Assembly: GCA_017481205.1 (NCBI GenBank)
Contig: JAFUPN010000014.1
Location: 17,500 to 81,499, forward strand
Length of the DNA: 64,000 bases
From: Clostridia bacterium
Lineage (GTDB): Bacteria; Bacillota; Clostridia; UMGS1810
Reading direction: 5' to 3'
The position numbers and the translations under genes were made by a program. How positions within the stretch are numbered: position 1 is the first letter of the stretch; each line of letters opens with the position of its first letter. Positions 1-64,000 of the stretch are shown here, one piece after another. A model generated the notes under the pieces. It ran no database searches, was not told the DNA's origin, and was given only the letters and a program-made list of their open reading frames with translations.

Positions 1-1595
1 GCCATTCGATTTGCAGAGGTGGTGTAAAAGCTCTTTCCGGCAAAAACTTCTTCCGGCACACCCTCGGAAGTTATCCCTCCGTCAAAAACAAGAGCGCATC
101 GGTCCGCATACTCCGCACAAAATTCTATATCATGGGAAACCATTACCACGGTTATCCCCTTTGCCCTGAGCTCATACAGTATATCTGCAAAAATCATCTT
201 AAAATATGCGTCCATACCCTTTGTGGGCTCGTCCAAGAGCAAAATCCCGGGCTCATGTAGCAAGACCTTGGCAAGAGCCGCCCTCTGCTGCTCGCCGCCG
301 GACAAATCATAGGGATGGCTGTCTAAAAACCCGTCTATGCGGCAAAGCGCTGCCATGGATTTTACTGCAATTTCCTTTTCTGATACCGAAAGCTTTTTGT
401 ATGAAAGTGCTTCCATAAGGTCAAAAAACACAGTCTTTTTTACAAACAATGTCTGCGGATTCTGCGGAAGAACCCCAAGGACGCCGCCATACAGATTGTC
501 AATCTCAGAGAGTCTGTGTCCCATCACAAGCACCTCTCCCCTGTACGGCTTATTAAGACCGCTTATAAGTGACAGTGCCGTGGTCTTGCCTGTGCCGTTG
601 CCGCCGACAATGGCATACAGCTCACCGGGATAAACACTGAGGCTGAGCCCTTTTACAACATCGGGAAGATTTTTTTCGTACCTGAACCATACATCCTTAA
701 CCTCAATAACCGGTGTTTCTGTATATTTTCTTTCTTCTCTTTTTTCTATAAGCTCGGGATAAAGCCTGTGGCTGCCGGCATATTCTTCAATAGCATTTCT
801 GCCCTCGCGCACTGTAAGGGGGCTTTTTTCATCCGGTGCCAGAGCTCCGAAAATGCGCATGGGAGCGGGCAGAGCATAATACATATCATGATTTTTAAGT
901 ATTTTGCCCGTTTCTGCCGGAGGGCAGTCGGCAATAATTCTGCCGCTGTCTACAACCACCACTCTGTCGGATATAGGAAAAGCATCTTCAAGACGGTGCT
1001 CAGTAAGAATAACGGTAGTACCCAGCTCACGATTGATTTTTTCAAGAGATTTCAAAAATTCCTGAGCCGCTATGGGGTCGAGCTGACTTGTGGGCTCATC
1101 CAGTATTAGGACCGACGGCTGCATTACCATAACAGAGGCAAGGCTCAGCAGTTGCTTCTGACCGCCGGAAAGCTCTGTAATCTTCTTGTGAAACCAGGTC
1201 TGTATGCCGAAAAACGATGCCATTTCCGCTACTCTTGCCCTTATCTCGGGAGTAGAATACCCTAGGCTCTCCAGACCGAAAGCAAGCTCATGCCACACCT
1301 TGTCCGTGACAATCTGATTGTCGGGATTTTGCTGCACAAAGCCAATTTCTGACGCCTGCTGCCTTGCATCTGCATCAGAAAGCGGTTTGCCGTTAAAGCA
1401 AATACTTCCGCTCAGTCTGCCGCAGGGTGCAAGAGAGGATTTGAGCAGTCTGAGCAAGGTTGTTTTTCCACAGCCGGATTTGCCGCACAGGGTTATAAAT
1501 TCCCCTTGATTAACAGTGATATTTATATCCGAAAGAGTATTCTCTTCTCTGCCGGGATATGCAAAATTCAGATTTTCGATTTTATAGCTTTCCAT
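1..1595 (-). CDS. ECF/ABC transporter ATPase with two fused ABC domains (EcfA-A' / YkoD-like); the 3' end runs off the window
   Basis: Absent from the ORF track because it leaves the window. My translation from the ATG at 1595 (minus) gives MESYKIENLNFAYPGREENTLSDINITVNQGEFITLCGKSGCGKTTLL, which contains a Walker A. A second Walker A (GGNGTGKTT) is encoded near 560-600. It overlaps the upstream EcfT gene by 28 nt. Confidence 0.85.
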   Translation of the reverse strand, partial: MESYKIENLNFAYPGREENTLSDINITVNQGEFITLCGKSGCGKTTLLRLLKSSLAPCGRLSGSICFNGKPLSDADARQQASEIGFVQQNPDNQIVTDKVWHELAFGLESLGYSTPEIRARVAEMASFFGIQTWFHKKITELSGGQKQLLSLASVMVMQPSVLILDEPTSQLDPIAAQEFLKSLEKINRELGTTVILTEHRLEDAFPISDRVVVVDSGRIIADCPPAETGKILKNHDMYYALPAPMRIFGALAPDEKSPLTVREGRNAIEEYAGSHRLYPELIEKREERKYTETPVIEVKDVWFRYEKNLPDVVKGLSLSVYPGELYAIVGGNGTGKTTALSLISGLNKPYRGEVLVMGHRLSEIDNLYGGVLGVLPQNPQTLFVKKTVFFDLMEALSYKKLSVSEKEIAVKSMAALCRIDGFLDSHPYDLSGGEQQRAALAKVLLHEPGILLLDEPTKGMDAYFKMIFADILYELRAKGITVVMVSHDIEFCAEYADRCALVFDGGITSEGVPEEVFAGKSFYTTSANRM

Positions 1596-2461
1596 ACTGC
1601 CGCCTCCCTTATTTCAATTATAACCGGCACTGCGCAAAGCACAAGATATGCCGCAAAAACACTTGCTCCGTACAACGAAAACAGCTCTCCCCTCATGGAC
1701 GGGAAATACCTGAAATATATACCTCCTGCAAGATTGCCGCAAAAAACATATATTCCCAGAAACAGTATAATCAAAAACACAAGCCCGTCCCGCTTGTCAA
1801 ATCTGAATATAGAAAAAGCTGTTCTTCCCGGCAGACCGTAGCCCCGGGATTTCATACTGTCGGCTGTGTCTATGGAGTTCTCTAACGCCCATGTTACCGT
1901 AACCGACAAAATGGAAAGCCCTTGCTTCGCTCTCTTTATGATACTACCCTGTGAAAAGTCCCTGCCCATACATCTCTGTGCATTGGCAACCGCCTTCAGC
2001 TGAGAGGCAAACCTCGGCACAAACCGCAGAGTCATTGACAAAATAAGCGAAAGCGCAGGTATGACTCTGCCGAAGAGATATATGAATTTGTCACTTGTCA
2101 TAACCGCATTATAGCATGAAAACCAGCATATAACCGTAACAAGCATAACCGCCGCCGCAATGCCGTATACAGCTGATTCCAGCGTCAGCGGATTTCCATC
2201 GGGCAGGTATCGGAGGATGGTTACCCCCTCATGGTTGAATACGGGGTTGACAAGTGCCGCCGCAAGCATCACAGGCAGCATATAAAGGATGTTTGTCTTA
2301 AGTGCTTTTTTGCCGTTTAAAAGCAAAGAGTATATAAAGCTGCACACAAATGATATGCAAAGGCACACCGGATGCATAAAAAACATAGAAAAGCCGATGA
2401 CAAACAGAAAATATATAAAATTTACAATCGGATGATATGTTTTGAAACCGTTCATACTCAT
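1568..2461 (-). CDS. ECF transporter transmembrane (T) component, EcfT/CbiQ family
   Basis: 297-aa polytopic membrane protein located between a DUF4430 gene and the fused ATPase. Its start overlaps the upstream stop in an ATGA arrangement. Confidence 0.75.
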   Translation of the reverse strand: MSMNGFKTYHPIVNFIYFLFVIGFSMFFMHPVCLCISFVCSFIYSLLLNGKKALKTNILYMLPVMLAAALVNPVFNHEGVTILRYLPDGNPLTLESAVYGIAAAVMLVTVICWFSCYNAVMTSDKFIYLFGRVIPALSLILSMTLRFVPRFASQLKAVANAQRCMGRDFSQGSIIKRAKQGLSILSVTVTWALENSIDTADSMKSRGYGLPGRTAFSIFRFDKRDGLVFLIILFLGIYVFCGNLAGGIYFRYFPSMRGELFSLYGASVFAAYLVLCAVPVIIEIREAAVWKAIKSKI

Positions 2462-3456
2462 TCTCCTGCTGCAGAATTGTGCCTGCCGATATCCATACCG
2501 AGCTCACATGTGTATATCCACTCAATCCTGTCTCCGTTCTTAAGCTGATACCGAGAACAGCCATAATTCGGAAACCATCCGTTGACCCGGTACATCCAGC
2601 CGGAGAGCTCTCCGCAGTCGTATTCATACAGATTGCCTATACCCTCGATATATGCACTGTTGTATATAGGTGTATTTACAAATTCCATATGAATTTTGTT
2701 TTTCTTCATTTCTCTAACAAGCACATTGAACACACTTTCGCCCTCATAGAAGGTAACAGTCTGCTCCTCATATATCACGCCGTTATCAGGCACAAGCTCC
2801 GTCTTTTCCCGGTCAAGCCGGGCAATATTGGCAAGGATTGTGTCACAGCGCACTGACAGCGTACAGGTGTATTTCCTATCCGATATAACGACATTATCAG
2901 GCTCTACAGGTATGGGTCTGCCCTCTGGCACAGGGGCTGTCATATACCTGTCTTTTCCTGTCTCTTCATCAAGCTGCATACCCTTGTTTTGAGAATAGTC
3001 TCTGTCTCCTGCTTCTGCATTATGGTAATAATTCTGCACCGTGCTATCTTCAGGAGCAGTTTTCTCTTCAGCGGTCAAAGGAGCCTCGACTGACCTCTGC
3101 GGTATGCTGTCTCGTGTCGCATCCCTGCCGGCTCCTCTGACAGGAATTTCTTCAACTGAATTTTCCGTGGATAAAGCTTCTCTGTCAGTATCGAATTTTT
3201 TCTTTGGGTCTGACGTGTTTTTTTCAGCCCCAGCCTTGCCGGAAATGCCTGCTTCTTTTGATTCACCCTCCGGCAAGTCCCCGGGCTCTGCCGCACCTTC
3301 AACAAGCTCCTTATCTGCAATATGTGTGACAGCAGTATCCTCTGTCTGCATATTCAATCCCCGGAGCCCGGGCGCGTCTCCGCCCCACCAGTATACAAAT
3401 ATCAAAACAAGGGCGATAACCGCACCGGCTATGATTTTATTCTTATGTTTTTTCAT
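2458..3456 (-). CDS. Membrane-anchored DUF4430 (transcobalamin-like C-terminal domain) protein
   Basis: N-terminal TM segment (IIAGAVIALVLIFVYWW), a low-complexity E/P/A linker, and a C-terminal domain ending GELSGWMYRVNGWFPNYGCSRYQLKNGDRIEWIYTCELGMDIG. The same motif occurs in the giant protein upstream. Confidence 0.75.
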   Translation of the reverse strand: MKKHKNKIIAGAVIALVLIFVYWWGGDAPGLRGLNMQTEDTAVTHIADKELVEGAAEPGDLPEGESKEAGISGKAGAEKNTSDPKKKFDTDREALSTENSVEEIPVRGAGRDATRDSIPQRSVEAPLTAEEKTAPEDSTVQNYYHNAEAGDRDYSQNKGMQLDEETGKDRYMTAPVPEGRPIPVEPDNVVISDRKYTCTLSVRCDTILANIARLDREKTELVPDNGVIYEEQTVTFYEGESVFNVLVREMKKNKIHMEFVNTPIYNSAYIEGIGNLYEYDCGELSGWMYRVNGWFPNYGCSRYQLKNGDRIEWIYTCELGMDIGRHNSAAGE

Positions 3457-3469
3457 CAGATTCCACTCC

Positions 3470-5113
3470 CTACAAAAGCTCTGCCCTGCTCAGCATATTA
3501 AATACCATCTGAGCAATTTCTGCTCTGGTAACAGCCTCTTTCGGCTTGATTTCCATATTATCATCGGGCAGAATACCCTCGTCATAACAAAAAGCCAGTG
3601 AGCTTACCGCCCATGACTGAGCCTTTACATAGTCAAAAAATGCCGCCAAAATGTCTCTCGCCTCATAAATATCATATTCCGTATCCATTCCGCACAGCTT
3701 TGCAGCTCTCGCCACCATAACCGCCGCTTCCTCACGGGTGATTGTTCCGTGGGGATTAAATTCCGTATCGGAAACACCGTTTACTATTCCATAGGAATAA
3801 GCAGTATTCACATAATCAACAAACCAGTCCGAGACGGTCATATCCGAAAAAGCTTCGCCGTTTTTCACCGGAAGTCCAAGACCTTTCACAATAATCGTAG
3901 CAAACTCAGCTCTTGTCATGGTGCTGTCAGGCTCAAAGAAAGAATCAGCCTTGCCGTTTATAATCCCCCTTGATGACAGAGCCTCTACAGCGGATTGGTT
4001 GTCATGACCGCTGATATCGTCAAAGCTTTTGCCCGGGAATATAACATCCATTTTCTTGACATCTGGATTTTTGCCCATGAGCCCCACGGCAACACTGTCT
4101 GTCGGCTGAGATATTTTAACAGAGTCTGTTATGCGATAAAGGCTGCTCTGACCGCACAGCAGACGTTTTACCGCCACCAGTCCGTAAAAGCCCTGCTCTG
4201 TCGCCATCTGATCTGAGCCGTTGCCCTCAGTTGTATGCTTAAAACCGCAGTCCTTGTCATAATAGGTCAGCAAGCTGTCAAGCATAGTATTGCCGTTTTT
4301 TACAAAGCGAGGGTCGTCAAGGGATATTCCCAACTCACACAAAGCAACTATCATCTGCACGCAGCTTTCAGAATTTTCTGTATTGCGGCTTGAAAAGCCT
4401 CCATTTTCATTTTGCATTGCAGACATACAGGAAATGGCTTTTCCGGTTGCCGCCTTCACTCTTTCATCATCCTGATATTTGGCAAGAGCCTGCAGCACCA
4501 TGCCTGTTATATCCGGGTCAGAAGCCATATCATCGCCTTCTGCAGACCCGTTGCTGCCAAGCAGAGACCAGCCTCCGTCAGGGAGCTGACATTCTAAGAT
4601 ACGGTCAACATACATTTCTCTTGTCGCCTGTACCACGGCACCGGAATTATGTGGCATATCGTAATTACCGCTGTCCAGGGCAAGTAAAGCCCAAACAGGA
4701 CCGTTAATGCCCTGCCATATTGTTTTTTCATAATCACCAAGAGGTGTCAGGAGATTGAAGCCTGCCACATCTGCAGGATTTTTATCTATTGCGGTAATTG
4801 TTATTATAAGGCGGGAATACTCTGTATATTTTTTGTCATGCAGCACACCGCCGCAGTCTTTAACATATTTTTCTACGGTCTGATAATAATTTTCAAAATA
4901 TTCATCAGGAATATCAGCACCGCTTCGTGCAAGTCCTAAAACACACCATTCACCGCCGATAGAGCCAATCTGTGGATTCGGCACTGCTTCACACAGATAT
5001 TCTGCAATATCGCTTACTATAGTATTTACTGTACCATTATCTGCGGCAAGAGTCTGTACCGACAGGCTGAAAATCATTATCATGCATATAAAAATTGACA
5101 GTGTTTTTTTCAT
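3470..5113 (-). CDS. Secreted alpha/alpha-toroid (prenyltransferase/terpene-cyclase-like repeat) protein with three C-terminal SLH domains
   Basis: Start moved to MKKTLSIFICMIMIFSLSVQTLAA (signal peptide) with RBS AAAGGAG. Toroid-type repeats are present (PVWALLALDS, PDGGWSL, DITGMVLQALAKY, NENGGFS). Three SLH-like repeats include FDDISGHDNQSAVEALSSRGIINGK. Confidence 0.75.
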   Translation of the reverse strand: MKKTLSIFICMIMIFSLSVQTLAADNGTVNTIVSDIAEYLCEAVPNPQIGSIGGEWCVLGLARSGADIPDEYFENYYQTVEKYVKDCGGVLHDKKYTEYSRLIITITAIDKNPADVAGFNLLTPLGDYEKTIWQGINGPVWALLALDSGNYDMPHNSGAVVQATREMYVDRILECQLPDGGWSLLGSNGSAEGDDMASDPDITGMVLQALAKYQDDERVKAATGKAISCMSAMQNENGGFSSRNTENSESCVQMIVALCELGISLDDPRFVKNGNTMLDSLLTYYDKDCGFKHTTEGNGSDQMATEQGFYGLVAVKRLLCGQSSLYRITDSVKISQPTDSVAVGLMGKNPDVKKMDVIFPGKSFDDISGHDNQSAVEALSSRGIINGKADSFFEPDSTMTRAEFATIIVKGLGLPVKNGEAFSDMTVSDWFVDYVNTAYSYGIVNGVSDTEFNPHGTITREEAAVMVARAAKLCGMDTEYDIYEARDILAAFFDYVKAQSWAVSSLAFCYDEGILPDDNMEIKPKEAVTRAEIAQMVFNMLSRAELL

Positions 5114-5266
5114 TTTTTCAACTCCTTTATAAAACGGCAAAAGCGAGCAGTCTGATTTTAAGGTCAGACTGTCCGCCATAATGCCATAGCCAAAACAAAG
5201 TGATCCGAAATCTGATTTTTAGCGGCAGATTTTTGCTTTCGTTACATTAAAACATTCGGCAATTCC

Positions 5267-8200
5267 TTATTTTTCTATATTTCTGCAAAAGCGCATAAGA
5301 ATTGCCGCGGTCTGTGCGCGTGTTGCAGTTGTCTTGGGAGATATGCTTGTTTCGCTTATGCCTTTTATAAGCTCTGCAGCATTTGCCCATTTAACTGCGT
5401 CAAGTGCATAGATGCTGATTTCATTTACATCTGTAAAGCCTGCAAGCTCTGATGTCTTATGAGTATCGTAGCCCTTGAGCCTTGCATAACGATAAATAAC
5501 AGCCGCCATCTGCTCACGGGTTATATTATCATCCGGAGCAAATTCTGTTTCGTTTACGCCATTTACAACTCCGCTCTCTGCCGCCCACGCAACTGCTTCT
5601 GCATACCATTCTCCGTCAGATACATCAGCAAATAGGTGTGTTCTTTCCTTTTTTTCAGGATTTTCAAGACGGTATAGAACAGCCACAAGCATTGCTCTTG
5701 TCATGTTACTGTCCGGAGCAAATTCAGTGTTGGAAACGCCCTTGAACAGGTTATTTTCTACTGCATAGCCAATTGCCTCTTCGTACCATGAGCCTGCTTC
5801 AACATCCACAAACTCTGTCAGCGCTTCTGACTTTTCTGCTTCACCCTTAGTCCATTTAGCATAGAGGGTAAGGCTGCTTGTTACCTTTGTTGAAAAGTCA
5901 TATTCTGTTGTCAGAGCCTCATCTGTGTACCAGCCCGCAAAGGTATAGCCGTCTTTTTCCGGAGTAGCAGGCTTGGTTACTGTGCCCTTCTTGGCAATGC
6001 TCTGACTGCTGACTGTACTTCCGCCGTTTGTTTCAAACTTAACTGTACAGGTCGATGAGGAACCGACCGAGGATGAAGAACCTCTTGAGTTATCACCGAT
6101 ATCATCACCAAGCTCTCTCGTATAAAGCCATTCTACATAATCTCCTTCGGAGAGACTGTACAAGGATGCGGAATAATCGGAGAAATCTCCGTTTACACGG
6201 TACATCCATCCGCTTTCTGCACCTTCATCAAATTCAGCCAATCCTTCAATGGATTTTACATAGATACCGTAAGCGCTTTTTGTTACTTCAACATCCAATC
6301 CGGTTTTATTAAGAAGGTCGTATACTGTATGGCCCTCCTCCATTGAATAGGATGTTTTCTTAAGATATGTCTTCCCCTTAGGGTCGGCAACCCTGATATA
6401 AACAGTAATGCTATCATCAGCTTCGCCGCCCGAGCCGCCTGAACCGCCGGTACTTCCGGCAGTAACATTCATTTTGCAGACAGCCGGAACAATAGAACCG
6501 TCATCCGCATAAGCCATTACATAATAGCTACCGACACTTGCCGCATTTGAGAAGCTGATGCTGACCTGACCGTCGGAATTGGTGGTCAATGTTTTCTGTA
6601 TGCCGTTATTGTTGCCCAGGAACACAACATTTGCACCAGAATACGGGGAGAACACAGGTGCCCAGTTATTATTCTCATCATAACCGCTGTGATAGTTTAA
6701 TGTCAGTTTTACAGCTTCACCGGCAGTAACAGATACCTCGTTCTCAGCAAAATAAGAGTAAGCATCACTCCATCCTGCTGCATCAAAATAATTGAATGCA
6801 GTAAGATAATCGCCGTCTTTAACCTCATCTTCAAGACTCCAGCAGCCTGCATTATTTAGCCAATATCCCGCAGTTGCCGAAGCTCCTTGGGTGCCCTTGC
6901 CCCAAAGTATTGCCAGAGACAAGCCGTAGGAACCGTTATAGGAGCTGTAACCGGCAGCCGCACCTCCCTGATAATAAGTCTCATGAGCGCAATAAAGCGC
7001 TTCGTCTACAGTAAGAACACCGTTTTTATCAAAGTCTGTAACAGTTACAGGTGCCTGTGCCACATAACCTCCGCTCCTATCCTTAACAATAGTGCCGTCT
7101 GAAGCAATGGTTACATAAACAACAGAAGAAGCTTCACCCTTATTGCCTGAGTCAGAACCCTCCCCGGTGCTTGTATCATCATACTCAGCACCTGTTACAC
7201 CGAAATTCCAATAAGAAATATTTTCCTTATGAGCCTTTCTGTATGCGTCATAAGCCTGCATAACCTGAACTGTTGCCATCGGGTTGACTTTATCCCCATA
7301 GAAATAACCGTTTCCATTTGCATTGCGGTACTCATCAATAGCAGTTATTATGTTGTAATAAGTGTTGCCAAAACCATTATCGGAATCAGTAACATCTATT
7401 TTAAGAACCGATAATGCCAGAAGAACCTGAGCCGTGGTATTGGAGTTGTCTGCATAGGTATAGTTATCAGAAATTGCATTCTTAATGTAGTCAAGTGCCT
7501 TGCTTACAGATGCCGCCACTGCTTCATCATCTTGATACGGAGCCAATGCCTGCAGGCAGATTGCTGTCATGTCCACATCGCCGCCGGCGTTGTCGTACAA
7601 TCCAAATCCGCCGTTTGCAGCTTGGAATTTCAGCAGCTCTGTGATTATTTTATTTCTGCTCCATACAACTGTGTCAGGAATTGTTGTATCGGCTGCATCC
7701 AATGCAAGGAGAGCATATGCCAGCTCATTAGAACCGTCTGCCAGCTTCGTGCTGTCATAAATCAGCTCTGCCAGATTAACGCCGTCAATATCTGTGATAT
7801 CTTTCCCCATTGCGGTCAGCGCCAGAGCTGTACGTTCTGCATCTGTAGGCTTTACATCAGCAGTCCATGCACTGACTTCAGCAGCAACAGATTCATAATA
7901 TTCATCAAGTATATCCTTGTCAATAGCCTTTCCTGCACGGAGAAGTGCTGTAATATACCATTCAAAGCCATATGTGACGCCATCTCCCTCATGCAGCCCG
8001 GTAAGCTGCTGCTGAAGATAATCGGCAGATGACGCAATACCTCCGCTTATTATTTTATAAACATCCGGAGCTTCCTCTGCTTCGCCGTTCACAGTTACGG
8101 TAAAGGTTACCGGCTGTGCCCCTCCTGTTGTATCGATAGGGGTTCCGGTTATGGTTACTGTACCTGCCGATAAAGCACGGATTGTATATTCGCTGCTGAG

Positions 8201-11041
8201 GAAATAAGAACCGTCATCAGGAGCGCCTGTATCACGTTTCCACGCACCGCTGCCTCTTGATATTGATACAACACCGTCCGTGCTGAAACTCCAGCTCATT
8301 CCGGTTTCACTGACCTCATGACCGTCTGTAAGAGTTCCTTCAAAAATCAACCCTGCTGAAGCTATTTCTCCAACAGACATAGTAATGTTGCTATTTCCAA
8401 CCGTAACATTTTTCAACGGATTTTTATAAACATAAGTAACCTCAGATGTTCCTGTTACTATGTTTCCGTTATCATTTATCTCTGCTGTATAGGTTACAGC
8501 TCCTGCCTTGTACGGAACATATCCGTAAATCATACTTGTTACATATTCGGCAACTGATGAATCGCTACTTGTTATGGTGTAAGAATGAGCATAGCTTGCA
8601 TTTGCAGGGGTGACCGCCACATTTGCATAATCAGGCAAAAAGTCCTCTCCGCTTGAACTGTTGCCGTTTCTTCCGTGAAGCTCTGCAGTTCCTGAAATAC
8701 CGGGTTTAACTGACTGTACAGGTACATATTCTGAAGTCAGTTCGACACTTGCTGTAAGGGCGCTGTTGCTCTTGCCTGTAACAGTCATCGTTGCGCTGCC
8801 GGGCTTGCGGAAGCTGAATGTACTGCTGCCTTCGCTGCGCTTTACAATACCGTCCGGGTCAGACAGCACAAATTCAAAGTCACCTTCAGAAACAGTCTGA
8901 TAGGATGACTCGCCTTCATGCAATGCTTTTATCAGAATACGCATATCCTCCGAGCCGGTAACCGTCGCCTTACCGTCTATAATCTCCACGCCATTTTCAG
9001 TATCTTCATATTCTGCAAGATACAGCCTGATAGTTTCTATTTCATTTGAGCAAATTATTACCTTTGTGCAGGCTATTACCTCTGCACTGCTATCTGCTTT
9101 TACCAAGGTTGCCGTTACAACCAGTATGCCTTCTTTTTCCACACTAAGATAAGGATATTCGCTACCTATAGATGCAACACCGGACGGAAACTGCTGCGAT
9201 GTGCTCCATTCAATTCTCTCTCCCTCCTGCAGTTCATATTCCGGCAGAGAGAAAAAACCGGCTATACCGTTTAATGCTGTATTTATGTCAATTTTCAGCT
9301 CCTGATTTTCAATCAGGGTTGTTGTCTGTGTTCGTTCTGCCGTAAATGCTATGGCAGTTTTATTTTCCGGCAGTTCAATGCTGCCTTCAGATTCAGGAGT
9401 ATAATCAAGATTTTCTCCAAAATATGGATATCCGTTACTATTTTGACCCCAGGATATTCCGTATGTGCCTTTGTTTGCATTAAGAGCAGAAACAAAATCA
9501 AGACTCTTCATCGCCGATGCGTTCAGTGCTTTTACATCGCCGATTGTAGTAAGCTCGGTTAAGTCAATCGGCTGTTTCAAATCGCTGCGCCAATATACAT
9601 TTTGCAGCGTACCTGTATAGACTGTACCGTCCGTTGTTTCCGTCTGCTCAATAATTGAACCGTCAGCCGCCTCGCTGACAGAATAACAATTAGAAATAAT
9701 ACCTCCGTTCAGGCGCTTGGCAAATCCGACTGCGCTGCCACCTGTGATTTCAGTATAGCAGTTAATGATTGCGCCCTGCACCTCCTGAGCACAGGCGCCG
9801 TAGTCTGCACTTGATTTTAAAGCTCCGGCAAAATGAACATTCTGCACCACTCCGTTGCTTCCAATGCTTTTGAATAATCCGGTATAATCATTATTAAAGG
9901 TGATTGTATTTCCACCGCCGTCAAAAGCACCGTTAAAGGTATCAAAACTCATATACCATCCGTCAAACGAAATATCGTTATCAAGAATATAATATGTATC
10001 TGCATTTCCCGCTCCGATTGCTTCAAGCTCGGACTGGGTTGTTATATGCCTGATTGTGCCGTAATCCGACTGAGCAACCGACTCAAATGGCTTTTTCTTT
10101 TCAAGAGCGTTGATTGCCGCTTCCAGTGCGCTGAGTGCAGAATTAACCTCTGCCTGTGTTGCATCAGTAAAATCAAAAACAGCTCTTGCTTCGGTCAACG
10201 CTTCGCTTAAAGTCAACCAGGTATCTGCAGTATATTTATCTTCACTTAGTTCTTCCGCAGCAGTAATTTTTGCTTCAAGCAAAATCTTATTTACAGCAGT
10301 ATCTCCCGTGTCTTCCGTCAAAAACGGGAATCCTCCGTTTGCATTTTCGGTATCCTGTGCCCAGATATATCCGGTAGGCTGAATATCCGTGTTAAGGGCA
10401 GTCACAGCATCAATGCCTGTCATATCGGATTTTTTGGAGACATTTGTTTGTGTTACTTTGCTACCTCCCATACCCACAGCACTGTAGCCTACAGTATACA
10501 AGCTGTTTGAAATTTCTCCTCCGGAGGCAGTTCCTACCAATCCGTCAGCAAACATTGCGCTGTTTGTTCCTGCATAATAGCTGTTAAGAATATTACCTCC
10601 GGAAAGCGTGCCTACAAGACCGCCAATTTCATCCCAGCCGGAGGTTGTCATATCTGCAAGTGAATAACAGTTCTGTATTGTACCGGACAGACATAGTGCC
10701 ATGCTGCCTGAAACGCCGGACAGAGTTAATGTATCAGCTGTTAATACACCCAGATTATGAATCGTGCCTGTGACACTATTTGCCAACGGTTTATCCGCTA
10801 AAGTAATAGTATGACCCTTACCGTCAAGCGTACCTGCCAGTATTTCAATCTGCTGTCCGCTTGTAAGTACAATATCGGCAGTGAGCTCATAAATACTGCC
10901 TTCGCTGATTTCTGCAGGAAAGTCTGATGATGAGGAAATCTGTACCGAAGATGATTCATTATCTGCCAGCGCCGCTGCAGGAATCATACTTATAATCAGA
11001 ATTACTGATAAAAGTAAGCTTAAAATTCTTTTTGATTTCAT
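5267..11041 (-). CDS. Giant (1924 aa) secreted, S-layer-anchored multidomain protein with a transcobalamin-like toroid plus DUF4430 modules
   Basis: Signal peptide MKSKRILSLLLSVILIISMIPAAALA. Two similar N-terminal modules (TLDGKGHTITL... / FDGGGNTITF...). A helical FIVAR-like segment and Ig-like repeats. Toroid repeats (FQAANGGFGL, VDMTAICLQALAPYQDDE). Two DUF4430-like domains (GYWLNNAGCW...GDYLTAFNY and SGWMYRVNGDF...GDYVEWLYTRELGDDIG). One Listeria-Bacteroides repeat (GYTFAGWYTDEALTTEYDF). Three C-terminal SLH domains. Confidence 0.85.
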   Translation of the reverse strand: MKSKRILSLLLSVILIISMIPAAALADNESSSVQISSSSDFPAEISEGSIYELTADIVLTSGQQIEILAGTLDGKGHTITLADKPLANSVTGTIHNLGVLTADTLTLSGVSGSMALCLSGTIQNCYSLADMTTSGWDEIGGLVGTLSGGNILNSYYAGTNSAMFADGLVGTASGGEISNSLYTVGYSAVGMGGSKVTQTNVSKKSDMTGIDAVTALNTDIQPTGYIWAQDTENANGGFPFLTEDTGDTAVNKILLEAKITAAEELSEDKYTADTWLTLSEALTEARAVFDFTDATQAEVNSALSALEAAINALEKKKPFESVAQSDYGTIRHITTQSELEAIGAGNADTYYILDNDISFDGWYMSFDTFNGAFDGGGNTITFNNDYTGLFKSIGSNGVVQNVHFAGALKSSADYGACAQEVQGAIINCYTEITGGSAVGFAKRLNGGIISNCYSVSEAADGSIIEQTETTDGTVYTGTLQNVYWRSDLKQPIDLTELTTIGDVKALNASAMKSLDFVSALNANKGTYGISWGQNSNGYPYFGENLDYTPESEGSIELPENKTAIAFTAERTQTTTLIENQELKIDINTALNGIAGFFSLPEYELQEGERIEWSTSQQFPSGVASIGSEYPYLSVEKEGILVVTATLVKADSSAEVIACTKVIICSNEIETIRLYLAEYEDTENGVEIIDGKATVTGSEDMRILIKALHEGESSYQTVSEGDFEFVLSDPDGIVKRSEGSSTFSFRKPGSATMTVTGKSNSALTASVELTSEYVPVQSVKPGISGTAELHGRNGNSSSGEDFLPDYANVAVTPANASYAHSYTITSSDSSVAEYVTSMIYGYVPYKAGAVTYTAEINDNGNIVTGTSEVTYVYKNPLKNVTVGNSNITMSVGEIASAGLIFEGTLTDGHEVSETGMSWSFSTDGVVSISRGSGAWKRDTGAPDDGSYFLSSEYTIRALSAGTVTITGTPIDTTGGAQPVTFTVTVNGEAEEAPDVYKIISGGIASSADYLQQQLTGLHEGDGVTYGFEWYITALLRAGKAIDKDILDEYYESVAAEVSAWTADVKPTDAERTALALTAMGKDITDIDGVNLAELIYDSTKLADGSNELAYALLALDAADTTIPDTVVWSRNKIITELLKFQAANGGFGLYDNAGGDVDMTAICLQALAPYQDDEAVAASVSKALDYIKNAISDNYTYADNSNTTAQVLLALSVLKIDVTDSDNGFGNTYYNIITAIDEYRNANGNGYFYGDKVNPMATVQVMQAYDAYRKAHKENISYWNFGVTGAEYDDTSTGEGSDSGNKGEASSVVYVTIASDGTIVKDRSGGYVAQAPVTVTDFDKNGVLTVDEALYCAHETYYQGGAAAGYSSYNGSYGLSLAILWGKGTQGASATAGYWLNNAGCWSLEDEVKDGDYLTAFNYFDAAGWSDAYSYFAENEVSVTAGEAVKLTLNYHSGYDENNNWAPVFSPYSGANVVFLGNNNGIQKTLTTNSDGQVSISFSNAASVGSYYVMAYADDGSIVPAVCKMNVTAGSTGGSGGSGGEADDSITVYIRVADPKGKTYLKKTSYSMEEGHTVYDLLNKTGLDVEVTKSAYGIYVKSIEGLAEFDEGAESGWMYRVNGDFSDYSASLYSLSEGDYVEWLYTRELGDDIGDNSRGSSSSVGSSSTCTVKFETNGGSTVSSQSIAKKGTVTKPATPEKDGYTFAGWYTDEALTTEYDFSTKVTSSLTLYAKWTKGEAEKSEALTEFVDVEAGSWYEEAIGYAVENNLFKGVSNTEFAPDSNMTRAMLVAVLYRLENPEKKERTHLFADVSDGEWYAEAVAWAAESGVVNGVNETEFAPDDNITREQMAAVIYRYARLKGYDTHKTSELAGFTDVNEISIYALDAVKWANAAELIKGISETSISPKTTATRAQTAAILMRFCRNIEK

Positions 11042-11221
11042 TATGTTTCAATCCCTTCGTTATTTTCATTTTTTCAATTGTAGGTCTGTTTCTATACACC
11101 TCCGTAACACATTACCGGGACAAACAAAAAAGCCGCGGCAATTTTGTAAATAAAATTACCACAGCAGACTATTTCTGTGAACAACACAATTTGCCTTTAT
11201 AAAAAAGCAAAACTGCCGCTC

Positions 11222-11455
11222 CTGGGCGCAAAGCCTTTTACAAAGCGACATCAGAGCAGGTCTTCTGGCTTATATCATCTATCGGATTTTTTATATCCGA
11301 AGCGCCTTGCACTCTGCCTTCTCAGTTTCCCAATGACCGGCTTTCACCGACGGTACAAAGCTATGATACATACAGCGACTGGTATCGCACGGGATTTTCA
11401 CCCGTTTCCCTTTTCACCGGACAAAGCCACATTTTCTAAGGCTGCGCCCGACACT
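11222..11455 (-). promoter_or_regulatory. Cobalamin (AdoCbl-type) riboswitch
   Basis: The minus strand reads GGTGAAAAGGGAAACGGGTGAAAATCCCGTGCGATACCAGTCGCTGTA ... GCCGGTCATTGGGAAACTGAGAAGGC ... AGCCAGAAGACCTGC (B12 box). It lies about 180 nt upstream of the 1924-aa ORF. The plus-strand ORF 11177..11500 is a shadow of it. Confidence 0.85.
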
Positions 11456-11596
11456 CTGTGTGAATTATTAACTTGTGTCAAAGGTATGATATCACAATAA
11501 AACCGAAAAATCAATACAAAAACAAACACATTATTTATAAAAAACAAATAAATGTATAAAAAAGCAAAAAATGTATACTAAAAACATAAAAAATCA

Positions 11597-11626
11597 TTGA
11601 CATTTGCATCATGTTTGTGGTATTAT
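11597..11626 (+). promoter_or_regulatory. Sigma-A-like promoter for tRNA-Leu
   Basis: TTGACA (11597-11602), an 18-nt spacer, then TATTAT (11621-11626). It is preceded by an A-rich UP-like tract. Confidence 0.45.
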
Positions 11627-11705
11627 AATCTTTGTGCCGGGAAGCAAAAAGCTGAAAACAAAAAACGTTTTTTATTTTCGGATTTCTCTTCCCTATTCAA
11701 AAAAT

Positions 11706-11789
11706 GCGGATGTGGCGGAACTGGCAGACGCGCCAGATTTAGGTTCTGGTGTCACCGACGTGGGGGTTCAAGTCCCTTCATCCGCACCA
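11706..11789 (+). tRNA. tRNA-Leu (anticodon TAG), type II with long variable arm, CCA encoded
   Basis: GCGGATG acceptor pairs with CATCCGC. The anticodon arm is CCAGA-TTTAGGT-TCTGG. There is a long variable arm and a GGTTCAAGTCC T-arm. Confidence 0.85.
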
Positions 11790-11932
11790 AATTTATGCGT
11801 GGAGCTATTTTTAGTTCCGCGCATATTTTATTTCCCCGCAAAACCAAATCACCCTTCGCCTTTGGCTCGGTCTCTTTGGAAGGGACTCTCGCCTATAAAA
11901 CAATCCACCGGATTGTTTTACTTACGGCTCGT

Positions 11933-11966
11933 CTTCATCCGCACCAAATTTATGCGTGGAGCTATT
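11933..11966 (+). repeat. Exact 34-bp duplicate of the tRNA-Leu 3' end plus downstream flank (copy 1 = 11776..11809)
   Basis: CTTCATCCGCACCAAATTTATGCGTGGAGCTATT occurs twice, 157 bp apart. Identity stops abruptly on both sides. Confidence 0.85.
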
Positions 11967-12002
11967 CAACCGAATAAGGGTTGCGTTCTTTTTTGGATGT
12001 AT

Positions 12003-12037
12003 ATAGAAAACCGGCATCACCTTATTGGAAATGCCGG
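12003..12037 (-). terminator. Rho-independent terminator after the GRE activase gene
   Basis: Stem CCGGCAT/ATGCCGG (12011-12037), followed on the minus strand by GTTTTCT. Confidence 0.55.
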
Positions 12038-12044
12038 GATTTGT

Positions 12045-12923
12045 TTATCTTATGACTCTTAGCCCAAATGACTCAATGATTCTTTCTGCAGTTTCCATTT
12101 CTTCGGTTTTGGGCACCTTTCCGGGAAGAGTATTTTCCATAGAAAGAGACTCGTATTTTGAACCTGCATAATTATGATACGGAAGAACTCTTACCCCTAC
12201 AATGTTTTTGAACTCATTAAGAAAGCTTCCAATTTTTTCAATCTGATTATCATTGAAATCCGGAACATATGGAATTCTTATTTCAATTTTACTCCCCCGG
12301 GAATCAATATACTTCAGATTGTCAAGAATCAGGCGGTTTGATACTCCCGTACACTTTATATGCACATCCTCATCAATTGCCTTTACATCATACAAAAACA
12401 CATCTGTGTACGGAATAACCATGTCATACACATCCTGCTTTACACAGCCGCAGGTATCAACAGCAGTGTTAACACCGTTGTGTTTTAAAAGCTTTAAAAA
12501 ATCTCTGCAGAACTCCGGCTGCATAAGACACTCACCGCCGGAAAGAGTTACTCCCCCACCGGAAGTATCGTAAAACTCCTTGTCCTCCATAACAATTTTC
12601 AAAAGCTCTTCGGCTGTCTTTTCCTTGCCGTAGAGAGTAAGAGCACCGTTAAAGCAAGCTTCTGCGCACTTACCACAGCCTATACACTGATTTCTGTCCA
12701 GAGTATGGATGTCTGCAATTTTGTGATTTTTACAAACCAATTCACATCTGCCGCAAAGTATACACTTGTTTTGAAGCACTGCAAGCTGCGGCTTTGAGGA
12801 TATCCCCTCCGGATTGTGACACCACACGCATTTTAGCGGACAGCCCTTTAAAAATACTGTTGTTCGTATACCATCACCATCGTGAACGGCAAATTTCTTT
12901 ATTTCAAACACATTTGCAGTCAT
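12045..12923 (-). CDS. Glycyl radical enzyme activating enzyme (radical SAM, PflA family with extra ferredoxin-type clusters)
   Basis: CPLKCVWCHNPE (CxxxCxxC radical SAM motif) plus CILCGRCELVC and CIGCGKCAEAC. Start moved to MTANVFEIKK, which has RBS GGAGGG 7 nt upstream. Confidence 0.85.
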   Translation of the reverse strand: MTANVFEIKKFAVHDGDGIRTTVFLKGCPLKCVWCHNPEGISSKPQLAVLQNKCILCGRCELVCKNHKIADIHTLDRNQCIGCGKCAEACFNGALTLYGKEKTAEELLKIVMEDKEFYDTSGGGVTLSGGECLMQPEFCRDFLKLLKHNGVNTAVDTCGCVKQDVYDMVIPYTDVFLYDVKAIDEDVHIKCTGVSNRLILDNLKYIDSRGSKIEIRIPYVPDFNDNQIEKIGSFLNEFKNIVGVRVLPYHNYAGSKYESLSMENTLPGKVPKTEEMETAERIIESFGLRVIR

Positions 12924-13836
12924 TGGTCGCCCTCCGTTTAATGTTTGATATAAGTATTGCGGCAAGAATTATGACAAAAGCCACTAGATATGTCATCCTG
13001 AATATTTCTTCTCCCAGAATGAGCCCTGAAAAAATCACCGCAAAAAGAGGCTCGGTAAATTTGATAACCGACAGCTTTGAGAGGTCGTTGTATTTTATGA
13101 GAGTATTCCAGAGTGAATATGCGGTTATTGAAGCAAGGCAGATATAGGCGAATATTAGTATAGATTTTACATCAATATCTGCAAGCTTTCCACCTAGAAA
13201 CATTCCCGCTGCCAAAAGAACTATTCCACCGGTCAGCTGTGAATATGCCACAATCTGAACGGGAGATGTAGTACGGGTTGCTTTTTTAGTACAAATCATA
13301 CTGATGCACGAGCAAGCCGATGCTAATATGAGCAGAAAATCGGCTATGCCAAAGATAAAGCCTGAGCTATCTAGATTAGTTGCAATAATTCCGGCAAAGC
13401 CAAGCACGCCCGAAATAAGCTTAGGCACAGAAAAGCTGTCCTCTTTGTCAAACAAAAATGCAAAACAGCTTAAAAACAAAAATCCAACCTGCTTGATAAT
13501 CGCACTTTTTGAGCCTTCGCCAATAGACAGTGCAACGTATGTAAAGCTGTAGTGGAGTACTATGGATGTTAACGTAATCCAAAAAATATAAATAAGACTT
13601 TGCTTACGGGGTATATCTATCTTCTTGTTTTTTATGCCACCGATACCTATAAGAATAATTCCACTGACAGTAAATCTCAGTCCTGCAAAAAGGATGATTG
13701 ACGGAATTTCACTTCCCGATATTTCAAAAGCTTTGTATCCAAGCTTTACACACGGAAACAGTGAACCCCATAGTGCACACACAATAACGGCGGCAAGCAC
13801 GCTTGTAATCTTATTTGAAAATATGTTTGTCTTCAT
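12904..13836 (-). CDS. EamA/DMT-family transporter (10-TM)
   Basis: Polytopic membrane protein with two EamA-like halves. Start moved to MKTNIFSNK so that it does not overlap the GRE stop at 13880. Confidence 0.7.
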   Translation of the reverse strand: MKTNIFSNKITSVLAAVIVCALWGSLFPCVKLGYKAFEISGSEIPSIILFAGLRFTVSGIILIGIGGIKNKKIDIPRKQSLIYIFWITLTSIVLHYSFTYVALSIGEGSKSAIIKQVGFLFLSCFAFLFDKEDSFSVPKLISGVLGFAGIIATNLDSSGFIFGIADFLLILASACSCISMICTKKATRTTSPVQIVAYSQLTGGIVLLAAGMFLGGKLADIDVKSILIFAYICLASITAYSLWNTLIKYNDLSKLSVIKFTEPLFAVIFSGLILGEEIFRMTYLVAFVIILAAILISNIKRRATNDCKCV

Positions 13837-13879
13837 AATGTCTCGCTCTCTTTTTTTAAGTTTATTCTTTATACAAATA

Positions 13880-16095
13880 TTACATAAGAGCTTCTGCCTG
13901 GCGTATAAAGCCTTCCTGTTCTTCAGGCGCAATGTTATTCCAAAGCACATTCCAGCCGCACACTCTTATCTGAAGGTCCTCGTATTTTTCAGGATACTTC
14001 TGAGCATCGCGGAGTGTGGATGCATCAAACACATTTATATGTATGGCATGACCACCTCTGTTCATAAAAGTACGAACTAGCGCATAAAGGGCTTCAAGTC
14101 CATCTTCACCTTTTACTGCCGTGGGATGAATTGCAAAATCCAACGCCGCATCACAATGAATCTTTGTAGCATCAATCTTAGTCGCAGACAGTATTGCACC
14201 TGTCACTCCCTCCCGGCTCATGCCAAGAGATGCAGAAAGATTTTTTGAAAGCTCCTGACCGCGCAATCTGCCATCCGCCGATGCCGCCGTACACAATCCC
14301 TGAGTATAAGACATTCTTGCCACATGGGTACTCGTTCCCCAATTACCATTACGTTCACTTGCGTTCTTTTTATCCTTGAGATAATCTACAACAAAGTCAA
14401 CAATCTCCACAGCAAAGGTATCAGGAATATCCTTATTGTTACCGTAATGGTCGCAATTACGGAGTATTCTCTGTCTTATATGCTCATAGCCTTCGTAATT
14501 TACATCAAGGATATGTCTGAGCTCATCTAAAGTTAATTCCTTTTTGTCAAACACAAGTTCTTTTATGGCAATCAGCGAATCGGCAGCATTTGCCAGAAAT
14601 CCTATTTCCACGGTAGTGTTGTTAGAGAAAGCTCCACCGTTCAAAGCATCGCGCTTCTTTTCAAGACACGTTGGAAATGTCGCTGACAGCATAGACTGTG
14701 GATTTATATACGAAAGATAGTTTTCAAAGCTGTTGTTTGTAGCTATGATTGTATCTATAAGATGTGTAAGCTGTAATTTATAAGCATTATAAAAATCATC
14801 AAATGTATCAAACTGCAGAGGAGTTTTCAGCCCTGACTCTTCTCTTGTATACGCATCGAGCCCTCCATAAAGTGCATATTCCAGCGGTTTCATAAGATTG
14901 GTGTAGTTCATACCCGTACCAAGAGACCCCTGGCACGAATACTCATAGCAGCCGGTTACGTGACACAGTCTAGCCTGGTCATAGGTTGCACCTCTTTTCA
15001 TCAAAGCTTTAATCATGGTTTCTTCACAGACAAAAACTATACTGTTATGTCCACGTCTTATCATATCAAGCGCACGCAATACAAAATCCTTGGGAGTGTT
15101 GTTTGCAATCTTTATCTGTATTTTTGGGTTATAAATGCCCATTTTGTCGTATACATCCAGAAGCAAATGTGAAAGCTCATTCACTTCGCTTTCGCCGTTT
15201 GCCTTTGTTCCGGCAAGATACATAGGCTGCCCCCAATAATTGCCGATTGCTGTAAACTGCATATAAAAATATGCTATATCCTCACGGATTTCCTGTTCTG
15301 TTATGCCGTTTTCAAGGTCCTTTAAGTAATACGGATACAATAATCTGTCTAAATTTGACAGAGAACGAGCCTGCAAGCCTTCAATATGTTCGCTGATAAT
15401 AAAGTACAAGTAAATTATCATAAGCACATCATAAAAGGTTTCGGGCGCTCCGTTTTTAAGAGTCTCAAGTGATTTTCTCATTTTAGGAGCTTCACAGATT
15501 TCTATAAGCCGCCCAATAAAGTTAAGTATAGCTCTGTATGTTATATCCATGCCCTCAAAAAGAGCATTTTCCTTTTTTGTAAGACCGCCATTCTTTTCGT
15601 GATTTTCCCAAGCTTTATTGCTTCCCTTAAAATGCCGGTAAATCCAAGAGGAATAACTCTATCCCACACCGGCACACTATGGTCATAGTCGGGCCATATG
15701 GTAGAAATACCCTTGTTCTCAAGCTCGTCTCTTTTAGCTCCCACCTCCGGAATGATTTCATAAAAAACTTCTTTTTTCCATGAGTCTATAAGAGTTTTAT
15801 TTATGGGACGGTCAACAGAACAAATAGCAGGAAATCTGTCTCTCTTATCACAGCTGATTCTGGTATTTTCAAGAACAAACCTAACAGCATGTGCTTTTCT
15901 GACGGGATGCGGAAGATTTTCATACTTTTTATCATTTTCCCATATTCCGTCTATAATATCTTTTGGGCTTAAACCCGTGTTTTCGTCAAAAATCTCTTCG
16001 TGACAGACAAACCTTGCGAAAGTATCAAAGGGCTTTGCAGAATCGTGATACTTATTTTTTATATAATCATAATCCTCATTTTTAATATACTCCAT
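13880..16095 (-). pseudogene. Glycyl radical enzyme (PFL2/dehydratase-like) with an interrupted reading frame (ORFs 15541..16104 and 13880..15550)
   Basis: The C-terminal ORF carries the Cys loop VTGCYEYS and the glycyl radical motif IRVCGWNV. The N-terminal 187-aa ORF ends in out-of-frame residues. The downstream frame stays open upstream of its ATG and reads ...AWENHEKNGGLTKKENALFEGMDITY. This indicates a 1-nt frameshift or a sequencing error. Confidence 0.75.
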
Positions 16096-16228
16096 AAAAT
16101 ACACGACCTTTCTTATTTCGCACTCATTTTAGCATAAGAATCACAAAAAGTACATACATAAATAAAAACCACTTGACTAAATCGCTACTTAATAATATAA
16201 TGAATTCACAAAGAGAGGAGTATCTGAA

Positions 16229-17002
16229 ATGTTGTTAACACTTAATGATTGTACAATTACCAATATAGAAATAGCAATCAATGTACCCTACGGTACCGGA
16301 AGCAGCACACACAAAAACCGCCGTTTTCACGGTTTGGTTATGAACGATTCTACCTCAAGCAAACTCTACCGCTTTTCTGACGGGACAACTATGGAGACTT
16401 TGCCTGACTCAGTTTTTTATCTTCCGGAACATTCGAGCTATATAGTAAAAGACGTAGCTCCCGGAGGATGCTGGGCCATAAATTTTTATATGAACAAACC
16501 AATACAGCTTGCCCCTTTTTCCATAAAATTACGAAATCATCTGCCTGTTCAGCGTATTTTTAAAGAATCTATTGAAATCTATATGAAAAAGAAGCCATTT
16601 TCCCGAGTGGAAATAATTAAAAATCTATATTCAATAATTTCACATATCGGCAATGAAAGCTTACATTCATATATCCCAAGTACACTCAGAAATAAAATTC
16701 AACCTGCCGAAAACGAAATTTTTTCAAGATATACGGATACTGATTTAACAGTTTCTGAGCTTGCAAAGCTATGCGGCATAAGCGTCGCATATTTAAGACG
16801 TGCTTTTAATCAGATTTACTCTATGAGTCCCAAAGATTACATATGTTCTCTGCGCATCGACCACGCAAAGGCACTTTTGGAAAACACATCCCTCCCCGTA
16901 TCTGAAATCGCCGTTATGAGCGGATATTCAGACCCCTGCTATTTTTCCAGAGAGTTCAAAAAAAGAACGGGTATTGCTCCATCAAGGTATAAGTCTTTAT
17001 AA
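16229..17002 (+). CDS. AraC-family transcriptional regulator (cupin-like sensor plus HTH), divergent from the GRE
   Basis: C-terminal AraC HTH (LAKLCGISVAYLRRAFNQIYSMSPKDYICSLRIDHAKALL; SGYSDPCYFSREFKKRTGIAPSRY). Confidence 0.8.
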   Translation: MLLTLNDCTITNIEIAINVPYGTGSSTHKNRRFHGLVMNDSTSSKLYRFSDGTTMETLPDSVFYLPEHSSYIVKDVAPGGCWAINFYMNKPIQLAPFSIKLRNHLPVQRIFKESIEIYMKKKPFSRVEIIKNLYSIISHIGNESLHSYIPSTLRNKIQPAENEIFSRYTDTDLTVSELAKLCGISVAYLRRAFNQIYSMSPKDYICSLRIDHAKALLENTSLPVSEIAVMSGYSDPCYFSREFKKRTGIAPSRYKSL

Positions 17003-17089
17003 TTTACATTCAACTGTCCGCACAAAAAAGAAGGAGCTGTAGCAAAACGATTTTTCAAATCGAGTTGACTACAGCTCCCCGTTGTCATT

Positions 17090-18487
17090 TTATATTTTTT
17101 TGCTTAACTGCCTATATGTTGATGTAATCACCACAGCTGATATAATAGCAGTGAGAACATCTGAAACAGGCATAGAGTAAAGCACCCCGTCAAGACCAAA
17201 GAATATCGGCAAAACCACGGCGAAGCCAACTCCAAATACTATTTCGCGCACCATTGACAGCATTGTTGATGCGGCAGCCTTTCCCATTGCCTGAAGAAAT
17301 ATAAAAGCTGCCTTGTTTACACAAGCAAATATCATCATGCAAAGATAAATGCGGAATGCCTTAACTGCAAAATCCGTATAATATATACTTTCGTTTGCAG
17401 CGCCAAATATACCGATAAGCTGCATTGGAAAAAATTCCACTATGATAAGCGCAACAGCTCCCACCATTGCCTCCCACACAAGAAGTCTGGTAAATAATTG
17501 CTTAACCCTGTCATTTAATTTTGCACCCATATTAAAGCCGACAATAGGGATGCAGCCTGCCGCCATACCCACAACAACAGAAATAACTATCTGGAAGAAT
17601 TTCATAACTATACCTACAACTGCCATAGGTATCTGTGCGTACTGCTCCTGACCGAAGATTGCATCCATTGCTCCGTATTTTCTAATCATATTATTAATTG
17701 CCGCCATAGCTGCCACAAGAGAAATCTGAGAAAGGAAGCTGCAAACACCGAGTACCAGAGTCTTGCAGATGACTTTTCCTTTCAGCACAAAATCAGCTTT
17801 GGAAAGCTTTATTGTTTTTGTGTGGCAGAGATACCATATCGCAAGCACTGCAGTAATAATCTGACCGATAACAGTGGCAACAGCAGCTCCCATCATACCC
17901 CATTTGAACGTAAATATAAAGATAGGATCAAGTATGATATTGGCTACAGCTCCGGCAAGAGTCGATATCATTGCAAATTTCGGACTTCCATCTGCACGGA
18001 TAACAGGATTCATCGCCTGACCGAACATATAAAACGGAATACCGAGAGAAATCCAGAAGAAATATTCCTTTGAATGATTAAAGGTTTCTTCGTTTACAGT
18101 TCCGCCGAACATAGCAATAATCTGATTGCTGAAAGCAAGATATATTACTGTAAGGACAATGCTTGAAATAATAGTCATAAGCACAGAGTTTCCCATACTC
18201 ACTTTAGCATCATCAGCATTATTTTTGCCGAGGCTCAGGCTTACAAAGGCACAGCAGCCATCGCCAATCATAACAGCGATTGCAAGAGCAATTACCGTAA
18301 GCGGAAATACAACGGTATTAGCAGCATTTCCGTATGACCCCAAATAATCGGCATTGGCAATAAATATCTGGTCTACAATGTTATACAAAGCTCCTACAAG
18401 CAGGGAAATAATACATGGGATTGCATATTTCCTCATAAGCACGCCCAATTTTTCGGCGGCAAGAAAATTTTGATTTGTCTGTTCCAT
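17090..18487 (-). CDS. MATE-family efflux transporter
   Basis: 465-aa 12-TM protein with a MATE-like N-terminus (LMRKYAIPCIISLLVGALYNIVDQIFI). Confidence 0.8.
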   Translation of the reverse strand: MEQTNQNFLAAEKLGVLMRKYAIPCIISLLVGALYNIVDQIFIANADYLGSYGNAANTVVFPLTVIALAIAVMIGDGCCAFVSLSLGKNNADDAKVSMGNSVLMTIISSIVLTVIYLAFSNQIIAMFGGTVNEETFNHSKEYFFWISLGIPFYMFGQAMNPVIRADGSPKFAMISTLAGAVANIILDPIFIFTFKWGMMGAAVATVIGQIITAVLAIWYLCHTKTIKLSKADFVLKGKVICKTLVLGVCSFLSQISLVAAMAAINNMIRKYGAMDAIFGQEQYAQIPMAVVGIVMKFFQIVISVVVGMAAGCIPIVGFNMGAKLNDRVKQLFTRLLVWEAMVGAVALIIVEFFPMQLIGIFGAANESIYYTDFAVKAFRIYLCMMIFACVNKAAFIFLQAMGKAAASTMLSMVREIVFGVGFAVVLPIFFGLDGVLYSMPVSDVLTAIISAVVITSTYRQLSKKI

Positions 18488-18504
18488 TAAAATTACCTCC
18501 TAAA

Positions 18505-18548
18505 ACGCAAAAAAATAATGCGTAAGTCCAAAACTGGACTTACGCATT
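18505..18548 (-). terminator. Rho-independent terminator after tag
   Basis: 14-bp stem AATGCGTAAGTCCA/TGGACTTACGCATT, followed on the minus strand by ATTTTTTTGCG. Confidence 0.75.
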
Positions 18549-18644
18549 ACTGCTACTCGTTGGTTGTATTATAGCACATTTCAAATTCTTTTGCAAGAGA
18601 TAAAATATACAAATTATTTCAATCCATAAATCCCGCAATTATAG

Positions 18645-19250
18645 TTATAATGCCAAATCAACGTTCCCAGAGCTATCAGGATGCATCCTATCAATGATTT
18701 TGTCGAAGCACATACATTCCTTGGAATGTGCATTTATAACTCCCATAGACTGCAGGAAGGAATAAATAATTGTTGAGCCAACAAAGGTCATTCCGCGCTT
18801 TTTCAAATCCTTTGATATGGCATCTGACAGCGGCGATGTAGTTCTCACTGTAAATTCCTCCATAACAACCTTATTGTCAGTAAAAGACCAGATGTAATTG
18901 CTGAAAGAACCAAATTCCTCTTGAATTTCCTTAAATACTATACTGTTATTGACAGCGGCCTTTATTTTAAGCCTGTTGCGGATGATTCCCGGATTATTCA
19001 TCAACGCTTGCTTCTTTTCATCATCATACTTGATAATTATGTCAATATCAAAATTATCAAAAGCTGCTCTGAAGTTTTCGCGCTTATTTAATACGCACTC
19101 CCAGGACAAGCCTGCCTGAAAGCACTCTAAAATAAGAAGCTCATACAGCTTTTTATCATCATATAAAGGCTGTCCCCATTCTTCGTCGTGATATTTTACA
19201 TAGGTTTCATTATTTAAGTTTAGCCAACTGCACCTTATCTTCTTTTCCAT
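18645..19250 (-). CDS. tag: DNA-3-methyladenine glycosylase I
   Basis: YHDEEWGQPLYDDKKLYELLILECFQAGLSWECVLNKRENFRAAFDNFD is typical of Tag. Confidence 0.85.
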   Translation of the reverse strand: MEKKIRCSWLNLNNETYVKYHDEEWGQPLYDDKKLYELLILECFQAGLSWECVLNKRENFRAAFDNFDIDIIIKYDDEKKQALMNNPGIIRNRLKIKAAVNNSIVFKEIQEEFGSFSNYIWSFTDNKVVMEEFTVRTTSPLSDAISKDLKKRGMTFVGSTIIYSFLQSMGVINAHSKECMCFDKIIDRMHPDSSGNVDLAL

Positions 19251-19460
19251 TCTTTACTCCTCAATCTTTCCAATGTATGCAACAGTATGGTGATATGTCT
19301 TTATAATCTTATTTTACCATATTCTATTGACAAATGCAATATTCTCCTTTAGCTATTGCGTTTTATCATATGACATTTGGATTAACACCAATTCGACAAA
19401 ATAACATATTATATAACAGTGGCTCATAATTTTTAAATACAATGAGAAAGAGGGAATTTT

Positions 19461-22400
19461 ATGAAACCAATATGCAGCTGCATAATGCAGAATAATACGA
19501 GAACCTATAACATTGAAGCAATATCTTTGCCGATTGTTTATAATAAATTTGGAGACCACGATATCAATGGATTGCTGTATGTGCTTTGTGAGGATTCCGA
19601 ACGCATTCAGAAAAAGGCATGGGAGAATTTTAACAAACCAATACCGCAGCCTTACGAAGAGGTTCGTCCCTTGGTAATCCGTGCAAACTTAGGAGACAAG
19701 ATATGTATAAATTTTCATAACAGACTAAACAGAAGAGCATCCATACATGTTCAGGGGCTCAAATACGATATTGATAAGTCAGACGGAGCAAACGTGGGAT
19801 TCAACCCCGATACTACCACAGATAACAGAATCACTTATACCTGGTATGCCGACCATGAAGGCGTATTCTTGTTTTCTGATTTGGCAGACCCCCGAAGCGA
19901 CGAAGAAGGCACAAATGTCCACGGGCTTTTCGGTGCAATTATTGTAGAAGCGCCCGGCTCGGAATGGTTTGACCCGGTTACTGGAAAACCGATTACAAGC
20001 GGACTTTTTGCAGATATTTACCACCCGGTAAAATCAGCCTTCCGTGAATATGCCGTGTTTTTTCACGACGAGCTGGAAATTTTGAACAAAGACGGTCAGC
20101 CTCCCGCAGACCCGCACACGGGACTTCCAAACGGCACTACCGCAATCAGCTATAGGTCAGAGCCTATGCGGAACAGACCGCCTCTCATCCATGACCACGA
20201 AGGCGGTGTAACCGACGAGGACATTTCTATGAGCTCATGGTCCTATGGAGACCCTGCTCCGCCAATATTGAGAGCGTATGTGGGAGACCCGTCCAAAATC
20301 CGTCTTATTCACGGCGGTGTGAAGGAGACTCATGTGTTCCATCTGCACAATCATCAGTGGAGGCTGGAGCCCGATGACCCCAAATCAACAATTATAGATT
20401 CAATTTCAATCAGCCCACAGGAATGTTATACCTTGGATATACTTCACGGAGCAGGAAGCCTAAACGGAATGATTGGTGATGCAATATTCCACTGTCATCT
20501 CTATCCTCATTTTCATGAAGGAATGTGGACCTTATGGCGTGTTTTTGACCGTCTTGAGGACGGACGCGGAGTTTATCCCGACGGAACGTCTATTGAAGCA
20601 CTGTGTCCACTTAAGGACAGACCCCTGCCGCCTGAAAAAGATGAGCTTCACCCGGGCTATCCAAATTTTATTAACGGAACCTTCGGTCAGCGTCCTCTTC
20701 TGCCACCATTTGGGATTTTGACAGCAGAGGGCGAAAACAAGATTGAGCCGACACAGCTTGTAGAAGCAAATTTCGCACAGAATTTTGCACCCGGAGCATT
20801 GTATACCAAAACCTGTCCGTGCAAAACGGCTAAAGATATAAAGGTATTCGACATTGCCGCTGTACAATCAAAGATTATCTATAACCGTTACGGATGGCAC
20901 GACCCTCAGGGACGCTTTTTTGTCCTGAAAGAAGAGCTTGAAAAGTATGGAACATTAGAAAATTATTTAAAAGATGTAGAATGCGGAAATATCATACCGG
21001 AACCACTTGTAATTCGAGCAAATGCAGGAGATTGTATTGAAATCAGGTTTACAAATCTTCTGCCTGAATTTATTGAGGGCAATGAATTTCAGCTGAAAAC
21101 CCTTACGGACATTGTAGGATATCATATTCATCTGGTTAAGTTTGACACTATCGTATCAGACGGTGCCGCAAATGGCTGGAACAATATAGCCGGTGCACGA
21201 AAATACGAAACAGTGATTGAACGCTTCTTTGCTAACGAAGAGCTTAACACAGTATTTTTCCATGACCACCTGTTTGCCAATATGCATCAACAGCACGGTA
21301 TGTTCGGAGCGCTTATAATTGAGCCTGCCGATGCCGTTTTTTACGACCCTAAAACCGGATGTGAGTCAAAAAGCGGAACCCAAGCGGTTATCCGCCGTGC
21401 AAACGGAGATGCCTACCGCGAGTTTGCACTGTTTGTTCATGATTTTGCACTGCTTTTCGATAAAAAGGGAAAGCCCCTTAATCCACCGGAGCACCCCGGC
21501 TCAGATGATGACCCTGGCGTAATGGGTATAAATTATCGGTCAGAACCAATGCGTGAGCGGCTCAAAATCAAAAATGACCCGTCACACATTTTCAGCTCAT
21601 GCGTCTACGGCGACCCTGCAACGCCAATTCTGGAAACCTATCCGGACGAACCCTTTGTTATCCGATTACTTGACGGAGCACACGAGGAACAGCACGCATT
21701 TAATATCCGGGGAATGTCATGGAGAAAAGAGATTACCGACCCAGTATCGCCTATTGTGCAGGAACAGACGCTTGGTATATCGGAGGCTTTTAATATTCGT
21801 ATAGATGAGGGATATTGCGCAGGAGATTATCTGTATTATTTCGGAGGAATTGACGATTTATGGCTTGGTCTTTGGGGAATTATAAGGGCACACAAATGTA
21901 TTCAAAAGGATTTGCTGCCGTTATGCAGAGAGCAGAAGCTTTTACCTCCCAATCCGTCAGAACCGCCTGAGGGTGCAACTATCCGCAGATTCTCTGTTGC
22001 GGCAATTCAAAAGGATTTGGTGTATAACAAATATGGAGACCATGACCCTGACGGACTTTTATTTGTTCCTCTTGAACATGTCGGGGATGTTATAAAGGGA
22101 CGCAAAAAGCCGATACCGCTTATACTGAGAGCAAATGCCGGCGATTGGATTGAAATAACGCTTTACAATATGTTTGATATAAACCGTCCGATTGAATACT
22201 TCGACTATCCGTCAGTTCCTTTGGACTATCCGCACAAACCTTCAGATAGAGTTTCGCTGAATCCGCAGTTTCTGCAGTATGACCCAATACATTCATCAGG
22301 CATTAACGTGGGATATAACGAAACTGAACAAACCGCAGGACCGGGCGAAAAAATACGCTATTTGTGGTATGCAGACAAGGAGTACGGCGGCTGCATTATA

Positions 22401-23126
22401 AACTCCTTCGGAGATGTAAGAAATCACCGGTATCACGGTCTGTTTGGTGCAATAATTATAGAGCCTGTACAGGCGAAGTGCTTTGACGGACTAAAAGAAA
22501 CCTCAACTCATTACGGAGAACAGGCTGTTATAGCTGCGCCAGGCAAGGAAACTTTCAGAGAGTTCGTATTGTTTGCGCAAAACGGTATTCGTCTGTTGGA
22601 TAAAAATAATGTGCTTATAAAAACAACCGAGCAAAATTCTGAAGAAGGAGGACACGGTGCACCGGACCATGAGGATACGGGAGAAAAAGGATATAATTAC
22701 CGTTCCGAGCGATTTTTCAACAGATTGAAGCGTGATTCGCGAATATATAAGATATTTAGCTCCAAAGAGCACGGAGACCCTTCTACACCGCTGTTTAAGG
22801 CATATGAAGGAGAAAGAATCATCTTCCGCTACCTGATGCCTGCCGACAAGCCGAGAAATATAAGCTTTGCTCTTCACGGGCATCAGTGGATGGCTCAGCC
22901 TGAAGACCCGTTTTCAAGAGTTATCCCCGTTCAGGGAGCAGTCAGTGTCGGCGGAAGCTATATGATTGAACCAAAAAACGGAGCCGGAGCTCCGGGAGAT
23001 TATTTATATCGTTCAGGCTCACTGCGTTGGGATGTGGAATCGGGAATGTGGGGCATATTAAGAATTATGAAGCGATCAATAAAAGAGCGCTGCAAGGATG
23101 CCTGCCGGCGTATATTTTCCAGATAA
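19461..23126 (+). CDS. Leaderless 1221-aa multicopper-oxidase-like protein built from three tandem homologous repeats (about six cupredoxin domains)
   Basis: One full HCHxxxHxxxGM motif (HCHLYPHFHEGM, nt 20490-20525). HxH motifs FHLHNHQW, GYHIHLVKFD, FFHDHLF and ALHGHQW. Repeat anchors at about aa 16, 461 and 842 (VYNKFGDHD / IYNRYGWHD / VYNKYGDHD; PLVIRANLGD / PLVIRANAGD / PLILRANAGD; HGLFGAIIVE / HGMFGALIIE / HGLFGAIIIE). RBS AGAGGGA. No signal or TAT peptide. Confidence 0.7.
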   Translation: MKPICSCIMQNNTRTYNIEAISLPIVYNKFGDHDINGLLYVLCEDSERIQKKAWENFNKPIPQPYEEVRPLVIRANLGDKICINFHNRLNRRASIHVQGLKYDIDKSDGANVGFNPDTTTDNRITYTWYADHEGVFLFSDLADPRSDEEGTNVHGLFGAIIVEAPGSEWFDPVTGKPITSGLFADIYHPVKSAFREYAVFFHDELEILNKDGQPPADPHTGLPNGTTAISYRSEPMRNRPPLIHDHEGGVTDEDISMSSWSYGDPAPPILRAYVGDPSKIRLIHGGVKETHVFHLHNHQWRLEPDDPKSTIIDSISISPQECYTLDILHGAGSLNGMIGDAIFHCHLYPHFHEGMWTLWRVFDRLEDGRGVYPDGTSIEALCPLKDRPLPPEKDELHPGYPNFINGTFGQRPLLPPFGILTAEGENKIEPTQLVEANFAQNFAPGALYTKTCPCKTAKDIKVFDIAAVQSKIIYNRYGWHDPQGRFFVLKEELEKYGTLENYLKDVECGNIIPEPLVIRANAGDCIEIRFTNLLPEFIEGNEFQLKTLTDIVGYHIHLVKFDTIVSDGAANGWNNIAGARKYETVIERFFANEELNTVFFHDHLFANMHQQHGMFGALIIEPADAVFYDPKTGCESKSGTQAVIRRANGDAYREFALFVHDFALLFDKKGKPLNPPEHPGSDDDPGVMGINYRSEPMRERLKIKNDPSHIFSSCVYGDPATPILETYPDEPFVIRLLDGAHEEQHAFNIRGMSWRKEITDPVSPIVQEQTLGISEAFNIRIDEGYCAGDYLYYFGGIDDLWLGLWGIIRAHKCIQKDLLPLCREQKLLPPNPSEPPEGATIRRFSVAAIQKDLVYNKYGDHDPDGLLFVPLEHVGDVIKGRKKPIPLILRANAGDWIEITLYNMFDINRPIEYFDYPSVPLDYPHKPSDRVSLNPQFLQYDPIHSSGINVGYNETEQTAGPGEKIRYLWYADKEYGGCIINSFGDVRNHRYHGLFGAIIIEPVQAKCFDGLKETSTHYGEQAVIAAPGKETFREFVLFAQNGIRLLDKNNVLIKTTEQNSEEGGHGAPDHEDTGEKGYNYRSERFFNRLKRDSRIYKIFSSKEHGDPSTPLFKAYEGERIIFRYLMPADKPRNISFALHGHQWMAQPEDPFSRVIPVQGAVSVGGSYMIEPKNGAGAPGDYLYRSGSLRWDVESGMWGILRIMKRSIKERCKDACRRIFSR

Positions 23127-23198
23127 AAACAATATTTCGGTAAAAGCATTGACAAAACTCAAAAAAGTCTTGTTCCATATATAAAAGGCTAAAACACA

Positions 23199-23247
23199 AA
23201 AAAGGTCAGCGAAAAGCAGTTGTTTTGATGCTTTTGCTGACCTTTTA
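23199..23247 (+). terminator. Rho-independent terminator after the MCO-like gene
   Basis: AAAAGGTCAGCGAAAAGC ... GCTTTTGCTGACCTTTT long hairpin with a T-tail. Confidence 0.7.
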
Positions 23248-23552
23248 ATTACATATAAAATGCTTTAATACTTCATTTATATTCTTTTTCCCGAGGCAAG
23301 CTCAAAATGATATTCTACAATTCCCAATCCATTTTTGTATAAAAACCCATTCCTGCCTTGGCAGATACTTTTCTGTTTTCATGCTACAAATAAAATTTTT
23401 GCTGATTCATTGCTGTGGTAGCAAGAAGTGATGCCTGACACCTTTTTTAAACCAATCGTGAGAGACATCCGATACATTGCTCACAGCTTCGGGAGCCTTT
23501 GATTTATGAGGCACTCCTTGTGTTTCACCATATCCGACTGCAATTACAACAG

Positions 23553-23936
23553 TCAGCTTTTCATCAATTCATCCGTCAATCGCATAATTTCGGGGGCAAT
23601 TTTCTCCCGCTCTTTTTTTATAATCTTGCTGTATATGGGGTAAGCAAGAGCTATGATACCTATTCCGATAATTCCGATTATAATTCCGGGAATAAACCAC
23701 TTGTCCATCCATACCATACAGCAACACATTCCGACTCCAAACACAATTGCACCGATAAAGCCTGCAATGAGTGATAACGAAGTAGCTTTTTGATAAACAC
23801 TGCTGTCAAGCTTTCTTAGAAGTGTCATTTTGTCCTCTTCCGGTGGCAAGTATTTTTTTCGTATGCTTTCTATTTCTGTTTTTTGTTTTGCAGAATAAGT
23901 ATAATTAAATACCTCTCCGTGATTTTTATTTTCCAT
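23553..23936 (-). CDS. Small 2-TM membrane protein (127 aa), paralog of 26948..27322
   Basis: Soluble helical N-terminus, two TM segments containing PGIIIGIIGIGIIALAYPIY, and a C-terminal helix ...MRLTDELMKS. The architecture and PGIIIGIIG motif match the 124-aa protein. Confidence 0.6.
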   Translation of the reverse strand: MENKNHGEVFNYTYSAKQKTEIESIRKKYLPPEEDKMTLLRKLDSSVYQKATSLSLIAGFIGAIVFGVGMCCCMVWMDKWFIPGIIIGIIGIGIIALAYPIYSKIIKKEREKIAPEIMRLTDELMKS

Positions 23937-23968
23937 TTTACTGACTCCTTTCGGGTTGTATCCGCATA

Positions 23969-24024
23969 GCCGAAAAAGAACAATCTGCCTTTGAAAATCG
24001 TGGTTCGGATTATTCTCTTTCGGC
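23969..24024 (+). repeat. Divergent third copy (C) of the GCCGAAAGA...TCTTTCGGC hairpin element
   Basis: GCCGAAAAAGAACAATCTGCCTTTGAAAATCGTGGTTCGGATTATTCTCTTTCGGC. It shares both termini and the GGATTATT-CTTTCGGC tail with copies A and B. Confidence 0.5.
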
Positions 24025-24135
24025 TTAGTATGACAGGTGCAGGCGGGCTGACGCCAGTCAAAACCGACAAACTGAAAGATTTTAAAAATTTCAGATGTCA
24101 GGCAGTGAGAGTTCGAGTCATGTCACACTAGAATA

Positions 24136-25014
24136 TTACATATTTTTAATTTCTTTACTTGTCTTCCAGATGTTATATACTGAAATACAGACTATAATAG
24201 CGCTTATTCCTGCACCTGTTGCAATAATCATTATTCTGCGATTTTCAGGGGACATATCACTTCCGAACTGTGAGAGCATGGCTGTCTCAAGTGCCAGCAT
24301 AGAAATAAGTGCCGCTGCTAAATTAACTGATTTTGCCATTGACATTACGGGACTGTTATACTTCTTGTATTTAATCACGTTTATAATTGCAGCTGTTGTG
24401 ATATAGAAGGTATACATTGCCATTACATAAATTAAAATACCATAATACTCAAAGCCTCTGTCGAAATAAACCATCATTAAAACGGCACCGGACAGAGCAA
24501 GGTTCACCGTAAGCAATATCAGTGCACATAGTCTTGAACGCTTCAGCTCTTTAAAACGATTTCTTCCTATCCCCTCTTTGTTGACATATCTGACCAACAG
24601 GAAACGCATAAGCGCCATGATAATATAATAACCTGCAAAAAGCATAAACCAGGCGGATCTGTAATAAATCCCCGAAAACAAATTAAAGGCTGCGTATAAA
24701 AGATTAACAGCAAGGGAACGATACAGACCTATGTGTGTTTTAAAAGCAGGGTCTGTCATATATCTGTTTCCGAATTTGTTATCATACACTTTTTGCCTGA
24801 TTGCTCTGTAACAGCCCGGGATAACATCGGCACAGGCTATACAAACAACAGTCAGCGTATAGAAAGAAAGCACATATATTACATAGGCTGCCGGGCTCTC
24901 CTCCAAGCCTTTTACAAAAGTTGCAGCTAACGCTGCCGTGCTTAAAATAACCAGTATAATCATAAGCCATACCGGAGGATAAAGCAGTTTTTTTAAAATA
25001 GTTTTCCAATCCTT
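24136..25014 (-). CDS. Polytopic membrane protein of unknown function, last gene of the two-component operon
   Basis: About 292 aa from MKDWKTILKK with at least 6 predicted TM segments. It starts 6 nt after the kinase stop. Confidence 0.6.
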   Translation of the reverse strand, partial: KDWKTILKKLLYPPVWLMIILVILSTAALAATFVKGLEESPAAYVIYVLSFYTLTVVCIACADVIPGCYRAIRQKVYDNKFGNRYMTDPAFKTHIGLYRSLAVNLLYAAFNLFSGIYYRSAWFMLFAGYYIIMALMRFLLVRYVNKEGIGRNRFKELKRSRLCALILLTVNLALSGAVLMMVYFDRGFEYYGILIYVMAMYTFYITTAAIINVIKYKKYNSPVMSMAKSVNLAAALISMLALETAMLSQFGSDMSPENRRIMIIATGAGISAIIVCISVYNIWKTSKEIKNM

Positions 25015-25019
25015 CATAA

Positions 25020-26093
25020 TCAACCTCTGCGAAATCTGACAGTGAATGTACTCCCCTGCCCGCAAACACTCTCAACACCGATTTCTCCCTGCATAATATC
25101 TACTACACGTTTTACAAGAGCAAGACCGAGACCATTTCCCTCTGCCCCGTGTGAAGTATCTCCCTGATAAAATTTATCAAAAATACGCTTACCGACTTCC
25201 GGTGTCATACCGCAGCCCGTATCGCTCACTTTTACTACAATATGATGAGGAGTGGCTTTTAGACTTACCAAAACCGTGCCGCCTTTGTCTGTAAACTTAA
25301 TCGCATTTGAAAACAGATTGTTCCATACATGACTTAAAAGCTCTGAATCAGAGCTGATAATAACATCATCTTCGATATCTGTCTCAATATTCATTTTTTT
25401 CTTTTCCCAGGCATCCTCAAATTGCAGCAGGCACTCACAGAGCTGCTCTCCTAAATCATACTCACGGACAGAGGGATATATCTGCTGATTTTCCAATTTA
25501 TTCAGCTTTAAAATATTTGAAATCAGGCTTGCCAGTCTTCTGCAGGCACCTGATATGGATTTTGCATATTCAATTCTTTTTGCTTCATCAAGCCCCGGCT
25601 GCTGAAGCATTGTGCTGTAGTTCTGCATAACAGCAAGGGGTGTTTTTAATTCATGCGATACATTTGAAATAAAGTCAGTACGCAATGTCTCTATCCCTGA
25701 CAGTTCCTCTGTCATTTTATTGAAGCAATCAATTATTTCATTGAAGCCTCCTGTCCCGGCAAATCCGCTGACACGGTTAATGCGCACGTCAAAATCACCT
25801 TGAATTATTTTTTTCGCTGCCGCAGTTATTCTTCTGACAGGCTTATCAACCATAATTTTTCGTCTGAATACATCAAACAGGGTAAATATCAGGCTCAGGA
25901 ACAAAACATTTATAAAGGTCAGTTTTGCAGCAGCCTGTACACTTGCTTCTGTTAATGTTACACCCAAAGTCTCAGACAGTATGGAAACAAACAGCATCAT
26001 GCAGCAGCTTATGACAAATGCCACAAGTGCAAAAAAGACAACATAGTGATACAATGCCTTCAACAGATTGCGAAGCTTTACTTTTTCTTTCAC
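25020..26093 (-). CDS. Sensor histidine kinase (intramembrane-sensing type: two TM segments with a loop of about 15 aa, HAMP, HisKA, HATPase)
   Basis: H-box SHELKTPLAVMQNY. N/G boxes NLFSNAIKFT and DTGCGM...GLGLALVKR. Its start overlaps the regulator stop. Confidence 0.85.
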   Translation of the reverse strand: MKEKVKLRNLLKALYHYVVFFALVAFVISCCMMLFVSILSETLGVTLTEASVQAAAKLTFINVLFLSLIFTLFDVFRRKIMVDKPVRRITAAAKKIIQGDFDVRINRVSGFAGTGGFNEIIDCFNKMTEELSGIETLRTDFISNVSHELKTPLAVMQNYSTMLQQPGLDEAKRIEYAKSISGACRRLASLISNILKLNKLENQQIYPSVREYDLGEQLCECLLQFEDAWEKKKMNIETDIEDDVIISSDSELLSHVWNNLFSNAIKFTDKGGTVLVSLKATPHHIVVKVSDTGCGMTPEVGKRIFDKFYQGDTSHGAEGNGLGLALVKRVVDIMQGEIGVESVCGQGSTFTVRFRRG

Positions 26094-26761
26094 TTTAACA
26101 CCGCCTTATATCCCAATCCGTGAACAGTAACTATTTCAAATCCGTCACACTCAGCCAGTTTTGAGCGAAGCTTGGTCATATAAACATCAACACTTCGGGG
26201 CGCCGAGGCAGTTTCTGCATCCCAGAATTCGTCCATAAGCTGAGTACGTGTAAATGTCTTTTTAGGATAACTGAGCAGCTTGTACAGAATATTAAATTCG
26301 CGCATAGTCATGGGTATTTCATCATCATTAAGGTATGCGGTATGCTCATCCGCATCCATTTTGAAGTTGCCCACACAAAGCTGACGGCTGGATGCTATTT
26401 TTGCTCTACGAAGCAATGCTCCTATTCTTAAAAACAACTCATCCAGGTCGATAGGCTTTACCATATAATCATCAATACCAACACGGTAGCCCCGCTGCTT
26501 TGAAGCAAAATCGTCTCTTGCCGTCATAAACAAAACAGGGATATTCTCATTTAATTCGCGAACATTCTTTACAAATTCAAATCCGTCTGTACCGGGTATC
26601 ATTATGTCGGAAACGATTAAATCAAATACCTTTTCATACATTGCATCATAGGCTTCATCTGCCGACAAGCACCCTGTAGCTTCATAGCCGCTTTGGTTAA
26701 GAAAAGAGCAAACAGTTTTGTTTAAATCACGGTCATCCTCAACAACCAATATCTGAAACAT
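26090..26761 (-). CDS. OmpR/PhoB-family response regulator
   Basis: Start moved to MFQILVVEDDRDLNK with RBS GAGGTG. Receiver domain residues (DLIVSDIMIPGTDG) and a winged-helix output (VDVYMTKLRSKL...TVHGLGYK). Confidence 0.85.
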   Translation of the reverse strand: MFQILVVEDDRDLNKTVCSFLNQSGYEATGCLSADEAYDAMYEKVFDLIVSDIMIPGTDGFEFVKNVRELNENIPVLFMTARDDFASKQRGYRVGIDDYMVKPIDLDELFLRIGALLRRAKIASSRQLCVGNFKMDADEHTAYLNDDEIPMTMREFNILYKLLSYPKKTFTRTQLMDEFWDAETASAPRSVDVYMTKLRSKLAECDGFEIVTVHGLGYKAVLK

Positions 26762-26806
26762 ATAATTCACCTCAAAAAATACTATTATATGTTTATTATA
26801 GCATAT

Positions 26807-26826
26807 AATTGTTAAAGTTTTGTTTG
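26807..26826 (-). promoter_or_regulatory. AACA-N7-AACA direct-repeat motif (site 1), overlapping the -35 region of the response-regulator operon promoter
   Basis: The minus strand reads CAAACAAAACTTTAACAATT. TATAAT (26795-26800) lies 6 nt downstream. Confidence 0.45.
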
Positions 26827-26851
26827 AGTTTTTAAATTTTTGGATTTTTTC

Positions 26852-26893
26852 GCAAAAAGCGAAGCGTTTTGCCACCATGAATACGCTTCGCTT
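26852..26893 (-). terminator. Rho-independent terminator after the 124-aa gene
   Basis: Stem GCGAAGCG/CGCTTCGC with a 17-nt loop, followed on the minus strand by TTTTTGCG. Confidence 0.6.
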
Positions 26894-26947
26894 TGCTAAA
26901 TTTATTACCACTATTGGATGTTGCCGATACTAAAAAAGGTTTTACTG

Positions 26948-27322
26948 TTAATTACTTTGGTTACTCATAATTTTGTCGCTGAGCTCCATAATCCTGTCTG
27001 CATATTTCTTCTTGCGAGAACCAAGGATACTCTTGTAAATCGGATAATTGATAATTGCCATCATCATACCAATAATACCGATAATAATTCCGGGAATCAT
27101 AGTATCGGTCATACCAAGCATTTCGCCTATATCTGTCATTACAAGGCTCATACCGCTTCCCATAATAATGGCACTGATCGTACCGAACACATAAGCGAAT
27201 ACATTTGCCGGACGCTTAACTTTAGTATCAAGTTCTTTCAGAGCATCAAGCCCGGAATGCTCTTTCTCGGTATACTGCGTGCGTATCTTCTGTACAAGAT
27301 ATTCCTGATCGTTTCTGTTCAT
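26948..27322 (-). CDS. Small 2-TM membrane protein (124 aa), paralog of 23553..23936
   Basis: PGIIIGIIGMMMAIINYPIY and a C-terminal ...IMELSDKIMSN. The layout matches the 127-aa protein. Confidence 0.6.
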   Translation of the reverse strand: MNRNDQEYLVQKIRTQYTEKEHSGLDALKELDTKVKRPANVFAYVFGTISAIIMGSGMSLVMTDIGEMLGMTDTMIPGIIIGIIGMMMAIINYPIYKSILGSRKKKYADRIMELSDKIMSNQSN

Positions 27323-27387
27323 ATTTATTACCTCTCTCTGTTTTGATAATTATATTATAACAAGCTGTTGTTTTCAAAAGATTTAAG

Positions 27388-27407
27388 AATTGTTTTAGTT
27401 TTGTTAA
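27388..27407 (-). promoter_or_regulatory. AACA-N7-AACA direct-repeat motif (site 2), upstream of the 124-aa gene
   Basis: The minus strand reads TTAACAAAACTAAAACAATT, 66 nt upstream of the ATG at 27322. Confidence 0.45.
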
Positions 27408-27443
27408 TTTAGCCGAAGCAATCAACGCTAAATTTGGCTTCAG

Positions 27444-29009
27444 CTAAAGCATCGGTGCAAAGATACGCACTATTGCACGAACAAATTTTTGCAGCAGATT
27501 TGTTTTAAGCATATCCTGTGTTACTTCAATGCTTTTGTTTAATGTATCCTCAATATCGTTTTTCAAAGCTTTAACAGCCCCGCACTTATACATCCACACA
27601 CCGTTTTCAAAATGATGAACAAGACTTCTGTAGTCAAGATTTATCGTGCCTATCATGGCATATTCATCATCGGCAAGATAGCTTTTTGCATGGATAAAGC
27701 CGGGTTCGTACTCATAGATTTTTACACCGGCAGCCATAAGCCTGTGATAAAAGCTTTGAGTCATACCGAATATAAGCTTTTTGTCCGGAATATGCGGTAC
27801 AATAATTCTTACATCAACACCTCTTATAGCAGCATTCTCAATGCTCTGGCACAAATCATTATCAATAATAAGATACGGCGAGGTCATATATACATACCGT
27901 GTGGCATTGCTTAACATATTCTGAATAACGCCCTTGCCCACTCTGCGTTTATAAAGAGGATTCGGTCCGTCACCGAAAGGAATAATATATCCTTCCTCCG
28001 TGATGCTGCTTTGCGGTGGAAACAATTCCATTCTGATATCAGGCATTTTCTTAACATTGATACCATAATCAATGAGAAACAGCTTTGTAAGCTCCCATAC
28101 AGCTTCGCCCTCAAGACGGATAGCAGTATCCTTCCAATGACCGTATTTAACAATTTCGTTGATATATTCATCTGCAAGGTTAATACCTCCGGTATAGCCA
28201 ACCTTGCCGTCTATAACGGTAATTTTACGGTGACTGCGGTTATTAAATTCACTGTCTGCATTGCCCTTCAGTCTTGAAAAAGGAGTTGCTTCAATACCGC
28301 ACTTTTTAAGTGTTTTGCAATAATCTCCGGGTAGAGTAGCCATGCATCCAACGTCATCATAGACAACCTTAACATCAACACCCCGCTCAGCTTTTTCTTT
28401 AAGAATATCCAAAATTGAATTCCAGAGCTTACCTTCCTCAATAATAAAATATTCCATATAAATAAATTTTTCTGCCTTGCTTAAATCCTTAAGCAATTGG
28501 GGATGCATATCTTCGCCCAGTTTAAAATACGTCTGAGCGGTATCCGTAAACAGATGAGCTTCTGCAATGTTACACAACATTTTTGCCTGGGATGCTGCAT
28601 TGGGATTTTCGTTCAGAAGCTTTTTAAACAGCTCTGAGTCATCCTTGCAATAGGATTTATCCTTCAAATACTTTAATCGACGGACATATTTTCTTTTCAG
28701 AGTTCTGGAGTAGAAAATAAAATACAGCATAAATCCGGCAATCGGTAATATCATGACAACCATCAGCCACGGTATTTTATAGTCCGGATTGTCATCTGAG
28801 GAAGCAATCCTTATTACACAGGCTATCTGAGTGAGCCACGCCAGAATATAAAAATACGGAACCCAATAGCATAAAGCAACAACAATTCCTATAATTGCCG
28901 TTACCTCAATTAGGGTAATCATTGCAGCAAGTATATACCGAAAAGGTATATAATTATATTCTTTTTCCACAGACTTTTCATTTATATAATATTGTATGGT
29001 CTTTTTCAC
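27444..29009 (-). CDS. cls: Cardiolipin synthase (two PLD/HKD domains)
   Basis: HKD motifs HRKITVIDG and HAKSYLADD, with N-terminal TM helices. The start is uncertain: GTG at 29009 with RBS GGGGAAG, or TTG at 29033 as in the ORF track. Confidence 0.85.
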   Translation of the reverse strand: MKKTIQYYINEKSVEKEYNYIPFRYILAAMITLIEVTAIIGIVVALCYWVPYFYILAWLTQIACVIRIASSDDNPDYKIPWLMVVMILPIAGFMLYFIFYSRTLKRKYVRRLKYLKDKSYCKDDSELFKKLLNENPNAASQAKMLCNIAEAHLFTDTAQTYFKLGEDMHPQLLKDLSKAEKFIYMEYFIIEEGKLWNSILDILKEKAERGVDVKVVYDDVGCMATLPGDYCKTLKKCGIEATPFSRLKGNADSEFNNRSHRKITVIDGKVGYTGGINLADEYINEIVKYGHWKDTAIRLEGEAVWELTKLFLIDYGINVKKMPDIRMELFPPQSSITEEGYIIPFGDGPNPLYKRRVGKGVIQNMLSNATRYVYMTSPYLIIDNDLCQSIENAAIRGVDVRIIVPHIPDKKLIFGMTQSFYHRLMAAGVKIYEYEPGFIHAKSYLADDEYAMIGTINLDYRSLVHHFENGVWMYKCGAVKALKNDIEDTLNKSIEVTQDMLKTNLLQKFVRAIVRIFAPML

Positions 29010-29144
29010 ATTATCACTTCCCCAAATCCGCAAAAGCGAGGACAGAATATGAATATCCGCCTCGCTTTAAGCTATCCTGTTTTTCTGCATCAGAAAATCT
29101 CAAAAGCTGCAATTATATCTTAAAACACAACGCCGGAATAATGT

Positions 29145-29360
29145 TTATTCTCTTTCTGCTAAGCGCTTTTTTGTTTCCTCAACTGTTTCGCCGTCTTTTG
29201 AAAAAACCTTTTCGATGATTTTATCATTCATTTTGTTAAAACCGTCAACTGCACCTTTTTCGATTTTTTTGTATCCGCCTACAACTCCGTCTTCAATTTT
29301 TTTGTAGCCTCCGACAACCTTATCGGCAATCTTTTCATTTACATCTGCTAATTTTGACAT
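29145..29360 (-). CDS. Small hydrophilic protein (71 aa) with tandem VVGGYKKIE(D/K)G repeats
   Basis: RBS AAAGGAGA. Internal repeat KVVGGYKKIEDGVVGGYKKIEKGAVDGFNKM. No TM segment or signal peptide. Confidence 0.5.
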   Translation of the reverse strand: MSKLADVNEKIADKVVGGYKKIEDGVVGGYKKIEKGAVDGFNKMNDKIIEKVFSKDGETVEETKKRLAERE

Positions 29361-29441
29361 ATTAATTTTCTCCTTTTATGATTTTTTGATTCACATTTGA
29401 TGTCTTAATTCTAACGCCTGATTGTTTGCGATATTTTTAAA

Positions 29442-29461
29442 AAATGTTTAAGTTTTGTTAA
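29442..29461 (-). promoter_or_regulatory. AACA-N7-AACA direct-repeat motif (site 3), upstream of the 71-aa gene and cls
   Basis: The minus strand reads TTAACAAAACTTAAACATTT, 82 nt upstream of the ATG at 29360. Confidence 0.45.
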
Positions 29462-29465
29462 AATG

Positions 29466-29510
29466 CAAAAAAATACCGCACAGCAGACTTTATCTGTATT
29501 GCGGTATTTT
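29466..29510 (-). terminator. Rho-independent terminator after the M23 peptidase gene
   Basis: The minus strand reads AAAATACCGCAATACAGATAAAGTCTGCTGTGCGGTATTTTTTT. Confidence 0.75.
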
Positions 29511-29539
29511 ATGTTTCTATTTAGTCAGCATTGTAATAA

Positions 29540-30538
29540 TCAATAAACCGTCTCCGGGTCATAATACACACCGTTAATCATCAGCTCAAAATGAAGATGT
29601 GAACCTGTTGACATGCCTGTATTGCCTACAGTGCCTATAACATCCCCCTGCTTTACATCACTGCCCGAAGCTACATTTATTGCAGCAAGGTTAGAGTACA
29701 TAGTTGTAATATTATTATCGCTTGCGATAACCACATAATTACCTTTTTCTGTATCAAATCCGGCTTCTGTCACAATTCCGTCTGCAGCCGCAAGTACATC
29801 AGAGCCTTCGGCAGCTGCAATATCAACGCCGTTATGCTCTCTGATTTCCTTAGTAATCGGATGAACTCTTTTTCCGAATTTTTGAGAAATTGTATCGCTG
29901 CTGCAAGGCCATGTCAGTTTTTGTGACACAAAGACAGAAGAGTTTTCGGCATTTACCGTAAAAATAAAATCAAATTTTTCCGTACTGCCGGCTATACCCT
30001 TGTTGAGCATATAATCCACATATGTATACGGCACATAAGTTATATCATTTACAAGCAGGGCTGTGAAATAATCATCAAGGCTTACCTTAACACCAATCGG
30101 ACTATCCTTGGAATGTGCAACTCCTATCATATTGCTGCCTATATTAAATTCATAATAGGTTGGCTCATTACCGGCTGCTTCCGAAACACTGATTAAAATT
30201 GTGCCGTCATTCCATACAAGAGAATTGGTTTCAATATCAAATACACCCAGCTTTTCAAATATTTCACGCAGGGGAAAATAGGTCATATTCTCCTTTATGA
30301 AGGGCTTGTTTTCAAGCTCAACCATCTCCCCCTTTGAATATAATGTTATAAGCTCCTTATCATTATCCAATGCAGCCATAACAACAGTTGCACACAGCAT
30401 TGTTACTGCAATTACAACAGACATTACCAATGCCATAAATCTTGAAGTACGTCCGACTTCGGAACAGATTTTTGAAAAGCGGTTTTGCAGCTGCTTTTTA
30501 TTTGCAGTCATTTTTGTTGTATATATGTTTTCCAGCAT
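29540..30538 (-). CDS. Membrane-anchored M23 (LytM/lysostaphin-type) metallopeptidase with a copper-amine-oxidase-N-like stalk
   Basis: HNGVDIAA ... GNTGMSTGSHLHFEL (M23 zinc motifs). Stalk motif MTYFPLREIFEKLG. N-terminal cytoplasmic tag plus TM segment. Start set at MLENIY, with GGAGG 8 nt upstream. Confidence 0.8.
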   Translation of the reverse strand: MLENIYTTKMTANKKQLQNRFSKICSEVGRTSRFMALVMSVVIAVTMLCATVVMAALDNDKELITLYSKGEMVELENKPFIKENMTYFPLREIFEKLGVFDIETNSLVWNDGTILISVSEAAGNEPTYYEFNIGSNMIGVAHSKDSPIGVKVSLDDYFTALLVNDITYVPYTYVDYMLNKGIAGSTEKFDFIFTVNAENSSVFVSQKLTWPCSSDTISQKFGKRVHPITKEIREHNGVDIAAAEGSDVLAAADGIVTEAGFDTEKGNYVVIASDNNITTMYSNLAAINVASGSDVKQGDVIGTVGNTGMSTGSHLHFELMINGVYYDPETVY

Positions 30539-30543
30539 GAATT

Positions 30544-31974
30544 TTACCTCCAATTTGATATAATATAATCATCAATTTTTACAGGCACCCATTCCGTACC
30601 TTTTGGAGCAACATTTGAATAAAGCTCCAAAGTATCATTCGAGTCAACAACCTTAAATTCGTAGTTACTTTCCTTCAGAGCGAGATAATCATTGTAGAGA
30701 GTCTCATATTCCTCATTACTGCGCTTTTTTGCTTCCTGTATATATTCTGCCTTGTCGGGCTCGCGGTTGTAATTAAGATAGGTTTTCTTATAAAAAAATG
30801 TTGCTTCATTTCCGTTCTCGTGCCAATTGGAAACAGTCAGACTCTGAATATCATAATAGGAATCATATACCCGGTGAAATTCCTTTTCCAGAAATTTAAC
30901 AGTTTTGGCATACAAATCACTGACAGGATTATTGAGAAACTGAATTATTTCTTTGTGAAACTCCTCACTTTCCAGGTCGCCCCATGCAATCAGACGGGGT
31001 TCATAATTATCAAATACAAATATATAGGGTGACGAGGTATCTCCATGCTGAACCTGCAGTGTACGTACCTCAAAATTGCCATCTGATACATCATCAAGCT
31101 GTGCTGATATATCCTGCGGCAAAGCTTGTTTGAGCTGTACAAGCTTTTTGCCGTCTATTTCAAAGGAAATAGCGCTGTTTACAAGTATTTCCTTGTTATC
31201 GGTAAGCACCCTGCTAATCATATTTGACTTCTGCTGACTCACACTTACATATTTGTCGCCGAAAACATAACGGTATGCCACAAGACCGTCGCTGTGAGCT
31301 GTAACAAACAGCAGTGAGCTGAAGCTTGATTCCATAACAGTCATGTAATATGTTTTATCACCTGAAACAACACAGTTATTACTGAACCAGCCTTCTGCAC
31401 CGGGCAACACTTCATGAGTTTGCGCATATTTGTCAAACAACACAATATCCTCAGGCATATTTCCCACTGAAACCTTGCCGGTATCGAGATTTATAATATA
31501 GTTGTCAAAATTCTTGATTTCTTCATATGGTCCGTAGCTCGACAAATAAGCATATTTCCCATTAGCATCTATCCCGATATCAAGACCGAAGCTGCCCTGC
31601 TGATGAGGAGCTATATTAAGCTTACTCAGGTCTATCTTATGTTCAAATTCATAGGTCTGCTGATTGCAGACAAAAAATCCGTTAAGATAGTGAAAAACAA
31701 GCATCTCACCGTCTGCGTAGTCAATATCTGCCATTATTGAGCCTACGGGTTGGTTTATATATTCTGCAAAATCATCTTCGGACATGATATAATCATCAGT
31801 ATACCTGACAGCTACTACAAGTGATATGCCGGCTATTACTGCAATAATCACAACAAACATAGCAATGCCGGCTAATGTTGAAATCCGCCCGTTTTTGTAA
31901 CGAATTTTTGAAAAGCGATTTTGCAGCTGCTTTTTATTTGCGCTCATTTTTGTTGTATATATGTTTTCCAGCAC
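30544..31974 (-). CDS. Membrane-anchored protein of unknown function (about 476 aa) sharing its N-terminal tag with the M23 peptidase
   Basis: Start set at the GTG with AGGAGG 8 nt upstream. N-terminus LENIYTTKMSANKKQLQNRFSKI, then a TM segment, then a large extracytoplasmic domain with no motif I recognise. Confidence 0.6.
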   Translation of the reverse strand: MLENIYTTKMSANKKQLQNRFSKIRYKNGRISTLAGIAMFVVIIAVIAGISLVVAVRYTDDYIMSEDDFAEYINQPVGSIMADIDYADGEMLVFHYLNGFFVCNQQTYEFEHKIDLSKLNIAPHQQGSFGLDIGIDANGKYAYLSSYGPYEEIKNFDNYIINLDTGKVSVGNMPEDIVLFDKYAQTHEVLPGAEGWFSNNCVVSGDKTYYMTVMESSFSSLLFVTAHSDGLVAYRYVFGDKYVSVSQQKSNMISRVLTDNKEILVNSAISFEIDGKKLVQLKQALPQDISAQLDDVSDGNFEVRTLQVQHGDTSSPYIFVFDNYEPRLIAWGDLESEEFHKEIIQFLNNPVSDLYAKTVKFLEKEFHRVYDSYYDIQSLTVSNWHENGNEATFFYKKTYLNYNREPDKAEYIQEAKKRSNEEYETLYNDYLALKESNYEFKVVDSNDTLELYSNVAPKGTEWVPVKIDDYIISNWR

Positions 31975-31986
31975 AGAATACACCTC

Positions 31987-32823
31987 CTATTCAACCAACT
32001 CAACAATTGTTTTCATATATGATTTTTGTTCTTCATCAGACATATTCTTGGTTACTGCCATATCGCAGGATATCTCACATGCCTCGCTGATATTGGCACT
32101 GAGCAGATATACAAGAGGATTGAACCAATGAACCGCATTTACAAAGAGCGACAGCCATTTGAAAGCCAAATCTTTTCTTTTATAATGTGTCAGCTCATGG
32201 AGAAATACCATGCGCATATTTTCGTCGGATATCTCCCTGCAGGGAATATACACCACGGGAAACAATACTCCCACAAGCATGGGAGAGCCAACCTCCGGCG
32301 ACATCCTGATGCGTATATTTCTTTTGATTTTAAGCTCATTTTTTACCCTGTCAAATACCGGATTATGAGAAAGTGCAAGGGCACGGCGGCGCCGGCGGAA
32401 AATGTATATTATGTATGATGAAACAATCGTAATCAGATATATACACACACCTGCCAGCCATATGTATGCAATAATATCTGCATGAGGAATATGAAGCCCG
32501 GGCGTAACAGATTGTTTTGTCCCCTCGTTATATATCTCTTCTTTTGCCTCGGGTATAATAATCTCAGTTTCATTGCCGTCAAAGCGAAATACCTCCTGAC
32601 GTACAGGCTGATTCTGTGTGATAAAAGACAGCCTCTGTACCTGACGCTCAGGAATCAGCTTGTATACGGGAATAATCATTGATAACAGCACCACAAGCCA
32701 TACATAATACTGCCACCCGGCAGGAAATTTCTTTGCGGTAATAGGTTTTAAGCACAGCAAAACAGCTATTATGCAAAAGCCAAACAGGCTGAGTATAAGC
32801 ACAGTTTTGAAAATTTCGTACAT
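31987..32823 (-). CDS. BlaR1/MecR1-type M56 signal-transducing metalloprotease without a C-terminal sensor domain
   Basis: HEXXH zinc motif in FLHELTHYKRKD, and 4 TM segments. The protein ends at about 278 aa, right after the M56 domain. Alternative TTG start at 32844. Confidence 0.8.
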   Translation of the reverse strand: MYEIFKTVLILSLFGFCIIAVLLCLKPITAKKFPAGWQYYVWLVVLLSMIIPVYKLIPERQVQRLSFITQNQPVRQEVFRFDGNETEIIIPEAKEEIYNEGTKQSVTPGLHIPHADIIAYIWLAGVCIYLITIVSSYIIYIFRRRRRALALSHNPVFDRVKNELKIKRNIRIRMSPEVGSPMLVGVLFPVVYIPCREISDENMRMVFLHELTHYKRKDLAFKWLSLFVNAVHWFNPLVYLLSANISEACEISCDMAVTKNMSDEEQKSYMKTIVELVE

Positions 32824-32830
32824 GGCCTGT

Positions 32831-33202
32831 TCACTCCAATTCAAAAATTTTCTTTAAATCAGACATATCCTCGGCTGAAAGCTTTTTGTTTTCATAGAGA
32901 GCTGCAACAAGATTTTTAACCGAGCCTTTATATATCTTTGAAAGAAAATTTTCTGTTTCGTTCAAATCGTACTCTCTCTGCTTGAGCAAAGGGTAATACA
33001 GATTTGTCTTGCCTTTTTTATCACAGGCAATCACCTCTTTTTTCAACAGCCTCTGCAAAAAGGTTGACACAGTAGAGGCTGTCCAGTCATTGCCATCGAG
33101 CTCCCTTACAACATCTGCAACTGTCATGGGCACAATGGATTTCCACAAAATCTTCATAATTGCATATTCCGAATCGGTTATTGTATGTTTTGTATTTGAC
33201 AT
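32831..33202 (-). CDS. BlaI/MecI/CopY-family winged-helix repressor
   Basis: 123 aa. ITDSEYAIMKILWKS...TVADVVREL...WTASTVSTFLQRLLKKEVI is typical of the Penicillinase_R family. Confidence 0.85.
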   Translation of the reverse strand: MSNTKHTITDSEYAIMKILWKSIVPMTVADVVRELDGNDWTASTVSTFLQRLLKKEVIACDKKGKTNLYYPLLKQREYDLNETENFLSKIYKGSVKNLVAALYENKKLSAEDMSDLKKIFELE

Positions 33203-33224
33203 AAGCTTGTCTCCTTCTATAATT

Positions 33225-33273
33225 ACAATTGTAGCTACAACTATATAATAACAGGTGTAGCTACAATTGTCAA
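33225..33273 (-). promoter_or_regulatory. blaI promoter flanked and overlapped by two BlaI-type operator dyads
   Basis: ACAATTGTAGCTACA (33225-33239) and its exact inverse TGTAGCTACAATTGT (33256-33270). Each contains TGTA/TACA dyads. Minus-strand -35 TTGACA (33268-33273), a 17-nt spacer, then -10 TATTAT (33245-33250). Confidence 0.7.
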
Positions 33274-33376
33274 GATAGTTTTTAAAATTTTATCGGAATA
33301 TTACTTTTAGGTATTGGTTTTTTCTGCTGATGATGATATAATATGTATATAATTTTTCATAACGGAGGTGTTTGCT

Positions 33377-35146
33377 ATGAGCAGTACAAGCAAAGAGCAT
33401 ATTCCCATGCGAAAAATGTTTGCCAGCTTCCTGCCATATTACAAGCCATATATAGGAGTAATGCTTCTGGACCTGATGTGTGCGGCGCTGACTACGGTGT
33501 GCGAGCTTGTATTCCCCCTTATTATCAAATATATTACCGGCACGGCACTGTCGGATGCTTCAAGTCTGCTGCTGTCGGATATACTCAGGTTGGGCGGAGT
33601 ATATCTTTTTCTTAAATTAATTGACACTGCAGCAAACTACTATATGGCATATATGGGTCACACCATGGGAGTTATGCTGGAGACGGATATGAGACGTGAC
33701 CTTTTCACCCATTTGCAAAAGCTGTCCAGCTCATATTTTGACAAGACAAAGGTAGGTCAGATTATGTCAAGACTGACTTCGGACCTTTTTGATATAACCG
33801 AGTTTATCCACCACTTTCCCGAGGAGCTTTTTATTGCGGCAATTAAGATTACCGGTTCATTTATAATCCTTGCGCGAATAAATATACCTCTCACTCTCAT
33901 AATTTTCGCTCTGCTGCCTCTTATGATGGTATCAATCAAATTTTTCCGCAAGGGAATGAAGGAAGCTTTTGCAGAACGCAGACGGCGTGTGGGCGAGCTC
34001 AATGCAGACATTGAGGACACTCTCCTTGGCATAAGAGTAGTAAAAAGCTTTGCCAACGAAGACATCGAGCAGAAAAAATTTGCAAAATCCAACGGGCAGA
34101 TTTATGATATCAAAAAAGAGTCCTACAAATATATGGGACGCTTCCAGTGCTCCACAAGATTTTTTGACGGAGTTATGTATGTGGCAGTGATTATCGCCGG
34201 CTCTATATTCCTTATAAATGGCAAAATCGACTCTCCCGAGCTCATAACCTTCCTGCTGTACATACAGACTCTGATAGCCTCGGTAAGGACAATTGTGCAG
34301 TTTACCGAGCAATTCCAGAACGGCATAACAGGAATAGAGCGTTTTTACGAGATAATGAATGTGCCTGTGGATATAGAAAACGCCCCCGACGCAATTGAGC
34401 TGACAGATGTAAAGGGAGATATAAAGTTTGACAACGTAACCTTCAGCTACAACAAAGAGGACGGCGAAGTTCTGTCAAACATAAATCTGGAGGTAAAGGC
34501 TGGAGAAAACATTGCAATAGTAGGTCCCTCCGGCGGCGGCAAAACCACCCTGTGCAACCTGATACCGAGATTTTACGAAATACAGAGCGGTACCATAACC
34601 ATTGACGGCAAGAATATACAGAAGCTGACCTTAGAATCACTAAGAGACAATATCGGCGTTGTACAGCAGGATGTATATATGTTCTGCGGCAGTGTGTATG
34701 ACAACATAAGCTACGGCAGGCAGGATGCAACCATGGAAGAAATTGTAGAGGCGGCAAAGCTGGCAGGAGCCCATGACTTTATTATGGAGCTGCCTGAAAA
34801 ATATGACACATACATCGGAGAAAGAGGCATAAGACTCAGCGGAGGTCAGAAGCAGAGGCTGTCTATTGCACGGCTTTTCCTAAAAAATCCGCCGATACTC
34901 ATCCTTGACGAAGCCACCTCAGCATTGGACAACGAAAGTGAGCTGGTGGTACAGAAATCTCTGGAAAAGCTTGCAAAAGGAAGAACAACCCTTACAATAG
35001 CCCACAGGCTTACAACCATTAAGAATGCAACAAGAATTATCGTGCTTGATGATACGGGAATTATTGAGACAGGTACACACAGCGAGCTTATCGCCAAAGG
35101 CGGTGAGTATGCAAAGCTGTACAGTATGTATACGTCAATAGAATGA
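33377..35146 (+). CDS. ABC exporter, fused permease-ATPase (MsbA/type I exporter-like)
   Basis: Six-TM domain followed by Walker A GPSGGGKTT, signature LSGGQKQR and Walker B ILILDEATSALD. ATG at 33377 with GGAGG 8 nt upstream. Confidence 0.85.
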   Translation: MSSTSKEHIPMRKMFASFLPYYKPYIGVMLLDLMCAALTTVCELVFPLIIKYITGTALSDASSLLLSDILRLGGVYLFLKLIDTAANYYMAYMGHTMGVMLETDMRRDLFTHLQKLSSSYFDKTKVGQIMSRLTSDLFDITEFIHHFPEELFIAAIKITGSFIILARINIPLTLIIFALLPLMMVSIKFFRKGMKEAFAERRRRVGELNADIEDTLLGIRVVKSFANEDIEQKKFAKSNGQIYDIKKESYKYMGRFQCSTRFFDGVMYVAVIIAGSIFLINGKIDSPELITFLLYIQTLIASVRTIVQFTEQFQNGITGIERFYEIMNVPVDIENAPDAIELTDVKGDIKFDNVTFSYNKEDGEVLSNINLEVKAGENIAIVGPSGGGKTTLCNLIPRFYEIQSGTITIDGKNIQKLTLESLRDNIGVVQQDVYMFCGSVYDNISYGRQDATMEEIVEAAKLAGAHDFIMELPEKYDTYIGERGIRLSGGQKQRLSIARLFLKNPPILILDEATSALDNESELVVQKSLEKLAKGRTTLTIAHRLTTIKNATRIIVLDDTGIIETGTHSELIAKGGEYAKLYSMYTSIE

Positions 35147-35167
35147 TAAAATGAAAGAGGTAAGTTT

Positions 35168-35959
35168 TTGAAAAAACAAATTGTGCTTATAACGGAAAAT
35201 GAAAATAGCGATTATAGAGAATATTCCGAAAAAGTTCTTGAAAAAACTGATTTTGAAATAATCTGCGCACCTGCTGATATAAACAGATATGACGCAGTGG
35301 TTTTTGTCTTTGACAAAGAGCCATATAACACCAATGAAAGGCTTAACAGCTGGGTAGGTCACAGTCACCTGAGAGCTATATGGGGTAGTAGTGAGGCGGA
35401 GAAAAAGGCAATGCTGAAAAATGAGCTGACGCACATTGCCGGTATTCCCTTTCCCCTTGAGATAGAACGTAAATTCCTGATAGAATATCCGGATACCGAA
35501 AAGCTTGGTACCATGGGCAACTGCAGGTCTGTTGAGCTTGAGCAGATATACCTATCACCCATTGACGGCGCTCATATACGGATACGTCGTCGCTCAGCCA
35601 TTGGAGAGGACATTTATATCAAAACAGAAAAGAAAAAAATCTCCGCCGCAGTACGGATAGAAACAGAGGAAGAAATATCCAAAGAGCAGTATAGAGCATA
35701 TAAGCTCCACGCAGACAGCGAGCTTATGCCCATAACTAAGACAAGATACTGCCTGATGGATAACGGAAGATACTTTGAAATTGATATTTTCCCATTCTGG
35801 AAGGACAAAGCTTATTTAGAAATAGAGCTGACCGATGAGAATGAAAAATTCCATCTGCCGGAATTTATAAGAGTAATAAAGGAAGTAACCGAGGACAGGA
35901 GCTACACCAACCGCTCTCTGGCAAAATTACTTAAATCAGAAAAAATAAACGAGCTGTAA
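35168..35959 (+). CDS. CYTH-domain (triphosphate tunnel metalloenzyme) protein with an N-terminal extension of about 95 aa
   Basis: CYTH signature EIERKFLI at about aa 99. TTG start with RBS AAGAGG. Confidence 0.65.
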   Translation: MKKQIVLITENENSDYREYSEKVLEKTDFEIICAPADINRYDAVVFVFDKEPYNTNERLNSWVGHSHLRAIWGSSEAEKKAMLKNELTHIAGIPFPLEIERKFLIEYPDTEKLGTMGNCRSVELEQIYLSPIDGAHIRIRRRSAIGEDIYIKTEKKKISAAVRIETEEEISKEQYRAYKLHADSELMPITKTRYCLMDNGRYFEIDIFPFWKDKAYLEIELTDENEKFHLPEFIRVIKEVTEDRSYTNRSLAKLLKSEKINEL

Positions 35960-36029
35960 TAGACTTGACAAAACTGCCCGTTTATGTTATTAATAAAGTA
36001 TATTATTTTTTGAAAGGATGATAACAAAC

Positions 36030-36668
36030 ATGAAAATTGCACTTATCAATGAAAACAGCCAAGCGGCTAAAAATGCTCTCATCTGCGAGACCCTTGAAAA
36101 GGTGGTTAAGCCCCTGGGACACGAGGTTTATAACTACGGAATGTACTCTGGTGAGGATGTAAACCAGCTTACATATGTACAGGTTGGTATCCTCACAGCT
36201 ATTCTTATAAACTCAAAGGCAGCAGACCTTGTTATCACAGGTTGCGGCACCGGCGAAGGCGCTATGCTTGCATGTAATTCATTCCCCGGCGTACTCTGCG
36301 GACATGTGGTAGACCCCACAGACGCATACCAGTTTACTCAGGTAAACAACGGCAACGCAATTGCTCTCCCCTTTGCAAAGGGTTGGGGCTGGGGCTGTGA
36401 GCTTAATCTCAGCTATGTGTTTGAAAAGCTCTTTGTTGAAGAATGGGGTCAGGGCTATCCCAGAGAAAGAGCAGTACCCGAGCAGAGAAACAAGAAGATT
36501 CTTGACGATGTTAAAAAGGTTACACACACAGACATGGTGTATATCCTCAAAAATCTTGACAGAGAGCTGGTTAAGGGCGCTGTATCCGGCGAAAAATTCC
36601 AGGAATATTTCTTTGCAAACTGCCAGGTTCCCGAAATTGCAGAAGCAGTAAAGGAAATCCTTGCTTAA
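36030..36668 (+). CDS. RpiB/LacA/LacB-family sugar-phosphate isomerase-like protein
   Basis: MKIALINENSQ...DLVITGCGTGEGAMLACNSFPGVLCG is RpiB-like. Alternative ATG at 36018. Confidence 0.65.
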   Translation: MKIALINENSQAAKNALICETLEKVVKPLGHEVYNYGMYSGEDVNQLTYVQVGILTAILINSKAADLVITGCGTGEGAMLACNSFPGVLCGHVVDPTDAYQFTQVNNGNAIALPFAKGWGWGCELNLSYVFEKLFVEEWGQGYPRERAVPEQRNKKILDDVKKVTHTDMVYILKNLDRELVKGAVSGEKFQEYFFANCQVPEIAEAVKEILA

Positions 36669-36683
36669 GTAAATCTGTAAAAA

Positions 36684-37321
36684 TGAACCGACCCCCAAAA
36701 GTTATGCCAAAAATCTAACGATTGGGAGGTCGGTTTTTTCATGGCAAAGTACAGTTACGAGTTCAAGTTAAAAGTCGTACATTCATATTTAAATGGTGAA
36801 GGTAGTTATGCTTATCTTGCAAAGAAATATAACATACCTGCAAAAAGGAATATTGAAGAATGGGTACATACATACAAAGAATTTGGCAGTGATGGTTTAA
36901 TGCGTTCAAGGCAAAATAAGAATTACTCTTTTCAATTTAAACTTTATGTGGTAGAATTGTATCTATCAAGTGAAGTCTCGTATCAGGAATTAGCTCTTTC
37001 TCAAGGCATGAACAATCCATTCTTAATAACGCGATTGGTTAACGATTTCAGAATAGCCGTTCCTGATGCACTGAGACCTAAAAAGAAAGTTCAAAGAATT
37101 ATACAAAAATTAGGTTTTCAAGTTACATCATTTACTCGTAAAAGCCGCAGATATAATTCATACAAAGGTAATGTTGGTAAAATAGCACCTAATAGAATTA
37201 AAGAAAAACTTGGGTGGATGAGTCCGGTACAATATCGGCTCAACACCTTGACTGCATAAAAATAGCATAGCAGTCATAAACTACTACGCTATAAAAAGTC
37301 TAACTTTTTGGGGTCACATCA
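36684..37321 (+). mobile_element. Internally deleted IS3-family (IS150-like) relic, about 638 bp
   Basis: Terminal inverted repeats TGAACCGACCCCCAAAAGTTA and (reverse complement) TGATGTGACCCCAAAAAGTTA match at 17/21 positions. The ORF 36741..37259 fuses an OrfA HTH (MAKYSYEFKLKVVHSYLNGEGSYAYLAKKYNIPAKRNIEEWV) to a short OrfB N-terminal piece and the OrfB tail (IKEKLGWMSPVQYR). The DDE core is missing. Confidence 0.7.
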
Positions 37322-37336
37322 AACCCGACTTTTTCG

Positions 37337-38101
37337 TCAGCTGCTTCGACTATATACATAATGCGTTTTTTCTCCGCTATTGATTTTTTTCATTTCAATA
37401 TCAAATACCCTCTCAACAGCATCACCCGCAAGTATCTCCTCCGGCGTTCCCCGGGCAGCAATACTTCCCTTGTGCATTACATATAAGCTGTGGCACAGAC
37501 TGAATGCAAGAGGCAAATCATGCAGCACTGCCACAACCGACTTTCCCATAGCCGCAAGCTCCCGCATAATATCACACAGCCTCAGCTGATGAGCAATATC
37601 AAGATAGGTTGTGGGCTCATCCATAAGAATTACAGGTGCCTCCTGCGCTATAGCCATGGCTATATATGCCTTTTGCCTCTGACCCCCGGAGAGCCGGCTG
37701 AGATTAACATGGCAGACAGCCTCAAGCTCCATTTTCTCCATGGCACGCCGGGCAATTTCAACATCTTTTTTTCCGTATCTGCGCGGATAGTCAAGATAGG
37801 CAAATCTTCCGTGAAGCACCATTTGTTCCACAGTCATATCAGGCACATTTTTGCTTTGGGGCAGATATGCAATTTCTCTTGCCCGCTCCGCCGGTGCAAA
37901 GCTGTGTATAGCTTTTCCGTCAACCAAAAGTTCGCCGCTATGAATGTCGGCGAGACCTATAACACTTTTTAAAAGAGTGCTTTTTCCGCATCCGTTAGGA
38001 CCGATTATCCCTGTTATTTTTCCGTCGGGAATTGCCACGGATACATCCTGCAGTATTACATTTTTACCGTATCCTGCATACAGATTGTTTATTTCAAGCA
38101 T
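37337..38101 (-). CDS. ABC ATPase of a FecE/FhuC/BtuD-type (iron-chelate/corrinoid) importer
   Basis: Walker A GPNGCGKSTLLK, signature LSGGQRQK and Walker B VILMDEPTTYLD. Confidence 0.85.
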   Translation of the reverse strand: MLEINNLYAGYGKNVILQDVSVAIPDGKITGIIGPNGCGKSTLLKSVIGLADIHSGELLVDGKAIHSFAPAERAREIAYLPQSKNVPDMTVEQMVLHGRFAYLDYPRRYGKKDVEIARRAMEKMELEAVCHVNLSRLSGGQRQKAYIAMAIAQEAPVILMDEPTTYLDIAHQLRLCDIMRELAAMGKSVVAVLHDLPLAFSLCHSLYVMHKGSIAARGTPEEILAGDAVERVFDIEMKKINSGEKTHYVYSRSS

Positions 38102-39134
38102 AGGTATGCCCCCCTTTGCCCTTTACAAGAAGCACTATAAATACAGGTCCTCCCACAAAAGCCATGATTATGCCCACAGGTAGCTCAAAGGGAGCAAAAA
38201 TCACCCTTGCAAGAATATCGGAAAAGGTAAGAAAAATACTGCCAAAAACCGCACTTCCTGCGACTGTAAGCTTTGCGTTGCCGGGAAACAGCCGTCTGAC
38301 AAAATTGGGCACCACAAGACCTATAAAGCCCAGCAAGCCGGAAAAGCTCACCGCTGCTCCTGCCATAAGCGCCCCGAGAATTAAAAGCAAATTTTTTGTT
38401 CTTCTCACATTCATACCGAGACCGCGTGCTGTTTCATCACCCATTGTGAGTACCTCAAGGTCGTTCATCAATGTCATAAGCAAAATCAGGCACAAGGCAA
38501 TTATCGCCATTGCCGGTATAAGCTTGATATAAGAAACCGAGGAAAAACCGCCCACACGAAAATCAACACTCATAAGTGCAGCATCGTTATTGAGAACGCT
38601 TATTGCCTCCGAAAAGGCATTCAGCACCGCATTTACGGCAACACCGCCGAGAATAACCGTTGTCCGCGAGGCTTTGGTTTTGTATGCCGCGGCGGTAATC
38701 ATGAGCACTGCCACCACACTGCCGATAAAAGCAGACAGCGAATATACAAATCCCGATGCCGCGCCAAAGGCACAGCACAGGGTAATACCGAGCCCGGCAC
38801 CGGCATTCACTCCTATAATACCCGGTGAAGCAAGCTTGTTTGCAAGTACACTCTGCATAATCGCTCCCGACACCCCTAGAGCGGCACCTGCAAAGACACA
38901 GGCAAGAGTCCTGGGCAGTCTCACATACTTCAGCACAGCAAGCTCAACACCGGCATTTTCGGGACGGACAAGACATCTGATAAGCTGACATATGGTTATA
39001 TCAGAGCTTCCCGTACATATACTTACCACGGCAGAAGCCACCAGCAAGACAAGTCCGGCAGAAAGCACCAATATATTCCTATTTTTCTGTAAGGATTTTT
39101 TCAAGTTTATCATAAGCCTCGCCCCATCTTGCAT
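38094..39134 (-). CDS. FecCD/BtuC-family ABC permease
   Basis: About 340-aa polytopic protein with the FecCD-type C-terminal half (GLIGFIGLVVPNFVRRL...). The start is uncertain because it overlaps the binding-protein gene. Confidence 0.8.
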   Translation of the reverse strand: MQDGARLMINLKKSLQKNRNILVLSAGLVLLVASAVVSICTGSSDITICQLIRCLVRPENAGVELAVLKYVRLPRTLACVFAGAALGVSGAIMQSVLANKLASPGIIGVNAGAGLGITLCCAFGAASGFVYSLSAFIGSVVAVLMITAAAYKTKASRTTVILGGVAVNAVLNAFSEAISVLNNDAALMSVDFRVGGFSSVSYIKLIPAMAIIALCLILLMTLMNDLEVLTMGDETARGLGMNVRRTKNLLLILGALMAGAAVSFSGLLGFIGLVVPNFVRRLFPGNAKLTVAGSAVFGSIFLTFSDILARVIFAPFELPVGIIMAFVGGPVFIVLLVKGKGGHTYA

Positions 39135-40005
39135 TCGGTTTAAAATTATAAAGCTTCTTATCCATATAATGTATCCTGCCGTTTTTTACCGCGTCAATTT
39201 CATTCCAGACGGGATTTTCCCGAAGCATACTTTCTACGGCTTTTTTCATTCCATCATAATCATCACCGGCCTGAACTATAAAAATACGGTCGGGATTTTT
39301 TGACACAATACTTTCAATATTGAGATTTTCCAGTATCCCTTCTTCGCTGTCGGCAATATTTGTCCAGCCGAGATTTCCCAACATTTCACCAAGGACGGTT
39401 CCCTCACTTTTCTTAGCCCGTATATATGATGCCGAGGCTCTCAGTAAAAGATATGTCCGAGACTCGCCGTCACCCACAGCCATTTGTATAACAGAGTCAA
39501 TCTCAGCCTTTATATCCAAGCCGTTTTTGCGGTACAAATCCTTCCTGCCTGTAATATCGGTACATATATCCAGCATCCTGAGATAATCGTCAAAATCGTC
39601 TACATCAAAATAAGCAACGGTTATTCCGGAGGACTCTAAAATTTCCATCCATTCAATATGCTGCTTTCTCTTTGTGCTGGCGATAACAAATTCCGGCTGA
39701 GCCGATATAAGCTTTTCCAAGCTGAGGTTTTCTGTTGCGCCAAGATTTACCGCATTGTCTGGAATATCAATATCAAAATCCTCCCACGCATCGTCTGCCG
39801 CCGCACACAGAGTTCCCCCTGCAAGAACCCACAAATCCGCAAAGCTTCCCAACAGCACCGCTGTTTTTCCGTAGGCAGAGACAGTCACCTCCCTGCCCAA
39901 GTCATCCTCAAAGTTGCAGCCGGCAGTTGTTTCGGACACACTGCAGCTGCAAAGCAGAGTCAGAGAAAATATTAATATAAAACAAAAAAAGAAAATTTTT
40001 TTCAT
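39079..40005 (-). CDS. Lipoprotein substrate-binding protein, BtuF/FhuD class (cluster A/8)
   Basis: Lipobox LTLLCSCS. PBP class-III-like body (PEFVIAST, DRIFIVQAGDD). Confidence 0.75.
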   Translation of the reverse strand: MKKIFFFCFILIFSLTLLCSCSVSETTAGCNFEDDLGREVTVSAYGKTAVLLGSFADLWVLAGGTLCAAADDAWEDFDIDIPDNAVNLGATENLSLEKLISAQPEFVIASTKRKQHIEWMEILESSGITVAYFDVDDFDDYLRMLDICTDITGRKDLYRKNGLDIKAEIDSVIQMAVGDGESRTYLLLRASASYIRAKKSEGTVLGEMLGNLGWTNIADSEEGILENLNIESIVSKNPDRIFIVQAGDDYDGMKKAVESMLRENPVWNEIDAVKNGRIHYMDKKLYNFKPNARWGEAYDKLEKILTEK

Positions 40006-40047
40006 AGTTTTTTCCTTTACTGTATTACAGCCCGACTTATCAGCAGT

Positions 40048-40944
40048 TTATTTATTAAGAAGCTTTTCTTCCACATACGAAAAACCAAGTCTGTTTATAG
40101 TGTCGGCAAAGCGCTCACCGGCAATACCCTCCTCCTTAAAGAGCAGTATTGCACGCTCTACAGTATCAAGCACCTCATTTTCATCGGTAAAAATTCTGGC
40201 GAGAGGCTTTCCGTTTGCAATTTTTTTGCCCCATCTGCCGCCTATGTATATTTTATATCCGTTTGTATAATTTACCGCTACTCCAAAAGGACATTTTCCT
40301 CTGCATCTGCCGCAATGGTTACACAGGTGTTTATCAACGGTGAGCACACCGTCGAATAGCTTTACGTTCTTGATGGGACAGGCGATTTCAATCTGACATT
40401 TCTTGCAGGCTCTGCATTTATCAAAATCAAAATCCGGCACCATCTGACCTATAATTCCTATATCATTAAGGTCGGGCTTCACACAGTTATTGGGACAGCC
40501 TCCTACCGCAATCTTAAATTTGTGAGGAAGAACAACATCCCGGTACCCTTTGTAAAATCTATCGTGAATTTTTTCGCTGAGACCAAAAGTATCAATAAGT
40601 CCGTACTGGCAAGTTGTGCCCTTACATGAAACAACGGGACGCACCTTCGGACCGGTTCCGCCGGTTTCAAGACCCACAGAAGCAAGAAATTCTCTCAAAG
40701 GTTCAATATTTGCATAGCGTACCCCCTGAATTTCAATGGACAGTCTGCTTGTCATGGCAATCTCGCCGCTACCGAATTTCTCGGCAGCATCGGCAATAAT
40801 TCTGTGCTCGCCTACTGTAATTTTACCGTTTCTCGTGATAACCCGTACATTAAACACATCGTTGTACCTTTTATCCTGCAAACAGCCCAAAGCCTTTAAC
40901 CTTTTGATTTCTTCTGATGATAATATTTCTCCTGATTTAATCAT
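40048..40944 (-). CDS. Small sulfite/nitrite-reductase-like Fe-S protein (AsrC/Dsr-like half domain with an inserted 2x[4Fe-4S] ferredoxin)
   Basis: VSCKGTTCQYG and AVGGCPNNC (siroheme-[4Fe-4S] cysteine pattern), plus CRACKKCQIEIACP and CNHCGRCRGKCP. Confidence 0.65.
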   Translation of the reverse strand: MIKSGEILSSEEIKRLKALGCLQDKRYNDVFNVRVITRNGKITVGEHRIIADAAEKFGSGEIAMTSRLSIEIQGVRYANIEPLREFLASVGLETGGTGPKVRPVVSCKGTTCQYGLIDTFGLSEKIHDRFYKGYRDVVLPHKFKIAVGGCPNNCVKPDLNDIGIIGQMVPDFDFDKCRACKKCQIEIACPIKNVKLFDGVLTVDKHLCNHCGRCRGKCPFGVAVNYTNGYKIYIGGRWGKKIANGKPLARIFTDENEVLDTVERAILLFKEEGIAGERFADTINRLGFSYVEEKLLNK

Positions 40945-41170
40945 TTATATTGTCTCCTTTGGTTTGTAAATGATATATACATAGATTTTAACATAAATCA
41001 TACATAAAAGCAAATAATATTTACTGTAGCAGAAGCAACCTTTATATACGAATTTTTAAAATAAAATTCATATATATACATTGACTGATTTTGCTTTATG
41101 TGTTAAAATATCAGCATGTGCTTTATTAAAAATATGCTCTGAACTACGCAACGAAGGTGAGGTTTTGATT

Positions 41171-41929
41171 ATGGAAATTGTTCTGTTAACCGCATTGGGA
41201 GTTGGCGGCGCAACGCTTCTAGGAGCGATAATAGGTTTTGCTTTCAAAAGACTGTCACATACCTTCAGTGATATCATTTTATCATTTGCAGCGGGTGTTA
41301 TGCTATGTGCGGCAGTATCCGGTCTGATTTTACCTTCACTGGAATTCGGAGGAAAAGGCGGTGTTTTTGTCACGGCGGTAGGCATTTTCTGCGGAGCACT
41401 GGTACTGAATCTGATTGACAAGGCAGTTCCCCATCTTCACAGGCTGACAGGCAGCGATATCGAGTCTCATTCTGAAAAAAATGAAAAGCTGAGCAAGGTT
41501 CTTCTCTTTGTAATGGCAATAGCAATTCACAATCTGCCTGAGGGAATTGCGGCAGGAGTGGGCTTCGGAACGGAAAATACAGCCGAGGCACTCACCATTG
41601 CCGGCGGTATCGCACTGCAGAACATCCCCGAGGGAATGGTTATTATTTCCCCCATGTTGACTGCAGGAATGAGCAAAAAGCGTACTCTTGCGCTGGCGGC
41701 TGCAACAGGCATTGTTGAGATAATAGGAACCTTTATAGGATATTTTGCGGTCAGCATATCAAATGCAGTACTGCCCTTTGCCCTTGCTTTTGCCGGAGGC
41801 ACAATGATTTATGTAATCAGCGATGAAATGATACCCGAGACCCATGCTCATGGCGGTGAGCGCGGAGCAACCTATGCTTTGCTTGCAGGCTTTTGCCTTA
41901 TGCTGGCTATGGATTTCTACTTGGGTTAG
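41171..41929 (+). CDS. zupT: ZIP-family divalent metal transporter
   Basis: Start at MEIVLLTALGVGG with RBS AAGGTGAGG. HNLPEGIAAG and QNIPEGM motifs. Confidence 0.8.
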   Translation: MEIVLLTALGVGGATLLGAIIGFAFKRLSHTFSDIILSFAAGVMLCAAVSGLILPSLEFGGKGGVFVTAVGIFCGALVLNLIDKAVPHLHRLTGSDIESHSEKNEKLSKVLLFVMAIAIHNLPEGIAAGVGFGTENTAEALTIAGGIALQNIPEGMVIISPMLTAGMSKKRTLALAAATGIVEIIGTFIGYFAVSISNAVLPFALAFAGGTMIYVISDEMIPETHAHGGERGATYALLAGFCLMLAMDFYLG

Positions 41930-41985
41930 CCGAAAGATGCCGGAATTGCACTGTTTAAGGTGGGTTTGGATTATTTTCTTTCGGC
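41929..41985 (+). repeat. 57-nt imperfect hairpin element, copy A (starts at the zupT stop codon)
   Basis: GCCGAAAGATGCCGGAATTGCACTGTTTAAGGTGGGTTTGGATTATTTTCTTTCGGC. The 9-bp terminal stem is GCCGAAAGA/TCTTTCGGC. Confidence 0.7.
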
Positions 41986-42047
41986 TAAATAAACCAGCAA
42001 TGGAGATTATTCGATTAAAAATATATTAAAATACGGAGATGATAGCA

Positions 42048-43202
42048 ATGAAGATTACAGACAAAATTTTTCATGTTGGTGTAAACGATTATGATATAGA
42101 CCTTTTCGAGGGACAATATAAGGTTGAAAAGGGAATGGCATATAATTCTTATATTATATGTGATGAAAAAACAGCCGTACTTGATACTGTAGACAAGAAC
42201 TTCGGTGACGAATGGCTCGGCAATATTACAGAAGTACTCGGAGACAAGGCTCCCGACTATCTTGTTGTACATCACATGGAGCCGGACCACTCGGCAAACA
42301 TTGACAAATTTATGCAGAAATATCCCACTGCAAAAATCGTATCCAATTCAAAATCCTTTGTGATGATGAAGCAGTTTTTCGGTACAGATTATACTGACAG
42401 GCAGGTTGCAGTCAGCGATGGCTCGACACTTTGCCTGGGCGAGCATGAGCTTACATTTGTAACCGCTCCAATGGTACATTGGCCCGAGGTTGTACTCAGC
42501 TATGAAAAGAATACAAAAACCCTTTTCTCTGCCGATGCATTCGGAAAATTCGGCACAACCGACGCTGATGAGGAATGGACCTGCGAGGCAAGAAGATATT
42601 ATTTCGGCATCGTAGGCAAATTCGGTGCTCAGGTTCAGGCTCTGCTCAAAAAAGCAGGCGGACTCGATATTGAGAGAATCTGTCCTCTCCACGGACCGGT
42701 TCTTACAGAAGACCTGGGATATTATATCAATCTGTATAATATATGGTCTTCCTACGAATCCGAGACTGAGGGTGTAGCTATTTTTTACACAACTGTATAC
42801 GGAAACACGGAACAAGCTGTAAGACTCCTTGAGGACGAACTGAAAAAGCAGGGTTGCCCTAAGGTTACTGTTTCAAATCTGGCACGCTGCGATATGGCAG
42901 AGGCTGTGGAAGATGCATTCCGTTACAGCAAAATTGTTCTTGCAACAACAACCTACAACGGTGGCATGTTCCCCTTTATGCATGAATTTATCAACCACCT
43001 GACAGAGAGAAATTATCAGAACAAAACCGTAGGAATTATAGAAAACGGCACATGGGCTCTTATGGCAGAAAAAGCAATAAAAGTAGCCCTGGAAAAATCA
43101 AAGAACATTACCTTTACCGAATCCGGAGTTCACATAAAATCCGCTGTAAACGACGAAAACCGCAGAGAAATTGCAGCTCTGGCTGAGGAACTCTGCAAAT
43201 GA
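42048..43202 (+). CDS. Flavodiiron protein (metallo-beta-lactamase-like diiron domain plus flavodoxin domain; FprA/ROO type)
   Basis: HHMEPDHS diiron ligand motif and a C-terminal flavodoxin-like domain (VAIFYTTVYGNTEQ). Confidence 0.8.
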   Translation: MKITDKIFHVGVNDYDIDLFEGQYKVEKGMAYNSYIICDEKTAVLDTVDKNFGDEWLGNITEVLGDKAPDYLVVHHMEPDHSANIDKFMQKYPTAKIVSNSKSFVMMKQFFGTDYTDRQVAVSDGSTLCLGEHELTFVTAPMVHWPEVVLSYEKNTKTLFSADAFGKFGTTDADEEWTCEARRYYFGIVGKFGAQVQALLKKAGGLDIERICPLHGPVLTEDLGYYINLYNIWSSYESETEGVAIFYTTVYGNTEQAVRLLEDELKKQGCPKVTVSNLARCDMAEAVEDAFRYSKIVLATTTYNGGMFPFMHEFINHLTERNYQNKTVGIIENGTWALMAEKAIKVALEKSKNITFTESGVHIKSAVNDENRREIAALAEELCK

Positions 43203-43225
43203 TGATAACGAGCTTGCATGCGTTA

Positions 43226-43282
43226 GCCAAAAGATGCCGAAATCGCGCTGTTTAAGGCGGCTTTGAATTATGTTCTTTCGGC
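43226..43282 (+). repeat. 57-nt imperfect hairpin element, copy B (24 nt after the flavodiiron stop)
   Basis: GCCAAAAGATGCCGAAATCGCGCTGTTTAAGGCGGCTTTGAATTATGTTCTTTCGGC. It matches copy A at 49/57 positions. One internal stem change is compensatory (CAC/GTG in A versus CGC/GCG in B). Confidence 0.7.
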
Positions 43283-43394
43283 AAGCCGGTAAAGAACTGA
43301 CCTCATAGCATTTTACCAATGAACTTTCAGAGCATATAAAGGATGAGTGTAATAAGGAAGAATTGATTTTGAACTGATATTTCCGTTTATACTA

Positions 43395-43437
43395 CAAAAA
43401 AATTCCCGCAATACTTTAGTATTACAGGAATTTTTTT
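43395..43437. terminator. Bidirectional terminator between the convergent flavodiiron and GRE genes
   Basis: AAAAAAATTCCCGCAATACTTTAGTATTACAGGAATTTTTTT: an imperfect hairpin flanked by an A-run and a T-run. Confidence 0.55.
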
Positions 43438-43459
43438 GTAATGCATCCTCACGTTACGT

Positions 43460-45439
43460 CTATCCCATTTTTTGGATAGTGCGGTTTATAATCATTCTCT
43501 TCAAATCATCGGTCAAATTACAGAAATATTCTGAATATCCACCTACTCTAACAATAAGATTCTTATGCATATCAGGATTTTCATAGGCTTCTTCAAGTGT
43601 TTTTAAAGATGTACAGGTAATCTGCATCTGAATTCCGCCAAGCATTATATACCCTGAAATCAAAGCCTTTAATGTTGCATTATCAAATTCCGGATTTATA
43701 TTGAAATTAAGCACAGGAATTCCCAATGCTCTTTTTAAATCCAAAGATGTAACACTTTTTAAAAGCGCTGTAGGTCCTGCCGTATCCTTACCGAAAATAG
43801 CCGCAAGAGAATCACAAAGCGGACTTCCCTTCTCTCTTCCGTCAGGCGTAGCTCCAATATCTTTTCCAGCCATTGCCTGAGCCATGAACTGAATTGACGC
43901 CGGCAAAAATTTCTGACCCAAATACGGCTTCTTGTCATCAAGCATGGAAAAAATATCTGTTGATATCCTGTTTGTAAAACTGTTTGCATCCTTACTGTCA
44001 TTGCCAAAACTCACCCTGTGTTTTCTTGCCTGAGCCAAAAATTCCATATTATTGTCTTTCAGCAGTTCAATAAATTTTTTTGCGTTATACAGCCTGTCCT
44101 CAAATACAAAATCTCTGATTACAAGCATTGAATCAATCACATTTATCATGCCGGCAAAATTGATAATGCTCCATTTGTACCTTGCTCCGCCGTTGTTATA
44201 ATCCAAGCCGCTGTCAATACAGTCATCTATTAAAAGCGTTCTCATAGGCTGCGGATTATATTTAGCGCGCTCTCTCTGAGAATTGCCTATTTCTGTCGTC
44301 ACGGTATCGACAACTGAGCTGACCTCATTTATATAATAATTATAAAATTCTTCAAATGTTTCGGCGGTTGTTAGCTTTGTATATATTGCTTTTTCCAATA
44401 TAAGCAAAAGATTTATTCCCGCATCCAGTGAGCCAACATTAGAGAGTCCTGCCAGCATCGCCTCGGTACAGCCTCCGCCGCAAAATTTCTTTATATCTTC
44501 ATCTTTGATAATCGGAAATTTGTTTTTCAGCCCGTTATACAGAGCATTTTCACTGTAAAAAGCCGGCTGACCGTTGCCGGACCGGATAACCTCAAATGCT
44601 TTTTCCCATATTTCTTCCGGTGTGTTTTCGTTCACAAAAAGCTCAATCATGGGACGCCGTTTTCCTTTTGATGCTTCCAGGCATTGAAGCGTAAGAGAGG
44701 TATAATCTGTTCCCAGAGCCATTGAATATCCGTTATTAACATCTAAATTATCATACAGATTCCTGAGCAAATCGGTAACATCCTCGCCCTTATAATACGG
44801 ATAAAGCCCCGATGCCAGGCATCCTAAATTGTCGCAATTATCAAGGTAGAGAATAAAGTTCCAGCAAACAATTGCTTCATATGTATTATCTGCCGGATAA
44901 AGAGGCACTTTTCTTAACGAATTTATAAGCTTAGCGTCTGCACCTGCTTTTTCAAGATATTTCACACAGCGGCTGAGATAGCTTTTTATCCCTTCTATTA
45001 TATGTAAAAGCCCTTCACGCATATCTGTATCTTCTATCTTTTCTATTCTTTCAGTATAGGATAACAAGCCCTCACTCAATATTCTCTCATAATTCGGCAT
45101 TGAGTGATTATGCATATTGCCCCCGACACTGTGCTCAGGAGGAACTGTAGATTTATACTTACAAAATTCTGAACAAAACAGTTCAGCCAACGCCTCATCT
45201 TTTTCATACATCGCGCTATGGTTTATGCGCATACCCTCCATATAAAACGGATATATACTCATTTTATTGGGGATAATCCCCAAGGGATAAAGCAGCTCTC
45301 CGTTATATTCAGCAAGCTCAGCATTTTCATAATATCTTCTTATTCCCAATGCTTTTCTGAAAAAGAGACTTCTGCCTTGTTCCTCATACATACCGGCAGC
45401 ACCATATTCTCCGATTGACTTGAATTTATCAGAAATCAT
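43460..45439 (-). CDS. Short (about 659 aa) glycyl radical enzyme, dehydratase/lyase-like, with no adjacent activase
   Basis: Glycyl radical motif IVRVGGYSEYF near the C-terminus. Cys loop CGGGCTEAML (Cys-x-Glu). Start moved to MISDKF, which has AGGAGG upstream. Confidence 0.8.
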   Translation of the reverse strand: MISDKFKSIGEYGAAGMYEEQGRSLFFRKALGIRRYYENAELAEYNGELLYPLGIIPNKMSIYPFYMEGMRINHSAMYEKDEALAELFCSEFCKYKSTVPPEHSVGGNMHNHSMPNYERILSEGLLSYTERIEKIEDTDMREGLLHIIEGIKSYLSRCVKYLEKAGADAKLINSLRKVPLYPADNTYEAIVCWNFILYLDNCDNLGCLASGLYPYYKGEDVTDLLRNLYDNLDVNNGYSMALGTDYTSLTLQCLEASKGKRRPMIELFVNENTPEEIWEKAFEVIRSGNGQPAFYSENALYNGLKNKFPIIKDEDIKKFCGGGCTEAMLAGLSNVGSLDAGINLLLILEKAIYTKLTTAETFEEFYNYYINEVSSVVDTVTTEIGNSQRERAKYNPQPMRTLLIDDCIDSGLDYNNGGARYKWSIINFAGMINVIDSMLVIRDFVFEDRLYNAKKFIELLKDNNMEFLAQARKHRVSFGNDSKDANSFTNRISTDIFSMLDDKKPYLGQKFLPASIQFMAQAMAGKDIGATPDGREKGSPLCDSLAAIFGKDTAGPTALLKSVTSLDLKRALGIPVLNFNINPEFDNATLKALISGYIMLGGIQMQITCTSLKTLEEAYENPDMHKNLIVRVGGYSEYFCNLTDDLKRMIINRTIQKMG

Positions 45440-45554
45440 AACAAAACCTCCTTGTATAATTAATAATATTATATGAGAAAACATTATCCTTGTAAATTGA
45501 CAAAGCTATACTTTATATGTTAAAATCATAACAAATGGTAAGGAGGATATATAC

Positions 45555-46358
45555 ATGCGCTGTAATATTTTTTCTGACAATAGCTTTTCACCTCTTAAAA
45601 TAAATGTATTGGGCTTCAGCAATGAAATCGAAGTCAACAGATTCGGACCCGGTCGAAGAAATTTATATATCATCCATTATGTAACCAAAGGAAAAGGATA
45701 TTATAACGGCAACGCAGTAACCGAAGGACAGGGTTTTCTTATTTATCCGGGGTTGCATGAAGAGTACCATCCTGACCCGATGGATCCGTGGGAATTTTTG
45801 TGGATTATCTCTTCTGACGATGCAATGAAGGAAATTTTCAGCAAATACAATGCGCAAAAAGACACTTTGATTTTTAATTTCAATTCTGTTCTCACAGTAA
45901 GAAAAATAGCAAATAAAATTATATCCGAAAACAACCGGATGTTAGATTCGCTTAAAATGCTGGAAATGTTTTTACAAATATTAAACAGCCATATATACGC
46001 ACAGGCTTTGACACAGCAAAAAACAAATTATGAAATATATTTGGATTTTTGCGTTGACTACATTGAAACAAACATTCACAAAAAAATCACGGTGGAAGAA
46101 TTATCAGATTTGGTAGGCGTCAGTCAGCCATACCTATATAAAATCTTCAAAAGTAAATTCAATATATCAACAAAAGATTATATTACATGGTGTAAGATAA
46201 ATCGCGCAAAAGAATTATTGGTAGAAACAGAAATGTCAATTACCGAAATTGCTAATTCTATTGGATACAGCGATGTTCTTGCTTTTTCAAAGACATTTTC
46301 TTCAAAAGAAAAAGTATCGCCCAAAAAATATCGGTTGATTGTGAGAAAAAAGAACTAA
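45555..46358 (+). CDS. AraC-family transcriptional regulator, divergent from the second GRE
   Basis: Cupin-like N-terminus and a C-terminal HTH pair (LSDLVGVSQPYLYKIFKSKFNISTKDYITWCKINRAKELL; IGYSDVLAFSKTFSSKEKVSPKKY). Confidence 0.8.
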   Translation: MRCNIFSDNSFSPLKINVLGFSNEIEVNRFGPGRRNLYIIHYVTKGKGYYNGNAVTEGQGFLIYPGLHEEYHPDPMDPWEFLWIISSDDAMKEIFSKYNAQKDTLIFNFNSVLTVRKIANKIISENNRMLDSLKMLEMFLQILNSHIYAQALTQQKTNYEIYLDFCVDYIETNIHKKITVEELSDLVGVSQPYLYKIFKSKFNISTKDYITWCKINRAKELLVETEMSITEIANSIGYSDVLAFSKTFSSKEKVSPKKYRLIVRKKN

Positions 46359-46502
46359 AGAGATATTTAATTTAAGTGATATTCAAACTTCGTTTGCAGT
46401 TATATTATATTTGCCATTAAACTGTGCGAAGCACAATACCACTTGGCATAAGCCAAATAAAACTGCGTAGCAATATCACTTGCCGCAAGGCAAATATAAC
46501 TG

Positions 46503-46534
46503 AAAAAACGACAAGTCGAAACTTGTCGTTTTTT
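46503..46534. terminator. Hairpin with flanking A/T runs (possible terminator)
   Basis: AAAAAACGACAAGTCGAAACTTGTCGTTTTTT: an 8-bp stem with a 4-nt loop. Confidence 0.5.
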
Positions 46535-46572
46535 CTGGAAAGCAGAACCATTGAGATATTTATAATTTTTGT

Positions 46573-46744
46573 CGATATGCAAACTTCGTTTGCTCGATAT
46601 ATTTACTTTGTAAATTCGATATGTTCTCGCTTCGCTCAAACTCGATATGATATAAATCTCGTTGCCATAAGGCAACATATCAAGTGCGTCAGCACATATC
46701 GAGTCTGCAAGACATATCGAAAATCTTACAAGAGATTTATATCG
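46573..46744. repeat. Convergent array of eight TCGATATG-like motifs (4 forward, 4 reverse) interleaved with mini-hairpins
   Basis: Forward CGATAT(G/A) at 46573, 46595, 46617 and 46643. Reverse (C/T)ATATC(G/A) at 46676, 46695, 46713 and 46738. The two sets are separated by the hairpin GTTGCCATAAGGCAAC (46661-46676). Confidence 0.6.
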
Positions 46745-46746
46745 AT

Positions 46747-46787
46747 GAAAAAAAGACATTTTTCTTTGTCGAAAAATGTCTTTTTTT
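46747..46787. terminator. Bidirectional terminator immediately 3' of tRNA-Arg
   Basis: Perfect 10-bp stem GACATTTTTC/GAAAAATGTC flanked by A8 and T7 runs. Confidence 0.75.
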
Positions 46788-46788
46788 C

Positions 46789-46865
46789 TGGTACGCCTGA
46801 TGCGATTCGAACGCACGACCTTCAGAGTCGGAGTCTGACACTCTATCCAACTGAGCTACAGGCGC
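46789..46865 (-). tRNA. tRNA-Arg (anticodon CCG), CCA encoded
   Basis: The minus strand reads GCGCCTGTAGCTCAGTTGGATAGAGTGTCAGACTCCGACTCTGAAGGTCGTGCGTTCGAATCGCATCAGGCGTACCA. The anticodon loop is CTCCGAC. Confidence 0.9.
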
Positions 46866-46912
46866 ATATATTTATCTATGCCGGGCGGTCATTTTAAGAC
46901 CGCCCGTTGTTA

Positions 46913-47596
46913 TTATAAGATTTTTTCTGCATAGCTGAGTATTTCTGCAGCTATATCATCTATTGCACGGACTGCTCCGTCACGCACACATTCTATACGG
47001 GTCCAGTTATACTTTTCAGCAACAAAACAAGCATTATTATATGATTCGTAAAGGTAGGCTTCATTACTCTCGTGAATATCCTTTATATCAGAGTTATCTA
47101 TCTTATTGGCTCTGTTTTTCATAAGCATCTGAGCATACTTAACCGGCATATCAAGGAAAATCACCAGATCCGGTTTCGGCAGTTCCATTTTATTATACTC
47201 CAAATCGTAGAGCCAGTCAAGGAATTCTGACTTTTTTGTTAAATTATTTATTTTTGAAGCCTGATGCACCATATTTGATGTAGTATATCTGTCAGCAATA
47301 ACAACACCGCCGCCGTAAAACTTGTCCTTCCACTCTGCCTTGACACTTGCAAAACGGTCTACTGCAAAAAGGACAGACGCGGCATAGGCATTAACGGACT
47401 CCGGCTCTCTGCCGAATTCACCGCCCAAATACATTTTTACCGGAGCAGAGCTTGCACCGGAGTAATTGGGAAATTCCACAGAAAAAACATCGACCCCTCG
47501 TGCTGAGAGTGTGTCATACAAAAGCTTAGACTGTGTTGCTTTGCCGCTGGAATCTACACCTTCTATAACAATAAGCTTACTGTTTGTATTATCCAT
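46913..47596 (-). CDS. tmk: Thymidylate (dTMP) kinase family protein
   Basis: P-loop [14 protein letters not shown]. Start at MDNTNSK overlaps the thyX stop by 8 nt. Confidence 0.8.
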
Positions 47597-48356
47597 TTTC
47601 TTCACCCAAAAACATTTTCCTCTTTTCAACCATCTTACCGCAGCTCATGGCACCCTCGGGGCATTTATCCCCTACGCAGCTTGGACCTGCGTATTTAAAC
47701 AGTGTGGGAGCAACCTCCTTTACCAGCTCAAGCATACGGCAGGCAAGCTCACGTATTTCCCACTGAGCCCGCTCGCAGCAACGGTGGTGAAAAAAGTTTA
47801 TAAGACTTCTTGTATTCATTGTTACTATAATCTTGGTCTCGCAGGCATTGGGAAGAACATACCGTGCATCCTCTATAGCCTTTTTTTCGGCAGCGCTTTT
47901 TGCCTTTTTTTCATCCATACCGTAAGCAAGCATAACCTCATAATGCTTTTTAAACAGAATATCCGCAAGCTTATTGTAGGAAGCAACATCGTCTGCCATA
48001 GCCTGCAAGAAAGTCTCCTTAGCCTCAGGAACAGCCTCTATCTCAGGTGGTATAACAAATTCAAACTGCCCTTCCTTTACATAACGCTGGGATTTTTGCG
48101 AATACGAAGCCAGCCTGTGTCTTACAAGCTGATGAGTGAGAGAACGGCTCACACCTTCAATGCCAAAGGTAAAGGTTACATGCTCTGTGGGACTTTCATG
48201 ACCCATACTTACAAGACGATTTAAAAATTTTTCCGTTTTTTCTTCATCAAGGTCTTCCATGATACCGCCTATTTCTGACGAGGAATAACACAGCTTTGCC
48301 GCGGCGGCAACAATTTTTTCACAATCGGGATTATATTGGAGCAATTCTACATTCAT
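47589..48356 (-). CDS. thyX: FAD-dependent thymidylate synthase
   Basis: ThyX signature [14 protein letters not shown]. Confidence 0.9.
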
Positions 48357-48370
48357 TTTGCACTACCTCT

Positions 48371-49105
48371 TTATTTATATTTTTTTCCGTGAAGCAGCAC
48401 CGTGAATCCGAATTTCGGCAAATCCATCATTCTGCCGATACGTGAAGGCTGCTTGACAAGTCTGTAAAGCCATTCAATATTGTGCCTGATATAGAAATCC
48501 GGAGCGCGCTCAGTGTTGCCGGAAATTACGTCTATGGTACCTCCGATACCGAGACATACATTTACCTCAAGCTCGTTGCGGTGGTCATATATCCACTTTT
48601 CCTGCTTTGGCGCACCGAGACATACAAAAAGCACATTCGGTTTTTTGTCATTTATATCAGCAACAATCTGTTCTTCCTTTTCGGCATCAAAATATCCGTC
48701 GGCACATCCCACAACCTGTATACCCTTATATTTTTCAAGGATAATATCTCTTGCTTTATCAGCAACTCCGGGCTTTGAGCCAAAAAGATACAGGCTCATA
48801 CCCTTTTGAGCCATTTTTTCCATAAGGCGGCAGGCAGTATCAAATCCGGCACAGCGCTCCTCAATGGGGCTGCCGAGAATTTTTGCGGCATATACAACTC
48901 CTATTCCGTCGGCAGTGAGCAAAGCTGCGGTGTTGAGAATATCGCAGAACTCCTTGTCCCTGTATGCCCGCATGAGGATTTCAGAATTGGGAGTAAACAC
49001 ATATTTGCATTTTTCTCCGTTTTCAATCATTTCTATTATCTTGTCGGAGGCCTGCTCAATATTGACCTTATCAATATGGGCTCCGAGAATATTTACCTTA
49101 TCCAT
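48371..49105 (-). CDS. WecB/TagA/CpsF-family glycosyltransferase
   Basis: Start at MDKVNILGAHIDKVN. Family-typical FTPNSEILM, LLTADGIGVV, FVCLGAPKQE and EWLYRL motifs. Confidence 0.8.
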   Translation of the reverse strand: MDKVNILGAHIDKVNIEQASDKIIEMIENGEKCKYVFTPNSEILMRAYRDKEFCDILNTAALLTADGIGVVYAAKILGSPIEERCAGFDTACRLMEKMAQKGMSLYLFGSKPGVADKARDIILEKYKGIQVVGCADGYFDAEKEEQIVADINDKKPNVLFVCLGAPKQEKWIYDHRNELEVNVCLGIGGTIDVISGNTERAPDFYIRHNIEWLYRLVKQPSRIGRMMDLPKFGFTVLLHGKKYK

Positions 49106-49209
49106 AATTACACCCTCAATTCTTAAGCAAAAAGACCGCTGCATCAGAAAAAAATTTAATGCAACAGTCTTATTATACTACATATCTTAATTTATTTCAA
49201 CACATTTAA

Positions 49210-50397
49210 TTACATATTAAGAAATTTTTCGAGTCTGTCAATACCTTCCTTGATATTTTCCATGCTTGTGGCATAAGACCATCTTACAAACTCAGGTGCA
49301 TAAAAGCCGGTACCGGGAACTACTGCCACCAGGCATTTTTCCAGGAAAAGATTTGCAAAATCATCAGCAGTGTTAATAACCTTTCCTGCAATTGTTTTTC
49401 CAAGGATACCGCTTATATTCATCATCACATAAAAAGCACCCATAGGCATTCTGCAGGAAACGCCCTCAATGGCATTGATACGCTCAACCATATATTTGCG
49501 TCTCTCGTCAAAGGCTTTTTTCATAACCTCAAGGTCTTCTGTAGGACCTGTGAGAGCCGCTACAGTAGCAGCCTGAGCAATTGAATTAGGATTCGAGGTG
49601 GTGTGGCTCTGAACATTTCCCATAAGCTTTGCTATTTTTTCGCTTGAAGCGGTAAAGCCTATTCTCCAGCCTGTCATTGCATATGTCTTGGATACACCGT
49701 TTACAACAATTGTAAGCTCCTTGATTTCATCATTGAAGGATGCTATACTCACATGCTTATGACCGTCATAGAGAAGATGCTCATATATTTCGTCAGAGAT
49801 TACATAAATATTGTTTTCAACAGCAACCTCAGCAATTGCACGGAGCTCCTGCTCAGTATACATCATACCGGTAGGATTGCTGGGACTGTTGATGACAATT
49901 GCCTTTGTTCTGGGAGTAATGGCAGACTTGAAATCATCAGCAGTGAACTTGAAGTTGTTTTCTTCCTTGGTATTGATAATAACGGGAACACCGTCGTTAT
50001 ACTTAATCATTTCAGGATAGCTTACCCAAAAAGGAGCGGGAACTATAACCTCGTCACCGGGGTTAAGAACAGCACCGAAGGCATTAACTAAAGAATGCTT
50101 TGCTCCGTTGCTCACTACAATCTGGCTGGGCTCGTAGTCAAGGCAGTTGTCTCTTTTGAACTTTTCGCACACTGCAGCCTTGAGCTCCAGTGTACCGGAT
50201 GCGGGAGTATATCTTGTTTTGTTGCTGCAGATTGCTTCTATAGCCGCGTCCTTAATATGCTTAGGTGTATCAAAATCCGGTTCGCCTGCGCCGAAGCCCA
50301 CAACATCCAATCCGTCTGCCTTCATCTGCTTGAACTTGGAGTCAATAGCGAGAGTTGATGAAGGATTTATTTTTGAAAATTTTTCCGATAAAATCAT
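49210..50397 (-). CDS. PLP-dependent aspartate/aromatic aminotransferase (class I)
   Basis: PLP-lysine region NGVSKTYAMTGWRIG. Start at MILSEKF with RBS GGGAGG. Confidence 0.85.
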   Translation of the reverse strand: MILSEKFSKINPSSTLAIDSKFKQMKADGLDVVGFGAGEPDFDTPKHIKDAAIEAICSNKTRYTPASGTLELKAAVCEKFKRDNCLDYEPSQIVVSNGAKHSLVNAFGAVLNPGDEVIVPAPFWVSYPEMIKYNDGVPVIINTKEENNFKFTADDFKSAITPRTKAIVINSPSNPTGMMYTEQELRAIAEVAVENNIYVISDEIYEHLLYDGHKHVSIASFNDEIKELTIVVNGVSKTYAMTGWRIGFTASSEKIAKLMGNVQSHTTSNPNSIAQAATVAALTGPTEDLEVMKKAFDERRKYMVERINAIEGVSCRMPMGAFYVMMNISGILGKTIAGKVINTADDFANLFLEKCLVAVVPGTGFYAPEFVRWSYATSMENIKEGIDRLEKFLNM

Positions 50398-50482
50398 TAT
50401 TACAATTCCTCCCAAATAGTTTGTTAAAGTCCAACGCTTTCAAGTATATCATAACCACGACAAAAATGCAAGATTTTTATTT

Positions 50483-51400
50483 TCAAATTTCATATTTTTT
50501 GAAAATATTGTATATATTATTAAAACTTATGTCATTTATGAGCTTTTTTGGGTAATTATGACGGGCAAATGCCTCAAAAAGTCTTATCATATCGCCTCCG
50601 CCTCTTATGCCGTCCACAGCCTCGGCAATACCATCAAAATCCGCTCCGATACATATATTCCCGGCTCCGCCCATAGAAATTATCCGGTCGGTGTGAGCAA
50701 TGAGGTCTTCGATGCTGTTTTTTCCGCCTACGAAAGGAGGATACACAGTAATTCCTATGGCACCGCCGCTTTTTATAATTCCTGCGGCATTGCTATCTGA
50801 CAAATTACGTTTATTCGGACAAACAGAATCCAAATTTGAATGAGAAGCCACCACCGGCTTGCAAAAAATACCAAATACATCTGCACAGCTTCGCTCTGAC
50901 ATATGTGATACATCCACTATCATATCTGATTTTTCCATATTTCTGAGAGTCACGGCGCCGATTGTCGTGATACCGGCATTTCCACCCAGGGCGCCGCCGC
51001 ACAGGCTATTGTCGCCGTTCCACACAAGACCGGTCATCATATATCCCGATTTTTTCAGCATGAATATATGCTCAGGCTTAAAATCAGGTGTGTTTCCTAT
51101 ACCCTCGGCAGTAAGAACAGCAGCGGTTTTCCCCTGTCTGAAAGCCTTGTCAATACCGTATGTATCGGTACACAGCGACATTCTGCCTGAAGAGTCACAC
51201 TCCTTTTTCAAAAAATCAGCCGCATCAAAATAGTCCTGAATTTTTAAATCACCCTCGTTAAATAAAGCGAAGCACTGAACAGTGTTTTTATAAACAGTCA
51301 GTGCTTCGTAATTTATATGAAGAGCTTTGTCAAAAAGTGTTTTTCCGTGCTTATAAAGCTTCAGCAAGGTATCACAATGTGTATCAAAATAAGAATACAT
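50483..51400 (-). CDS. Membrane-dipeptidase-family (M19) metallopeptidase
   Basis: FDTHCDTL, VDVSHMSE, VASHSN and GADFDG motifs. Confidence 0.8.
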   Translation of the reverse strand: MYSYFDTHCDTLLKLYKHGKTLFDKALHINYEALTVYKNTVQCFALFNEGDLKIQDYFDAADFLKKECDSSGRMSLCTDTYGIDKAFRQGKTAAVLTAEGIGNTPDFKPEHIFMLKKSGYMMTGLVWNGDNSLCGGALGGNAGITTIGAVTLRNMEKSDMIVDVSHMSERSCADVFGIFCKPVVASHSNLDSVCPNKRNLSDSNAAGIIKSGGAIGITVYPPFVGGKNSIEDLIAHTDRIISMGGAGNICIGADFDGIAEAVDGIRGGGDMIRLFEAFARHNYPKKLINDISFNNIYNIFKKYEI

Positions 51401-51418
51401 ACCTATCCCCCGAAAAAA

Positions 51419-51784
51419 TCAGAATGCATTTTCTATATGATTTATCCTTGTGATTTTCGGCGTATCACCCGACATATAAGCATAGACTTCTACCACATCA
51501 AAGCGAATTTCACAGTCTATGCGCTTATGCTTTATAAAACTTGCGGCGCCAAGGCGGATTTTTTGCTGCTTACGCCTGTCAACATATTCGCCCGGATAAC
51601 CGAAGTCTGAATTTTTTCGTGTTTTCACTTCTATAAAGCAAAGAGTGTCATTTTCATCATATGCAACAATATCAATTTCTGCTATCCTGCAGTTATAATT
51701 TCTCTCAGCAATGCGATATCCCTTTTTTACAAGATATGCGGCAGCCGCATCCTCTCCGGCTTTGCCTGTTCCCTGAATATTCAT
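51419..51784 (-). CDS. yraN: YraN-family (UPF0102) endonuclease-like protein
   Basis: GEDAAAAYLVKKGYRIAERNYNCRIAEIDIVA...FIEVKTR. Confidence 0.8.
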   Translation of the reverse strand: MNIQGTGKAGEDAAAAYLVKKGYRIAERNYNCRIAEIDIVAYDENDTLCFIEVKTRKNSDFGYPGEYVDRRKQQKIRLGAASFIKHKRIDCEIRFDVVEVYAYMSGDTPKITRINHIENAF

Positions 51785-52401
51785 ATATGCTCCCTTACTC
51801 CCTTGAAGGTTAATCTGTGAATGGGACTCGGACCGTATTTTGCCACAGCCTCAAGATGCTCCTTGGTGGGATATCCCTTATGCTTTGCAAAGCCGTACTG
51901 AGGATACACAGCATCAAGCTCGGTTATGTATCTGTCTCTGGCAACCTTTGCAAGGATTGAAGCAGCGGCTATAGACTGGCTGCGGCTGTCGCCCTTTACA
52001 ATTGTCTCAAATTCAGTAGGAATATTCTTTGCTCTGTTGCCGTCGATAAGAGCTATCTGCGGCATAACCGGAAGCGAGCTGAGGCTGTCGGAAAATGCCT
52101 TATATGACGCCTCGAGAATATTTATTTCATCAATTGTCTTTTCGTCCACAGACACAATAGTCCAATATAGAGCTTTTTCTTTTATAATGTCAAAAAGCTC
52201 TTCCCTCTTTTTCTCAGAAAGCTTTTTTGAATCATTGATTCCTTCTACAACAACACCGGGTTCAAAAACCACTGCTGCTGCAAAAACCGCTCCTGCAAGA
52301 GGACCTCTGCCTGCTTCGTCTATGCCTGCCACAAGAGTATAACCCTTGTCCCAGTATTTTTTTTCGTATTCAAGCATATCTGTAATTACGTTTTTTTTCA
52401 T
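51781..52401 (-). CDS. rnhB: Ribonuclease HII
   Basis: VAGIDEAGRGPLAGAVFAAAV. Start moved to MKKNVITD with RBS AAAGGAGA. Confidence 0.9.
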   Translation of the reverse strand: MKKNVITDMLEYEKKYWDKGYTLVAGIDEAGRGPLAGAVFAAAVVFEPGVVVEGINDSKKLSEKKREELFDIIKEKALYWTIVSVDEKTIDEINILEASYKAFSDSLSSLPVMPQIALIDGNRAKNIPTEFETIVKGDSRSQSIAAASILAKVARDRYITELDAVYPQYGFAKHKGYPTKEHLEAVAKYGPSPIHRLTFKGVREHI

Positions 52402-52465
52402 CAAAAAATCTCCTTTGAATAATATAAAACCGTGCATGTTTATTATCTGCACGGTTTCATAAATT

Positions 52466-53326
52466 TTAAAGTTCAAAATCCGATGGCTTTTCAAGGGTGA
52501 TATTGCCGAGCTTCGCTCCGCGGAATTCATCAAGGAAAATCTTTGCGGCGCGCTCGGTGTCTATCTCCCCGCCGGACACTACAAAACCGCGCTTTTTGCC
52601 AAGAAGAGTCAGCATATCATAAGGCTCCATGTCCTCAAAATCCGTCATTTTGTATCTTTCAGTAAGCCTTTCGGGGTAGTTTTCCCTGAAAAACACAAGC
52701 AGATGACAGGCAAGCTCTTCTATATCCATTATCTCATCCTTTATAGCTCCGGTAAAAGCCAGCTTTTTGCCAACCTCTGCATCCTCAAACTTCGGCCAGA
52801 GGATACCCGGTGTATCCAGCATTTCAATGCCGTTGTCAAGGCGAATCCACTGCTTACCCTTGGTAACACCCGGGCGGTCGCCGGTGATGGCGCTTTTTCT
52901 GCCGGAAAGCTTATTGATGAGAGAGGATTTACCCACATTCGGCACACCTACAATCATAACCTTTACGGCACGGTTGGTTATACCTTTTTCACGTTGCTTC
53001 TGAATTTTATCTGCCAGTATTTCTCGGCATTTATTAAATATAAAATTAAGCTTTTTGTTCCCGGTGGAGCAAACTGTCAGTGTGGGTATACCCTTTTCTA
53101 TAAAATATTTTTCCCACTGAGCCGACATATCAGGGTCTGCAATGTCAGCTTTGTTGAGAAGCAAAAGCCTCGGCTTTGAGCCGGCTATTTCGTCAATTTT
53201 AGGATTTCTGCTGCTCAGGGGAAGCCGGGCATCTACTATTTCTATAACAATATCAATCAGCTTGATGTTCTCCTCCATCATACGCTGAGTTTTTGTCATA
53301 TGTCCCGGAAACCATTGTATATTCAT
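52466..53326 (-). CDS. rbgA: Ribosome biogenesis GTPase A (YlqF/RbgA), circularly permuted GTPase
   Basis: Start at MNIQWFPGHMTKT. LNKADI precedes GVPNVGKSSLIN, the permuted motif order. Confidence 0.9.
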   Translation of the reverse strand: MNIQWFPGHMTKTQRMMEENIKLIDIVIEIVDARLPLSSRNPKIDEIAGSKPRLLLLNKADIADPDMSAQWEKYFIEKGIPTLTVCSTGNKKLNFIFNKCREILADKIQKQREKGITNRAVKVMIVGVPNVGKSSLINKLSGRKSAITGDRPGVTKGKQWIRLDNGIEMLDTPGILWPKFEDAEVGKKLAFTGAIKDEIMDIEELACHLLVFFRENYPERLTERYKMTDFEDMEPYDMLTLLGKKRGFVVSGGEIDTERAAKIFLDEFRGAKLGNITLEKPSDFEL

Positions 53327-53339
53327 GAAAAATCTCCTA

Positions 53340-53984
53340 TCAATAAAGTGAGCCGAAGTCAGACAACGGAAGAAGTCTGAAGGTTGCTTTACCGATAACA
53401 TTGCTGAGCGGTATAAGTCCGACACTTGTATCACGGCTGTCACGGCTATTGTTTCTGTTGTCACCCAGCACAAAAATATAGCCTTCGGGCACAGTGCATG
53501 GGTACTCCATATTTCCTGCTGAAAGCAGCGGTTCCTTTATATAAGGCTCGTTAAGAACCTTACCATCAACAGTAACTGTATGGCTCTGACCGTCAACAAC
53601 AACTGTCTGACCGGCAGTTGCTATAACTCTTTTTACATAAGGAGTCTTGGGACTGTTGGGCGGTCTGAAAATGATTATATCCCCGTTTCTGGGAGTATAG
53701 AAAAACCTGTTTGTATACAGAGTATCACCATGATTAAGTGTAGGATTCATGGAAGGACCGTCAACCTTTACCAGGGTAAACACATATGTTCTGATAATCA
53801 ATGCAATAAGCACCGCAACAACTATTGATACGCCCCAATCCAATATCTCCTTTTTCAGATTAAACTTAGGCGGCTCTTCGGCAACCTCTGTAATTTCAAC
53901 TGTCTCAGGCTGTTCAAGTGCTTCGTTAATATTAACGGAGTCTGTCTCGGGAGTCTGATTTTCATTGTTTTTAAATTCTTCCAT
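53340..53984 (-). CDS. lepB: Signal peptidase I
   Basis: VDGPSMNPTL (catalytic Ser box), KRVIA and GDNRNNSRDSR boxes. Confidence 0.85.
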   Translation of the reverse strand: MEEFKNNENQTPETDSVNINEALEQPETVEITEVAEEPPKFNLKKEILDWGVSIVVAVLIALIIRTYVFTLVKVDGPSMNPTLNHGDTLYTNRFFYTPRNGDIIIFRPPNSPKTPYVKRVIATAGQTVVVDGQSHTVTVDGKVLNEPYIKEPLLSAGNMEYPCTVPEGYIFVLGDNRNNSRDSRDTSVGLIPLSNVIGKATFRLLPLSDFGSLY

Positions 53985-54405
53985 TTATATCATATCCTTT
54001 CTAAGACTAAATTACCCAAAGGACCATATCAGACTGTCGAAAAAGTCCGCACCGCAAAGTACCGGGTTTTCATTGAATATAAATAAATATTAATTATAAT
54101 ATTTATTATTAATGACACTTTTGGCAATAAAATTGCCAAAAGCTTTTATTTTAGGTACTTTGCTTGCTGCGTCATTGGCTCATGCCGTACCATCGTACTG
54201 TCTTCTTCGCCATTCCTTGCCTGCAGTCTTTTTCAAAAGTCTGACAGCGTGTCGACTTTATCGGCACGCTGAAATTACCCAAAGGATAATTTCGCAGTAA
54301 TTTTCCTGCAAAAGCAATAAAATGCCATGGTGAACAAATTCCCCATAGCATAAATCACGATTTGATTGAGGGAGAACTGCAAGCAGCTCTCCCGATAATA
54401 CAATG

Positions 54406-54747
54406 TTATATTTTTTCCTTAACTCTGGTAGCCTTACCAACTCTGTCACGGAGATAGTACAGCTTAGCTCTTCTAACCTTACCTCTTCTTACAACCTCGA
54501 TGCTTTCAATCTTGGGGGAATTAGCAGGGAAAGTTCTCTCAACACCAACACCATATGAAATTCTTCTTACTGTGAAGGTTTCATTGATGCCGCCGTGCTT
54601 CTTAGCAATAACGGTACCCTCAAACATCTGTGTTCTTTCCTTATTACCTTCTTTAATCTTAACACCCATTCTGATGGTGTCACCGATGTTAAACGCGGGA
54701 AGGTCTGTTCTGATTTGTTCTTTTGTAATGCTTTCGATAATACTCAT
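54406..54747 (-). CDS. rplS: 50S ribosomal protein L19
   Basis: [44 protein letters not shown]... Confidence 0.95.
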
Positions 54748-54819
54748 TTTAAATATCCTCCTAAATTTCCAAGACGTTCATGCCCAAACCACAGCAGAGG
54801 ACCGCCCGTATACCGTAAC

Positions 54820-54849
54820 AGTATATCATATACATTGCCGGAATGTCAA
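54820..54849 (-). promoter_or_regulatory. Sigma-A-like promoter of rplS
   Basis: Minus-strand TTGACA (54844-54849), an 18-nt spacer, then TATACT (54820-54825). About 70 nt of leader precedes the RBS. Confidence 0.5.
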
Positions 54850-54909
54850 GTGTTTTTTGGGAAAAATTTTATTTTTCTTAAATACACAGCAAAATAATTA
54901 CCGTTCAGG

Positions 54910-56028
54910 TTATTTTGCCGTAATCTGACAGATTTTTTTCATTTCGGAGGGTATGTCTATAGCCTGAGGACATACCCTTGCACATTTGCCGCATTTCATG
55001 CATTTATCCGCATTATGTGCTTCGGATATTCTTTCATATTCCTCCAAAAAGCCTTTTTTACTCTTGCTGAAAGCATATGCATTATATATCTTAAACATAT
55101 TTCTGATATCTATTCCCGCAGGGCAGCCTTCACAGTAATTGCAGCCTGTGCAGGGTATCATTTTTGACTTTTTGAATTCTGACAGTGCTTTTTCGAGAAC
55201 CGCAGCTTCATCTGCACTTAAAGTTATATTTCCGCATGCAGTAGCCACATTATCCTCAACCTGTTTGATATCAGACATTCCGCTAAGCACGGTCAGAATA
55301 TTATCACCCTGCATTGCATATCTCACCGCCCATGAAGCGATACTGCGATCAGGGTTCTTCTCTTTGAGATAAGAATTTGCCGCGTTTCCCAGGTCTGCAA
55401 GGGTGCCGCCTCTTACAGGCTCCATCACAACAACCTGAACACCGTATTTTTTGCAAAGCTCATATTGGGTTTTTGCATCCTGATATTCCCAATCAAAGTA
55501 GTTGAGCTGCAGCTGACAAAATTCCCACGGATAGGCTTTTAATATTTCTTCAAGCACCTCGGGGGTATCATGAAAGGAAAAACCAAGATGCTTGATTTTA
55601 CCTTCGCTTTTCTTCTTAAGGAGAAAATCAACTGTTTTAAATTCAACAAGCCTGTCAAAATTTTCTCTGTCAAGAGCATGACATAGATAAAAGACAAAAT
55701 ATTCCACCTGACATCTATCTAGCTGAACATCAAATATTTTTTCAACCTCTGCGGGATTTTCTGCCATCCACACGGGCATTTTATCAGTAAGAAAATAGCT
55801 GTCTCTGGGATATTTGCCAAGAGCGCTGCTCATAAAGCCCTCGCTTTTGCCGCCATGGTACATATAAGCAGTGTCATAATAATTCACACCGTGCAAATAG
55901 GCATAATCAATAATCTCCGTTGCCTTTTCCACATCAATCTCTCCGTTTTCAAGAGTCGGAAATCTCATACCTCCCATGCCGAGAACGGAAACCTCTTTAC
56001 CTGTATCTTTAAAAAGTCTTTTTTGCAT
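54910..56028 (-). CDS. Aldo/keto reductase with a C-terminal 2x[4Fe-4S] ferredoxin-like extension
   Basis: AKR N-terminus (GMGGMRFP, YYDTAYMYHGGKSE) and C-terminal CTGCNYCEGCP / CMKCGKCARVCP. Confidence 0.8.
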   Translation of the reverse strand: MQKRLFKDTGKEVSVLGMGGMRFPTLENGEIDVEKATEIIDYAYLHGVNYYDTAYMYHGGKSEGFMSSALGKYPRDSYFLTDKMPVWMAENPAEVEKIFDVQLDRCQVEYFVFYLCHALDRENFDRLVEFKTVDFLLKKKSEGKIKHLGFSFHDTPEVLEEILKAYPWEFCQLQLNYFDWEYQDAKTQYELCKKYGVQVVVMEPVRGGTLADLGNAANSYLKEKNPDRSIASWAVRYAMQGDNILTVLSGMSDIKQVEDNVATACGNITLSADEAAVLEKALSEFKKSKMIPCTGCNYCEGCPAGIDIRNMFKIYNAYAFSKSKKGFLEEYERISEAHNADKCMKCGKCARVCPQAIDIPSEMKKICQITAK

Positions 56029-56257
56029 TCGGGACGCTCCTTTTGATATATGTCAATACTACGTTATATTATATACCCAACAGCAGTTTTTGTCAACAAA
56101 CGTAATTATTTGATATAAACAGCAATTGTTCAATTTAAAAAGCAATTTGTTTGACTTTTTATATACTATGTGATATAATAAAACCAAATATCATTTGCTC
56201 CCTATGCCTGCCGGGAGCTGTCGCATAATTTTTTGCAGGCAGAAAGGCTGAATTAGA

Positions 56258-56887
56258 ATGTTTGATTTTGATATTATATCATTAATACTGAGTATTCCCG
56301 GACTTTTGCTGGCTCTCACCTTCCATGAGTTTGCCCACGGATACGTTGCATATCTTATGGGAGACAATACCGCCCGCTACAGCGGCAGGCTCAGTCTTAA
56401 TCCTATGGACCATCTGGATTTATGGGGTACTCTGTGCCTGTTGTTCTTCCGGTTTGGTTGGGCAAAGCCGGTTCCTATCAATCCTGCCAATTTCCGAGAT
56501 CAGAGAAAGGGTATTATAGCTGTAAGTCTGGCAGGTCCACTGGCAAACTTTCTGCTTGCTCTTGTAAGCGGCATAATATGCGCCATTCTGGAAAAATTTG
56601 TACCGGCAAGCAATATTGCACAGTTTTTTTATATGGTTTTCCTTTATACCGAGGTAATGAATGTAGGTCTTATGGTGTTTAATCTCATACCCATCCCTCC
56701 CCTTGACGGTTCAAAGGTATTAATGGAATTTCTGCCCTACAGATTCCGCTATCAGATGTATCAGCTTGAAAGATATTCGGGAATTATCCTGCTTCTTTTG
56801 GTATGGACAAGAGTACTAAGTCCTATTCTCAACACAATGGCAGGCTGGGTATACTCTATAATCGGTCTTATAACAAATCTGATTTAA
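56258..56887 (+). CDS. M50-family (site-2-protease-like) membrane metalloprotease
   Basis: HEFAHG zinc motif and a downstream LIPIPPLDG motif. A consensus-like promoter TTGACT-17-TATAAT lies about 80 nt upstream. Confidence 0.75.
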   Translation: MFDFDIISLILSIPGLLLALTFHEFAHGYVAYLMGDNTARYSGRLSLNPMDHLDLWGTLCLLFFRFGWAKPVPINPANFRDQRKGIIAVSLAGPLANFLLALVSGIICAILEKFVPASNIAQFFYMVFLYTEVMNVGLMVFNLIPIPPLDGSKVLMEFLPYRFRYQMYQLERYSGIILLLLVWTRVLSPILNTMAGWVYSIIGLITNLI

Positions 56888-56898
56888 CGGAGAGGTAT

Positions 56899-57699
56899 AT
56901 GGAAAAGCTATTATTTAAGGTACAGGATTTTGAAGGACCTCTGGACCTTTTAGAGCATCTTATCAAGAAAAATAAGCTTGATATATGCACTGTGTCACTG
57001 ATTGAAATAACAGACCAGTATGTGGAATATATCAATGCCATGAAGGAAAAGGATCTGGAGATTTCCACAGAATTTCTGGTAATGGCATCGGAGCTTCTGC
57101 TTATAAAATCAAAGGCGCTTCTGCCCAAGCATGCGGACGAAGCCGACGAGGAGGATGAGGCAGAAAAGCTCACCGAAGCACTGCGGGAACGCCGCAGAAT
57201 GAGAATTGTGGCAGAAAAATTCAAGGGTATGCAGTACGACGGCACATACTACTTCTTCAAGAACCCGGAAAAAATAGAAAAAACTCCCGAAAAAAAGACT
57301 ATCAGTAGCGGCAGCATAGACAAGCTGTTTGACGCATTTATGACGGTGCTGGAAAAAACTCAGCGACGTGCTCCTCCCCCAAAGACAAACTTTGACGGCA
57401 TAGTCGGAAGAGAACCCGCATCGGTAAAGGACAAGGCAAAGGGTCTTATAAAAAGGCTGAAAACCAACAAAAAGGTTAAATTTGAAAACATATTCGAGGG
57501 AGCCAGATACAAAAACGAGGTCGTGGCGATTTTTCTTGCGGTACTGGAGCTGATGAAGCTTAACCGCATCACAGTATACGAGGAGGACGACAGGGTGATG
57601 CTGCAGCTTGACGAAAGTAATGCAAGCCTGTCTGAGGAGGATATTATAAGCGAAATGTCCGACGACCGCGAAGCAAACGGAGAAAATAATGAAAATTGA
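56899..57699 (+). CDS. scpA: Segregation and condensation protein A
   Basis: Start at MEKLLFKVQDFEGPLDLLEHLIKKNKLDI (ScpA N-terminal signature). Confidence 0.85.
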   Translation: MEKLLFKVQDFEGPLDLLEHLIKKNKLDICTVSLIEITDQYVEYINAMKEKDLEISTEFLVMASELLLIKSKALLPKHADEADEEDEAEKLTEALRERRRMRIVAEKFKGMQYDGTYYFFKNPEKIEKTPEKKTISSGSIDKLFDAFMTVLEKTQRRAPPPKTNFDGIVGREPASVKDKAKGLIKRLKTNKKVKFENIFEGARYKNEVVAIFLAVLELMKLNRITVYEEDDRVMLQLDESNASLSEEDIISEMSDDREANGENNEN

Positions 57700-58309
57700 T
57701 GAACTTGAAGCAATAATAGAAGGCTTGCTTTTTGCAAGCGGGGAATCGGTACCCATAAAAAGACTCTGCGAGGTAACCGAAACCGACGAAAAAACAATGA
57801 CAAGCCTTCTGAACAGAATGCATGACAAATACGATAACGACAATACCAGAGGAATACATCTTATAAAGCTTGAAGACTGTTATCAGCTTTGCACAAAAAG
57901 GGAATACTATGACTACATAAAATCCCTGAGAGAAAAAAAGCGCAGAGCATCACTGTCTAATGCCGGACTTGAGGTTCTCTCGGTAATTGCATATAATCAG
58001 CCCGTAACCAGAAGCGCGCTGGAATTTATCCGTGGAGTAAACAGCGACGGTGCACTGAACAACCTGATTGCGGCAGGGCTTGTTGAAGAGGTAGGCAGAC
58101 TGGACGCTCCCGGCAGACCCATACTCTTCGGCACGACAGAAGAATTTTTGCGTTGCTTCAACCTGTCGTCCCTATCGGAGCTGCCTGACGTTGAGCTGGA
58201 ATACAACTTCTCCGGACTCAGCGAGGAGCTGGCTGAGGAAGCAGCTGCCGAGAATGTTCCCGAAAAGCCCGTGGCTGATTTTGAAATACAAAAATTTGAC
58301 GGAGAATAA
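57689..58309 (+). CDS. scpB: Segregation and condensation protein B
   Basis: EAIIEGLLFASGESV...LSNAGLEVLSVIAYNQPVTRSALEFIRGVNSDG. It overlaps scpA by 11 nt. Confidence 0.85.
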   Translation: MKIDELEAIIEGLLFASGESVPIKRLCEVTETDEKTMTSLLNRMHDKYDNDNTRGIHLIKLEDCYQLCTKREYYDYIKSLREKKRRASLSNAGLEVLSVIAYNQPVTRSALEFIRGVNSDGALNNLIAAGLVEEVGRLDAPGRPILFGTTEEFLRCFNLSSLSELPDVELEYNFSGLSEELAEEAAAENVPEKPVADFEIQKFDGE

Positions 58310-58312
58310 ACA

Positions 58313-58924
58313 ATGATATATGTTTATGCATTTCTTGCAGCTGTTTTTTTGATAATAGCTCTGTTTCTTATTCTTCCTGCAAAGGTGCGGCTTTCCTTTG
58401 GCGGCGGTGCTGCCGTTATTGAACTTCTCTTTTTCGGCGGAGCATTCAGAATACCCGTTAAATCGGAGAAAAAAAGCGGCGAACCGAAAAATATGGGAAA
58501 TCCAAATGAAGTTCAGACAGAGGAGCAGGCGGACAAAAGCTTTTTTGATGGAATAAACAACATATTCCGTATAGTAAGAATAATACGCAAAACCTACCAT
58601 CAAGGCCGTGAATATGTGTGCAAGCGCATATCTGCAGACCTTACGTTAAGCCTGTCCTTCGGGCTGTACGACGCAGCGCTGACAGGCATTGCAACAGGAG
58701 CAGTATGGACTCTGCTGTATGAGCTGTTGGGGCTTATCTCAACAATAGCGCTTATTGAAAAGCACAGCTTCAATGTAGACCCTGTATTTGACAAGGCTGT
58801 GTTTAAAGCAGAGGGAATATGCATATTCAGCTTCAGACCTGTAAATATTATTGGTATATTAATCCATATATTAAGAAAATATAATAAAGTAAAGGCGGAG
58901 ATAGAAAATGTCAACACCCATTGA
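58313..58924 (+). CDS. DUF2953-like sporulation-associated membrane protein
   Basis: N-terminal TM segment, and a position immediately upstream of and overlapping ytfJ. This pairing is conserved in spore formers. Confidence 0.55.
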   Translation: MIYVYAFLAAVFLIIALFLILPAKVRLSFGGGAAVIELLFFGGAFRIPVKSEKKSGEPKNMGNPNEVQTEEQADKSFFDGINNIFRIVRIIRKTYHQGREYVCKRISADLTLSLSFGLYDAALTGIATGAVWTLLYELLGLISTIALIEKHSFNVDPVFDKAVFKAEGICIFSFRPVNIIGILIHILRKYNKVKAEIENVNTH

Positions 58925-59345
58925 ACAATTGATGAATGAGGCCATGAAAAACATCAAGGGCATGGTAGATGCCAATACCATCATAGGAGATGTCATAACA
59001 ACTCCAGACGGAGCAACCATAATTCCCATAACCAAAGTATCCTTCGGCTTCGGTGCAGGCGGCAGCGAATTCGGTGCAAAGGCCGACAGCGGCGAAAAAA
59101 TGTTTGGAGGCGGTACAGGCGGCGGGGTATCCATGAACCCTGTTGCTTTTCTTGTTATCACCAAGGACAGTGTAAGAATTATGCCTGTATCCACAAGCAT
59201 TTCCACCGCAGAGCGCATTGTTGACGCAATGCCGGAGCTTATGGGAAAATTTAATAACTTTGTAAGCGAAAGAGCTGCAAAGAAAGCCGAAAAAGCAGAA
59301 AAGAAAGAAAAAGAAAAAAACGGCACGGAAATTGAGCTTGAGTAA
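58908..59345 (+). CDS. ytfJ: GerW/YtfJ-family sporulation protein
   Basis: IIGDVITTPDGATIIPITKVSFGFGAGGSEF is typical of GerW. Confidence 0.8.
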   Translation: MSTPIEQLMNEAMKNIKGMVDANTIIGDVITTPDGATIIPITKVSFGFGAGGSEFGAKADSGEKMFGGGTGGGVSMNPVAFLVITKDSVRIMPVSTSISTAERIVDAMPELMGKFNNFVSERAAKKAEKAEKKEKEKNGTEIELE

Positions 59346-59382
59346 TATCAAAATCACCGATTCCATATAATATATATGAGGG

Positions 59383-60528
59383 TTGGTGATTTTTTTGTTG
59401 CATAAAATTATATTAACAGTTATAGTAATGTATCTTGGCTTTTTGCCCATAAAGGCAGACGCAAGCCTGTGCCCGGGTGCAGTATCTGCAATCCTTATAG
59501 AAACAAGCTCAAACTCGGTTATATTTGAAAAAAACGCTCATAAAAAGCTTCCTATGGCAAGCACTACAAAAATCATGACTGCCCTTTGTGCTATAGAAAG
59601 CGGAATTCTGGACAGAAACGTAGAAGCAGACCCACGTGCCATAGGAGTGGAGGGCTCATCCATATATCTTGAGAGGGGCGAAAGGCTTACCGTAAGAGAG
59701 CTTGTATACGGGCTTATGCTCCACTCTGGAAATGACGCAGCCGTTGCCATAGCCTGCGCAGTGTCCGGCTCTGAAGAAGGCTTTGCACAGCTTATGAATG
59801 AAACAGCAAAAAAAATCGGAGCTGTTAACACCAATTTTGAAAACCCAAACGGACTGGATGGCAAGGAACACTACACCACAGCATACGACCTGGCGATAAT
59901 CACATCTTATGCATTGAAAAATCCTGAGTTTGCCGCTATAGTATCCACATACAAAACAACCATATCAAACGGTGATAAGGGCTTTGACAGACAACTTAAA
60001 AACCACAATAAGCTGCTCACTATGTATGAGGGCTGCACTGGAGTTAAAACAGGGTTTACCAAAAAAAGCGGCAGATGCCTTGTATCCTCAGCAAAGAGAA
60101 ACAATACCGAGCTTGTTGCAGTAACCCTTAATGATGGCAACGACTGGAACGACCATATGCAGTTGCTTGACTACGGCTTTGATAATACAGAAACAAAATG
60201 CATTTTGAAAAAAGGCAGCTACCTGCGAAAAATCCATGTAAAAAACGGTGCTCAGGATACTGTTGATGCTATCTGTGATAATGATGTGTACATAACCAAT
60301 ATCAAAGGCAATAAGCAGGACAGCAGAATAGAATACGACATTACCGACAGGCTCACAGCACCGGTAGAATACGGACAGAGCACAGGTAAAATCAATATCA
60401 TATCCGACGGCAAAATCATAGCAAGCGCACAGGCTGTCACCGCAGAGGCCGTTTCCGAAAAGCCAAAAAGCAGGATTGCGGTAAATATGGGAATATTAAT
60501 GAATTTCTGGCTTGATATGATAAGATAA
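59383..60528 (+). CDS. D-alanyl-D-alanine carboxypeptidase (S11, PBP5/DacB-DacF type)
   Basis: SxxK (ASTTKIMTA), SGN (HSGND) and KTG (VKTGFT) motifs. The N-terminus is hydrophobic and the start codon is uncertain. Confidence 0.85.
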   Translation: MVIFLLHKIILTVIVMYLGFLPIKADASLCPGAVSAILIETSSNSVIFEKNAHKKLPMASTTKIMTALCAIESGILDRNVEADPRAIGVEGSSIYLERGERLTVRELVYGLMLHSGNDAAVAIACAVSGSEEGFAQLMNETAKKIGAVNTNFENPNGLDGKEHYTTAYDLAIITSYALKNPEFAAIVSTYKTTISNGDKGFDRQLKNHNKLLTMYEGCTGVKTGFTKKSGRCLVSSAKRNNTELVAVTLNDGNDWNDHMQLLDYGFDNTETKCILKKGSYLRKIHVKNGAQDTVDAICDNDVYITNIKGNKQDSRIEYDITDRLTAPVEYGQSTGKINIISDGKIIASAQAVTAEAVSEKPKSRIAVNMGILMNFWLDMIR

Positions 60529-60831
60529 GATGCTAAAGTATAGCCTAAGCAACCAACACTAAAGGTGGTTTTATAATATAAATTTTTCTCAGCAATCGGT
60601 TCGGGGGTCATAAGAAATGTTTGCCCCGAAAAGACAATTCTTCCTTATTACCCCCGAAAGACTGATGAATAATTAGTAATTTTGTTCGCCCGGATGCGGG
60701 GACGTACATGCCGTATCACCCCAAAAGCATTGTGCCACGGGGCTTTCAGCCTTTCATGTACTTCCCCACCGTGCTCTTTTATGTAAATTTTCAAATTAAT
60801 CGACAGTCTGCCGACCCTTTTACCGTGCTTT

Positions 60832-61740
60832 TTATAAAGCGGATTGTGTATCATCAGGGTCGCCGTTAATTGCAAGGTCATACTCAAGTGACCAGTCAAG
60901 CCCCCTGTATTCTGCAGCACGGTCATCTGTTTCGATAAATTCCATGAGCAAATCAAGCATATCCTTGGTCCATGTGTTTTTGTCTATCTGTGCAGTTGTA
61001 AATTTATTCAAAGTTATCATTTCAAATCCAAACAAGTCCTTAACCTGCGTTTTAGCTGCACCGCCGACAACCTCTTCAACCAAGTGACTGGGTATAAATA
61101 ACACACCGCCGCCTGCACCGAATACTACATCTCCAGGAAGGCAGATTGCATTACCGATTCTTGTTGCCGTATTATATCCCGTCATAATAAAGTCACGGAT
61201 AGGCGTTGGGTCAATGCCCCTGTAATAAACCTGAGTATCAGGAACCTTTTTCATTTGTTCCGTATCACGGATGCCGCCCCAGATTACCGCACCGCCATTT
61301 TCGTTTTTAGTCTTGTTTTTAAGAGCTGTAGTAAGATTACCGCCTAAGAATGTTCCTTTATATATTTTGTCGTACATATCTATTACGGGAACATCATATT
61401 CCATCAGATTATCAATAACCCACTGATTATATGTACCTGTTCTACTCTCGCTTCTCCCGATGTCTTTCACAACTTCATCAAGGTCGGGTCTGAATGGACA
61501 ATAGGTTGCAGTAACTGCACGTCCGATAAGCTTTCTTCCGTCATCATGCAGTGTATGAAGTCTGCCCTCAAACTGACTTTCGTAGCCTTTTACAAATATA
61601 GGCTTCCATACCTCCTCTAATGTCAATGACTTCAATGCCTTTAAATATTTATCATCAACCTTTGGGCGACCGTCTTTGAATCTCTCCCCTTTCCATTGAG
61701 GAGTTAATGCTATTATTTCTTCTCTGTCGTTAAAATGCAT
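60832..61740 (-). CDS. RraA-family (HMG/CHA-aldolase-like) protein with an N-terminal extension of about 90 aa
   Basis: RraA-like core (GRAVTATYCP..., GGAVIWGGIRDTEQ, GDVVFGAGGGVLFIP). Start moved to MHFNDREE. Confidence 0.65.
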   Translation of the reverse strand: MHFNDREEIIALTPQWKGERFKDGRPKVDDKYLKALKSLTLEEVWKPIFVKGYESQFEGRLHTLHDDGRKLIGRAVTATYCPFRPDLDEVVKDIGRSESRTGTYNQWVIDNLMEYDVPVIDMYDKIYKGTFLGGNLTTALKNKTKNENGGAVIWGGIRDTEQMKKVPDTQVYYRGIDPTPIRDFIMTGYNTATRIGNAICLPGDVVFGAGGGVLFIPSHLVEEVVGGAAKTQVKDLFGFEMITLNKFTTAQIDKNTWTKDMLDLLMEFIETDDRAAEYRGLDWSLEYDLAINGDPDDTQSAL

Positions 61741-61759
61741 TTTCTCATTTCCTTTCTTT

Positions 61760-62497
61760 TTACAAGTGCATACCACCGTCAATTATAATTTCAGAGCCGG
61801 TTATATAGCGGCCTTCCTCTGAACAAAGAAGAAGAACTGCAGGACTTATATCCTCCGGCTTTCCTATATATCCACAAGGAATACTGTCGGATACTTTTTT
61901 CTTAAAAGTCACATCTTCAAATGCTTCTGCATTTCTAGGTGTTTCAATTGCGCCCGGTGCGATGTTATTTATTGTTACACCAAACGGTGCGAGAATCGGT
62001 GCAAAATTCTGAACCATTTTCATTTGTGCCGCTTTCGATACACCGTACAGCGATAACTCAAGGTGCTGATTATACTGGTTTACACTGCCGATTGCAACAA
62101 TTCTGCCCCACCCCCTATTTTTCATACCCTCTGCATATTTTTTTATAAGCAGATATGAGCTTTTAACATTGCAATTCATCTGAATATCGTATTCATCCAT
62201 GGAAAACTCATCCCATTTTCTTTTGTACTGAACAGACGCATTCAAAACGAGAATATCTACATCGCCCGTTACTTCATATAATCTATCTATTTCTTCGGGG
62301 ACCACAAGATTAACTCTCACAGGCACAGAATTCGGGATTTTTTCGCTTGCTGCAATACATTTTTTCTCGCTTCTGGCACCTGTTACAAACACCTTTGCCC
62401 CCTGCTTTGAAAGAAGTCTTGCTATCTCAAAACCGATACCTTGGGTTGAGCCTGTAACAAGAGCTGTCTTTCCTTTTAAATCAAACATCTTCCTCAC
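61760..62497 (-). CDS. Short-chain dehydrogenase/reductase (SDR)
   Basis: GKTALVTGSTQGIGFEIA (TGxxxGIG), YGVSKAA (YxxxK) and NNIAPG. Confidence 0.85.
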   Translation of the reverse strand: MRKMFDLKGKTALVTGSTQGIGFEIARLLSKQGAKVFVTGARSEKKCIAASEKIPNSVPVRVNLVVPEEIDRLYEVTGDVDILVLNASVQYKRKWDEFSMDEYDIQMNCNVKSSYLLIKKYAEGMKNRGWGRIVAIGSVNQYNQHLELSLYGVSKAAQMKMVQNFAPILAPFGVTINNIAPGAIETPRNAEAFEDVTFKKKVSDSIPCGYIGKPEDISPAVLLLCSEEGRYITGSEIIIDGGMHL

Positions 62498-62657
62498 CTC
62501 ACCCGTAAACTTTTTAATTGTTAAATTTGCTTCCCTTTTGTTCTGAATATAACAGAATATTTTTTCCTTCTGTATAGTCCTTCGGATACCTGATAATGTA
62601 TTTTAATTCTTTAAATTCTCCTGTTTCACAATGCAAATTCAGCACCATCATTATAAA

Positions 62658-63350
62658 TTATTTGTTCATAATATCAAAAACCCCATAGTTTTTGTTGTAT
62701 TCCATTTCAAAGCCACAATCAAGCTTTGAAGTATAATTTTTCGGGTTTTCTGTGTTGCTTTCAAACATTCCGTAATGGGTTGGCACACCGACTTTTGGAT
62801 TAATTATCTTTGTCAGTTTAACCGCCTCACTGACATTCATATTTCCAAGCTTTCCGTTGATGCAGATAAACATAATATCTATATTGTATTTTTTTAATCC
62901 TTCAAGCTTTGCGTTATATTCCGTATCACCTGAAAAATACATTGTAATACTATTATGCTTTACAATAATACCAACCGCCGGAACGGTATGGTCTGCAAAT
63001 ACAGCGATCAATTTAAAGTCACCAAAACAATATGAATCACCTACATCGAAAGGTTGATATTTCTGCACTCCGCACTCTTTAAGCTGCTTTTTTGCATCTT
63101 TCGGTGCAAGAAACAGCTTGTCCTTTTTTTGCATAAGCGGAATAGCATCTATGTCAATATGGTCAAGATGATTATGCGTACATACTACAATATCACTTTT
63201 TAATTCTTCGGGTAAAAAAGGTGCTTCTACCATTCTTCCTCTGTGTGCTATCCTGTCAACAACGTTTGAAAGATATGGGTCAATGCAGATTTCACTCTTT
63301 CCATCAGAAAGAATATATCCGCTTTGCCCTATCCAGCGTATTTTAAGCAT
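62658..63350 (-). CDS. Metallo-beta-lactamase-fold hydrolase (UlaG-like)
   Basis: Start at MLKIRWIGQSGY. HNHLDH metal motif. TGATG overlap with the upstream gene. Confidence 0.75.
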   Translation of the reverse strand: MLKIRWIGQSGYILSDGKSEICIDPYLSNVVDRIAHRGRMVEAPFLPEELKSDIVVCTHNHLDHIDIDAIPLMQKKDKLFLAPKDAKKQLKECGVQKYQPFDVGDSYCFGDFKLIAVFADHTVPAVGIIVKHNSITMYFSGDTEYNAKLEGLKKYNIDIMFICINGKLGNMNVSEAVKLTKIINPKVGVPTHYGMFESNTENPKNYTSKLDCGFEMEYNKNYGVFDIMNK

Positions 63351-64000
63351 CAGCTCCACTCCCTGTCGTTTGCCCACTCATTATTCCATTCATCTGTGGA
63401 TTCCCATATTCCGGGGTACTTATCGTGGATATGCTCAGCTATGAGTTCTTCATTAAGCTCATCAATACCGAGACCGGGCTTGTCTGGAACATTTACAAAG
63501 CCATCCTTAAAGAGCGGATTTTCAATACCGATAGCAAGGTCATTCCACCATGGAATATCAACACTGTGAAATTCAACTGCCATAACATTTTGCAAGGCTG
63601 ACGCAGTATGGATTGCCGCCATACAAGCAATCGGGCTTTCTGCCATATGTATTGCCATTCCAACACCGTACTTTTCGCACATATCGCCAAGCTTTTTGGT
63701 TTCAAGGGCACCGCCTATTGAAAGCAAATCGGGATGAGCTACAGAAATAGCATGCTTTTCCAAAAGAGGTCTGAAATTTTCCGCAAGATAAATATCTTCG
63801 CCTGTTGCAAGCGGAACATTACAGCTGCTTGAAATTTTTACATAATGGTCGGTAAGATGCCAGGGCTGAATATCTTCAAGCCAAGCAATATTGTACTTTT
63901 CAAGTCGTTTTGCAAATTTGATGCAATCCTCAATTGCTACATGTCCAAAATGGTCAATGGCAAGTGGAACCTCGTATCCTGCAACCGCTCTTACCTGTTT
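63350..64000 (-). CDS. Enolase-superfamily sugar-acid dehydratase (mannonate/galactonate dehydratase-like); the 5' end runs off the window
   Basis: The frame stays open to 64000. The C-terminal part reads ...AIDHFGHV...PLATGED...HPDLLSIGG...MAIHMAESPIA...VEFH...PGLGIDEL. Confidence 0.75.
   Translation of the reverse strand, partial: KQVRAVAGYEVPLAIDHFGHVAIEDCIKFAKRLEKYNIAWLEDIQPWHLTDHYVKISSSCNVPLATGEDIYLAENFRPLLEKHAISVAHPDLLSIGGALETKKLGDMCEKYGVGMAIHMAESPIACMAAIHTASALQNVMAVEFHSVDIPWWNDLAIGIENPLFKDGFVNVPDKPGLGIDELNEELIAEHIHDKYPGIWESTDEWNNEWANDREWS

Follow-up and report, generated by a model that had tools for sequence, protein, structure and literature searches.

Described multicopper oxidases differ in how their copper centres are built and where they act. 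In the SLAC-type trimers of two-domain laccases, the trinuclear cluster is held where the second domain of one unit meets the first domain of its neighbour, and export through the TAT pathway is typical of these enzymes. Ceruloplasmin carries T1 copper sites in domains 2, 4 and 6 and a trinuclear cluster where domains 1 and 6 meet. CotA of Bacillus subtilis has no signal peptide, is synthesized late in the mother cell and is assembled in the outer spore coat. The closest described relative of the protein reported here is MnxG of the Bacillus sp. PL-12 Mnx complex (MnxE3F3G, PDB 9bxa), a spore-associated Mn(II)/Mn(III) oxidase. According to PMC5622069, no other characterized multicopper oxidase depends on accessory proteins, and no other carries out two-electron metal oxidation. 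MnxE and MnxF are needed for both the activity and the overexpression of Bacillus MnxG, mnxEFG being the minimum for activity (PMC5622069), and a reference listed in the same paper places the protein in the exosporium.

The window analysed here, a 64-kb stretch of DNA, encodes a 1221-aa six-cupredoxin-domain multicopper oxidase that is a clostridial homologue of MnxG by translation, homology and fold match (19461..23126, + strand). An earlier note on this DNA had delimited the same ORF, to the nucleotide, and had described a good ribosome-binding site, a product devoid of signal or TAT peptide, and a single transcription unit with its own terminator, all of which were confirmed. The ORF starts with ATG, 6 nt downstream of the ribosome-binding site GAGGG (19450..19454, +). 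Since alignments with homologues begin at residue 4-5, M1 is a likelier start than M9. Inspection of the N-terminus (MKPICSCIMQNNTRTYNIEAISLPIVYNKFGDHD) revealed no signal peptide or TAT peptide, with neither a hydrophobic stretch nor an RR motif; the N-terminal signal is also absent from Bacillus MnxG, the chain of which opens directly at the first strand. The upstream neighbour, a tag-like gene (18645-19250), is divergent and the downstream one (23553-23936) is convergent. Downstream of the oxidase gene, an intrinsic terminator hairpin followed by UUUU is predicted (23200..23246, +; -24.1 kcal/mol, z = -6.4). It escaped a simple terminator scan and was found by comparing folding energy with that of shuffled sequences, 0 of 200 of which folded as well.

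The oxidase is made of three repeats of two domains each: repeat 1 (aa 16-460, domains 1-2; 19506..20840, +), repeat 2 (aa 461-841, domains 3-4; 20841..21983, +) and repeat 3 (aa 842-1221, domains 5-6; 21984..23123, +). BLASTP of repeat against repeat gave 31.4% identity over 366 aa between repeats 1 and 2 (E 6e-46), 31.5% between repeats 1 and 3 (E 3e-41) and 31.6% between repeats 2 and 3 (E 1e-50), a likeness far above chance. These values agree with the three homologous segments of ~380-445 aa that had been recognized earlier from shared anchor strings, which we found in the translation. A single chain of six cupredoxin domains had also been proposed, with Pfam and AlphaFold as the means of checking it, and both lent it support. 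Cu-oxidase_3 (PF07732, 61.7 bits vs a cut-off of 21) and Cu-oxidase_2 (PF07731, 30.2 bits vs 20.4) exceeded their gathering thresholds. A Foldseek search with the AlphaFold model returned 9bxa_A as the top match (E 1.8e-92, TM 0.66). The next matches were ceruloplasmin and factors V/VIII, which are likewise built of six cupredoxin domains and share 10-13% identity with the query; CotA-type laccases (~12% identity) were also among the matches. As the model is poor (mean pLDDT 56), the ligand geometry given below is taken solely from homology.

Residues 14-1206 of the oxidase aligned collinearly with residues 3-1207 of 9bxa_A (MnxG, 1227 aa; E=0, 1065 bits), and the order of the six domains is the same in both. 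Identity with 78 Bacillaceae MnxG sequences ranged from 41.6 to 46.1%, about 44%. Homologues were found in hundreds of Lachnospiraceae and Oscillospiraceae genomes, labelled only "multicopper oxidase domain-containing protein", and every one of these relatives came from Lachnospiraceae, Oscillospiraceae or other Clostridia. Identities of 66-88% are kept across two families of Clostridia, which argues for selection. On the basis of these alignments, the oxidase is a member of a large unstudied clostridial sister clade of Bacillus MnxG. Its best NCBIfam match was NF041487 ("manganese-oxidizing multicopper oxidase MnxG", with 1894 model positions), at 342.6 bits and far below the cut-off of 3100. 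That cut-off says nothing about the Bacillus type, since Mesobacillus L084 MnxG, which shares ~96% identity over 798 aa with the 9bxa MnxG chain, reaches just 278 bits and is below the cut-off as well. Because this Bacillus-type protein fails too, NF041487 describes a different, longer protein type of the same name.

The copper-ligand motifs are unevenly distributed among the repeats, as the earlier note had pointed out. HLHNH (294-298) and the only HCH of the whole oxidase (344-346, within HCHLYPHFHEGM at 344-355) belong to repeat 1, HIH (555-557) and HDH (601-603) to repeat 2, and HGH (1139-1141) to repeat 3, where HCH is missing and H1139-G-H1141 is a residual pair. By homology, the segment H291-V-F-H294-L-H296-N-H298 (20331..20354, +) provides a T1 His followed by a trinuclear HxH pair, while H344-C345-H346-LYP-H350-FHEG-M355 (20490..20525, +) provides the T1 Cys, His and axial Met together with a second trinuclear pair. 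Domain 3 contributes the two other trinuclear pairs, H555-I-H557 (21123..21131, +) and H601-D-H603 (21261..21269, +). The full set of 12 canonical T1 and trinuclear ligands (four HxH pairs; T1 His, Cys, His and Met) occupies identical positions in Bacillus MnxG and shows no variation among 74 clostridial and 78 Bacillaceae sequences, nor does H298. The chain 9bxa_A has Ala in the column of H350 and belongs to an entry titled H340A mutant; the natural MnxG sequence has His.

The HxH pairs lie in domains 2 and 3, that is, to the second half of repeat 1 and the first half of repeat 2. Domains 1, 4 and 5 have none, and domain 6 retains HGH only. Homology to the Bacillus enzyme indicates one T1 (blue) copper, coordinated by H291, C345, H350 and M355 of domain 2, and one trinuclear cluster, coordinated by H294, H296, H344 and H346 of domain 2 and by H555, H557, H601 and H603 of domain 3. 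The predicted catalytic copper site spans domain 2 of repeat 1 and domain 3 of repeat 2, not a ceruloplasmin-like domain 1/6 interface. Two features set the clostridial clade apart from the Bacillaceae: the domain-6 motif HTFHLHGH (Bacillaceae HxxHxH) has shrunk to xSFxxHGH, and the pair H352-E353 beside the T1 site occurs in the clostridial clade only.

Repeat 1 aligns with two-domain SLAC-type laccases (~280-340 aa; E ~1e-12), and in both the cluster ligands are split over the second domain of a unit and the first domain of the one that follows. In the clostridial oxidase, by contrast, the three units are fused in one 1221-aa chain that has no export signal, and 1 of the 3 possible inter-unit copper centres is left. 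A single chain with one centre rules out a two-domain SLAC-type laccase (~300-aa protomer, homotrimer, three centres). Ceruloplasmin and factors V/VIII share with the oxidase an architecture of six cupredoxin domains in one chain derived from a triplicated two-domain unit. Nevertheless, unlike ceruloplasmin, the oxidase has a single T1 site, located in domain 2, and draws its cluster ligands from domains 2 and 3, and a ceruloplasmin-type oxidase is ruled out by the single HCH (aa 344-346) and by the HxH pairs in domains 2 and 3.

The same ligand set argues against a non-catalytic structural coat protein retaining a cupredoxin scaffold in the manner of factors V and VIII: although both factors are among the fold matches and copper ligands are lost in four of six domains, the complete T1 and trinuclear set does not vary across 152 sequences that differ down to 44% identity, a degree of conservation that would be unexpected in the absence of catalytic selection and makes this reading highly improbable.

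The earlier note had reported that no mnxE/F-like partners are adjacent to the oxidase gene, and we extended this observation with profile HMMs verified against 9bxa_B and 9bxa_E. Among 22,458 ORFs taken from the 64-kb window and from 80 clostridial loci, neither MnxE nor MnxF was found (best E 0.25), whereas 78-79 of 80 Bacillaceae loci contained mnxE and mnxF. Likewise, mnxD was absent from the window and from the 80 clostridial loci. In place of these mnx neighbours, a DUF2935 metalloprotein gene adjoins the oxidase gene in ~57% of clostridial loci, although not in the present 64-kb window. Because MnxE and MnxF are absent, transfer of the Mn(II) oxidase function from MnxG to the clostridial protein is uncertain.

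Upstream of the gene, we identified a predicted sigma-K-type promoter (19387..19413, +) composed of a -35 AC at 19387-19388 (inside aACACC, 19384-19389), a 16-nt spacer and the -10 sequence CATATTATA at 19405-19413, ending 47 nt 5' of the ATG. Sigma-K recognizes a -35 AC and a CATATAAT-like -10 (PMC3789822), and the consensus searched (AC, 16-17 nt, CATAnnnTA) follows that definition. Within the 64-kb window, this is the sole full match ahead of a long ORF. The strict consensus was found ahead of 31 of 77 family units (~40%) compared to 6 of 893 control ORFs (Fisher p = 2e-31), although the 77 loci are phylogenetically related and these counts are hence not independent events. Dinucleotide shuffles gave 0.41 expected matches, with a maximum of 2, and allowing one relaxed base raised the number of matching units to 41 (53%). 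The flanks of the 77 loci are otherwise unalignable. The motif sits ahead of the first gene of the unit, be it DUF2935 or the oxidase gene, at a conserved distance of 40-44 or 55-60 nt from the start codon. Sigma-A, sigma-E and sigma-F/G patterns showed no enrichment upstream of the 77 units (sigma-A-like, 0/77). A predicted promoter of the same type precedes Bacillus MnxG, the consensus being present in at least 18 of 66 mnxDEFG operons from Bacillaceae, mostly ~60 nt upstream of mnxD. At the level of the sequence motif, these observations point to late mother-cell transcription from a sigma-K-type promoter. In C. difficile, the sigma-K regulon consists mostly of coat proteins and includes redox enzymes (PMC3789822).

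The window also encodes two glycyl-radical enzymes, a flavodiiron-like protein (42039-43202) and the sporulation protein YtfJ/GerW (TIGR02874, 146.5 bits vs a cut-off of 116.3). The first two, together with relatives that are all Clostridia, fit the apparent anaerobe suggested earlier; the clostridial hosts are strict anaerobes, in which they differ from Bacillus. The conserved sigma-K-type promoter and ytfJ/gerW independently support the spore-coat or exosporium role put forward in the same note. Cultured carriers of homologues include Blautia hominis KB1, Acetivibrio ethanolgignens and Faecalicatena fissicatena; the last two were classically described as non-sporulating, which speaks against such a role.

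Taken as a whole, the data are best explained, with a probability of roughly 65%, by a catalytically intact MnxG-like oxidase that would be made under sigma-K control, deposited on the spore and active in air without MnxE3F3. A monocistronic transcript would be made by sigma-K RNA polymerase, late in sporulation and in the mother cell, so that no export signal would be needed. With MnxG and CotA as precedents, the protein would then be deposited in the outer spore layers. As long as its strictly anaerobic host stays in the gut, the enzyme would rest; it would act only once the spore is exposed to air, oxidizing a metal ion or another surface substrate and consuming O2; Mn(II) is the leading guess for the substrate by homology. 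Electrons would pass from the T1 copper to the trinuclear cluster through the H344-C345-H346 bridge, and O2 would be reduced to water at the cluster. The four other domains would persist as structural relics of an ancestor in which two-domain oxidases formed a trimer. The enzyme would function without the MnxE3F3 accessory hexamer and, in most relatives but not in this genome region, would be paired genetically with the DUF2935 helical metalloprotein.

The strongest competing explanation keeps the protein on the spore but makes it a CotA-like laccase instead of an Mn oxidase, oxidizing phenolics or protein tyrosines for pigment formation or coat cross-linking. The absence of MnxE and MnxF, which Bacillus MnxG needs for Mn oxidase activity (PMC5622069), the clade difference next to the T1 site (H352, E353), the resemblance of repeat 1 to two-domain laccases and the CotA-type laccases among the fold matches all lean this way. 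CotA and the clostridial oxidase are both multicopper oxidases without a signal peptide. Nevertheless, CotA has three domains of a different origin in ~510 aa, acts on organic substrates and shares only ~12% identity with the oxidase, compared to 44% over the full length for MnxG, by far the nearest characterized relative. The His-Glu pair by the T1 His would also suit a metal-cation site no worse than a phenol site. We therefore regard a laccase of this kind as unlikely.

Less plausible still is a vegetative cytoplasmic oxidase unrelated to spores that would scavenge O2 or detoxify Cu(I) or Fe(II), a role the earlier note had also considered. The lack of a signal peptide and an anaerobic host with nearby O2-defence genes, such as that of the flavodiiron-like protein, would suit this role, but the conserved upstream element is of the sigma-K and not the sigma-A type, and Bacillus MnxG, according to the reference listed in PMC5622069, is located in the exosporium although it also lacks an N-terminal signal. 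Vegetative detoxification is therefore not favored.

A fuller version of the spore-deposited MnxG-like reading can be put forward only tentatively. Spores of strictly anaerobic gut commensals among the Lachnospiraceae and Oscillospiraceae may be coated with an O2-dependent but MnxE/F-independent MnxG-type oxidase, usually working with a helical DUF2935 metalloprotein made from the same sigma-K promoter, which would be off in the gut and on in air, mineralizing Mn, oxidizing surface substrates or scavenging O2, thereby aiding spore survival and host-to-host transmission.

Being large, well conserved and devoid of MnxE and MnxF, the clostridial clade amounts to a natural experiment on the role of these two subunits, and it may offer a simpler enzyme, made of one chain, for studies of mechanism or for biotechnology. 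Linkage to the oxidase also supplies a testable context for DUF2935, the structure of which was solved (PDB 3D19) without an assigned function. Finally, the finding that hundreds of gut species, all obligate anaerobes, have an O2-requiring enzyme behind a predicted promoter of late sporulation suggests that their spore surface includes a component not yet studied; this surface is relevant to survival in air and to the transmission of the gut microbiota.

The 1221-aa open reading frame proposed in the earlier note lies exactly at positions 19461-23126 on the + strand and opens with an ATG. When the entire chain was compared with the PDB, residues 14-1206 aligned with residues 3-1207 of chain A of entry 9bxa (E=0, 1065 bits), which is MnxG of the Mnx complex of Bacillus sp. 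PL-12, and identity to 78 Bacillaceae MnxG proteins ranged from 41.6 to 46.1%. Pfam Cu-oxidase_3 and Cu-oxidase_2 both scored above cut-off, and the first repeat matched two-domain 'small laccases' (E ~1e-12). Furthermore, BLASTP of pieces cut at the proposed boundaries (aa 16-460, 461-841 and 842-1221) showed every pair of the three supposedly homologous segments to be ~31% identical over 366-391 aligned columns. With E-values of 3e-41 to 1e-50 for these pairs, the triplication is genuine. AlphaFold2 gave a poor model (mean pLDDT 55.8, pTM 0.50) because the input alignment was shallow (24 sequences, all at least 71% identical), and it was used for Foldseek ranking only, not for ligand geometry. 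Foldseek ranked 9bxa_A first with this model (E 1.8e-92, TM 0.66), followed by the six-domain factor V/VIII and ceruloplasmin and then by three-domain laccases including CotA. Since the solved structure is 44% identical to the window protein, the fold is settled, and homology establishes the single-chain, pseudo-trimeric multicopper oxidase with six cupredoxin domains that had been proposed from the sequence.

The top NCBIfam match was NF041487, named 'MnxG' (342.6 bits vs a cut-off of 3100). We rejected this model as a criterion of membership, since a Bacillus-type MnxG from Mesobacillus (L084), which shares ~96% identity over 798 aa with the MnxG chain of 9bxa, scored 278 bits and fell below the cut-off as well. 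The 1894-position model represents a different, longer protein that shares the MnxG name, and thus says nothing on membership.

The gene stands as a single unit, as had been described, with a divergent tag-like neighbour on its 5' side and a convergent neighbour on its 3' side. The good ribosome-binding site is GAGGG, 6 nt before the ATG (+ strand), and M1 is supported as the start since alignments of homologues begin at residue 4-5. The gene also has its own terminator: a hairpin at 23200-23246 followed by UUUU, overlooked by a simple terminator scan, was detected by folding (-24.1 kcal/mol, z = -6.4). On inspection, the N-terminus showed neither a hydrophobic nor a twin-arginine leader, in agreement with the claimed lack of a signal or TAT peptide.

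The copper motifs are as unevenly distributed as the earlier note had stated: HLHNH (aa 294-298), HCHLYPHFHEGM (aa 344-355, the sole HCH of the protein), HIH (aa 555-557), HDH (aa 601-603) and a residual HGH (aa 1139-1141). When the window protein was aligned with homologues from both clades (74 clostridial, 78 Bacillaceae), all canonical copper-ligand columns were invariant, namely those of the T1 copper (H291, C345, H350 and M355) and those of the trinuclear cluster in the second domain of repeat 1 (H294, H296, H344 and H346) and the first domain of repeat 2 (H555, H557, H601 and H603). This invariance argues for one electron-entry site and one O2-reducing cluster, both complete. The canonical HCHxxxH motif designates H350 as the putative T1 histidine. 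The title of 9bxa describes an H340A mutant, and its chain carries Ala at the column of H350, where the natural Mesobacillus sequence has His; this is expected if the column is a functionally targeted residue, and it fits the assignment. Homology predicts that the trinuclear cluster lies at the junction of domains 2 and 3, whereas that of ceruloplasmin lies at the junction of domains 1 and 6.

The two clades differ around these sites. Members of the clostridial clade conserve H352-E353 (nt 20514-20519), a pair lying between His and Met of the T1 site, where Bacillaceae carry G/A/V/E; they likewise conserve H154 (nt 19920-19922), where Bacillaceae carry N/Q. The Bacillaceae domain-6 motif HTFHLHGH lacks its first two histidines in the clostridial clade. 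Both clades nevertheless keep H96 in domain 1 (nt 19746-19748) and H1139/H1141 in domain 6 (aa 1139-1141, nt 22875-22883), though without a ceruloplasmin-type 1/6 copper cluster. These residues could make up an additional site for a metal or for a substrate.

Searching 5.8 billion proteins gave at least 2988 matches at E ≤ 1e-10. The best 120 of these are 71-88% identical to the window protein and, where a source is named, come from Oscillospiraceae, Acutalibacteraceae, Ruminiclostridium, Evtepia, Bianquea, Faecousia or 'Clostridia bacterium'; where annotated, they are always called 'multicopper oxidase domain-containing protein' or 'copper oxidase'. In a collection of species-representative genomes, relatives are encoded in 398 stretches, with cultured carriers that include Blautia hominis, Faecalicatena fissicatena, Anaerostipes faecalis, Velocimicrobium porci, Diplocloster species, Acetivibrio ethanolgignens and one Pseudoflavonifractor species. 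The MnxG-like superfamily comprised 837 clusters at 50% identity (E ≤ 1e-30), and neighbouring clusters came from a Clostridium MAG (62%), a Bacillota MAG (53%) and Anaerosporobacter (45%), the last being labelled 'manganese oxidase' by one source. Three MnxG-like clusters ~42% identical to the window protein (P0145, P0301 and P0302) are deposited under the fungus Basidiobolus ranarum, and could reflect horizontal transfer or bacterial contamination of the assembly. We also observed two separate mnxG loci in some Bacillaceae genomes, as in Mesobacillus foraminis (L092, L097) and Bacillus pinisoli (L123, L157). The literature searched yielded no paper pairing MnxG with Lachnospiraceae, and for MnxG with Clostridia or anaerobic spore-formers it yielded sediment-community surveys only.

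MnxG is the sole characterised multicopper oxidase that requires accessory proteins, and mnxEFG is the minimal set for Mnx activity (PMC5622069). We took mnxE and mnxF from Bacillaceae loci, where both immediately precede mnxG in 78-79 of 80 cases; their products match chains B and E of 9bxa at E 2e-63 and 6e-65. Profile HMMs of MnxE and MnxF found nothing among 22,458 ORFs from the 64-kb window and 80 clostridial loci (best E 0.25), so that the adjacent absence of such partners first noticed in the window extends to its relatives. At least in the vicinity of the oxidase gene, the clostridial clade thus lacks the MnxE3F3 hexamer. The conserved neighbour in clostridial loci is instead a ~300-aa DUF2935 protein (233 bits on PF11155), related to a 'conserved metalloprotein' of B. 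cereus (PDB 3D19, E 2.5e-33); examples are encoded at L034 29-931 (+) and L162 2288-3199 (-). Among the 74 clostridial loci with usable upstream sequence, DUF2935 adjoins the oxidase gene in 42, being directly upstream on the same strand in 32, downstream in 7 and divergent in 3, and is not adjacent in the remaining 32. None occurs within the 64-kb window, but a relative 82% identical to the window protein has an adjacent, divergent DUF2935 gene. Of 80 Bacillaceae loci, just 3 have a DUF2935 gene nearby. The literature searched yielded no paper of relevance to DUF2935.

The upstream regions pointed to control by sigma-K. We took 120 nt upstream of each unit, with start codons anchored by homology and counting from the DUF2935 gene where it comes first, and searched for AC, 16-17 nt, CATAnnnTA. 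This consensus preceded 31 of 77 family units vs 6 of 893 control ORFs of the same loci (Fisher p = 2e-31), although the 77 loci are related and the counts are not independent events; 41 of 77 matched when the last base was relaxed. Dinucleotide-preserving shuffles of the same regions gave a mean of 0.41 matches and a maximum of 2. The motif precedes the first gene of the unit, whether DUF2935 or oxidase, and its sites cluster at 40-44 nt from the start codon in DUF2935-first units and 55-60 nt in oxidase-first units. Conservation extends to positions that the pattern did not specify (a further C after AC, TA after CATA, and A at +10), while the sequence around the sites is otherwise unalignable. 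Patterns for sigma-A, sigma-E and sigma-F/G showed no enrichment upstream of family units. Bacillaceae mnxDEFG operons share the sigma-K consensus in at least 18 of 66 cases, mostly ~60 nt upstream of mnxD.

In the window, the candidate promoter ACC-aattcgacaaaataa-CATATTATA at 19387-19413 is the only match to the sigma-K consensus in 64 kb that precedes a long ORF. A sigma-E promoter read by eye upstream of the oxidase gene (ACATATT, 14 nt, CATAATTT) was rejected; its pattern occurs twice in the window vs 0.9 expected, which is not significant, and is not conserved in relatives. The comparison anchored by homology identified the real upstream element as a sigma-K-type site, with CATATTATA as its predicted -10 box. 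In C. difficile, sigma-K promoters carry AC at -35 and a CATATAAT-like -10 whereas sigma-E promoters carry ATA at -35, and proteins of the coat and exosporium, among them catalases and a peroxiredoxin, dominate the sigma-K regulon (PMC3789822).

The host is likely an endospore former, as marked by a DUF2953 (YtfI-like)-ytfJ/gerW-D-Ala-D-Ala carboxypeptidase cluster (58313-60528, +) downstream of scpA and scpB (56803-58309). Its ytfJ/gerW gene (58908-59345) matches Pfam Spore_YtfJ and the TIGR02874 equivalog (146.5 bits vs a cut-off of 116.3). Two glycyl-radical enzymes with PFL-like and Gly_radical domains (13880-15550 and 43460-45484, both -) and a flavodiiron-like protein with ODP/metallo-beta-lactamase and flavodoxin domains (42039-43202, +) suit the anaerobic lifestyle suspected earlier. 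Flavodiiron-type proteins are typical O2/NO-reducing defence enzymes of anaerobes. These genes fit an anaerobic, endospore-forming member of Clostridia. Another full sigma-K-like motif (45467-45493, -) runs across the start of the second glycyl-radical gene and is probably a chance match. The window also encodes a 1924-aa surface protein (5267-11041, -) with FIVAR, DUF4430, Listeria-Bacteroides repeat and three SLH domains, adjoined by a 569-aa SLH protein (3470-5179, -) with a weak match to a squalene-hopene-cyclase C-terminal fold.

By homology, the single chain would hold one T1 copper, from which electrons cross a His-Cys-His bridge to reach one trinuclear cluster placed between domains 2 and 3; the other domains would serve as scaffold. 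The substrate is the least certain part of this mechanism. Mn(II) is our best guess from homology, though three points speak against it: MnxE/F are missing, residues next to the T1 site are altered, and the partner is a different one, DUF2935. A CotA-like organic substrate or another metal is possible instead.

The interpretation offered in the earlier note was essentially right: the window protein does not represent a new enzyme type; it belongs to a clostridial variant of the MnxG family that is large, unnamed and strongly conserved. The lack of MnxE/F, the frequent pairing with DUF2935 and a conserved sigma-K promoter in obligate anaerobes are features of this variant for which we found no description in the literature searched. 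The promoter suggests that sigma-K RNA polymerase would transcribe the oxidase gene in the mother cell late in sporulation, and synthesis there would account for the missing export signal. By analogy with MnxG and CotA, the oxidase may then be deposited on the spore surface and become active only once the spore of the anaerobe meets O2.
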